This document shows positions 1-32,000 of a stretch of DNA of 32,000 nucleotides, in pieces. The notes below the pieces were generated by a model, which saw nothing but the letters and a program-made list of their open reading frames with translations, was not told where the DNA came from and searched no databases. This DNA comes from Cupriavidus necator (GTDB lineage Bacteria; Pseudomonadota; Gammaproteobacteria; Burkholderiales; Burkholderiaceae): NCBI RefSeq assembly GCF_016127575.1, contig NZ_CP066018.1, forward strand, positions 3,570,001-3,602,000, in the 5' to 3' direction. How positions within the stretch are numbered: the first letter of the stretch is position 1; the number at the start of each line of letters is the position of its first letter. The translations under genes were made by a program, and so were the position numbers.

Positions 1-222
1 CTCAAATCGCGACCGCTCACAACACTGTCCTTGCTGCACCTGCGGACATCGGACCGAGCCAAATGAGCAGAACACGCAGCAGTCTCCCGACTTGGGTTTC
101 AGCAGCACTCTGCAATGCCGACACTCATAGAAGAACACGCACGCATCCATAGGCATGGTCTCCCGCTGCGCCCACCCGCAATGTGGACAGGTCACGACTG
201 ATTCGAGGATGACGTCGTGCAT
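1..222 (-). CDS. GDCCVxC-domain Cys-rich small protein (partial; 3' end runs off the left edge)
   Basis: Own minus-strand translation from ATG at 222: MHDVILESVVTCPHCGWAQRETMPMDACVFFYECRHCRVLLKPKSGDCCVFCSFGSVRCPQVQQGQCCERSRFE... The CPxCG, YECxxC and GDCCVFC motifs fit the GDCCVxC (seleno)protein family. It is absent from the ORF track because no stop lies in the window. Confidence 0.65.
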   Translation of the reverse strand, partial: MHDVILESVVTCPHCGWAQRETMPMDACVFFYECRHCRVLLKPKSGDCCVFCSFGSVRCPQVQQGQCCERSRFE

Positions 223-277
223 CGCGCTATCGTCGTTGAAGATCAGACAGATCGCCCGCGCTTCCCGTCCACATGGC

Positions 278-753
278 TCAGTGCTCCGAAGCGTCCATGA
301 GACGCCGGTGAATCAGCCAGTCAACCGAGAGCGCCCCGCCCCCCCGTGCCAGCAGTACCAGCAGCATCGCCGCCCACTGGATATGCGTGGGCCATGCCAG
401 CGGATAGACGAACAGCTGGATCACCGTGATCATGCCAAGCAGTATCAGCGCCACGGGGCGGGCTGCCAGGCCGAGCACCAGCAGTACTGGCGTTGTCAGC
501 TCAACGGATACCGCCAGGTAGCGGCCAGTTCGGGCGGCAGTAGCGGCAGCCGGTATTCCCCCCGGAACAGTTCCACCGCCGTTGCCCAGTTCGCCAGCTT
601 GGCCATGGCTGAATTCCAGAAGACGGTGGCAACCGCGAGCCGCAACGGAATGGCCAGGATTGTGTATGGCATGCGATCGAGCCAATCCACCACGCGTTGC
701 GCGTGCGCGACTATCGTGAGGGGGGTGTGGGGAGGGGGCGTGGCGTGTGTCAT
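278..753 (-). pseudogene. DoxX-family membrane protein, interrupted by a 1-nt frameshift
   Basis: ORFs 496..753 and 278..685 read as one DoxX protein. The N-terminal part ends ...LRLAVATVFWNSAMAKLANW...LFRGEYRLPLLPPELAA, the frame changes near 519-525, and it continues YLAVSVELTTPVLLVLGLAARPVALILLG... The two parts are colinear with the intact DoxX at 16332..16841 (LFESEYAVPLLSPTLAAYLGTAAELCLPVLLVLGLGTRAAALALF). Confidence 0.7.
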
Positions 754-1034
754 GGCGAGAGATCCAGAATGGGTAAGTCAGAGATCTGGGTCCGGCTAGC
801 TGTCACCAGCATGGCGGTCACGTCATCCAGCATCGCTCCCAGCATGCCGCGCTGGACCTGGCCTGCCGGGTTCAGGAAGGCCGGCGTGGCGTGGTAGGCG
901 GATTCCAGCGTTCCCGCTTTCAGGTCGACCGCACCGATTCTTCCACCAAGCAACGAGCAGATGGGGGGGGGCGGCACCTGTCCGCGCTGCATCCTGGCGA
1001 AGTAGTTGTCCAAGTTCATATCCAATGATGTCAT
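750..1034 (-). CDS. PaaI/hotdog-fold thioesterase-like protein, apparently C-terminally truncated (94 aa)
   Basis: LGGRIGAVDLKAGTLESAYHATPAFLNPAGQVQRGMLGAMLDDVTAML resembles the N-terminal half of PaaI-type thioesterases. The ORF stops about 50-60 aa early, and its stop overlaps the DoxX start (ATGA at 750-753). Confidence 0.45.
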   Translation of the reverse strand: MTSLDMNLDNYFARMQRGQVPPPPICSLLGGRIGAVDLKAGTLESAYHATPAFLNPAGQVQRGMLGAMLDDVTAMLVTASRTQISDLPILDLSP

Positions 1035-1094
1035 TCCCAGTCCTCCCCCATCAGCAGTTCAGGTGCTTCTTCATCCCGAGCAGGGCCAGCGGCG

Positions 1095-1630
1095 TTATGC
1101 CGGCCAGCTTTCGCTCAACTCAGCGGCCTGCGTCTGCAGCGCATCCGGGTCGCCGGCCACGCGGTCAAGGAAGCCGCATGCCAGCATCTGCGCGGCATCG
1201 AGCTTATCGACGGCCAGCAGTACGCGTTTGGCGGTGGCCAGGCCGAGCCGAGACACGTAGCGCTCCAGCCCGCCGCGGTAGAACAGCAGCCCCAGCCGCG
1301 CCGCCGGCATGAACATGTCGACGCCATGCGCGCCAAGCCGGAAATCGCAGGCTAGCGCGAGATCGGTAGCGCCGCCGTACAGGCCGCCCTGGATCAAAGC
1401 GATGGTGACGGGCCGCGCCGCTTCCAGCGCGTTGGCCAGCGCTTCGAAGCGCTCGCCGGCGTCGCTACTGCCGACCTTTCCGATATTGAAGCCGCTGCAG
1501 AATGCAGGCCCCGAGTCTCGATGCGCAGCACCAGCACGTCGGGACGGGCATTGACGGCGGCGATCTGCTCGCGCATCAGGTCGAGGTCTTCCGGCTTCGC
1601 ATTCGCTTTGAGCGTAGGGCCGACATTCAC
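1095..1630 (-). pseudogene. enoyl-CoA hydratase/isomerase (crotonase) family, frameshifted
   Basis: The N-terminal part sits in the frame of ORF 1394..1630 (...DLDLMREQIAAVNARPDVLVLRIETRG). It continues in the frame of ORF 1095..1637 (AFCSGFNIGKV...PVTIALIQGGLYGGATDLALACDFRL...MPAARLGL). One nt is missing near 1500-1507. The 5' end is uncertain: an out-of-frame ATG at 1697 suggests a further upstream lesion. Confidence 0.6.
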
Positions 1631-2276
1631 GAAGCATTCCTCAAACTCGGTTGGTCCCTTGTCTGCTGGAACATCTTCAGGCGTACGGAGCAGTCATTTT
1701 GAAACGGTCTCTTATCAATTTCCGCGCGTGATCCCACGTCCTGATGTGAAACCACTCTGTACCACCCGATCCTGGCAACGGTTTTAGCGATGTTTATATA
1801 GCAGTTCGTGCAGGACCCTTTTCTGCTGCGCGACAGGAGCGCGAAGTCCCCCTGTAAATAATGGATGACTCGTGATCTATAGGCTGCCGACACGCAAAGA
1901 GCGATGCCAAACATCTCTTGCTATTCCGATCTTAAATTCTTTTAGATTGGAATGACGCAGCATATATAAAAATCTGAACTCGTCCATCGTTGATTCACTT
2001 TACGTTGGGCTTGCATGTAATCCTCAAGCGCAAAGTTTTCTGCAAAAATTATGAAGAAGATCGATGCGTAGCAATCCTCGACAACGAGGGCTCCTTTCAG
2101 TGGCTTCGGTTGGGGATGGGTGTCCGGTATCTAAAAATCCGCCACATCCCTCGGCAAGCCTCCGATTTGGCTGAAATTTTCAGCACCGGTACCCAAGGTC
2201 AGCCCGTAGTCGGCCATCTCCGCCTGGATCCAGCGGATCGCCGCCGCCCGCTCAGTTTTTGCTGTCATCGCTGTCG

Positions 2277-3353
2277 TCACTGCTGTCCGCTGCCGTCATC
2301 CGGCTTGGAGGCGGCCGCTGGCGCGCCCTGCTTGTCGTCTTGCTGTTCGTCCCGTGTTTCGCTTGGCACCGCCTCGTCGTTCGGCGCCGGGCCGCCGGCC
2401 TTGCGCCGCCGTCCGCCACCACCCTCGCCCCGCCCCAGATGCGCCCCCCGCAATTTTGCCAGCAGCTGCCGCGCCAGCGCCGCTTCGGCCTCAGCGCGCT
2501 CCGCGCGGCGCTGCGCCGCGCCCAGCTCCGCCTGCACCGCGTCCAGGTCGTTCGCCGCTTTGCGCTGCGACTGCTCGGCGGCCGCGAGCCGATCGGCGAG
2601 CGCCGCGGCCTGGGCCTCGAGCCGGGCCCGGACTTCGGCCTGTGCCACCGCCGCGTCGCGCGCCTCGCTGCGCGCCGCCACCAGCTCGCCGCGCAGTGCT
2701 TCGGCCGTGCGCTCGCTCTGCTGGCGCGCGGTACGCTCCGCGTCCAGTTCGCGCAAGGCCCGTCGCTCGCTGGCTTCGGACCCGCTCCTGGGCAAGGGTC
2801 ACCGCCTCGCGGGCACGCTCCAGCTCGGTCGAGAATTGGGTACGCAGTTCCGCCAGTTGCCGCCCCCGGCCTCCAGTTCCGCCCGCCCCGCTTCCAGCCG
2901 AGCTTGGGTCGCCGCGTGCGCCTGCCGCTCCGCGGCCAGCGTCCCCTGACCCTCCTCGATGGGTTGGCGCTCGGCTTCAGCAGCGCTGGCGGCGGCGCGC
3001 GCCTCTGCGCGCAGCGTGGCCAGCTCGCCGGTGGCGGCCTCGTTGGCCGCCTGCCAGATGGTCTGGACCGCCCCGGCCGCGATGTCCTTCAACGCCTCCG
3101 GCAAGTCGGGATGGTCGATGGTGACGCGCGTGCGGCCGCGCAGCTCCTGCCAGAACGCCTGCAGCACCTCGGCCGGCGTGCCCATGCTGCCCTTGCGCAC
3201 CAGGCTGTAGAGCTTGTTGGCGGTGGGCGTGACGCCGTAGCGGAAGAACAGCAGGCCGCAGACCTCGCGGTAGAGCGCGCGGGTCTCGGGAAAGCGGCTG
3301 CGCAGCTCAGCCAGGTCGGTTTGCAGCGCGGCGTCGGTCGGAGACCGCGCCAA
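2277..3353 (-). pseudogene. KfrA_N-like DNA-binding protein with long Ala/Glu/Arg coiled coil, two frameshifts
   Basis: The N-terminus (TTG start at 3353) reads MARSPTDAALQTDLAELRSRFPETRALYREVCGLLFFRYGVTPTANKLYSLVRKGSMGTPAEVLQAFWQELR, which resembles the plasmid KfrA N-terminal domain. The coiled coil runs through three frames: ...RAELEAGG (shift near 2862-2870, G/C run) LAELRTQFSTELERAREAVTLAQERVR (shift near 2785) SEASERRALRELDAERTARQQ... and ends at 2277. Confidence 0.55.
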
Positions 3354-3500
3354 AGCGGTCTCCTTTTTGTGCGGTGCACCTGCGTGCCACTGCCTTGTCT
3401 CGCTATCGGCAAGTTGAAAGCGCCCCCCGTAGTGGCCTGTAGTGGCCGGAGGTGTGATCAGGCTTTTGGTTTGGCTGCTGCGGCGGTAGGCGTTCTCGCC

Positions 3501-4361
3501 TTAATACAAGACCGACGGCAGGAACGAACCTTCCGGCTGCTGGTATAGCCCGATGCTCATCAAGGTCATCGGCTGCACAATGCGCAGCCCGCGTTCCAGG
3601 CACCAGCGCAGCAACTCCCCATTGCGCGTGGGCAGAAGGAATCCGGGGCCGGCAAAGGCGGGGGCGGCGCCGATCAGCGCTTTCATGCCCGTGTTGTTTT
3701 CAGCGACGGCGTGCCCGAAGAATCCGATGGCGGTCGCATAGGCCACAATGCGTCCGTCGTGTGCAGCCACACTCGCCGTTCCCTGGTCGATTGCATCGCG
3801 CAGTTCGCCTGCGCGCTCATGTCCGTGAACCTGCAGGCAGAGGCGGTTGCAGGCGTCGAGGTCTGATGGTACAGCCGCCCGCACTGGGTAGCCAGGGACT
3901 TTTGCATTCACTGCGCTGCCCTGCAGTACTGAAAGCGGTTCCCGCGCTTCGAAGCCAAGACGGGCGTAAAGCGACAACGAGCGATTGTGATATGCCGCCT
4001 GGACGAGTCGAATGCCGGCGGCATTCCTGCTGCGGCCGCGCTGCAGTACGTGCTCCATCAGGGCGTGTCCAACTTTCCTGTCTTGAACCGAGGGGTCGAT
4101 GGTGATGGGGCCAATGCCGACGATTGGCCCACCTTCCCACAGAAAATTGCTGCCGATGACGTCGCCGTCGATTTCGGCTACGACCGAGAAGACATCCTCG
4201 CGCGAGAACAAGTCGGCCATCAGGCCAACCGCTACATCGGGCGAGGGAAAATCCGGCGGGAAGGCATGTGCCTGGGCAATCGCCGCGAAGGCGCTGAAAC
4301 AGATGGCGCCGCATCGCGCGGCGTCTTCCGGCTTTCCTGATCTGAGTTGCAGCGTCATCAA
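3501..4361 (-). CDS. two-domain GNAT family N-acetyltransferase
   Basis: Intact 286-aa ORF. The motifs VVAEIDGDVIGSNFL...GIGPITIDPSVQDRKVGHALMEHVLQR...IRLVQAAYHNRSLSLYARLGF are typical of the GNAT acetyl-CoA binding core, and a second GNAT-like C-terminal half follows. Confidence 0.8.
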   Translation of the reverse strand: MMTLQLRSGKPEDAARCGAICFSAFAAIAQAHAFPPDFPSPDVAVGLMADLFSREDVFSVVAEIDGDVIGSNFLWEGGPIVGIGPITIDPSVQDRKVGHALMEHVLQRGRSRNAAGIRLVQAAYHNRSLSLYARLGFEAREPLSVLQGSAVNAKVPGYPVRAAVPSDLDACNRLCLQVHGHERAGELRDAIDQGTASVAAHDGRIVAYATAIGFFGHAVAENNTGMKALIGAAPAFAGPGFLLPTRNGELLRWCLERGLRIVQPMTLMSIGLYQQPEGSFLPSVLY

Positions 4362-4462
4362 GGTTCTCTTTTTTTCAAGGGCCCAGGCAACCGAAAACCA
4401 TATTCCACAAAATCAATGCGTTACGCATGGACTTCACAGCTTAGAAACCGAACTGGCAATTT

Positions 4463-4484
4463 CAATTCGCCATAAGGCGAATTG
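4463..4484. promoter_or_regulatory. perfect 9-4-9 palindrome CAATTCGCC-ATAA-GGCGAATTG, candidate operator
   Basis: Read directly from the sequence. It lies about 100 bp upstream of the GNAT start (4361, minus strand) in an AT-richer intergenic stretch. Confidence 0.3.
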
Positions 4485-5170
4485 ACAAACCGGGGTGTCT
4501 TCGCTGTAAACCTCCGATAGCATGGCCCGGTGTCGAACTTAGCACGTGTGGATAGCGGTCATGAACTCGGAAATTGCGAAAGTGTCGCCAGTCGCCGGGC
4601 GACCACGAGGTTGTGGCGCCGTTCGCGCAGAGTGGCGATCACGTCCGCCGGCAAGTGCGACTCGACGTTGACCATCGGCCCATGCGCGATCCGCAAGCGC
4701 GGGGCATCGCTCATGGCCTGCGGGAATCGCTGATCAATAGCCGCTGAGCGGAGCGTCAGCGCTTGTTTGACATCCGACTTTCACAATTCGGGAGAGTGGG
4801 AGTGGTTTGAACCCGATTTGGGGCCGAATGGCACCCATTACTCTCCCTTCTTCAGCCACCAGATCGGCAGCTCGCCGACGCCTTCGGCGGCGGGCTGGTA
4901 TATGATATGACGCGCTCGGCTTCTATATGGTGGCCTGGCAGGCCGGCGTCGGGCTGGACGTGGCCGCCGGGCTGGCACAAATCGCATTCGCCGCGGCCTC
5001 GCGCCGGCGGCCGCCGGCGCTGGCGGCGACCTAGATTCCTGAGATGCGGGGTGGTGCCATGCCTTGGCACGTCGGCTTCGGCTCGCTAGGCTTTTAAGGG
5101 TGACCTTTCAGCGGCGGCGCACCGGTGCGCACGGCGCTAGTCCCCGAGGCCAATCTGCGAGACTGGATCG

Positions 5171-6631
5171 ATGATACACGCGCGAAACGTCATCCGCAGC
5201 ATCATCCTGCTCCTGGCTGGATTCATCCTGGCAGCCTGTGGCGGCAGCGTGGACGTTGTCATCACTAGCGGCGGGTCGTCACGCGGCGCGCTCTCGGTGG
5301 TGATCTTGGGATTGCCCGCCGGCACGAGCGGCGATGTGACCGTGACCGGCGCTGGCGGCTTCCGCCAGCGCCTGGGCGCATCCGCCACGCTGACCAATCT
5401 GGCAAGCGGGGCTTACACGGTGAAGGCTGCAGCAGTGCTGACCGGCAGCACGACGCTGACTCCGCAGCCCAGCACCCAGCAGGTGGCCGTAGGCAGCACA
5501 ACCGCGACAGCCACGGTGACCTATACGGCCGCCCAGTCCTTCAGCCTCGCGCTGCGGGAGGTGGCTTCCGGGCTGGCTGGGCCAGTCTTCCTGACCGCGC
5601 CGGCCAATGACACGCGGCTGTTCGTGGCCGAGCGCGCCGGGCGCATACGCATCGTGCAGAACGGTGTGCTGCTGGCGACGCCGTTCCTGGATATCTCGAA
5701 CCTGACCACGACGGACGGCGAGCGCGGCTTGCTCTCGCTGGCGTTCGATCCGGCATATGCCGCCAACGGTCGCTTCTACGTCTATTACACCGACACCGCA
5801 GGCGATATCACGATCGCCCGCTACCAGGTGTCCGCGGCAAATCCCAACGTGGCGGACACGGCTGGGACCATCGTGCTGAGCATCGCGCATCCGAACTTCA
5901 ACAACCACAACGGCGGGCTGCTGGCCTTCGGCCCCGACGGGATGCTCTACCTTGGCATCGGGGACGGCGGCGGCGCAGGCGATCCGTCCGGACACGCGCA
6001 GGACACCGGCTCCCTGCTGGGCAAGCTGCTGCGGATCGATGTCAGCCGCGCCGGCAGCCAGCCGTATGCCATCCCGCCCGACAATCCCTTCGCCGCCCAG
6101 GCCGGCCTGCGCGGCGAGATCTGGGCCATGGGCCTGCGCAATCCCTGGCGCTTTGCCTTCGATCCCGCCGAAGCCAGTCTCTATATTGCCGATGTGGGAC
6201 AGAACCAGCGCGAGGAAATCGATGTGGCGCCATTGGCCAGCGCCGGCCTGAACTACGGCTGGAACCTGACCGAAGGCTCGTTGTGCTTGGCGTCCGTGCC
6301 ATGCAGCCCACAGGGCTTTGTCCTGCCCCTGCTGGAATACGGCCACGACGCCGCTGGCGGATGCGCGGTGGTGGGCGGCTACGTCTACCGCGGCAGCGCC
6401 ATGCCGGCACTGCGCGGACGCTACCTCTATTCGGACCTGTGCAGCGGCTGGCTGCGCAGCTTTGCCTACCGGGACGCGGCGGCCGAGCAACTGGACTGGG
6501 GCGTTGCCATCCCGGGCAGCGTGTTCTCGTTCGGCGCAGATGCGCAGGGCGAACTCTACGTGCTGGCCGATACCCTTGCGTCCGGCACGAGCGGCAGGGT
6601 ATATCGCATCGTCGAGCGCGGCGCGCCCTAG
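5171..6631 (+). CDS. PQQ-dependent sugar dehydrogenase-like lipoprotein (soluble glucose/sorbosone dehydrogenase beta-propeller family)
   Basis: Intact 486-aa ORF with a lipobox (ILLLAGFILAAC-GGS). Family motifs are LAFDPAYAANGRFYVYYT, HNGGLLAFGPDGMLYLGIGDGGGAGDP, GKLLRID, GLRNPWRFAFDP and ADVGQNQREEI. Confidence 0.85.
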   Translation: MIHARNVIRSIILLLAGFILAACGGSVDVVITSGGSSRGALSVVILGLPAGTSGDVTVTGAGGFRQRLGASATLTNLASGAYTVKAAAVLTGSTTLTPQPSTQQVAVGSTTATATVTYTAAQSFSLALREVASGLAGPVFLTAPANDTRLFVAERAGRIRIVQNGVLLATPFLDISNLTTTDGERGLLSLAFDPAYAANGRFYVYYTDTAGDITIARYQVSAANPNVADTAGTIVLSIAHPNFNNHNGGLLAFGPDGMLYLGIGDGGGAGDPSGHAQDTGSLLGKLLRIDVSRAGSQPYAIPPDNPFAAQAGLRGEIWAMGLRNPWRFAFDPAEASLYIADVGQNQREEIDVAPLASAGLNYGWNLTEGSLCLASVPCSPQGFVLPLLEYGHDAAGGCAVVGGYVYRGSAMPALRGRYLYSDLCSGWLRSFAYRDAAAEQLDWGVAIPGSVFSFGADAQGELYVLADTLASGTSGRVYRIVERGAP

Positions 6632-6727
6632 GGCCTGACGCACTGGACTAATGTCAGGCGCAGCCAACCTGGATGTAGAAGGCTATTTTTGCCCGTTCCC
6701 CGAAAACTGGAAATCTCCCGCCAGCCC

Positions 6728-7196
6728 TTAACAGGCAAGGCTTTGCGGGGTGCGATTGATCTTGAAAGTGGGCCGAACGAGCCCTTCCCGGCCATCGAGC
6801 CTGTATTGTTCGGGGGAACTCAGTCGGAGGACGCAGCCGGCGACAGTGAGAAGCTCAGAAGTTGTAACCTTGGTCGCACCGGTAGTGCCAGTCTGAGACA
6901 GCAAGTCGCGTACTCTGGCCGGCGCGAACCGGGACGAGTTGGGCAAGGGACACGACGATCTCGCGCTGGTTGTGCTGCATTTGAACAAAGATGGAGACGC
7001 GGCACAGCTGGTCATGAGCGAGCCCAGTGACGGAGACTCGTTCGCCGGAGCGAAGCGGGCTGGGCGATCTCGTGCACGAGCTGTTTGCGCGTGCGCGTGA
7101 GGTCGCGCAATTCCTGTGTCGCTGCGGGCGGCACGAAGCTGGCGCGGATCAGGCCATGCGCCAGCAGGTCGGCGATCCACATCGCGTCGGAATTCC
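6728..7196 (-). mobile_element. IS110-family transposase N-terminal remnant (frameshifted, 5'-truncated)
   Basis: Minus-strand translation gives ...NSDAMWIADLLAHGLIRASFVPPAATQELRDLTRTRKQLVHEIAQ..., the hallmark IS110 segment (D-x-DA-x-IA-x-LL-x-G-L-x-x-S-F-VP...QELRDLTR-x-RK). Further related pieces (…SELLTVAG..LR..PEQ…LDGR) lie in other frames down to about 6728. Confidence 0.5.
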
Positions 7197-7560
7197 ACCA
7201 CGGGTAATGGCACGCAGCAGCCAGCGGATATTGAATCCCACCGCACAGAGCACTGGGCGCAGCGCGTCGCCGATTTGCCCTTCAGCCAGCACCTGCGCAT
7301 GCCGTGGTTGTATGGCCGATGAGGCTCAACAGTCTGGCGACGTTTGAGCCAACGGCGTTGTTCTGCATAGAGCGATGACCGCCATACGGGTTGCCGGGGA
7401 AGCTGCGCGCGCCCCACGATCCATCCCTGCCTGGCGGTGATCGTCAGGCAGACTTGCCGATGCATTCAACCTCCGGCGCATGCAGCGCGTACAGCTTGTT
7501 CTTGTCTTTGGGCGGCAGGCGGTCGAGGCGCCAGGCGCGCTCGATCCAAACCTGCGATCC
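7197..7560 (-). mobile_element. IS5-family transposase C-terminal remnant, multiple frameshifts
   Basis: The minus-strand pieces are VWIERAWRLDRLPPKDKNKLYALHAPEVECIGK, ...RRWLKRRQTVEP / LIGH / HGMRRCWLKG / GDALRPVLCAVGFNIRWLLRAI. They are spread over three frames but follow the order of IS5-group DDE transposase C-termini. Confidence 0.55.
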
Positions 7561-7630
7561 CTGTCGGCATAGTGACCCTCGCGCGCCGTTTGGCGATCGC
7601 CCTGTGGCGCTATCTGAAAGATGGAGAGAG
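7560..7630 (+). mobile_element. possible IS110-family transposase C-terminal scrap (about 21 aa)
   Basis: Plus-strand GIVTLARRLAIALWRYLKDGE resembles the conserved IS110 C-terminal helix (IVA-x-ARKLA-x-x-LWR). It is very short, and its orientation is opposite to the N-terminal remnant at 6728..7196. Confidence 0.3.
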
Positions 7631-7882
7631 AGGGCTTGAGTGTTGCCCCGAGTGGAATCTCTCCCGGGCCATTCTACCGAAGGCTTACTGCAACACAGCC
7701 ACGCAAGGGGCAAGGCCACCTCTCGCGAGGAAACTGCTCGTCGGCAGCGGAACGGTTCACGCTCGCCGCCTGATCCCCGCGCATTGGCTGGATGGAAAGC
7801 GTTTCCCTTGCCGCCCGCAAGTACCGCTGCGCCGAAACCGCTAGAGTCGCCCACGCCGCGGTTGCCGCCGTCCGTGGGCATC

Positions 7883-7994
7883 GTGAAGAAAATTTGAGGT
7901 TTGTGCGACGCAAGCGTGAGCCCTGTTTCTCATACTGCAGCACAGAGACAGCTACCCCTACTGTCCATCCAAATCTGATGTCGGGGTATGAATC
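7883..7994 (+). promoter_or_regulatory. conserved promoter/5'-leader block, copy A (paralog of 15798..15910)
   Basis: Hand alignment with 15798..15910 gives roughly 70% identity. Perfectly shared islands are GTGAAGAAAATTTGA, CAAGCGTGAG, CATACTGCAG and CAGAGACAG. The distance to the ATG is almost the same (112 vs 113 nt). Confidence 0.55.
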
Positions 7995-8606
7995 ATGAAG
8001 AGAGAACAGATCAGCCGCGGTGCCAATGCAACCATGCTCGCGCAGTGCATCGCCGACGCTGCCACGCAGGTACTTGCCGCGCGAGGCGACGGCGAGCAAG
8101 CTATGAAGGGTAGCGAGGCAGGCTGGCAGGCGCCGGTCGCGCAGTGCGAAGCGGCAGGCGAGCCGCCGCTTGGCGCACACTTGGTCACGCAGCGTCGCGG
8201 CTACAGCCACCACGGCATATATGTGGGCAACGGCCGCGTGCTGCACTATGCGGGCCTTTGCCGTGGGCTGCACACCGGGCCGGTGGAAGAGCTGAGCCTG
8301 GAACACTTCGGCGCCGGCCATGGCATCGAGGTAAGAACCGAGTCGCTGCCGCGTTTTACCAGCGACCAAGTGGTCAGGCGGGCACGCTCGCGCTTGGGCG
8401 AGAACCGCTATCGCCTGCTGAGCAACAACTGCGAACACTTCTGTACCTGGTGCCTGTATGGCGAAGCCCGCAGCGAGCAGGTCCGCCAATGCGCCATCCA
8501 CCCCATGCGCATACTCCGCGTGCTGAGCTCCCTGCTGTCAGTTTGGTGGAACAGCCGGCCAGCCCATGCGCTGCTTGCAGCCGGCTTCAATGATCGCTCT
8601 CCCTAG
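7995..8606 (+). CDS. LRAT / NlpC-P60 superfamily (lecithin retinol acyltransferase-like) protein with a bufA-derived 5' end
   Basis: 203-aa ORF. The catalytic-type motifs are YSHHGIYVGNGRVLHYAG and YRLLSNNCEHFCTWCLYGEARSEQV. The first ~30 codons are about 74% nt-identical (49/66 over the first 22 codons, counted by hand) to the signal-peptide codons of the DUF2282 gene at 15911. Confidence 0.75.
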   Translation: MKREQISRGANATMLAQCIADAATQVLAARGDGEQAMKGSEAGWQAPVAQCEAAGEPPLGAHLVTQRRGYSHHGIYVGNGRVLHYAGLCRGLHTGPVEELSLEHFGAGHGIEVRTESLPRFTSDQVVRRARSRLGENRYRLLSNNCEHFCTWCLYGEARSEQVRQCAIHPMRILRVLSSLLSVWWNSRPAHALLAAGFNDRSP

Positions 8607-8741
8607 AGCATGACCTTTCCGGTGGCCTATTCGACTAAGCCGTTGATTCATAAAAATGTAGGACCGTTGCGATACGCTGCCCCAATGTCGCCGACCCGCC
8701 GGTCGTTCATGGCGTCGTCGCGACTGACGCCCCGGGCCCAT

Positions 8742-8861
8742 TCAGGCCTTGTTGCCGAGGCTAAGATCGGCGTCCAAGTCACAGGCGGTTCGGCGCTGCG
8801 CCTGCTCGGCGACCACGAGCCGATCGGCGAGCGCCGCCGCCTCGGCTTGAGACCGCGCCAA
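8742..8861 (-). pseudogene. internally deleted KfrA-like remnant (41 codons)
   Basis: 8765-8865 aligns by eye to 2535-2625 joined directly to 3341-3356 of the larger kfrA-like gene. It translates as MARS|QAEAAALADRLVVAEQAQRRTACDLDA..., compared with MARSPTD... and ...EAQAAALADRLAAAEQSQRKAANDLDA in the large copy. Confidence 0.5.
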
Positions 8862-8872
8862 ACCGGGGCTGA

Positions 8873-9235
8873 TTAAGCGGCAAAGCGGTGGTCGTTTTCA
8901 TCGGCGATGGAGGGATACCATCGTTCAGAATGCGGGGCTGGTCATTGAGCACGGCCGTCCGGATCTGTAGCAGTGCGTGCGCGTGCTGCAGTCGCCAGGC
9001 CATCTGTTGCCGTTTGACGAATCGCTTGCTGATCACCTGGTTGACGGCCGATTCGACGAAACCCGATGCAACGTGCTCCCCGTGGCGGAAGCGGTCACCG
9101 CAGTTCACGATGAAGTGCCGGCTGTTATCCAGATAGACGATGAACTCCTCGAGCTTGCCGAGGAGCTTGGCCTCCTCGGGAATGGCCTCAGCGTCGAGAT
9201 CCCAGTAGCATCGATCTGGTGTCGTCTGCGCGCAG
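8873..9235 (-). mobile_element. transposase C-terminal fragment (family uncertain, possibly ISKra4-like), with an internal frameshift
   Basis: The minus strand reads CYWDLDAEAIPEEAKLLGKLEEFIVYLDNSRHFIVNCGDRFRHGEHVASGFVESAVNQVISKRFVKRQQMAWRLQHAHALLQIRTAVLNDQ. The frame then shifts to ERWYPSIADENDHRFAA-stop (TAA at 8873-8875). The pattern (ES-x-VN-x-x-ISKRF-x-K-x-QQM-x-W...LLQ-x-RT-x-x-LN) is transposase-like from memory. No N-terminal half is present. Confidence 0.45.
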
Positions 9236-9325
9236 CCTCAACAGGCATCAGTAGCAGCTACACTGGCCATGTGCGCGACGGCGTCGTCAAGCGCGCCTTA
9301 CTGTACCCGATGCACTGTGGCCTTC

Positions 9326-9362
9326 AAAAAAGAAACACCCCCGCAAGGGTATCCTCCGGGGG
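9326..9362 (-). terminator. rho-independent terminator downstream of the small secreted repeat protein
   Basis: The minus strand reads CCCCCG-gaggatacccttg-CGGGGG followed by TGTTTCTTTTTTG, about 64 nt after the stop at 9426. Confidence 0.6.
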
Positions 9363-9425
9363 CGGGCGACTCGCAAATGGACGCATAGAGGGCGCGCCCA
9401 TCACTTGGGGTACTTCTTCAAGCCC

Positions 9426-9653
9426 TTACTTTTGTGAGCCCTCTTCGACGTACCCATCGCGGTTGGTGATTCTCGCGCCATCCGTAAACACATCCCGTCT
9501 ATCGGTGGTTGCTCTGCCACCATTGGTATAGGGGTCTCGCGGCCCCATCACAGCGCCATCGGTATAGACATCGCGCATCCCGATGCCGGCATCAGCAACC
9601 CCGACACCGAGCGCGGCACTCGCCGCAACGAGCAATAAGACTTTCTTTAGCAT
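9426..9653 (-). CDS. small secreted protein (75 aa) with four R-D-x-(Y/F)-T-D/N-G type repeats
   Basis: A strong SD (AAGGAGGTGGAAA-ATG) precedes the ATG at 9653. The signal peptide is MLKKVLLLVAASAALGVGVADA. The repeats are MRDVYTDGA, PRDPYTNGG, RRDVFTDGA and NRDGYVEEG. A terminator follows. Confidence 0.7.
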   Translation of the reverse strand: MLKKVLLLVAASAALGVGVADAGIGMRDVYTDGAVMGPRDPYTNGGRATTDRRDVFTDGARITNRDGYVEEGSQK

Positions 9654-9741
9654 TTTCCACCTCCTTTTCAGGCGGTTACATGGTTCCATTCAATATGATT
9701 TGCGCACTGTAGCTTAAGCAGTTGAGTAGACGATTCGGGAT

Positions 9742-9813
9742 GACATTCCCGCGCAGGCGGGAATCCAGCGTCTTTTTAAAGTCACTGGGTTCCTGCCTTC
9801 GCGGGAACGACAG
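9742..9813. repeat. inverted pair of REP-like palindromic units
   Basis: Unit 1 (9742-9770) contains TTCCCGCGCAGGCGGGAATCCAG. The reverse complement of unit 2 (9783-9813) contains TTCCCGCGAAGGCAGGAACCCAG, giving 20/23 identity. Each unit is itself a hairpin (ATTCCCGC-gcag-GCGGGAAT). Confidence 0.6.
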
Positions 9814-9878
9814 TGGTTATCTGAACGGCATCGCCCCGGGTGGCGCAGTTGCTGTGGGCACTCGTCATTCTTGCCGGA

Positions 9879-10145
9879 TCAGCGTGCGGCGGCCTCTCTC
9901 TGGGCCGCCCGCAGGCTTTCATAGACGGCAAATCGCCGTTGATATTCCGCGCTGTTGACATCGGGGCCGCTATCGCCGTGCCAGTACTCGGCCAGGCCTG
10001 CGCGTGTCCAGGCTTCAAGGTCGGCACGCACTTCGGCGCGCGTCAGGGGAAGGGCCGCACCGCTGGCGTTGGCGGCATGTGCCGCGACAGCGAGCGTCGA
10101 GAAGAGCAGGGCAGCGGCGAGGGAAGAGATCGTGATGGGTTTCAT
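9879..10145 (-). CDS. DUF4148-like small periplasmic protein
   Basis: 88-aa ORF with signal peptide MKPITISSLAAALLFSTLAVAAHA. LTRAEVRADLEAWTRAGL is typical of Burkholderiales DUF4148 proteins. Confidence 0.7.
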   Translation of the reverse strand: MKPITISSLAAALLFSTLAVAAHAANASGAALPLTRAEVRADLEAWTRAGLAEYWHGDSGPDVNSAEYQRRFAVYESLRAAQREAAAR

Positions 10146-10664
10146 GTTGGTCCAGGTCCTGTTTCCTAGGCATTAAGAGGGGTTGAGCCGGGCCGGCGCA
10201 AGCGCACTTCGACATTTTCATGACGGTCCGCGACGGGTTTAAACTCGGACAGACTGATTGTCTGTCCTTGGTATGTAGTGTGCGCAACGGAACTCACGCC
10301 TTTATCCGTTAAAGATCAAATTTCCGTCACGGCGCACCATTGAGCGCCTATTTGTCCCCTCTATCGGCTATCCATGCAGAAGCGATGAAGCTAGCCGCGT
10401 CACGCTCTGATGGTTAAAGCCACCCCATCGAGCAACTGGTCAAGCAGCAAACCGGTTACGCTGTCATGCGACGTAAGAGCGGGACGGTGGCAAGGACGGA
10501 TTCGAGATTCCTTATGTGGGCATTGCCATGCTCGATCGCGTGCGTGGAAACGCTACATCGGGGGGGTGTCTGATCTGCTGGCGCCGCGCATCGGACCATG
10601 ACGCGTCAGGCGGCGACACATGGCGTGGCCGACAAGCGGCGTTCCCGCGCCGCCCGTCGCTGCG

Positions 10665-11930
10665 TTATCCGGCACCGGGCGCTGCCTGTGCCCGGGTCAG
10701 GTGTTCAAGGACGGCTTTGCGCTCTATCTCGGCGGCGGCACGCGCGGTAAAGATGCGGTACACGTAGTCCATCAGGACTTCTTCCTCCTTCATCTTTCGA
10801 ATGTTGAGGAAGGCCATGTGCCCGATCACCTTGCCCTGACTGTCCTGGATGGGCAAGCCGTAATAGGATTCGAAGCCCTGCTCTCGCGGAAACAACTTGC
10901 CAATCCCCTCCGGGTAGAACACCGGCAAGCCATGGTCGAAAACCGCCTCGCAAGGCGTGCCGGCCAGGTCGTACTCGACGTTGTCGCGAAAGTCATCCTT
11001 GAACCAGAAGGCCAGCGTGTGGACACGCCGTGGCGGCCACCTGGTACATTCCGTAACGAAGGCGCAGGGGACGTCCAGTGCGCCAGCGAAGTGGCGGACC
11101 AGTGCGCGGAAAAATTCGTCGCCACAGGTGCCGGAGGTGCCCTCGACGATGTGCTTGAGAATCTCTTCGACGCGCCTGATACGGGTCACATCGGTATCCA
11201 GGCCGACCAGCCGCAATGCCTTGCCGTTGGCATGGCGAATGGCGCTGCCCAGCGAATTGACCCACCGGTAGTACCCGTCCTTGTGCAGCAAGCGGCACTG
11301 CTGCTGATAGCGCGGGCTGGCACCCTCGAGGTGGCGTGCCATCGCCTGCTCGACCGCGAGCAGGTCGGCGGGATGTACCCGTTCTTTCCAGGCCTGCAGG
11401 CTATCCGGCAGTTCGTCTTCTTCAAAGCCGAGCATGGCCTTCCAGCGTTGCGACAGGTGGAATTCGTTGGTCTGGAAATTCCATTCCCACTGGCCGTCAT
11501 CGGCGCTGCGCATGGCCAGGGTATAGCGTTCTTCGCTGGAACGCAGCGCGATTTCCTGCTGTCGGCGCTGTTCCATCGACAACGCCAATGTGCTTTGCGA
11601 CGACTCGACGCACGCGCGCAAGTCCGTGACGACCTGGCGAATCTGCTCGAATTCATCAGGGGGCTTGCCGCGGCCGGCGCCATCGTTGCGTGATACCTGG
11701 GATGCGGCGCAACTGCGCAGCAGCGCGCTAAGCGGACGTCCCCAGAAGGCGTGAATAGCAAGGGCGAGCACGCCAAGCAGCAACGCCAGCCCGGCCGCCG
11801 CCACCAGTGCGATGCCCGTGCGCGTGCCGGGCGGGCCCGCGCCGGGCACCCAGCCGAGCAGGAGGTAGGCAATCAGCAGCAGGCTGATCAATGCCGGCGG
11901 CAGCAGCAGCTTTGCTCTCAGGCCCATCAT
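10665..11930 (-). CDS. membrane-anchored PAS-GAF sensor protein without a recognisable output domain
   Basis: 421-aa ORF with two N-terminal hydrophobic segments. A PAS-like block follows (ERYTLAMRSADDGQWEWNFQTNEFHLSQRWKAMLGF...VHPADL...YRWVNSLGSAIRHANGKALRLVGLDTDVT), then a GAF-like block (FFRALVRHFAGALDVPCAFVTEC...YYGLPIQDSQGKVIGHMAFLN). The stop comes right after the GAF linker helix. Confidence 0.7.
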   Translation of the reverse strand: MMGLRAKLLLPPALISLLLIAYLLLGWVPGAGPPGTRTGIALVAAAGLALLLGVLALAIHAFWGRPLSALLRSCAASQVSRNDGAGRGKPPDEFEQIRQVVTDLRACVESSQSTLALSMEQRRQQEIALRSSEERYTLAMRSADDGQWEWNFQTNEFHLSQRWKAMLGFEEDELPDSLQAWKERVHPADLLAVEQAMARHLEGASPRYQQQCRLLHKDGYYRWVNSLGSAIRHANGKALRLVGLDTDVTRIRRVEEILKHIVEGTSGTCGDEFFRALVRHFAGALDVPCAFVTECTRWPPRRVHTLAFWFKDDFRDNVEYDLAGTPCEAVFDHGLPVFYPEGIGKLFPREQGFESYYGLPIQDSQGKVIGHMAFLNIRKMKEEEVLMDYVYRIFTARAAAEIERKAVLEHLTRAQAAPGAG

Positions 11931-12228
11931 GATTCTCTTTCTGTTCCGCCCCCGTCGCTACAGACGCGCATCACAACAGGTGCCTTTTGCTTTACAGCTT
12001 GCGCGGTTCTGTGGAGGCATGCCACGTCCGCACCACCCTCGCGTGACACGCCGGCGCGAGCCCTTCCTAACATAGCCCACGATCCCGTCACCAACCAGTA
12101 CCGCGGAATCACGCCCGCACCCTGCCCATAGCGCTGATCGGAGGACTTAATTGAAGGCCGCGTGAGAGTTTCGTGATCTTTGTCGGCCAGAGTGGGGCTG
12201 AAGGAAACCGCCACCGACAGGACTTCCG

Positions 12229-13089
12229 ATGCTATCCACCAGCCTCCACCCCAATATGGGAGCCGCCATCCCGCCCCGGGCCGGGATCGGCTTGCGCGCC
12301 CCACACTATCGCCAGGTCCTGGCGGAAACGCCCGCGACAGGGTGGTTCGAAGTCCATAGTGAAAACTACTTCGGTGATGGAGGTCAGCCCCTGCACTACC
12401 TTGCACAGGTGCGGGCCGCCCACCCGCTGAGCCTGCACGGCGTCGGCCTGTGCCTGGGCGCTACGGACCGGCCGGATCGCGCGCACCTGCAGCGGCTGGC
12501 TGCCCTGCTCCGGCGCTTCCAGCCAGGGCTGGTATCCGAACATCTGAGCTGGGGCCGCATTGGAGACCGCTACCTCAACGACCTGCTGCCGCTGCCCTAC
12601 ACGGAGGAATCGCTCGCCGTCGTGTGCGAACACGTGCAGGAAGTACAGGACTACCTGCAACAGCAGTTGTTGGTGGAGAACATCACCAGCTATCTCCGGT
12701 TCAGCCACTCGACGATTGCCGAGCCCGAGTTCATCGCCGCGCTGGTGGCGCGAACCGGTTGCGGCATCCTCCTTGACGTCAATAACATCTACGTCAACGC
12801 GGTCAACCACGACACCGATGCATCGGGCTATATCGATGCGATCCCCGTGGGCGCGGTGAAGGAGATCCACCTGGCTGGCTTTGACCACAGCGGCGGCATG
12901 CTGATCGACACCCACGGCCAGCGCGTGGCAGAGCCGGTATGGAGACTCTATCGGCATGCGCTCGCCCGCTTTGGCCCGGTTCCGACCCTGATCGAGTGGG
13001 ATACCGACATTCCCCCGCTCGAGGTACTGCTCGACGAAGCCCGCAGGGCAGACCAGATGCTGGAGACCGACGATGCCTTCATTGCATGA
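12229..13089 (+). CDS. bufB: MNIO / DUF692 family enzyme (bufferin-type RiPP maturase, BufB/GigA-like)
   Basis: 286-aa ORF with motifs AGIGLRAPHY, WFEVHSENYF, LSLHGVGL, LVSEHLSW, VENITSY and EIHLAGF, which are characteristic of the TIM-barrel DUF692 family. An alternative start is ATG 12256. Confidence 0.8.
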   Translation: MLSTSLHPNMGAAIPPRAGIGLRAPHYRQVLAETPATGWFEVHSENYFGDGGQPLHYLAQVRAAHPLSLHGVGLCLGATDRPDRAHLQRLAALLRRFQPGLVSEHLSWGRIGDRYLNDLLPLPYTEESLAVVCEHVQEVQDYLQQQLLVENITSYLRFSHSTIAEPEFIAALVARTGCGILLDVNNIYVNAVNHDTDASGYIDAIPVGAVKEIHLAGFDHSGGMLIDTHGQRVAEPVWRLYRHALARFGPVPTLIEWDTDIPPLEVLLDEARRADQMLETDDAFIA

Positions 13090-13879
13090 GATCCAGTGTC
13101 GTTTTGCCCGGGCGGTGCTCGAGCAGGACCCGGCTGCACTGTTCGACCACATCGTCGGCGGCGCCATGGACGCGCAGCGGAGCCTCGGCATTTACGCCGG
13201 CAACGTGCGCCACAACTTGTGCGAGGCGCTGCGCGCCGTATTCCCCGTGATCGAGCGCCTGGTGGGCGAGCCGTTCTTCGATGCCACGGCGGGCCGGTAT
13301 ATCCGGGCCTGCCCATCCACCAGCGGCGACATCCAGCGCTTCGGCAAGAGCTTTCCGGACTTCCTCGCGCAATTCGGACCGGCTGCGGGCGTGCGCTACC
13401 TGCCCGATGTGGCAAGGCTCGAATGGCTGACGCATGAGGTTTTCCATGCGGCAGACGCCGAGCCGCTCGCGCTGAAGCGCCTGGGCGCGCTCGCCGAGGC
13501 TGATGCCGCATGCCTGCGCCTGAAGCTGAACCCGGCCTGCCGCTTACTCGCGTCCCCATTTCCGGTGCTGCATATCTGGCAGGCGAACCAGCCAGATCAT
13601 GCGGACGCTATCGAGATCGACGCCGACAGCGGCGGCGACTGGCTGCTGGTCAGGCGCAGCGGCTTTGTGGTCGAAGTGCAGTCCCTGAATGTCGGCGAAT
13701 ACGCCATGCTCGACGCACTGGATGGCGGTGCCGCGCTCGAGCCGGCGTATCAGCGGGCGCTGCAGGCTGCGCCCGGCTTCGCACTGGCCGACTTTATCCA
13801 GCGACGCATCCTAGACGCGACGATCATTGATTTCGACGCCTGCGCTGCTGGCCTTATCCCCGCGCCAGGTCGATCGTAA
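13073..13879 (+). CDS. bufC: DUF2063 family partner protein of MNIO enzymes (BufC/GigB-like)
   Basis: 268-aa ORF overlapping bufB by 17 nt. The N-terminus LHEIQCRFARAVLE...LGIYAGNVRHNLCEALRAVFPVIERLVGEPFF...YIRACPSTSGDIQRFG is typical of DUF2063. The DUF692-DUF2063 pairing is canonical. Confidence 0.75.
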   Translation: MPSLHEIQCRFARAVLEQDPAALFDHIVGGAMDAQRSLGIYAGNVRHNLCEALRAVFPVIERLVGEPFFDATAGRYIRACPSTSGDIQRFGKSFPDFLAQFGPAAGVRYLPDVARLEWLTHEVFHAADAEPLALKRLGALAEADAACLRLKLNPACRLLASPFPVLHIWQANQPDHADAIEIDADSGGDWLLVRRSGFVVEVQSLNVGEYAMLDALDGGAALEPAYQRALQAAPGFALADFIQRRILDATIIDFDACAAGLIPAPGRS

Positions 13880-14906
13880 AGGCAGTGCCCTTGCCGAGCG
13901 CGCTGCGCACACGGATCTCGCCGCCGTGCAACTGCACGATGCGCCGGCTGATGGCCAGCCCGAGACCGACGTTGCTGCCATTGTCAGACTCCGTACGCTC
14001 CACTCGGTAGTAACGGTCGAACACACCCTGCACCTGGCTCGTGTCTATGCCCTGGCCGGTATCGCGCACGGTCAGTTCGACGCGCTCCCCGGCGGCCTGG
14101 ACGTCGACGCTGATTTCTCCGCCGGCAGGCGTATAGCGCATGGCGTTCTCGATCAGGTTCTCCAGCACCCGCTCGATCATGCCGATATCGGCGCTCACCG
14201 GCGGACAACCGGGACCTGACGTCGCCAGCAGGGCCAGCCCGCGCTTGTTTGCCGCCAGGGCGAACTTCTGGACCACGTCCTGCGCCAGTTCCGACAACGG
14301 GAAGCTCTCCAGCCGCGGCTGGACCTCCCGCGCTTCGAGCTTGGTCAGGTCAAACAGGTCCTGCACCAGCTTGCCGAGCCGTTCGCAATGCCTGGTCGCC
14401 ACCTGCAGGTAGCGATTGCGGTCCTCGGGCGTCATCTCTTCGGCTTTCAGCAGCAGCATTTCCAGGTAACCCTGCATCGATGCGAGCGGCGTACGCAGGT
14501 CGTGGGAGACATTGGCAAGCAGCTCGCGCCGTTGCTGGTCCACCTGTGACAGCTGGGCGAGCTGCGTGACAATCCGCTCGGACATCTCCTCGAACGCCGT
14601 GCTGAGCTTCTGGATCTCGTCGTCCGCACGGCCGTCTCGCGCCAGTCGCACCGGCGTGGAAAAACCGCCAGCCCGGAATGCCTCGATGGCCTCCGACAGC
14701 ACGCGCAGCCGTACCGTCAACAGCCGAAACACGATCAGCGCCGCCACCAGGCTGAAGGCCACCGTACCGATAATGAGGTCGGTCGCCAGTTCGATCAGGC
14801 GCTGCGTCTCGATCATCTTCTGGGAGGCCAGGATCATCAGCGCGCCGATGGTAATGAACACCGCCATCAGCACCACCGCCAGCCTGCCGTAAAGGGTGCG
14901 GATCAT
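13854..14906 (-). CDS. sensor histidine kinase (two TM helices, very short external loop, HAMP-HisKA-HATPase)
   Basis: 350-aa ORF. The H-box is LLANVSHDLRTPLASMQGYLE, the N-box VLENLIENAMRYT, the G-boxes DTGQGI and GLGLAI. About 15 aa (SQKMIETQRLIELATD) lie between the two hydrophobic helices. Its 3' end overlaps the bufC 3' end by 26 nt, convergently. Confidence 0.85.
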   Translation of the reverse strand: MIRTLYGRLAVVLMAVFITIGALMILASQKMIETQRLIELATDLIIGTVAFSLVAALIVFRLLTVRLRVLSEAIEAFRAGGFSTPVRLARDGRADDEIQKLSTAFEEMSERIVTQLAQLSQVDQQRRELLANVSHDLRTPLASMQGYLEMLLLKAEEMTPEDRNRYLQVATRHCERLGKLVQDLFDLTKLEAREVQPRLESFPLSELAQDVVQKFALAANKRGLALLATSGPGCPPVSADIGMIERVLENLIENAMRYTPAGGEISVDVQAAGERVELTVRDTGQGIDTSQVQGVFDRYYRVERTESDNGSNVGLGLAISRRIVQLHGGEIRVRSALGKGTAFTIDLARG

Positions 14907-14939
14907 GGAATCCCCTTTCCCTTCCCCTATTGCGCCCTA

Positions 14940-15638
14940 TTACGTATTGCAGAACTTGTAGCCCACGCCCCAGACGGTCTGGATGTACTCCGGCTCGTTG
15001 GGGTCGAGTTCGATCTTGGCGCGCAGCCGGTTGATATGCGAACTTACCGTGTGCTCGTAGCCACTGTGGCTATAGCCCCAGACCTGGTCCAGCAACTGGG
15101 CGCGGCTGAAGACGCGCCCCGGATTGCTGGCAAAGTAGAGCAGCAGCTGGAATTCCTTGGCGGTGAGGCAGATCGGCGTGCCGCGCACGCTCACTTCACG
15201 CTTGTCGATATCGATGTGCAGGGCCTTGACCTGCACCGTCCTGGGACCATCGGATGGCGGGTTGGCCAGGGTGTCGACCAGCCGGAAGATCGCCTTGACC
15301 CGCGCGGTCAGCTCAAGGACGCTGAACGGCTTGGTCAGGTAGTCGTCGGCGCCCATCTCCAGTCCCAGCACCCGGTCCAGTTCAGTCGAGCGCGCCGTGA
15401 GCATGAGGATGGGGGTATAGCGCGGTTCCGCGCGCAGGCGCCGACAGATTTCCAGCCCGTCGGCGCCCGGCAGCATCAGGTCCAGGATGACCAGGTCATA
15501 GGGACGACTCAGCGCCTCTTCCAGTCCCGCCCTGCCGTGGTTGATCACCTTCACGTCGCAAGACAGCCCGCTCACCTGCAGCCGTACCAGTTCGGCGATA
15601 TCTGCGTCGTCCTCGATCACCAGAACCTGGCGCGACAT
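14940..15638 (-). CDS. OmpR/PhoB-family response regulator
   Basis: 232-aa ORF. The receiver reads VLVIEDD...DLVILDLMLPGADG...MLTA...KP. The winged-helix C-terminus reads LTAKEFQLLLYFASNPGRVFSRAQLLDQVWG...HINRLRAKIE...IQTVWGVGYKF. Confidence 0.9.
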   Translation of the reverse strand: MSRQVLVIEDDADIAELVRLQVSGLSCDVKVINHGRAGLEEALSRPYDLVILDLMLPGADGLEICRRLRAEPRYTPILMLTARSTELDRVLGLEMGADDYLTKPFSVLELTARVKAIFRLVDTLANPPSDGPRTVQVKALHIDIDKREVSVRGTPICLTAKEFQLLLYFASNPGRVFSRAQLLDQVWGYSHSGYEHTVSSHINRLRAKIELDPNEPEYIQTVWGVGYKFCNT

Positions 15639-15797
15639 GGCTTTACCTCATCTTGAAACCTGCGGGATACCGGCATGACCTTCCTTGCCGCCTGGATTGC
15701 GGCGTGGGAGCCACTGAACCATTCTAGAACGCATTTCAAGGATGGAAAGCCCTCCGCCGGCGTGGCCAAGATTGGGGCCCGCCAGCACCCAGGCGCC

Positions 15798-15910
15798 GTG
15801 AAGAAAATTTGAAAATTGAGCGAAACAAGCGTGAGTTCGGCTTTCCATACTGCAGTCCAGAGACAGGGATTTCTCCTGTCCTGAACCCAAGCAAATACGG
15901 AGTGCGCATC
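15798..15910 (+). promoter_or_regulatory. conserved promoter/5'-leader block, copy B (paralog of 7883..7994)
   Basis: It lies in the 272-nt divergent intergenic region between the response regulator and the DUF2282 gene. It shares GTGAAGAAAATTTGA, CAAGCGTGAG, CATACTGCAG and CAGAGACAG with copy A. It also contains a tandem GAAAATT-t-GAAAATT. Confidence 0.55.
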
Positions 15911-16237
15911 ATGAACAGTGATCAAATTATCCGCGGCGCGATTGCAGGCATGCTGGCGCTTGGCATTGCCGGCGCTACCTCTCAGGCCATGGCAGCGGCA
16001 GGCAGCAATGAAAAATGCGCGGGCATTGCCAAGGCCGGCAAGAACGACTGTGGCACCAGCAAGAGTTCCTGTGCCGCCACGGCCAAAATGGACCGCGACG
16101 CGGAAGCCTGGATCCTGGTTCCCGCGGGCACTTGCGAAAAGATCGCCGGAGGTCGGCTGCAGACGTCCCAGTTTGCCAAGCCAGGTGGCAAGAGCGGCGA
16201 ACTCAGCCCGGCCGCCAAGGCGGCCCACCCGGCCTGA
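15911..16237 (+). CDS. bufA: DUF2282 Sec-signal Cys-containing peptide (bufferin BufA1/GigP-like RiPP precursor)
   Basis: ATG 15911 lies within track ORF 15809..16237, with a GGAG SD at about -13. The signal peptide is MNSDQIIRGAIAGMLALGIAGATSQAMA. The core is EKCAGIAKAGKNDCGTSKSSCAATAK...WILVPAGTCEKIAGG, with four Cys spaced C-x10-C-x6-C-x20-C. A 27-aa Lys/Ala/Pro-rich tail follows. Confidence 0.8.
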   Translation: MNSDQIIRGAIAGMLALGIAGATSQAMAAAGSNEKCAGIAKAGKNDCGTSKSSCAATAKMDRDAEAWILVPAGTCEKIAGGRLQTSQFAKPGGKSGELSPAAKAAHPA

Positions 16238-16261
16238 GCGGTCCCGAGCCTGCAGCGAAAC

Positions 16262-16286
16262 GCCGTGACACGTGCCGCGTCACGGC
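16262..16286 (+). other. stem-loop GCCGTGAC-(9 nt)-GTCACGGC between precursor and DoxX genes
   Basis: A perfect 8-bp stem read directly, 25 nt after the bufA stop. No U-tract follows, so it is not a canonical intrinsic terminator. Confidence 0.4.
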
Positions 16287-16331
16287 TGACCGGCGTCCCC
16301 AACTCCCTGACCGCTTCGCGAGGTAGCCCAA

Positions 16332-16841
16332 ATGAAATGCACGACCCCCCTGTCGTCCACGCCGCTGGATGTGGCCGACGCAAAGCCTTCGCGCCTCATC
16401 GGAGCCGGGCAGGCGGCGATCCGCCTGCTGGAAATGCTGGCTCCCGTGCTCGATCTCGGCATTCGCGTACTGATCGGCCTGGTGTTCTTCCAGTCCGGGC
16501 TGACCAAGCTCGCCAGCTGGTCCACCACGCTGGCGTTGTTCGAAAGCGAGTACGCCGTGCCGCTGCTGAGCCCGACCCTGGCCGCCTATCTTGGTACCGC
16601 CGCGGAGCTGTGCCTGCCGGTGCTGCTCGTGCTCGGGCTCGGTACGCGGGCAGCCGCGCTGGCCTTGTTCGTCTTCAACATAGTCGCGGTGATCTCGTAT
16701 CCGGGATTGGGCGAGGTTGGCCTGAAGGACCACCAGTACTGGGGGCTCCTGCTGCTGGTCACGCTGCTGCACGGCCCGGGCCGGCTGTCGCTGGACCACC
16801 TGATCGACCGCTTCCTGCTGCGCGGCAAGGGCAGCCATTAG
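16332..16841 (+). CDS. bufD: DoxX-family membrane protein (BufD/GigT-like)
   Basis: 169-aa ORF. IRVLIGLVFFQSGLTKLASW...LFESEYAVPLLSPTLAAYLGTAAELCLPVLLVLGLGTRAAALALFVFN...GPGRLSLDHLI is typical DoxX. Confidence 0.8.
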   Translation: MKCTTPLSSTPLDVADAKPSRLIGAGQAAIRLLEMLAPVLDLGIRVLIGLVFFQSGLTKLASWSTTLALFESEYAVPLLSPTLAAYLGTAAELCLPVLLVLGLGTRAAALALFVFNIVAVISYPGLGEVGLKDHQYWGLLLLVTLLHGPGRLSLDHLIDRFLLRGKGSH

Positions 16842-16882
16842 CTCGAAAGCCCAGGCGGCGTGCCAGGGCGAAAGGAACCGTC

Positions 16883-18310
16883 ATGCTTGCAGAGAACAAC
16901 ATCGTCATCATCGGTGGTGGATTCGCCGGCACCACGCTGGCCCAGGCGCTGGAGAAGCTGCTGCCGACGACTCACCGGCTGATCCTCGTCAGCGACGAAA
17001 GCTACACCACCTTCAACCCGATGCTGGCCGAGGTGGTGGGTGCCTCGGTCTTCCCTGAACACGTGATCGTGCCGATCCGCCAGATGCTCAGGCGCACCCA
17101 GTTCATCATGGGCACCGTGCAGGACGTCAACTACGCCCAGGGCAAGCTGTCCTGCACGACCCTGGCGGGCCTGCGCGAGATTCCCTTCGACCACCTGGTG
17201 TTTGCCTTCGGCACTCGAGCGAATCTCGACCTGGTGCCAGGCATGGCCGAGCACGCCCTGCCCCTGAAGCTTGTGGGTGACGCCCTGTTTATCCGCAACC
17301 GCGTGTTGCGCCAGCTGGCCCGCATGGAACTGGAGTCGGACCCGGTCCTGCGCCGCCGGCTGGGCCATTTCATCGTGGTGGGCGGGGGCTTTTCGGGCGT
17401 GGAGGTTGCCGGGGAACTCGCCGATTATCTTTGCAGCATCCGGCGCTTCTACCCGCGCGTGCAGCGCGAAGAGCTGGCGGTGACGCTGCTCCATGACACC
17501 GGGCAACTGCTTTCCGAGTTGCCCGCCTCGCTTGGCATGGCCGCGGCACGCCATATGGCCGCGCGCGGCATCCGGCTCAGGCTCGGTACCCGGGCCCTCC
17601 GCTTCGAAGCCGACACGGTGGTGCTGGCTGACGGCGAAATGATCGAAGGTGCAACGGTGGTCTGCACCGTCGGCACCAGGCCGAATCCGCTGGTCGCCAC
17701 CCTGGAGCGCAATCTCGCACTAGCCACCCGGCGCGGACGCATCGAGACCAACCCGGATATGTCGGTGCGCGGCATGCCCGGACTGTGGGCCATCGGCGAT
17801 TGCGCACGGGTGGCCAACGCCGCCACCGACGAGGATTCGCTGCCAACCGCGCAGTTCGCCGTGGCTCAGGCGCGCCAGCTTGCCCATAACCTCGCCGGCC
17901 ACCTGGAACAGCGTGAAAGCAAACCGTTTTCGTACCAGAGCAAGGGCGCGATGGCCAGCATCGGGCATATGAAGGGCGTTGCCCAGGTGTATGGCTTCAG
18001 CTTCTCGGGCTTGCCGGCCTGGCTGGCCTGGCGTGCGCTGTACCTGATGCGCATGCCGACGCTCGGGCGCAAGCTGCGCCTCTGGGCGGAATGGACGTTG
18101 TCCATGTTCTTCCCGACTGACATCACCCACCTGCGCTTTACACGCACCAGCGAGGCAGACGAATCGCCACCCGATGGGCTGCCACCCCACCGCCCACAAG
18201 CGCCGGGTGCATCGGCAACCCGCATTGCAACGCATGACTTTTCCGGGATACCGCGGACGCCCTACGCCACCCCCGCCGCCCCCACGCTAACAGGAGATCA
18301 ACATGCTTGA
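16883..18310 (+). CDS. ndh: type II NADH:quinone oxidoreductase (NDH-2, FAD-dependent pyridine nucleotide-disulfide oxidoreductase)
   Basis: Internal ATG 16883 of track ORF 16265..18310, with SD GAAAGGAA. Motifs are IVIIGGGFAGTTLA, FIVVGGGFSGVEVAGEL and LWAIGDCA, plus a membrane-associating C-terminus. The upstream 206 codons of the track ORF overlap DoxX and are rejected. Confidence 0.8.
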   Translation: MLAENNIVIIGGGFAGTTLAQALEKLLPTTHRLILVSDESYTTFNPMLAEVVGASVFPEHVIVPIRQMLRRTQFIMGTVQDVNYAQGKLSCTTLAGLREIPFDHLVFAFGTRANLDLVPGMAEHALPLKLVGDALFIRNRVLRQLARMELESDPVLRRRLGHFIVVGGGFSGVEVAGELADYLCSIRRFYPRVQREELAVTLLHDTGQLLSELPASLGMAAARHMAARGIRLRLGTRALRFEADTVVLADGEMIEGATVVCTVGTRPNPLVATLERNLALATRRGRIETNPDMSVRGMPGLWAIGDCARVANAATDEDSLPTAQFAVAQARQLAHNLAGHLEQRESKPFSYQSKGAMASIGHMKGVAQVYGFSFSGLPAWLAWRALYLMRMPTLGRKLRLWAEWTLSMFFPTDITHLRFTRTSEADESPPDGLPPHRPQAPGASATRIATHDFSGIPRTPYATPAAPTLTGDQHA

Positions 18311-19085
18311 AGGAAAATCAGCCATCGTTACCGGCTCCAGCAGCGGTATCGGGCTTGGCATTGCGCGCGCCTTTGCCGCCCATGGCGCCGATGTACTGCT
18401 GAACGGCTTCGGCGATGCCGAGCAAATTGAAGCCACGCGTGCAGGGCTGGAGGGCGAGTATGGCGTGCGCGTGCGCTATTCGCCGGCGGATATGAGCCAA
18501 CCTTGCCAGGTTCGCGAAATGGCCGAATTTGCTGCATCCGAGTTCGGCAAGGTTGACGTCATCGTGAATAACGCGGGCATCCAGCATGTTGCCCCGACCG
18601 AAGAGATGCCGGACGACAAGTGGGACGCCATCGTTGCCATCAACCTGTCCTCGGCGTTCCACCTGATCAAGGCCGTCCTGCCCGGCATGAAGGCCAGGCG
18701 CTGGGGCCGCATCATCAATATCGCCTCCGCCCATGGCCTGGTGGCTTCGCCGTTCAAGGCGCCCTATGTCGCCGCCAAGCACGGGCTGATCGGCCTGTCC
18801 AAGGCTGTGGCGCTGGAGACGGCCGAGTTTGGCATTACCAGCAATACGATCTGCCCCGGCTATGTCAAGACGCCGCTGGTGGAACAGCAGATCGCCGACC
18901 AGGCGCGCGCGCACCGGATCTCGCCCGCCGACGTCGTGCGCGATGTCCTGCTGGTGCACCAGGCGCGCAAGGAGTTCGTGCGGATTGACGAACTTGCTGT
19001 CCTGGCCCTGTTCTTGGCCTCGGACAATTCAGCCTCGATGACCGCCACTGCGCTCGCAATGGATGGTGGCTGGACCCAGCACTGA
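18303..19085 (+). CDS. bdhA: 3-hydroxybutyrate dehydrogenase (SDR family)
   Basis: 260-aa ORF with SD AGGAG and an 8-nt overlap with ndh. Motifs are TGSSSGIGLGIA, NNAGIQHVAP, ASAHGLVASPFKAPYVAAKHG and ICPGYVKTPLVEQQI, ending GGWTQH. This is the classic D-beta-hydroxybutyrate dehydrogenase pattern. Confidence 0.8.
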   Translation: MLEGKSAIVTGSSSGIGLGIARAFAAHGADVLLNGFGDAEQIEATRAGLEGEYGVRVRYSPADMSQPCQVREMAEFAASEFGKVDVIVNNAGIQHVAPTEEMPDDKWDAIVAINLSSAFHLIKAVLPGMKARRWGRIINIASAHGLVASPFKAPYVAAKHGLIGLSKAVALETAEFGITSNTICPGYVKTPLVEQQIADQARAHRISPADVVRDVLLVHQARKEFVRIDELAVLALFLASDNSASMTATALAMDGGWTQH

Positions 19086-19094
19086 GGGCGAGCC

Positions 19095-20156
19095 ATGTCG
19101 ACCAATCCTGGAACGCGAGATGCCGGAGAAACCGGCCAAGCCGTGAAGCCGATCACGCTGGCGCTGCAAGGCGGGGGTGCCCATGGTGCCTTTGCCTGGG
19201 GCGTGCTGGACCGCCTGCTCGAAGACGGCCGGCTTGCAATCGAGGGCGTCAGCGCCACCAGCGCCGGCGCGATGAATGCCGCGGTGCTCGCGTACGGCCT
19301 GCTCCAGGGCGGGCCGCCACGCGCCCGCACCGCCCTGCACGACTTCTGGCGCGACGTTGCCAACGCCGCGCGCGCCAGCAACCCGTTCCGCAAGCTGCCA
19401 TGGGAGACCTTGCTGCACAACGGCTACGGGCTCGATTACTCGCCGATGTACCTGCTGACGGACATGATGCTGCGTGTGCTGTCGCCCTACCAGTTCAACC
19501 CGCTCAACTTCAACCCGCTGCGCGACGTGCTGGCCCGCCATGTCGACTTTGACGCGCTTAACCAGCACTGCCCGATCCACCTTTACCTGTGTGCGACCAA
19601 TGTCGAGACCGGCAAGGTACGCGTGTTCTCGCGCGACGACATCAGCCTGAAGGCTGTGCTGGCTTCTGCCTGCCTGCCGTTCCTGTTCCAGGCGGTGGAA
19701 ATTGGCGGCGAACACTACTGGGACGGCGGCTATGTCGGCAACCCCGCCATTTTCCCGTTGATCTACAACTGTGGCGCGCGGGATGTGGTGATCGTCCATA
19801 TCAATCCTATCGTGCGCAAGGGTGTGCCGAAGACCGCCGCGGAGATCCTCAATCGCATCAACGAGGTCAGCTTCAACTCCTCGTTGATCCGCGAACTGCG
19901 CGCCATCAGCTTCGTCACCAGGCTCATCCAGGATGGCAAGGTCAACCGCGGGGAAATGAAGGAGATGCTGATCCACTCGATCCGCTCGGACCAGACCATG
20001 ATGGCGCTCGGCGTCTCCAGCAAGCTCAATGCCGACTGGGACTTCCTTTGCTATCTGCGCGATCAGGGCCGGGACGAGGCCGGGCGCTGGTTGCAGCAGA
20101 ACTACAGCGCAATCGGTGAACGGTGCAGCGTCGACTTGCACCAGGAATTTCTTTGA
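19095..20156 (+). CDS. patatin-like phospholipase family protein
   Basis: 353-aa ORF. LALQGGGAHGAFAWGVLDRLLED is the oxyanion GGG(x)xG motif, GVSATSAGAMNA is the G-x-S-x-G nucleophile, and YWDGGYVGNPA is the catalytic Asp DGG motif. Confidence 0.8.
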   Translation: MSTNPGTRDAGETGQAVKPITLALQGGGAHGAFAWGVLDRLLEDGRLAIEGVSATSAGAMNAAVLAYGLLQGGPPRARTALHDFWRDVANAARASNPFRKLPWETLLHNGYGLDYSPMYLLTDMMLRVLSPYQFNPLNFNPLRDVLARHVDFDALNQHCPIHLYLCATNVETGKVRVFSRDDISLKAVLASACLPFLFQAVEIGGEHYWDGGYVGNPAIFPLIYNCGARDVVIVHINPIVRKGVPKTAAEILNRINEVSFNSSLIRELRAISFVTRLIQDGKVNRGEMKEMLIHSIRSDQTMMALGVSSKLNADWDFLCYLRDQGRDEAGRWLQQNYSAIGERCSVDLHQEFL

Positions 20157-20218
20157 TCCACCACGTAGCGCCACCGAAGCGGTCGGCGCGGATTCCTCAA
20201 CCCACGGAGTTTAGGACC

Positions 20219-20725
20219 ATGACTACCACCAAGCAAGCCGTACCCGTCTGGCATCGCGCGATGCGCGGCGCGATCGTCACCGTCACCCTGTCCCTCGTCT
20301 CAGTGATGGCCTACGCCGGCCAGTGCCCCGCCGACAAGCGCGTCGCGGATGGCCAGGGGCAGCGGCCTGGCGCGACAGAACCCAAGGGCGTCACCGATAC
20401 AGTGCGCGCCTCGACCGACCTTTCGAAGGAGCCGGCAGCCGTAGCGGGACGCCTGCTGCGGCTGCGCCAGCTCGACGTGCAGCCCGGTGGCATCGTGCCA
20501 TGGCACAGCCACAACAACCGCCCGGCAATCATCTATATCGTCTCCGGCGAGATCGTGGAGTATGCGAGCAACTGCGCGGTTCCGATCGTACACCGCGCCG
20601 GCGACGTGACCGCGGAGAGGAACGGGACTTCCCACTGGTGGAAGAATGAAGGCGGCAGCCCCGCAGTCTTGCTGTCGTCCGATCTCTTCCCGGTCGAAAT
20701 GAAGATGGACCCGCATACTATGTGA
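20219..20725 (+). CDS. exported cupin-domain protein
   Basis: ATG 20219 lies within track ORF 20123..20725, with a GGAG SD. The hydrophobic N-terminus is AIVTVTLSLVSVMAYA. The cupin core is VQPGGIVPWHSHNNRPAIIYIVSGEIVEY...GDVTAERNGTSHWWKNEG. Confidence 0.7.
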   Translation: MTTTKQAVPVWHRAMRGAIVTVTLSLVSVMAYAGQCPADKRVADGQGQRPGATEPKGVTDTVRASTDLSKEPAAVAGRLLRLRQLDVQPGGIVPWHSHNNRPAIIYIVSGEIVEYASNCAVPIVHRAGDVTAERNGTSHWWKNEGGSPAVLLSSDLFPVEMKMDPHTM

Positions 20726-20772
20726 ACAGTTGCGGGGACGGCTACCTGCGCATGCCCGAGGATGATGCGCCC

Positions 20773-21789
20773 ATGAAACTCATGCTGCTGAGTCTGTCCT
20801 TTGCGGGCGCCCTGCTTTGCGCCGCCGTGATGGGATTCGCCATCCAGCGCGGCGCAACCTGTGCGGTCGCCGCGGTCAGCGAGATCACGTCATCGCGCAG
20901 TTGCTCGCACCTCCGTGCCATGGCAGAAGCGTCGCTGTACGTGTGTGGCGGACTGCTGATCGCGCAGCGGTTGCATCTGCTTCCGGCCATGCCGTCCGGC
21001 TATCCGGTCGATGGCCTGACCGTCCTGGGAGGCGCCCTGCTCGGGCTGGGCGCCTTCATCAATGGCGCATGCGTATTCGGCGCCATCGCCCGGCTGGGCA
21101 GCGGGCAATGGGCGTATGCTGCCACACCCCTCGGATACTACGCAGGCTGCGTGGGGCTGCTTGCGCTGTGGCCGCAAGCCGAGCGCCCGGCGCTCTCAGC
21201 CACCTCGCCGGTATGGGGTGCTGCGCCGCTGCTGACAGTGCTTTTCCTTCTGTTCGTCGGATGGCGGCTGCTCCGTCTGTGGCAGCGGGCGCGACGCCAT
21301 GGCGCTCCTGCACCCTTGGAGCAAACGTGGCATGCACGCGTTGCCGCCCGGATCTGGTCACCGCACCATGCCACCACGGTGATCGGTGTCACCTTCTTGC
21401 TGCTCCTGTTGCTGGCAGGCGCGTGGTCATACACCGAGGTGCTGGCCGAACTGGCACGTGGCAGCGCTGCCATGCTGCCGGCACGGGCATTGCTGTCGCT
21501 GGGGCTGCTCGCTGGTGCCATCCTCGGCGGGATGAGCGCTGGCCGCCGCGAAGGTCCCGCGACTTCCAGTGCGCAGTGTCTCCGGTGCTTCACAGGCGGT
21601 GCCATCATGGGCTGGGGCGGCATGCTGATTCCGGGCGGCAACGATGGACTGCTGCTGGTCGGCATGCCCCTGCTGTGGCCGTATGCATGGGTCGCATTCG
21701 GCACGATGTGCGTCACCATCGCGCTCGCGCAATGGCTTCAGCGTCGGCTTGGCCAGACCGCTACGACTCCGGGCGCCCCGCAATCCTAG
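20773..21789 (+). CDS. YeeE/YedE-family (sulfur-compound transport-like) polytopic membrane protein
   Basis: ATG 20773 is preferred (GAGGATGA SD). Alternative starts are GTG 20722 (overlapping the cupin stop) and ATG 20752. Motifs are GFAIQRGATCAV, FINGACVFGA and GMLIPGGNDGLL, with many hydrophobic helices. Confidence 0.65.
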   Translation: MKLMLLSLSFAGALLCAAVMGFAIQRGATCAVAAVSEITSSRSCSHLRAMAEASLYVCGGLLIAQRLHLLPAMPSGYPVDGLTVLGGALLGLGAFINGACVFGAIARLGSGQWAYAATPLGYYAGCVGLLALWPQAERPALSATSPVWGAAPLLTVLFLLFVGWRLLRLWQRARRHGAPAPLEQTWHARVAARIWSPHHATTVIGVTFLLLLLLAGAWSYTEVLAELARGSAAMLPARALLSLGLLAGAILGGMSAGRREGPATSSAQCLRCFTGGAIMGWGGMLIPGGNDGLLLVGMPLLWPYAWVAFGTMCVTIALAQWLQRRLGQTATTPGAPQS

Positions 21790-21843
21790 GCAAGACTAGC
21801 AGGACCAGTCGTGTTGCACTGCTGACAGTCTGAAGGAGTAAGC

Positions 21844-22131
21844 ATGAGCCACCGTATCGGGAACGCGCTGGTGATCGCGACCGCGCTCGCTGCCGTCGGG
21901 CTTGCGATCAAGCAGAACACGCATCTGCTGGCCAGTTCCCCGGCACACTTTGCCCTGGACCGTGAACGGTGCTTCGGCGTAGCCAGGGCAGGCAGGAACG
22001 ACTGCGGCACCGCGCTGCACGCTTGCGCGGGCCGCGCCCGCCACGACGCCGCCGGCGATGAATGGCTGATGCTGCCCGCCGGCACCTGCGCCCGGATCGC
22101 GGGTGGCAGCCTCAGGTCTGCCGCACCCTGA
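21844..22131 (+). CDS. bufA: second DUF2282 Sec-signal Cys-containing peptide (orphan bufA-like precursor)
   Basis: 95-aa ORF with a strong SD (AAGGAG). The hydrophobic N-terminus is ALVIATALAAVGLA. The core ERCFGVARAGRNDCGTALHACAGRARHD...WLMLPAGTCARIAGG has the same C-x10-C-x6-C-x20-C spacing as the copy at 15911. Confidence 0.75.
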   Translation: MSHRIGNALVIATALAAVGLAIKQNTHLLASSPAHFALDRERCFGVARAGRNDCGTALHACAGRARHDAAGDEWLMLPAGTCARIAGGSLRSAAP

Positions 22132-22153
22132 GCGGTGGCTGCGGGACCGCGCG

Positions 22154-23584
22154 ATGAAAGAGGAAGGACAGACACTGACGGCACCGCACCGGCAGAAGTC
22201 GGAACGTATTGCGGCAAGCATGGCACGGAAAATCGCTGCGGGGCTAGCAGCGAAGCTCGCCGCGTTGGGCCAGGGCATGCAGTTGCCGCCACGAGTACGG
22301 CGGGAGCTGGAGCGTGAACAGTATCTGAGCGAGTTGCTGGTGACCTCACTGCAACTGCTGGTGCTGCTCCTGTTCGCGGTCCTTTATCTCGGAACGCCCC
22401 CGGGCTTTTCACCCGACGCGCCCGTACGCGCGGTACCGCTCGGCATCTCGCTGTTCGCGGTGCTGGCGTTGGTCCGGCTCTACCTTGCCATGACCCGGCA
22501 ACTGGCCAACTGGATGGTGGGACTGAGCGTGGTGGCCGAAATGGCAGTCCTGATCTTCGTCATCTGGGCCTACCACCTGCAGTACGAGCAGCCAGCCCAG
22601 ATGTACCTGAAAACCACCGAATTCGCCTATATCTTCGGCTTAATCGCCTTGCGTGCCCTGCGCTTCGAACCGCTCTGGGTGGCGCTGTCGGGCCTCACAG
22701 CGACCTTGGGCTGGCTGCTGTTGCTGCACTACGCGCTGACACACGCGAGCGGCAACCCTGTCACCTGGGACTATGTCACCGCATTGCGCTCGACCCAGAT
22801 CCACTACGGAGCGGAGTTCGACAAGCTGCTTTCCATCCTGATCGTCAGCGCCACGCTGGCATTGGCCCTGGCCAGGGCGCGCGGCTTTGTGGTCAAGGCC
22901 GTCAAGGGCCAACTGGCGGTCGCGGACCTGTCGCTATTCTTTGACGATTCCGTGGCCCATCGCATCACCGACTCCGAAGCAAGCGTCATGGTCGGCCACG
23001 CCGAGCTGCGCGAGGCGTCGGTCGTGTTCCTCGACATGCGCGGCTTCACTCAGGCGTCTGCCATGCTGCAGCCCTCCGCACTGATCCAATTACTGGGCGA
23101 ATACCAAAGCCTGGTTGTGCCGATTGTCAAAGCGCATGGCGGCAGCATAGACAAATTCATGGGCGACGGCATCCTTGCCAGCTTTGGCGCCGTCACTGCC
23201 GACGATTGCCATGCGGCAAATGCCTTGCGTGCCATCGATGCCATCCTGGAAGCGGTTGACCAATGGCGGGTTCGGCGGCAGTCCAGCGGTCAGCCTGCAC
23301 CTGACGTTGGCGCTGGGATGGCAAGCGGGCCGGTGCTGTTCGGCATACTCGGGCATGGCAGCCGCCTTGAGTACACGGTGATTGGTGACACGGTCAATCT
23401 TGCGGCCAAGCTTGAGAAGCAGAACAAGATCCAGGGGACGCGAGGCCTCACCACGCGAGCCAGCTATCAGCGGGCTCGCGTGCAGGGCTATCTTGGCGAG
23501 AAGCACGTCCTTCCCCAGCAGTCTGTAGGCGGCGTAAGCGGCACGATGCAGCTGGTGGCCCTGGCACTTTCATCGGATGCCTAA
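22154..23584 (+). CDS. membrane-bound class III adenylate/guanylate cyclase
   Basis: ATG 22154 lies within track ORF 22103..23584. The N-terminal half is multi-pass hydrophobic. The catalytic domain motifs are VVFLDMRGFT, KFMGDGILASFG and YTVIGDTVNLAAKLE. Confidence 0.8.
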   Translation: MKEEGQTLTAPHRQKSERIAASMARKIAAGLAAKLAALGQGMQLPPRVRRELEREQYLSELLVTSLQLLVLLLFAVLYLGTPPGFSPDAPVRAVPLGISLFAVLALVRLYLAMTRQLANWMVGLSVVAEMAVLIFVIWAYHLQYEQPAQMYLKTTEFAYIFGLIALRALRFEPLWVALSGLTATLGWLLLLHYALTHASGNPVTWDYVTALRSTQIHYGAEFDKLLSILIVSATLALALARARGFVVKAVKGQLAVADLSLFFDDSVAHRITDSEASVMVGHAELREASVVFLDMRGFTQASAMLQPSALIQLLGEYQSLVVPIVKAHGGSIDKFMGDGILASFGAVTADDCHAANALRAIDAILEAVDQWRVRRQSSGQPAPDVGAGMASGPVLFGILGHGSRLEYTVIGDTVNLAAKLEKQNKIQGTRGLTTRASYQRARVQGYLGEKHVLPQQSVGGVSGTMQLVALALSSDA

Positions 23585-23708
23585 TTGATTTGTAGTGTCC
23601 TGCTGTATGTCAGCGCTGGCAACTCTTGCCGCGTGGCATTCACTTTCATGAACTCTCGGTGATCCCCCGTTGGCAGCCAGTGGCGATCACCATTTATCTC
23701 GACAAAGG

Positions 23709-26088
<2,380 letters not shown>

Positions 26089-26105
26089 GGGAATTCCTCC
26101 GGGGA

Positions 26106-26831
26106 TCACAGGCCGAGCCTCGCGGCGGCCAGCCGGTCCGCGGCCGCCAGCGCCGCGCTGGTCATGATGTCGAGATTGCCGGCATAGGCCGGGAGGTAGT
26201 GCGCCGCGCCTTCGACCTCCAGGAAGATCGACACCTTCAGGCCGGCCTGCCGACCGATGCCCGGCAGGTTCAGCGCCCGCTCCACCTCATAGCGCTCGAA
26301 CTGTACGGCCTGCTTCAGGCGGTAGCCCGGCACGTACTCGGCTACGCTGGCCGCCATGTCGCGCACCGAGTCACGGATCGCGTCCTGGTCGGCGTCGAGC
26401 TCGGCCAGGCAGTAGACCGTGTCGCGCATGATGAGCGGCGGCTCGGCCGGGTTCAGCACGATGATGGCCTTGCCGTGGCGCGCTCCGCCGACTTCGACGA
26501 TGGCCCGGGAAGTCGTCTCGGTGAACTCGTCGATGTTGGCGCGCGTACCGGGACCGGCCGACTTGCTGGCAATGGACGCAACAATCTCCGCGTAATGGAC
26601 CGGGGCGACGCGGGAGACAGCGCGCACCATCGGGATGGTCGCCTGCCCGCCGCAGGTGACCATGTTGATGTTCGGGGCATCCAGATGCGCGTCAAGGTTG
26701 ACGACTGGGATGACATAGGGACCGATGGCCGCTGGTGTCAGGTCGATCACGCGCACGCCGCGCTCCTGCAGCAGCGCGTTGTTGCGCGCATGCGCGCCAG
26801 CGGAAGTGGCGTCGAAGGCGATGCCGATGTC
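26106..26831 (-). pseudogene. dmpF: acetaldehyde dehydrogenase (acetylating), 5'-truncated (NAD-binding N-terminus missing)
   Basis: The in-frame reading is open from about 26831: [46 protein letters not shown]...[14 protein letters not shown]...[19 protein letters not shown]...[14 protein letters not shown]. The ~85 N-terminal residues present in DmpF/MhpF are absent, and a stop plus unrelated sequence lies upstream. Confidence 0.75.
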
Positions 26832-26995
26832 TCAGCTGGCTCGGAAGTGAAGGGACTATCTCCGAATTCTATGGGTCAGGTTCGTTGCCCGGTAGTTAGC
26901 GCCCGGCAGGCGCTAGCGATCGCTTAGCGTGCAAAATTTTCCGTTTTCTGAAGCGACCCCATGACCTGCGTATCGCTGGCCTGTCGTGCCGTTCA

Positions 26996-27481
26996 TCAAG
27001 CTGGTTCGACGGGGTGCCGCTCGTGCACGTCGGCAAGCACCGCCTTGAAGACGATCTCAATAAGCTGCTCCGGAAAGGCCAGCCTCGATACGCCGATCAG
27101 ATTGCTGGCGCACTGAGGCCGCGCCATGGCGTAGGCTTCTTTGCGCACCTTGCCCGCTACTGCAAACGCCTCATCGACATCGAGGACATAGAGCGTCTCT
27201 TCCACCACGTGGTCGAGCGTGGCTCCGAACTGTGCGAGGATCGTTGCAGCGTTTGCATAGGTCACCCGCATCTGCTCCGCCATCATCGAGAAGTCGGCTG
27301 GCTTGCCGGTTCCATCGAGCGCAGCAGGCGCGATCATGACGCCCTTGTCGTCGTGGCTGAGCTGGCCGGACACATAGATCATGTTTCCGATCTTGATTGC
27401 CTGTGCATAGCCGTAGTCGTCTTCCGCCGGCACACCGTGATAGGCAGCCTCTTTGCCATTCAACGCCGTCGTGTTGGTCAT
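26996..27481 (-). CDS. RidA/YjgF/L-PSP family protein
   Basis: 161-aa ORF. YAQAIKIGNMIYVSGQLSHD...NAATILAQFGATLDHVVEETLYVLD...NLIGVSRLAFPEQLIEI fits the RidA fold pattern. Confidence 0.7.
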   Translation of the reverse strand: MTNTTALNGKEAAYHGVPAEDDYGYAQAIKIGNMIYVSGQLSHDDKGVMIAPAALDGTGKPADFSMMAEQMRVTYANAATILAQFGATLDHVVEETLYVLDVDEAFAVAGKVRKEAYAMARPQCASNLIGVSRLAFPEQLIEIVFKAVLADVHERHPVEPA

Positions 27482-27534
27482 ATCTGATCTCCTGTTGAAT
27501 AAGCCGGCCCGGATGTCCGGGCCATTTGTTCACC

Positions 27535-28041
27535 TCATGACTTCTGAGCGTTGGGCCATGAGCCCTGGACAGATGCCAGAAGGAGAGAAAGCGATGCAGC
27601 CAGCAGAACGAGATCCTTAAGAAGGAACTGGCCAGGCATAGCTGAAATGGCCGGAAATCCACCCGCCGTCGCTTCTGCTACGCCGGGGGTAGTCAAGAAA
27701 AACGTGAGCGTGATCAGATAGGTCGCAGCCGACATCGCCGCTCCCAATGCGGAGAAAATGGGCTGGAAGGCTCCGAGAATCAGAGCCGCTGCGGTCGACA
27801 GCTCAAGTACACCTATAACGTAACTTGTCCCTTGAACTCCGAATAGGGCGTGCAACCAGCTCATGATGGGGCTGTTGGCGATGAACGGAGCGATGCCGTT
27901 GGCTTCGTAAGCGGTGAATTTCATTCCACCGAACCAAAGAAAGATGACGACCAGCGCCCATCTGAGTAGGGCCTGAAGAGAGAGCGATCCAACGCTCTTT
28001 TCAGCGATTTGTAGACGAAACTGATTTGCACGAGTGGTCAT
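27535..28041 (-). CDS. DUF417 (YkgB/RclC-like) membrane protein
   Basis: 168-aa ORF. LLRWALVVIFLWFGGMKFTAYEANGIAPFIANSPIMSWL...GVLELSTAAALILG...LLKDLVLLAASL is typical DUF417. Confidence 0.7.
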   Translation of the reverse strand: MTTRANQFRLQIAEKSVGSLSLQALLRWALVVIFLWFGGMKFTAYEANGIAPFIANSPIMSWLHALFGVQGTSYVIGVLELSTAAALILGAFQPIFSALGAAMSAATYLITLTFFLTTPGVAEATAGGFPAISAMPGQFLLKDLVLLAASLSLLLASVQGSWPNAQKS

Positions 28042-28459
28042 TGGGGTTTCCCATTCAAGTTGTTCATCGGGTGGTTAGGAGCCTCCACTGTAGGCCCACC
28101 AGATATCGATCTCGAGACTACCTTTGCTCAATAAAATGCCCACAAGGATCAAAATAACGAGGCAATCCATCCCAAAAACGGCGGCACAGCGCAGCACGCC
28201 GCAAATCGTCTCGTCGAGATCGAGGTTCAGGTACTTGCAGATATAGGCAAGCGCTTCGTGGATTGTCTGCCCGAACGAAACGCAACGACAACGACATTCC
28301 AGTTCGCCACGGCTCTGGGATAGTCGCTACTGGGCGTGCATGTCGGACCGCGCGTCATTGCTAAAGCCAGACGCGAACGAGCTCCGCTCGAAGGAATGGC
28401 CTGCCTTGCGCCGGCGCGTCTAGCGCCACATCGAAGCTGCACACGGAAAGCGAAGCGCA

Positions 28460-29416
28460 TTACTCAGCTTCGCGCGCCAGGCGGCGCCATTGCCCCGGCG
28501 TCATCCCCATCTTGTCGGTGAACACACGCCGGAATGCCGATACGGATCGATACCCGACTAAGTCGGCCACGGCCTCAGTGGTCATCGCCGGCTTCTTCAG
28601 CTCGTTGGCGGCCAGGCTCATCCGGATATCGGTCAGCAGTTCGTTGGCCGAGCGCCCCAGATTGGCCTGAAAGTGCCGCATGAAGGTGGCGCGTGACATG
28701 CTGCACAAGTCGGCCAGATCAGACAGGTTCCAGGGTCGCGCCGGATCGGCGAACATGGCTGAAATGGCCGGGGCCAGTCGTGGATGGCCGGCAAGCGCCA
28801 ACAAGCCTGCCGGGGCCTGTTCGGATTCGCTCGCCGCGCGCAGTACCAGTGTGAACAGCGCGAAGCTAAGCGCGTTGAGCATGGCGTATCCGCCCGGTTT
28901 GTCGCCGGTGGACTCCATGCGCATCAGACCCACGAGACTGGCCAGGTGGTTCGAAGCGGACACGATGCCCTCTTCACCACGGCGGTCCATGGCCTGTACC
29001 ACGAGAGTCGTGGGTAGATAATCGCGAATCAGCCGATCATGGGGCGGCCCGATGAAAAATCGCCCGCACAACATGTCCAGATGCTCGCCCTGGCCATCAT
29101 TCTCGCTGAGCGTCCATCCTGCAGAACCTTGACGATTGTAGGTAAGACCCGGCGCATGTCCGCTGCCATCGTGCAGCACGTGCGCCGACCCGTGAGGCAA
29201 CAGCACGATATCTCCACCAACTAGCTCCCTGACCTTCCCCGTCTCCGGATCCTCAATAATGGCCCGGCCCTTGAGCACGACGTGGTAGGGAATCTCGTGC
29301 GCCGCGGACTGATCCCAGGCCACACGCCATGGCGCACCGTAGACGCAGCGGACCTCCAGCCGGCCAGTGATGTTGATCATTTGCAGGAGATGGCTCAGCC
29401 AGTCGACTTGGGACAT
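28460..29416 (-). CDS. AraC-family transcriptional regulator with N-terminal cupin-type sensing domain
   Basis: ATG 29416 lies within track ORF 28460..29542. The N-terminus is DWLSHLLQMINITGRLEVRCVYGAPWRV...PYHVVLKGRAII...GDIVLLPHGSAHVL. The C-terminal HTH is LADLCSMSRATFMRHFQANLGRSANELLTDIRMSLAANEL...VADLVGYRSVSAFRRVFTDKMGMTPGQWR. Confidence 0.8.
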   Translation of the reverse strand: MSQVDWLSHLLQMINITGRLEVRCVYGAPWRVAWDQSAAHEIPYHVVLKGRAIIEDPETGKVRELVGGDIVLLPHGSAHVLHDGSGHAPGLTYNRQGSAGWTLSENDGQGEHLDMLCGRFFIGPPHDRLIRDYLPTTLVVQAMDRRGEEGIVSASNHLASLVGLMRMESTGDKPGGYAMLNALSFALFTLVLRAASESEQAPAGLLALAGHPRLAPAISAMFADPARPWNLSDLADLCSMSRATFMRHFQANLGRSANELLTDIRMSLAANELKKPAMTTEAVADLVGYRSVSAFRRVFTDKMGMTPGQWRRLAREAE

Positions 29417-29622
29417 AGGACCTCGGGAACTTGAAACGCTCAAGCGTCTTATTGCGGTTGCACACCGGTTGTACGCACCACATGGCCCCAGTGCAAGAGC
29501 TGATCGGACACGTTGCGCACCGGGCGGGCTGCTCGATTGCAACCATCTATCGCGACCTAGCCCGGATCACGAACGATAGCGATGCGCCGAACGAGACCTG
29601 AGGACAGTACCCGCTCAGCGGG

Positions 29623-30072
29623 TTAGGCTAATAGCTTTCGGTACTGGATGAAACCGGAGCGATCAGCGATGCGGTCGTAAAGCTGCATGCCGTTATGGTT
29701 GGATTCGTGTGTCAGCCAGTGCACACGGGACGCCCCGCGACGTTTCGCTTCCGCATAGACATGCTCGATCAGCGAGCGACCGATGCCGCCGCCACGCGCA
29801 TTGTCAGCAACAAACAGGTCTTGAAGATAGCAGTAGTCGCCCGTCGTCCAGGCAGATCGATGGTAGATTGAATGCACCAGCCCCAATGGTTGTTCGCCCA
29901 CCATGGCAAGCGCTGCATGCATCGGTTCGCCTGGGTCCAAGAAGCGCCTCCAGGTATTGAGCGTCACGGACTCGGGGATATCCACTTCGTAAAATCGCTG
30001 ATAGCCTTTCCACAGCGGAAGCCACATATCAAAATCGTAGTTATCAACGGCTTTGATCTCGACTGATTGCAT
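29623..30072 (-). CDS. GNAT family N-acetyltransferase
   Basis: ATG 30072 lies within track ORF 29623..30198. YLQDLFVADNARGGGIGRSLIEHVYAEAKRRGASRVHWLTHESNHNGMQLYDRI is the GNAT motif A/B region. Confidence 0.75.
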   Translation of the reverse strand: MQSVEIKAVDNYDFDMWLPLWKGYQRFYEVDIPESVTLNTWRRFLDPGEPMHAALAMVGEQPLGLVHSIYHRSAWTTGDYCYLQDLFVADNARGGGIGRSLIEHVYAEAKRRGASRVHWLTHESNHNGMQLYDRIADRSGFIQYRKLLA

Positions 30073-30249
30073 AGAATATTCCAGAAATAAAAGATGTGCA
30101 TTCATGCACTGGCCGTCATCTCTGGCGGGCAGTAGTCGCTGCGTGAATGTTGCGCCCGTCTTTGGCCCGTGCATATTGGTAACTACCGTTCGCTGCAACG
30201 TCTACGCAGCTCGTGGGGCCGCAGAGACCTTCCCTCGCCGGGCTTCTGG

Positions 30250-30945
30250 CTAGGCCGCCGTCACTTCCAGCCCGCGCTGCACCGCCGGACGCGCGAGGCC
30301 GCGATCGAGCCACATCTGCACATGAAGAAAGCGGTCGAAGCCAACAATCTCGCGCGCTTCGTAAAAGCCGATCAGGTTACGCACCCAACCAAGCAGCGAA
30401 ATGTCGGCGATGCTATAGTCAGCGCCCATCACCCAGTCGCGGCCCGCGAGCCGTTCGTCGAGGACACCGAGCAGCCGCGCGGATTCGTTTGCGTAGCGGT
30501 CGCGCGGGCGCTTGTCCTCATAGGCTTTGCCGGCGAATTTGTTGAAGAAGCCAACCTGGCCGAACATCGGTCCGACACCGCCCATCTGCCACATCAGCCA
30601 CTGGATCGTTTCGTAGCGCGTGCGGGGATCGGTGGAGAGGAACTGCCCCGTCTTGTCGGCGAGATAGATCAGGATCGCTCCCGATTCGAACAAGGCCAGC
30701 GGCCGTCCGCTCGGACCGTGAGGATCGTAGATCGCAGGAATCTTGCCATTGGGGTTGAGCGCGAGGAAGGCCGAATCGTGGTTCTCATTCGCCATGATGT
30801 CGATGCGGTGCGCCTCATAGGCGAGGCCTGTCTCCTCCAGCATGATGCCGACCTTCACTCCGTTGGGCGTCGGTAAGGAAAAGAGCTGGAGCCGATCGGG
30901 GTACTGCACCGGCCAGCGCGTGAAAATTGGATGATTGAGTGTCAC
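30250..30945 (-). CDS. glutathione S-transferase, Nu-class (YfcG/YghU-like)
   Basis: GTG 30945 is preceded by AGGAGGAAGAAA. LQLFSLPTPNGVKVGIMLEETGL...ALNPNGKIPAIYDP...LFESGAILIYLADKTG...QWLMWQMGGVGPMFGQ...YSIADISLLGW is characteristic of Nu-class GSTs. Confidence 0.8.
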   Translation of the reverse strand: MTLNHPIFTRWPVQYPDRLQLFSLPTPNGVKVGIMLEETGLAYEAHRIDIMANENHDSAFLALNPNGKIPAIYDPHGPSGRPLALFESGAILIYLADKTGQFLSTDPRTRYETIQWLMWQMGGVGPMFGQVGFFNKFAGKAYEDKRPRDRYANESARLLGVLDERLAGRDWVMGADYSIADISLLGWVRNLIGFYEAREIVGFDRFLHVQMWLDRGLARPAVQRGLEVTAA

Positions 30946-31094
30946 TTTCTTCCTCCTAGACTCGTCGGTACATACGAAGAGCCTGGACACGTTTCCAAGA
31001 TTCTTTCTTGGGTGCGTCCAGGCTCTGGCGTTACGCTCGCATCAGATGACACCTTCCAGGACCCTCGGAGAGGGTCGATGCGGCCGGATAAAGT

Positions 31095-31643
31095 TCAGAT
31101 CGAGCCAGCCGGCGTGACGGCAGGAAAGTCCTTCTCGGGGTCGAACACGTTGTTGAAAAAATTCGTCAGGGAGTACATGGCCACCAGCGCGACGATCTCC
31201 ATGACGTTCGCATCCGTGTAGCCGGCATCGCGGACGGCTTTCAGATCGGCATCGCTGACGTTGCCCCGGGCCTCGATGACTTTGCGCGCAAACTGGAGGG
31301 CGGCGTCGCGCTTCGGGTCGCTGGCGTGACCCTTCCGAGCGAGAATGATTTCCTCGGCCGACAGCTTGGCCATATGCTCGGCCGTAAAGCTGTGAACTGT
31401 CAGGCAGTAGTTGCAGCCATTCACTTCGGAGACAGCGAGGCCGATGCCGTCACGCGTCTTCACGTCGAGCGCCTTGCTCAAGGAGCCGAGCAGAGTGGCC
31501 CATGCGTTGAACGCAATCGGGCTCTGCGCGAAGCTCGCCATCATGTTTGGGGTGAACCCAATGTTCTTGGTGAACGCATCGAGAGTCGGTTTCGAATCGG
31601 CCGGTACCTGCTCCGGCTTTAGAGCTACAGTTCTTGCCATCAT
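31095..31643 (-). CDS. carboxymuconolactone decarboxylase / AhpD-like peroxidase-related protein
   Basis: 182-aa ORF. GLAVSEVNGCNYCLTVHSFTA is the AhpD-like C-x-x-C-x-x-H motif. Confidence 0.75.
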   Translation of the reverse strand: MMARTVALKPEQVPADSKPTLDAFTKNIGFTPNMMASFAQSPIAFNAWATLLGSLSKALDVKTRDGIGLAVSEVNGCNYCLTVHSFTAEHMAKLSAEEIILARKGHASDPKRDAALQFARKVIEARGNVSDADLKAVRDAGYTDANVMEIVALVAMYSLTNFFNNVFDPEKDFPAVTPAGSI

Positions 31644-31827
31644 AATCTCCGTGAGTTACACGTTTTGCTAATTGGGGAAAGTCCATGTGGGAACCATTCC
31701 TCGGCTTACTTCGTACCCAAGTCTTGGGTCGAAGCTGGTCATGCCTTCAAGTAGGAGGTACCTTGCGGCCGCCTCTCACTTGAAGGTCGCTTAGTCGTTC
31801 GGCGCGATCACTGCCGCCGGGACGCAC

Positions 31828-32000
31828 CTATACCAAATCCAACACATCGTCCACCGGACGGCGCGGCTTCTGCGCCCAGTTTCCCGGGCGCTCTGCCCCG
31901 ATGGACAACAGCATGACTGGCACTTCGTTTGCAGCCAGTCCGAACTCGCGGTGCACCGCTTCGGCATCGAAACCGATCATCGGCGTCGAACCCAGGCCCA
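31828..32000 (-). CDS. nitroreductase-family protein, C-terminal 57 aa only (5' end beyond right edge)
   Basis: Own minus-strand translation: ...GLGSTPMIGFDAEAVHREFGLAANEVPVMLLSIGAERPGNWAQKPRRPVDDVLDLV-stop (TAG at 31828-31830). The pattern fits nitroreductase C-termini. It is not in the ORF track. Confidence 0.5.
   Translation of the reverse strand, partial: GLGSTPMIGFDAEAVHREFGLAANEVPVMLLSIGAERPGNWAQKPRRPVDDVLDLV

Follow-up and report, generated by a model that had tools for sequence, protein, structure and literature searches.

A gene for an LRAT/PLAAT-type enzyme in Cupriavidus necator has probably been placed into a two-component-controlled bufferin regulon through capture of the promoter and start site of a bufferin precursor gene, bufA. 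Bufferins are RiPPs that bind copper, and LRAT/PLAAT-type proteins are lipid enzymes. The window examined here is a stretch of 32,000 nucleotides, in which a 203-aa ORF (7995–8606) begins with bufA-derived codons and continues into an LRAT core. A bufA segment of at least 350 bp, running from the promoter/operator through the leader, the ribosome-binding site, and the ATG to the fourth Cys codon of DUF2282, was duplicated before the LRAT/PLAAT-type gene, and the copy was read in frame into that gene. The peptide-coding part then lost its function as its cysteines disappeared, its signal peptide eroded, and its evolution became nearly neutral. It was trimmed independently in different lineages, in the window through the in-frame loss of 210 nt between short, imperfect repeats, and the remnant presumably now provides transcription and translation initiation for the LRAT gene. 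Because the control region and start codon have been kept even though the peptide part has been lost, the LRAT enzyme appears to have been brought under the control of the bufferin stress regulon. If this is true, the LRAT enzyme would be synthesized as a fusion protein with a leader that can decay freely.

Duplication of the bufA Control Region

Local alignment of 7700–8250 with 15650–16200 pairs 7882–8070 with 15797–15986 at 73% identity over 192 columns, with a score of 117. Dinucleotide-shuffled controls for the same alignment gave a mean score of 22 (SD 2.4, maximum 34), corresponding to a z-score of ~39 for the genuine pair. A preliminary description of this DNA had claimed ~70% identity between 7883–7994 and 15798–15910, four shared islands, nearly equal spacing to the ATG, and a match of 49 among the first 66 coding nucleotides. 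These particulars were all recovered. The identity recomputes to 72%, each island occurs exactly twice (7883/15798, 7911/15826, 7931/15846, and 7943/15858), the ATG is located at +112 from the block start in the LRAT copy and at +113 in bufA, and the count of 49/66 is unchanged. The LRAT ORF and bufA also share 15 of 28 residues at the start of their coding regions. Positions 7780/7882–8093 are a paralogous copy of the bufA control region and 5′ end, and the alignment together with Pfam analysis confirms that the ORF is truly chimeric, with a bufA-derived start and an LRAT core.

An 11-mer shared farther upstream, GGATGGAAAGC (7790 and 15740), had been included in the claimed similarity. By itself, this string is not significant in pairwise alignment (score 22 versus 19 ± 2.5 for shuffled sequences), but it belongs to a longer string, CGCATT-N4-GGATGGAAAGC, that Cupriavidus orthologs (L001, L013, and L016) have retained upstream of bufA. 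The duplication probably has its 5′ boundary at the occurrence of this string at 7780–7800 (plus strand). On the bufA side (15730–15750), the same string overlaps the −35 element of a sigma70-like promoter on the minus strand, which is probably that of the response-regulator gene in the divergent regulator–kinase unit. A matching −10 element is absent at the LRAT-side copy.

Decay of the bufA-Derived Coding Sequence

The preliminary description held that recombination had grafted only a regulatory and N-terminal module onto the LRAT gene. Close relatives argue otherwise, since they carry a nearly complete bufA paralog extending from the promoter through the fourth Cys codon. Specifically, homology between locus L004 and the bufA locus extends across 15792–16142 (72% identity), and in L004, L002, and L020 most of the paralog is still in frame ahead of LRAT. 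The L004 protein (P0001), which is 95% identical to the window protein, carries LRAT and DUF2282 in a single ORF. Relative to L004, the window has undergone an exact, in-frame deletion of 210 nt (70 codons) with its junction at 8093/8094 (plus strand), which eliminated the DUF2282 core together with some of the linker. The deletion is flanked in L004 by an imperfect direct repeat, GGCGACAGCGAG / GTCGCCAGGGAG, and the deletion allele is also found in C. oxalaticus X32 (L022, 97.8% identity). Thus, a graft of the N-terminal module only is not supported, because the window allele is a secondary deletion. The loss of these 70 domain-bearing codons leaves an ORF that does not qualify as BufA1 (DUF2282, PF10048), and Pfam returns LRAT alone, which agrees with the earlier observation that no DUF2282 core is present.

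What is left of the bufA coding region in the window is a decaying signal-peptide remnant of 33 codons (7995–8093, plus strand). Among the relatives, Cys3 has become Trp in L004 and all four cysteines are gone in L002. The dN/dS values for the bufA-derived N-terminus range from 0.35 to 1.05, indicating the relaxed protein constraint that is characteristic of a unitary pseudogene.

It is conceivable that the bufA signal peptide was instead kept as a functional targeting graft, serving to carry the LRAT-type enzyme into the periplasm, the compartment in which bufferins act. The N-terminus does descend from a Sec signal peptide, and a short hydrophobic core is kept in L004 and X32. Moreover, protein P0003 has a signal-peptide-like N-terminus with an uncharged stretch of ~29 residues and an ALA-A site, and export is therefore possible in some relatives. 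However, the h-region in the window is interrupted by Q and D, with a maximum Kyte–Doolittle value of 1.29 versus 2.31 in bufA, and the longest uncharged N-terminal run in the ORF is 12 residues versus 25 in bufA. The h-region contains R, D, or K or is missing in L002, L020, and L021, and in L021 its entire deletion has left the frame intact. Given these changes and the nearly neutral dN/dS values, we regard retention for export as highly improbable, and favor capture of the expression signals.

Maintenance of the Start Codon and Reading Frame

The ribosome-binding region and ATG (7983–7997, plus strand) are bufA-derived, with GGGG in place of the GGAG of bufA, and the ATG at 7995 is shared by each of the five lineages for which DNA was compared. 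Downstream of the remnant is a variable linker (8094–8159, plus strand) that includes Met37 (ATG 8103), which the preliminary description proposed as an alternative start. This ATG is specific to the window and the X32 allele, being ACG in L004, and therefore is not a conserved start. Met37, gained in the window allele, could be the real start here.

Six lineages have 55, 125, 136, 102, 71, and 66 codons between the bufA ATG and the LRAT core, and the frame is intact in each of them, a result to be read with the caution that these lineages are not fully independent and that high G+C content raises the chance of open frames. No internal start codon is common to the lineages. A metagenome scan for further LRAT-type blocks with the pattern GAAAATTTGAGNTTTGNGCGA returned three AT-rich chance matches only, and so the frame test rests on the six lineages. 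At the level of sequence comparison, selection has kept the frame open between the bufA ATG and the LRAT core.

A sigma54-like TGGC-N-TGCA string spotted by eye had suggested that the linker might be a former promoter or 5′ UTR of the native LRAT gene. This idea was rejected, as local alignments against three native upstream regions gave z-scores of 3 or less.

Architecture and Conservation of the Promoter/Operator Block

The duplicated segment contains a 55-nt block defined by alignment, located at 7882–7936 (plus strand) before the LRAT gene and at 15797–15851 before bufA. Four units, each with an invariant GA core, recur with an exact 11-bp period: CGTGA (7882–7886), TTTGA (7893–7897), GCGA (7905–7908), and CGTGA (7915–7919). 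In an alignment of 23 block instances, the invariant GA cores occupy columns 28, 39, 50, and 61. After the last unit and an N11 spacer comes a −10-like hexamer, CATACT (7931–7936; general form CAYACT), and no sigma70 −35 element is present in the block. A CA dinucleotide (7943–7944, plus strand) located 7 to 8 nt past the hexamer is invariant in alignment A1 and is the predicted transcription start.

Promoters of the PhoB/OmpR type, exemplified by the pho box, are activator-dependent and carry tandem direct repeats of ~11 bp in the −35 region along with a recognizable −10. The block resembles these promoters in having tandem direct repeats with a period of ~10 to 11 bp that overlap or replace the −35, in having a −10-like element without a −35, and in having an OmpR/PhoB-family regulator gene next door. 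In contrast to the pho box, its unit is (C/T)GTGA, and no curated family is orthologous to the window regulator. We propose, on the basis of this architecture, that the block is an activator-dependent promoter in which four units (CGTGA/TTTGA/GCGA/CGTGA) with an 11-bp period stand in place of the −35, followed after N11 by the −10-like CAYACT, with transcription beginning ~8 nt downstream.

Two further occurrences in the window had escaped the preliminary description. One is a third copy of the block on the minus strand (10331–10277), which precedes a DUF4148 gene (10145–9879) and a gene for a small secreted protein (9689–9426) with GMRDV(Y/F)TDG repeats, and which is the putative promoter for both. 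A conserved leader peptide at this copy was considered and dismissed, because the ATG of this peptide at 10221 (+109 from the block) is replaced by ATC in the first of the C. oxalaticus loci. The other is a degenerate block upstream of bufB (12153–12193, plus strand) with the form GA-N9-CGTGA-N6-CGTGA-N11-CAGAGT, in which CGTGA-N6-CGTGA and the −10-like hexamer are invariant across six genera. A four-site block pattern, designed post hoc with the sites already known, has exactly four matches in the window. The nhmmer block profile missed the bufB-upstream site, whose assignment therefore rests on cross-genus conservation and the post hoc pattern. Given that a common block architecture is found upstream of bufA, bufBC, and the secreted-protein operon, the LRAT gene would be an addition to a small local bufferin regulon.

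A check proposed at the outset was to look for the conserved block upstream of bufA in other genomes. A genome scan found it there in Cupriavidus, Ralstonia, Burkholderia, Paraburkholderia, Trinickia, and Caballeronia, with the bufA ATG located at +107 to +114 from the block in all six of these Burkholderiaceae genera. Among the LRAT-linked copies, which were retrieved via the LRAT protein and not via the block, divergence of the block is 0 to 0.28 over all ten pairs, compared to a dS of 0.18 to 1.38 and a divergence of 0.05 to 0.85 for the 60 nt upstream. The 55-nt block thus evolves 3 to 10 times more slowly than synonymous sites and its own upstream flank. As judged from these comparative rates, the block next to LRAT is kept by purifying selection.

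These data bear on whether the block and N-terminal codons are simply the pseudogene remnant of a second bufA. By this account, the LRAT gene would be expressed independently, from Met37 (8103) or another promoter, and the long ORF would be an accident of high G+C content. The nearly neutral dN/dS of the bufA-derived codons, the lost cysteines and decayed signal peptide, the internal ATG in the window and X32 allele, the calling of the L002 gene by JGI from an internal Met, and the insertion-sequence fragments flanking the gene are all compatible with such a remnant. However, the slow evolution of the block, the six different spacer lengths that are all in frame in six lineages, the lack of a shared internal start codon, and the absence here of the distinct upstream region that precedes native LRAT homologs make this account unlikely. 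Of the hallmarks of a unitary pseudogene, neither frame disruption or stops nor regulatory decay was found, the frame being open in six lineages. The preliminary description had offered the scar of a destroyed second bufA as its alternative. This description is the closer one for the coding part, although this is not a second buf locus left by accident next to a graveyard of insertion sequences. Nor is the scar inert, since its block is under purifying selection and the frame into LRAT is maintained across independent indels.

Bufferin Locus and a Candidate Two-Component Regulator

The intact precursor gene in the window (bufA, 15911–16237, plus strand) encodes a signal peptide and a four-Cys DUF2282 domain (PF10048, E = 7e-24), and MNIO and DUF2063 genes are found nearby, as expected for BufA1. 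These are bufB (12229–13089, plus strand; PF05114, E = 1e-109) and bufC (13073–13879, plus strand; PF09836). Between bufC and bufA, on the minus strand, are genes for a histidine kinase (13854–14906), which has two transmembrane helices separated by a loop of ~12 aa, and an OmpR/PhoB-family response regulator (14940–15638). A membrane PAS protein (10665–11930, minus strand), whose synteny is conserved, is a possible accessory sensor. The arrangement PAS / bufBC / kinase–regulator / bufA is present in all loci compared, and the regulator–kinase pair adjoins bufA and the block in 9 of 9 species-level loci from six genera. The score of the response regulator falls short of the cutoff for every curated family.

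Co-regulation by the adjacent OmpR-type system, as the preliminary description supposed, is favored by the 11-bp phasing of the units and by the recurrence of the same regulator–kinase pair in six genera. From its adjacency and the motif architecture, this regulator with its kinase is most likely the activator of the block. The kinase appears to sense within the membrane, and our guess is that the signal for the regulon is metal or envelope stress.

In the searched text of two reports, bufferin (Buf1/DUF2282) loci are described as gig operons, bufABCD (Leprevost et al. 2024, PMC11626156; PMC12452194). The window locus resembles these operons in that its intact DUF2282 precursor carries four Cys and a Sec signal peptide, its bufB encodes an MNIO enzyme, and its bufC encodes a DUF2063 partner, and the duplicated segment stems from the bufA member. 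It differs from bufABCD operons in being split, with bufBC, the kinase and regulator genes on the other strand, and bufA forming separate transcription units, and in lacking a DoxX gene. Also, a syntenic two-component system and PAS protein are present instead of the SigF/NrsF of other bufferin loci. The text searched in these reports makes no mention of two-component systems, response regulators, or LRAT (PMC11626156, PMC12452194). Similarly, a literature search for a Burkholderiaceae two-component system with DUF2282 found nothing.

The duplication and capture could stand while the block is an ECF sigma promoter or a cis-regulatory RNA instead of a response-regulator operator. Bufferin operons elsewhere are controlled by SigF/NrsF, according to the text searched (PMC11626156, PMC12452194), TTTGA-N17-CGTGA could pass for an ECF-like pair of −35 and −10 elements, and the leader carries a conserved inverted repeat. 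In contrast, neither sigma70_r2/r4 nor NrsF was found among the window ORFs scanned, and the conserved synteny includes no sigma/anti-sigma gene. The SigF motif, GTAACC-N16-CGAA (PMC3511200), is not enriched, with 17 matches versus 15.3 expected, and none of these is located at the four promoters, so a SigF-type promoter was rejected. An ECF promoter also does not explain the four-unit 11-bp period and the CAYACT at N11.

The RNA version of this alternative is addressed by the leader itself. The inverted repeat, GACAG-N9-CTGTC (7947–7965, plus strand), would lie at the 5′ end of the predicted transcript and could act as a stem-loop in the RNA or as a palindrome in the DNA. Its cells are paired in 87% of cases versus 32 to 45% when the repeat is slid, but only two compensatory events were observed, and the covariation score is not above controls. 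This hairpin is not the minimum-free-energy feature of the LRAT leader, leader-fold z-scores are unremarkable (−0.01 to −2.3), and RNAalifold predicts no consensus structure. A known cis-regulatory RNA was rejected, as covariation is weak and there is no Rfam match at the gathering threshold in the whole window. On these grounds, we give little credence to an ECF promoter or RNA element and continue to favor an operator bound by the adjacent response regulator.

Implications for Bufferin Regulation and Gene Fusion

It is quite possible, if short of probable, that Burkholderiaceae bufferin loci use an ECF-independent circuit composed of a kinase that apparently senses within the membrane, an OmpR/PhoB regulator, a PAS membrane protein, and an operator of four (C/T)GTGA-type units with an 11-bp period, and that LRAT/PLAAT was captured by this circuit in one Cupriavidus clade. 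If this is true, such a two-component bufferin circuit is previously undescribed, and the bufferin stress response would include membrane-lipid remodeling as a co-regulated component. For research on bufferins and other RiPPs, the findings offer a concrete operator motif and a candidate regulator for many Burkholderiaceae loci that lack the SigF/NrsF of Caulobacter. The LRAT/PLAAT enzyme and the two proteins encoded downstream of the third block, of which one is the DUF4148 protein and the other the small secreted repeat protein, are added as putative regulon members and could hint at the stimulus the system answers.

Chimeric genes arise by partial duplication that captures a promoter and 5′ coding sequence and thereby rewires an unrelated downstream gene. 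The case described here is similar in that a 5′ fragment of bufA and its regulatory region are fused in frame to LRAT. It differs in that the donor is a RiPP precursor and that several stages of its decay (nearly intact, Cys-less, and variously deleted) are preserved in relatives. This makes for a natural series of fusion by promoter and start-codon capture, in which the statistics indicate that only the expression signals and reading frame are kept. The Buf1 fusion partners listed in the searched text of the bufferin reports are cytochrome c, FGE-sulfatase, MerC, and Buf1, and LRAT is not among them (PMC11626156, PMC12452194). For annotation purposes, we recommend that the 203-aa ORF not be labeled a bufferin precursor or a secreted protein, and that combined DUF2282 and LRAT matches in relatives be viewed as decaying fusions rather than as a new bifunctional family.

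The LRAT Core

The LRAT/PLAAT-type core (8160–8606, plus strand) belongs to the NlpC/P60 superfamily and ends in a C-terminal hydrophobic tail. Pfam assigns residues 57–158 to LRAT (PF04970) with E = 1.2e-25 and 90.5 bits versus a cutoff of 24.3. The core carries the catalytic His and NCEHF Cys motifs of LRAT/PLAAT proteins (HHGIYVG and NNCEHF), and residues 55–165 match HRASLS2/PLAAT, with PDB matches to HRASLS2/PLAAT structures and PLAAT3. With dN/dS values of 0.07 to 0.31, the core is evidently under purifying selection. Unlike other PLAAT/HRASLS/LRAT proteins, this bacterial homolog carries a foreign N-terminal extension of 54 residues. Native, unfused LRAT homologs have neither the block nor buf neighbors. 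They start 15 to 35 residues before EPPLGAHL and, unlike the window gene, are preceded by a different, sigma54-like upstream region. Fragments of insertion sequences are located on both sides of the LRAT gene in the window.

Duplication of bufA sequences upstream of an LRAT gene

The capture of a RiPP precursor gene's promoter and start codon by a lipid-enzyme gene is real and well documented by the sequences examined herein, and from these we infer that the enzyme is expressed from the captured elements. The LRAT core of the enzyme resembles PLAAT/HRASLS phospholipase-acyltransferases. Local alignment of 7700-8250 with 15650-16200 matches 7882-8070, at the 203-aa LRAT ORF (7995-8606, plus), to 15797-15986, at the bufferin precursor gene bufA (15911-16237, plus). 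The match has 73% identity over 192 columns and a score of 117, compared with dinucleotide-shuffle scores averaging 22 (sd 2.4, maximum 34).

The details given in the preliminary description hold up well. Its four shared islands are exact (7883/15798, 7911/15826, 7931/15846, and 7943/15858), the ATG lies at +112 in the LRAT copy and +113 in the bufA copy relative to the block start, and identity extends to 49 of the first 66 coding nucleotides and 15 of 28 residues. Identity upstream of the coding region, claimed to be roughly 70%, is 72%. A Pfam search of the 203-aa ORF returns only an LRAT domain (residues 57-158); DUF2282 is found instead in the 108-aa bufA product. The more distant shared 11-mer is not significant alone, but is part of a longer element, CGCATT-N4-GGATGGAAAGC, that Cupriavidus orthologs conserve ahead of bufA. 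In that setting the element overlaps the -35 of a sigma70-like promoter on the minus strand, which probably serves the response-regulator operon.

We do not retain the proposal that an N-terminal module alone was grafted, because relatives keep more of bufA in frame. Every one of the closest relatives of the LRAT protein (72-95% identity) has an N-terminal extension with a bufA-like beginning. At locus L004, a single 276-aa ORF (P0001) combines LRAT with a nearly intact DUF2282 in which Cys3 is Trp. Locus L002 has a full-length bufA part with all four Cys lost, the middle of DUF2282 is missing from L020, and L021 lacks both the signal-peptide h-region and DUF2282. Homology between L004 and the bufA locus spans 15792-16142 (72% identity), starting at the promoter block and ending three codons beyond the fourth Cys. 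Compared to L004, the window allele has a secondary, single exact deletion of 210 nt (70 codons) at 8093/8094, bounded in L004 by the imperfect repeats GGCGACAGCGAG and GTCGCCAGGGAG. The recurrence of this allele in the degraded one of two buf loci on a Cupriavidus oxalaticus X32 plasmid (97.8% identity) shows that it is not an assembly artefact. Together, the decay series, the homology span, and the deletion show that the promoter and most of bufA were duplicated ahead of LRAT, and that the copy then decayed and was trimmed.

The X32 plasmid carries two buf loci. The complete one (L001, 163667-188046) has ~85% identity to the window. The degraded one (L022, 349817-366581) has ~97% identity and lacks PAS, bufBC, most of the kinase-regulator pair, and the small-protein gene, and a ~1.27 kb insertion interrupts the 3′ end of LRAT.

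Consistent with the description of an “IS graveyard,” mobile-element fragments flank the LRAT gene on both sides (6680-7550 and 8849-9205). The fragments resemble a region encoding a site-specific integrase and a calcium-binding protein, an IS5-family transposase, and an ISKra4-family transposase; the long ORFs in both intervals have no Pfam match.

Organization of the bufferin locus

The closest sequence to the window is Ralstonia pickettii RAL3 chromosome 3 (97-99% amino-acid identity). The locus (10665-16237) has a split layout: a PAS membrane protein gene (11930-10665, minus); bufB, encoding the MNIO enzyme (12229-13089, plus), and bufC, encoding the DUF2063 partner (13073-13879, plus); genes for a histidine kinase (14906-13854, minus) and an OmpR/PhoB-type response regulator (15638-14940, minus); and bufA, followed by NDH-2. 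The kinase has two transmembrane helices separated by a loop of only ~12 residues. The order PAS, bufBC, kinase-regulator, bufA is common to all the bufA loci recovered by the genome scan below, and the split layout is conserved in Cupriavidus, Ralstonia, Burkholderia, Paraburkholderia, Trinickia, and Caballeronia (the window plus L001, L006, L008-L011, L013, L014, and L016-L019). These split loci carry neither DoxX nor SigF/NrsF genes.

Two published reports describe bufferin loci as bufABCD operons under SigF/NrsF control and list cytochrome c, FGE-sulfatase, MerC, and Buf1 as Buf1 fusion partners; their text as searched refers to neither a two-component system nor LRAT (PMC11626156, PMC12452194). 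Our literature search found no paper linking DUF2282 to a two-component system in Burkholderiaceae.

A candidate two-component operator

The 55-nt block shared by LRAT (7882-7936) and bufA (15797-15851) has a third copy (10331-10277, minus) preceding a DUF4148 gene (10145-9879, minus) and a gene for a small secreted protein within 9426-10331 (minus). This protein of 87 aa, probably about 75 aa, has repeated GMRDV(Y/F)TDG motifs and belongs to no Pfam or NCBIfam family. Conservation of the third copy extends to C. oxalaticus, C. consociatus, and metagenomic relatives. These lack the DUF4148 gene (for C. oxalaticus, in its first locus), leaving the small gene immediately downstream of the block. 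In the metagenomic relative L020 (1165-3680), the PAS gene lies where the small-protein promoter stands elsewhere, directly upstream of the block, bufA remnant, and LRAT on the same strand.

Upstream of bufB (12153-12193), CGTGA-N6-CGTGA and a -10-like CAGAGT occur with the spacing of the block and are invariant across six genera. This implies that bufBC would be co-regulated with bufA, though they are separate transcription units. A combined pattern, designed post hoc, matches exactly four sites in the window. In a genome scan, GTGA-N6-TTTGA-N17-CGTGA-N11-CANACT matches 14 loci. Nine precede bufA, with the ATG at +107 to +114, in Cupriavidus, Ralstonia, Burkholderia, Paraburkholderia, Trinickia, Caballeronia, and an unclassified Burkholderiaceae bacterium. 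Two precede the small-protein gene, and one is a chance match. In a Burkholderiales MAG with canonical bufABC order, another separates bufC from a DoxX-like gene (L007, 2394-2447), and the last is divergent from an adjoining PAS-regulator-kinase operon in an Accumulibacter MAG (L012, 135-188).

At positions left free by the search pattern, 23 instances reveal four units (CGTGA, TTTGA, gcGA, and CGTGA) whose invariant GA cores recur exactly every 11 bp, followed by N11, CAYACT, and a conserved CA 7-8 nt further on. No sigma70 -35 is present in these instances. Such tandem-repeat promoter architecture is that used by OmpR/PhoB-family regulators, the family of the regulator adjacent to bufA, which falls in no curated orthologous group. 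In the window, genes for ECF sigma or anti-sigma factors are absent, and the SigF motif shows no enrichment. Our findings also supply a candidate regulatory site: the block is plausibly a two-component operator for Burkholderiaceae bufferin loci, and apparently an undescribed one.

An inverted repeat, GACAG-N9-CTGTC, is also conserved, with 87% pairing versus 32-45% when slid and only two compensatory events; it may act as a 5′ stem-loop or as a protein-binding site. Minimum-free-energy folding of the LRAT-copy leader (7952-7986) predicts that CCCC in the loop region of the hairpin pairs with GGGG of the ribosome-binding region in place of the conserved hairpin, with a z-score that is not significant.

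In other Cupriavidus and in Paraburkholderia, LRAT homologs without the fusion have neither the block nor buf neighbors, which argues that LRAT would have entered the candidate regulon via the duplication. Two unfused Cupriavidus homologs (L026 and L027, each 5700-6000) share an upstream TGGCATGCC(C/G)CATGCAGT, resembling a sigma54 -24/-12 element, and TTGATCATTTGATCAAA palindromes. These features suggest that native LRAT genes are under different, enhancer-dependent control.

Selection on the captured segment

The LRAT gene would be driven by the captured bufA promoter, ribosome-binding site, and ATG, with the peptide between this ATG and the LRAT core probably unconstrained. The core has dN/dS of 0.07-0.31, compared to 0.35-1.05 for the first 26-30, bufA-derived codons. 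Among loci ascertained via the LRAT protein, the block (divergence 0-0.28) evolves more slowly than both dS (0.18-1.38) and the adjoining upstream 60 nt (0.05-0.85) in 10 of 10 pairs. Uncharged residues number 25 in the bufA signal peptide, whose Kyte-Doolittle maximum is 2.31; the LRAT copies have at most 12, with maxima of 1.0-2.0 and D/E/R/K within the h-region. This loss differs in degree, and only the relative P0003 remains signal-peptide-like.

In six lineages, the bufA ATG and the EPPLGAHL motif are separated by 55, 125, 136, 102, 71, and 66 codons, in frame and stop-free in every case. By our own estimate, at least five neutral length changes would preserve the frame with a chance of roughly (1/3)^5, a figure to be read with lineages that are not fully independent and a high G+C content that favors open frames. 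No internal start codon between the bufA ATG and the LRAT core is shared among the lineages compared.

Met37 (8103) of the window allele, which may be acquiring a new internal start, is ACG in L004. Just past the deletion junction (8094-8120), four substitutions relative to L004 fall within ~20 nt, changing GCG ACG AAC ... GTG to GCT ATG AAG ... GAG and creating Met37, while the flanks are otherwise ~95-98% identical.

Follow-up and report, generated by a model that had tools for sequence, protein, structure and literature searches.

A DUF2282 bufferin paralogue encoded directly upstream of a membrane adenylate cyclase in Cupriavidus necator and other bacteria

Introduction

The bufferins, a RiPP family of very large size, were defined only recently; they have so far been known only as periplasmic copper buffers, with surveys reporting no conserved extra cluster genes. 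The nearest comparison for the locus discussed here is Bufferin 1 of Caulobacter vibrioides (BufA1, CCNA_03363, from gig/bufABCD), a DUF2282 protein in which Cys II and Cys III become 5-thiooxazoles and Cys I is joined to Cys IV by a disulphide (PMC11626156; PMC12452194), and whose recognition by BufB/BufC relies on the core peptide and not on the signal peptide (PMC11626156). Cases are documented in which one MNIO has tandem or several precursors; distant MNIOs have been proposed to modify stand-alone precursors, and of precursors encoded at a distance from MNIO genes it was noted that they "might not be modified" (PMC12452194).

Legionella pneumophila provides two further points of reference. 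Its "H4" GIG-homologous cluster, lpg0671-lpg0676, was published as a gene list with the remark that it is "unlikely to be transcribed as a unit" (PMC5413113), and it contains genes for DoxX-NADH dehydrogenase, acetoacetate decarboxylase, DUF2282 (lpg0673), adenylate cyclase (lpg0674), DUF2063 and DUF692/MNIO; the adjacency of DUF2282 and cyclase was therefore already on record in 2017, with no function or family-level pattern proposed there. The other is the bdhA-patD operon, in which mutation leaves Legionella unable to mobilise polyhydroxybutyrate (Aurass et al., 2009, cited in PMC4549902). For cyclases with six transmembrane helices (6TM), the transmembrane (TM) domain of Cya has been proposed as a receptor for unknown extracellular ligands (PMC9433096), and the Cya modulators described in one report are lipids (PMC12505454). 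In this article, I will discuss a locus of Cupriavidus necator in which these separate threads appear to meet.

The gene cluster

The window, by which I mean the whole 32,000-nucleotide stretch of C. necator DNA that was analysed, carries the following features.

10665-11930, reverse strand: membrane PAS-domain protein (PAS_3), divergent neighbour of bufB
12229-13089, forward strand: bufB, MNIO (NF050167 MNIO_BufB, 385.9 bits against an equivalog cut-off of 310)
13073-13879, forward strand: bufC, DUF2063/HvfC_N (PF05114 and PF09836)
13854-14906, reverse strand: histidine kinase, antisense between bufBC and bufA1
14940-15638, reverse strand: OmpR-type response regulator, antisense between bufBC and bufA1
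15911-16237, forward strand: bufA1, canonical-type DUF2282 precursor, 108 aa (PF10048, 84 bits)
16332-16841, forward strand: DoxX (BufD-type) membrane protein (PF07681; the HvfX-family match falls below its cut-off)
16895-18310, forward strand: NDH-2-type flavoprotein (Pyr_redox_2 and NDH2_C; start inferred from homologues)
18303-19085, forward strand: 3-hydroxybutyrate dehydrogenase BdhA (TIGR01963, 355 bits against a cut-off of 307)
19095-20156, forward strand: patatin-like phospholipase or esterase (PF01734)
20219-20725, forward strand: exported cupin, 168 aa (Cupin_2, 43.4 bits, 2.8e-11)
20773-21789, forward strand: divergent YeeE/YedE-superfamily (Sulf_transp) membrane protein, 338 aa (PF04143, 158.7 bits, 3.4e-46)
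21844-22131, forward strand: second DUF2282 (Buf1-family) precursor, assigned to a cyclase-linked subtype by PF10048, Cys register and clade, 95 aa
22154-23584, forward strand: 6TM class III adenylate cyclase, 476 aa (Guanylate_cyc domain)

The second DUF2282 gene is the ninth and penultimate member of a ten-gene same-strand array that begins with bufA1 and whose named order is bufA1, doxX, ndh2, bdhA, patatin, cupin, yeeE-like, DUF2282, cyclase. Gaps between array genes are at most 94 nt and hold no intrinsic terminator, no terminator above chance was found from 15.9 to 23.6 kb, and Rfam, promoter and terminator scans returned no riboswitch or terminator splitting the array (the consensus promoter scan is uninformative in its GC-rich DNA); the whole array looks like one operon. 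It is flanked by the divergent two-component system and bufB-bufC, and since the window gives a single MNIO hit and a single DUF2063 hit, the 7,965 bp that separate the end of DUF2063 (13879) from the DUF2282 start at 21844 bear out the first-pass annotation, which had placed this precursor about 8 kb from the only MNIO/DUF2063 pair. Its description of the precursor as an orphan has to be given up, because the gene is a fixed member of a syntenic supercluster of about 12 kb that includes the maturases.

The array, bufB-bufC and the two-component system are syntenic in Cupriavidus, Paraburkholderia, Noviherbaspirillum, Rhodocyclaceae, Azotobacter and Azohydromonas, with reduced versions of the cluster in Legionella and Rudaea. 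The two-component system occupies the same place in 22 of 34 long loci, a patatin gene is found in 25 of the 34, and the PAS-domain neighbour of bufB is syntenic in the Cupriavidus, Paraburkholderia and Rhodocyclaceae loci. Compared by gene type and order, the 3-hydroxybutyrate dehydrogenase gene followed by a patatin-like gene resembles Legionella bdhA-patD, with the difference that the pair in the window sits between the bufferin genes and the cyclase, and the wider cluster can be read as a bufferin BGC joined to a putative PHB-mobilisation module of bdhA and patatin. The order of DUF2282 followed by cyclase is common to the window, a Legionella MAG (locus L040) and, judged from its published gene list, Legionella H4, which lacks the cupin, the YeeE-like gene, the bdhA-patatin pair and a second canonical bufA. 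IS6 fragments lie downstream of the cyclase in the window. A mobile island was considered and rejected, since the block keeps its synteny from family to family and its genes have a common phylogeny.

The second DUF2282 protein

Judged by its sequence, the 21844-22131 gene is far beyond a chance reading frame and encodes a true bufferin paralogue of the Buf1 (DUF2282) family. It matches PF10048/DUF2282 with 78.6 bits (E=3.5e-22; cut-off 22.4), is preceded by GAAGGAG five nt before the ATG, and has 64 homologues in at least five genera at 53-94% identity, all of them PF10048. Its four cysteines (C43, C54, C61 and C82) have the spacing C-x10-C-x6-C-x20-C, align with bufA1 across this motif without a gap and are kept in all 65 relatives; the His and Arg residues of the inter-Cys loops include an invariant H59 together with R48 and R64, each at least 90% conserved among the same relatives; and where bufA1 has a tail of 27 aa (RLQTSQFAKPGGKSGELSPAAKAAHPA), this protein has 7 aa. 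The strong SD, the DUF2282 identity and shared Cys spacing, the missing tail and the His/Arg-bearing loops had all been read from the DNA in the first-pass annotation, as had a Sec-like N-terminus, which appears as a hydrophobic helix at residues 5-23 by hydropathy and 3-25 by AlphaFold2 (pLDDT >90). The core of that AlphaFold2 model, built with 65 close homologues, has a pLDDT <50 and is therefore unusable for inferring the fold or a metal site.

The resemblance to Bufferin 1 extends from the identical four-Cys spacing and the NDCGT and C-A contexts to the Sec-type hydrophobic N-terminus and the presence of a BufB-equivalog MNIO, DUF2063 and DoxX in the same cluster. However, the window's cyclase-linked DUF2282 gene does not open a bufABCD operon and is 8 kb away from bufBC, and its product falls in a clade of its own (marked by RERC, a His ahead of Cys III, and EW), without the C-terminal tail and always with a cyclase next to it; in addition, most members have a two-component system instead of the SigF/NrsF of gig/bufABCD, Noviherbaspirillum (L007) being one that keeps sigma/NrsF. 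The clade-specific invariants are N7, H27, F36, R40-E41-R42, H59 and E73-W74. N7, T26 and H27 are unusually conserved, no conserved AxA/signal-peptidase site is evident across the beta-proteobacterial members, and the helix could be a membrane or signal anchor. A caution on names is also needed here, as "bufA2" is only an informal label for this gene and is distinct from the Buf_6/12Cys "BufA2" of the literature: identity with that Buf2 was rejected, since the protein has four Cys only and scores 27.3 bits with NF050166 Cu_RiPP_BufA2 against a cut-off of 60.

The adenylate cyclase next door

The one invariant neighbour of this DUF2282 subtype is the cyclase, which was absent from the first-pass annotation. 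In the window it starts 22 nt past the DUF2282 stop, and it lies directly downstream in 49 of 49 non-redundant loci, with gene-call gaps of -1 to +58 nt, a constancy found in Beta- and Gammaproteobacteria as well as in a Bdellovibrionota MAG, and shared by no other neighbour. A neighbour-joining tree of 117 DUF2282 proteins contains one bipartition that separates 45 cyclase-linked sequences from 72 others without exceptions, and in a tree of 110 cyclases the DUF2282-linked enzymes likewise form one clade (45 versus 51, no exceptions). Subtype was assigned by adjacency and tree, because the best single-sequence phmmer match misfiles canonical bufA genes (about 70 bits). On this comparative evidence, the cyclase-linked DUF2282 proteins appear as a monophyletic subtype that occurs only directly upstream of a 6TM class III adenylate cyclase.

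The enzyme itself is modelled by AlphaFold2 (mean pLDDT 78.5) with six TM helices, a helical domain and a catalytic domain, the helices falling at 46-79, 93-113, 119-143, 154-168, 173-197 and 207-259 ahead of the catalytic fold; hydropathy and the positive-inside rule also give a TM topology, with the fourth helix weak by hydropathy. Foldseek aligns the model with M. tuberculosis Rv1625c/Cya (7yzk) over 442 columns, with the predicted architecture shared by Rv1625c/Cya (7yzk/7yzi): six TM helices, then a helical domain in the cytosol and a catalytic domain of class III. Identity to Cya is nevertheless about 18%, and the window cyclase has a K/T substrate pair (class IIIb-like) instead of K/D, and Lys in place of the transition-state Arg. 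D294, K334, D338, T408 and N415 are invariant, and so is K419, the residue found (in comparison with Cya2) where class III cyclases have their canonical Arg, so that activity is not assured.

Several observations bear on a possible link between the two proteins. The motif P-x-x-F-x-P-D-x-P in extracytoplasmic loop 1 is conserved in DUF2282-linked cyclases only, a correlation that phylogeny confounds, given that these linked enzymes make up a single clade. DUF2282 lies upstream in just 8 of 62 evaluable metagenomic cyclase relatives, so a cyclase of this kind can do without one. A search of the 120 best cyclase relatives for a fusion of DUF2282 with cyclase gave none, and the longer entries P0112, P0168 and P0136 have N-terminal extensions without Cys motifs. 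A mirror-tree comparison of 19 complete loci, low in power at that number, gave Spearman values mostly of 0.5-0.9 among cluster proteins and lower ones (0.20-0.62) for the cyclase catalytic domain, with a partial r of -0.08 between DUF2282 and the cyclase TM domain, that is, no co-evolution beyond that of the whole cluster; this result lends no support to a physical DUF2282-cyclase interaction.

Cupin and YeeE-like neighbours

Upstream of the precursor, the first-pass annotation had correctly seen a signal-bearing cupin and a YeeE/YedE-type protein, and had suggested that cupin, YeeE-like and DUF2282 genes could form a distinct periplasmic unit for handling peptide, metal or sulphur. The cupin has a signal-peptide-like N-terminus (AYA|GQCP), its family alignment of 13 relatives shows a signal peptide, AG-x-CP and invariant C36, H96, H98, E114, C119 and H139, and with two motifs and His/Glu ligands its sequence qualifies it as a putative metal-binding cupin. 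The start of the YeeE-like gene does not abut or overlap the cupin stop as had been thought: GTG 20722 merely opens the longest reading frame, all homologues align from ATG 20773 (GAGGA 10 nt upstream), and this start gives the 338 aa of the L001-L004 gene calls, a 47-nt spacer to the cupin and a 54-nt spacer to DUF2282.

Could this protein be a thiosulfate transporter of the TsuA/YeeE type? It belongs to the Sulf_transp fold family of YeeE/TsuA (6LEO; TsuA-TsuB 8J4C) and retains QRG-x-x-C and G-x-C-x-x-G (the equivalents of C22 and C91); although a direct PDB sequence search with the protein gave no match, its subfamily profile reaches S. thermophila YeeE (6LEO) at E=2e-6. The assignment was rejected, however, since the C293 equivalent is Gly within an invariant PGGNDG, the scores lie far below the equivalog cut-offs (TsuA 19.9 against 645; YedE/FdhT 24.8 against 350) and there is no adjacent TsuB/YeeD, for which the flanking spacers leave no room. 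A patatin-like neighbour is recurrent instead.

The neighbourhood census that the first-pass annotation had proposed bears on the question of the three-gene module. In its favour, the three genes are consecutive with short spacers in the window and stand together in L006, L009 and L010, the cupin is exported with invariant Cys and His, two of the three central YeeE cysteines are retained, and the recurrence of cupin and YeeE-like genes in extended bufferin clusters, against 0 of 39 canonical DUF2282 loci, is the part of the suggestion that stands. Yet of 46 evaluable loci only 20 have the YeeE-like gene in the slot upstream of DUF2282, which is otherwise filled by acetoacetate decarboxylase (14) or patatin (8), and YeeE-like relatives of 56-61% identity, with or without bufferin genes around them, directly follow patatin in three of four loci examined (L168, L170, L171) and a cupin in the fourth (L169), with a second DUF2282 or cyclase in none. 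Similarly, a cupin gene occurs in 13 of 49 loci and takes three positions among them, is missing from C. necator H850, the closest relative and otherwise identical in gene order, is placed upstream of bufA1 in Azohydromonas and in Aquabacterium, comes after the cyclase in L019, and is also found following cyclases without any DUF2282 (L155, L161, L163-165). Now considering also that the precursor is not an orphan, a module built around it is improbable and its specific three-gene form seems largely refuted by the census; the cupin and YeeE-like genes are accessory to the wider cluster and vary with the lineage, and neither is a dedicated partner of this precursor.

Maturation and possible function

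The reading I favour, with a probability of roughly 55%, is that the second DUF2282 protein would be a cyclase-coupled bufferin paralogue, matured in trans by the BufB/BufC pair of its own cluster. An MNIO gene lies within 10 kb in 32 of the 34 long loci that carry a cyclase-linked DUF2282; in L040, L056 (Rudaea), L064 and L098 this DUF2282 is the sole one near the maturase pair, with no alternative precursor ORF beside the MNIO gene; and the surroundings of both Cys II and Cys III (NDCGT...C-A) are identical in bufA1 and its paralogue. A single MNIO/DUF2063 pair thus probably serves two diverged DUF2282 precursors, as the first-pass annotation had guessed.

In such a scheme, the pre-protein would be inserted or exported via Sec by the N-terminal hydrophobic helix observed above. 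Cys II and Cys III (NDCGT...HAC) would then become 5-thiooxazoles through the in-trans action of the single BufB/BufC pair, with a Cys I-Cys IV disulphide as in C. vibrioides Buf1. The mature periplasmic protein may bind copper or a related metal, perhaps tuned by the His that is invariant in the clade and stands two residues ahead of Cys III. In the last and most speculative step, DUF2282 would be the extracytoplasmic metal-sensing partner of the cyclase membrane domain and periplasmic metal status would be reported as cAMP; a periplasmic sensor role for the cyclase seems plausible, and this step taken alone is nonetheless tentative and on balance doubtful. Bolder still, and rather unlikely in its complete form, is the proposal that a thiooxazole-bearing periplasmic metallopeptide might act as ligand or co-receptor of the 6TM cyclase, converting metal status into cAMP in a circuit terminated by the cluster's own phosphodiesterase and tied to PHB and ketone-body mobilisation.

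A more sober alternative, which I also hold unlikely but take seriously, is that the protein is a second, independent bufferin, a metal buffer of altered specificity (extra His/Arg, no Lys/Ala/Pro tail) matured by the same BufB/BufC, with a cyclase that is merely co-induced by the same stress regulon and has no physical or signalling link to it. The documented cases of several precursors per MNIO (PMC12452194), the operon-like array, the mirror-tree result and the many cyclase relatives without DUF2282 would all sit comfortably with it. Nevertheless, a plain buffer should drift away from the cyclase at least sometimes, whereas the two genes overlap or nearly abut at every locus while other neighbours come and go, are reciprocally monophyletic, and survive as a minimal unit in L037, L042 and L044 and beside the MNIO pair in L040. 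The opposite view, that the protein is an unmodified Cys4/His periplasmic subunit of the cyclase, disulphide- or metal-bonded and of bufferin ancestry only, could draw on the clade's own invariants (RERC, HAC, EW), on a conserved N-terminal helix with the potential to anchor it in the membrane, and on the published caution about precursors away from MNIO genes (PMC12452194). The proximity of MNIO/DUF2063 in nearly all long loci, the four loci where the maturase pair has no other candidate substrate beside it and the identical residues flanking the two cysteines predicted to be modified argue against it, and I give it a slim chance.

What is new, compared with the systems described at the outset, is a monophyletic bufferin subtype locked to a 6TM adenylate cyclase and an extended cluster that links bufferin maturation, NDH-2, PHB/ketone-body enzymes, a YeeE-like protein, a cupin and sometimes a phosphodiesterase. 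"Stand-alone" precursors would gain a concrete explanation in trans-maturation within a supercluster, researchers gain a tractable bacterial system for asking what the membrane anchors of Cya/mammalian-type cyclases sense, and annotators should be warned that genes called "BufA1 family metallophore" appear to include a functionally distinct cyclase-associated group. No periplasmic peptide partner of Cya is known, and if the sensing proposal were true it would provide the first genetically defined protein ligand for a Cya/mammalian-type adenylate cyclase membrane anchor and the first signalling role of a RiPP-type metallophore, take bufferin chemistry beyond copper buffering and, via bdhA, patatin and acetoacetate decarboxylase, link it to ketone bodies. 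A CBASS/Pycsar-like defence system, composed of cyclase, patatin and MBL phosphodiesterase, was also considered and set aside: the patatin scores 23.6 with the CBASS lipase model against a cut-off of 200, and the cyclase, set in surroundings of metabolic and metal-related genes, is of the canonical membrane class III type. The phosphodiesterase, a class-II/MBL cyclic-nucleotide enzyme, is encoded in the same cluster in L006, L007, L010, L017 and L056.

A second DUF2282 precursor beside a membrane cyclase

Ten same-strand genes run in an operon-like arrangement from bufA1 at 15911-16237, the canonical DUF2282 precursor, to a membrane cyclase that the first-pass annotation overlooked, with gaps of 94, 53, -8, 9, 62, 47, 54 and 22 nt, and scans of this bufA1-cyclase array gave no terminator signal above chance and no Rfam element. 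The main features are:

12229-13879, +, bufB-bufC, the MNIO and DUF2063 maturase pair, one of each in the window, ending 7,965 bp before the second DUF2282 ORF
20219-20725, exported Cupin_2 protein, upstream of DUF2282
20773 (ATG, conserved start), YeeE-like Sulf_transp protein of 338 aa, after a 47-nt spacer past the cupin stop
21844-22131, +, second DUF2282 precursor (PF10048/DUF2282, 78.6 bits, E=3.5e-22)
22154-23584, +, membrane adenylate/guanylate cyclase of 476 aa, starting 22 nt past the DUF2282 stop

Judged by its sequence, the 21844-22131 gene is real and functional-looking, with GAAGGAG five nt 5' of its ATG (ORF listing and raw sequence) and an N-terminal helix predicted with confidence; its product aligns without gaps to bufA1 across the four-Cys core C-x10-C-x6-C-x20-C and is missing the 27-residue C-terminal tail of bufA1. 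The earlier description of an ORF with the bufA1 Cys spacing and no tail, lying behind cupin and YeeE/YedE-superfamily genes (now with Cupin_2 and Sulf_transp matches) and about 8 kb from the only MNIO/DUF2063 pair in the window, is thus confirmed. PF10048/DUF2282 is now named 'BufA1' in Pfam, 'BufA2' in the literature denotes the six-Cys Buf_6/12Cys family, and the product scores 27.3 on the BufA2 model against a cut-off of 60; what the window encodes is another Buf1/DUF2282 paralogue, not the literature's BufA2. The family alignment gives its subtype a set of invariant or nearly invariant residues that bufA1 does not have, namely N7, T26-H27, F36, R40-E41-R42 (preceding Cys I), H59 (two residues ahead of Cys III) and E73-W74, and the NDCGT and C-A contexts are common to both, the two Cys in these contexts being those modified in C. 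vibrioides Buf1.

Annotation in public databases is inconsistent, NCBI naming members of this subtype 'BufA1 family periplasmic bufferin-type metallophore'. Tandem two-domain DUF2282 proteins of ~165-200 aa are among the best subtype-profile matches (protein entries P0311, P0314, P0315, P0317, P0318 and P0324), and P0311 has one signal peptide ahead of two complete four-Cys cores.

Conservation of the linkage

The gene had been called an orphan, which is wrong: it lies within the ten-gene array and within a block conserved across several genera. A protein search returned 64 homologues of the DUF2282 (53-94% identity), and the same block was found on the contigs of Cupriavidus necator H850, Burkholderia sp. 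PU8-34, Paraburkholderia sp. 40 and a Noviherbaspirillum MAG. Its 5' part reads bufB-bufC, at times followed by an MBL/class-II cyclic-nucleotide phosphodiesterase, and then an antisense response regulator and histidine kinase (RR/HK), in whose place Noviherbaspirillum has sigma/NrsF; its 3' part reads bufA1-doxX-(ndh2)-bdhA-patatin-(cupin)-(flavoprotein)-(YeeE-like)-DUF2282-cyclase, H850 having the identical order minus the cupin. By its TIGR01963 score (355 bits, cut-off 307) the bdhA product is a genuine 3-hydroxybutyrate dehydrogenase.

Searching a single genome for each GTDB species with the subtype profile gave 80 loci, annotated by phmmer with the window proteins, the best match being CP158805.1 (labelled 'Ralstonia pickettii RAL3 chromosome 3'; 100% identity over the DUF2282), a very close relative, since its other locus proteins score slightly under the window self-scores. 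With metagenomic loci added and duplicates removed, the DUF2282 lies directly 5' of a relative of the window cyclase in 49 loci; five more loci of the same subtype are uncounted, two ending just past the DUF2282 (L021, L033) and three having only fragmentary cyclase matches (L043, L044, L064). Among the taxa are Cupriavidus, Paraburkholderia, Trinickia, Massilia, Undibacterium, Janthinobacterium, Noviherbaspirillum, Aromatoleum and other Rhodocyclaceae, Azotobacter chroococcum, Azohydromonas, Aquabacterium, a Legionella MAG, Berkiellales, Rudaea and a Pseudobdellovibrionaceae MAG. Immediately 5' of the DUF2282 stands a YeeE-like gene (20 loci), acetoacetate decarboxylase (NF002614, 330 bits; 14 loci), patatin (8), flavoprotein (1) or another gene (3), the DNA being missing in 3. 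None of the 39 canonical DUF2282 loci in the same scan (bufA then MNIO or DoxX) holds YeeE-like, cupin, patatin, decarboxylase or cyclase genes.

One bipartition of a neighbour-joining tree of 117 sequences (88 columns, without bootstrap support) parts 45 cyclase-linked DUF2282, including two from contigs ending after the gene, from 72 others with no exception. An exhaustive profile search yielded 1,361 DUF2282 clusters at 50% clustering, and because only about ten of them exceed 100 bits with the subtype profile, the cyclase-linked subtype is a small slice of the family.

The adenylate cyclase

In the AlphaFold2 model of the cyclase (mean pLDDT 78.5), six TM helices are followed by a long helical domain and the class III catalytic domain; its Foldseek alignment with M. 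tuberculosis Rv1625c/Cya covers 442 columns, and the catalytic domain is nearest in sequence to Cya2 and CyaB. Invariant are D294, D338, K334, T408 and N415, together with a Lys, K419, at the usual position of the transition-state Arg. In class III cyclases a K/T pair points to an adenine-specific enzyme of the class IIIb type, which the window cyclase probably is. Extracytoplasmic loops are predicted at 80-92, 144-153 and 198-206, all three short but conserved; the loop 1 motif P-x-x-F-x-P-D-x-P, with P82, F85, P87, D88 and P90, is kept in the DUF2282-linked clade alone. A tree built from 110 cyclases unites the linked ones in one clade (45 versus 51, no exceptions), so the pairing arose once within the wider cyclase family and has persisted since.

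Searched with the cyclase profile, metagenomes yielded 80 full-length relatives (39-64% identity); in the 62 with enough upstream DNA, the gene directly 5' is DUF2282 in 8, patatin in 6, MBL-fold in 6 and another in 42. The six patatin cases read bdhA-patatin-cyclase-cupin, L158 without the cupin. Five loci with this module (L155, L161, L163, L164 and L165, ~4000-9100 in each) hold neither DUF2282 nor MNIO; the cupin of L164 lies on the other strand ~3.5 kb off, and the cupins of all five belong to the family of the window cupin and share its invariant Cys and His. An alternative periplasmic partner for this family of cyclases could be the exported cupin.

The cupin and the YeeE-like protein

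The cupin has a signal peptide, AG-x-CP at its mature N-terminus and, in the family alignment, invariant C36, C119, H96, H98, E114 and H139. The YeeE-like start had been read as overlapping the cupin stop, but GTG 20722 is not the real start. The YeeE-like subfamily profile matches the YeeE structure 6LEO (E=2e-6), with equivalents of C22 and C91 present but C293 lost; TsuA and YedE equivalog scores fall far under their cut-offs, and the spacers beside it are too short to hold a TsuB/YeeD gene. JGI names many of its relatives 'toxin CptA'.

Cupin, YeeE-like protein and DUF2282 had been proposed as a module of their own. As a unit the three genes are not supported by the neighbourhood census, the YeeE-like gene being directly 5' in only 20 of the 46 loci with DNA there and the cupin present anywhere in only 13/49, at varying positions (patatin/YeeE-like interval, 5' of bufA1, 3' of the cyclase). 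On four long contigs with YeeE-like relatives (56-61% identity), the upstream gene is patatin(+DUF3734) in three and cupin in one. L168 and L170 have patatin directly 5' and no bufferin genes; L171 (2811-12479) is a one-strand operon, bufA-doxX-ndh2-bdhA-patatin-YeeE-like-bufB-bufC-RR-HK-PAS, with no second DUF2282 and no cyclase; and L169 has ndh2-cupin-YeeE-like, the cupin directly 5', divergent from bdhA-patatin-flavoprotein-bufA-MNIO. By these neighbourhoods the YeeE-like gene and the cupin are part of the supercluster's bdhA/patatin side, untied to the second precursor. In L171 the precursor and its maturases have the metabolic genes between them, a gene order that speaks for functional integration of these genes with the bufferin system over mere proximity.

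A possible periplasmic sensor

The precursor would be exported through Sec, its N-terminal helix serving as signal peptide or as anchor, its Cys residues would be matured in trans by BufB/BufC, and the mature protein would bind metal in the periplasm and, speculatively, act there as a sensing partner of the cyclase. The maturase pair looks competent, and the window MNIO passes the NCBI BufB equivalog model (385.9 bits, cut-off 310). Maturation in trans is suggested by Buf1, whose signal peptide is dispensable and whose recognition goes through the core (PMC11626156), and by four relative loci (L040, L056, L064, L098) in which the cyclase-linked subtype is the sole DUF2282 beside maturase genes, no other precursor ORF being found beside them; together with the syntenic pair, these loci lend contextual support to the earlier suggestion that one maturase pair serves two precursors.

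For the sensor role, which is speculative, count the invariant adjacency to the cyclase where all other neighbours change, the reciprocal monophyly of DUF2282 and cyclase, the loop-1 motif peculiar to the linked cyclase clade, the presence of a cyclic-nucleotide phosphodiesterase in several clusters, and the proposal that 6TM cyclase anchors are receptors of unknown extracellular ligands (PMC9433096; PMC12414865). Against it count the cyclase relatives, most of which come without a DUF2282 (8/62 with one directly 5'), a mirror-tree test in which any co-evolution went no further than the history common to all genes of the cluster, and the finding of no DUF2282-cyclase fusions among the 120 best cyclase relatives, and its main rival is a second bufferin that acts independently and is merely co-transcribed with the cyclase.

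The phosphodiesterase (MBL-fold or class-II, PF02112; NF041851 match weak) lies 3' of bufC or of the cyclase in several relatives (L006:1102-1866; L007:2976-3740; L010:1565-2317; L017:7543-8304; L056:11624-12436) but neither the window nor H850 has it; together, phosphodiesterase and cyclase would form a full cNMP synthesis/degradation pair inside a bufferin cluster. Acetoacetate decarboxylase occurs in 23/49 loci overall, including the 14 directly 5' of the DUF2282 (L020, L022:9219-10052 and 12 others), and with bdhA would give 3-hydroxybutyrate -> acetoacetate -> acetone + CO2. Many class IIIb cyclases respond to CO2 or bicarbonate, and a CO2 link between the decarboxylase and the K/T-pair cyclase is conceivable.

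Relation to known bufferin clusters

'Sizeable proportions' of Buf1 precursors are not beside an MNIO gene, and it has been suggested that these are modified by a distant MNIO or left unmodified; further conserved genes occur in bufferin clusters 'in extremely low proportions' (PMC12452194). The bufferin papers and the captophorin preprint make no mention of a cupin, YeeE, patatin or nucleotide cyclase. The DUF2282 + cyclase arrangement has a single prior record, the 'H4' cluster of L. pneumophila (lpg0671-0676), which was tabulated but not interpreted in 2017 and contains DoxX-NADH dehydrogenase, acetoacetate decarboxylase, DUF2282, adenylate cyclase, DUF2063 and DUF692 (PMC5413113). A Legionella bdhA-patD operon is needed for PHB mobilisation, as cited in PMC4549902, and its resemblance in gene content to the bdhA-patatin pair here is a lead. 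The resulting picture is of a bufferin subtype locked to a cyclase, within an extended bufferin/PHB-mobilisation supercluster.

The window also holds a split bufferin BGC (12229-16841), in which bufB-bufC (+) and bufA1-doxX (+) are parted by an antisense OmpR-type RR/HK pair (13854-15638), the bufC and kinase frames converging with a 26-nt overlap. By sequence reading the kinase has a periplasmic loop of only ~13 residues between two TM segments, and because of this it may sense within the membrane or via an accessory protein. Just past the cyclase lie IS6/IS240-type transposase fragments (23763-24050 and 24112-24585; region 23763-25103, -) and a truncated sulfatase-like ORF (24492-25103, -), where H850 (L001) has cupredoxin, metallophosphoesterase and Fer2-cyclase genes, so the 3' border of the cluster has undergone rearrangement in the window. 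Far to the left, and positionally unrelated to the cluster, is a second, weakly DoxX-like ORF (281-802, -; 37-40 bits to the window DoxX).
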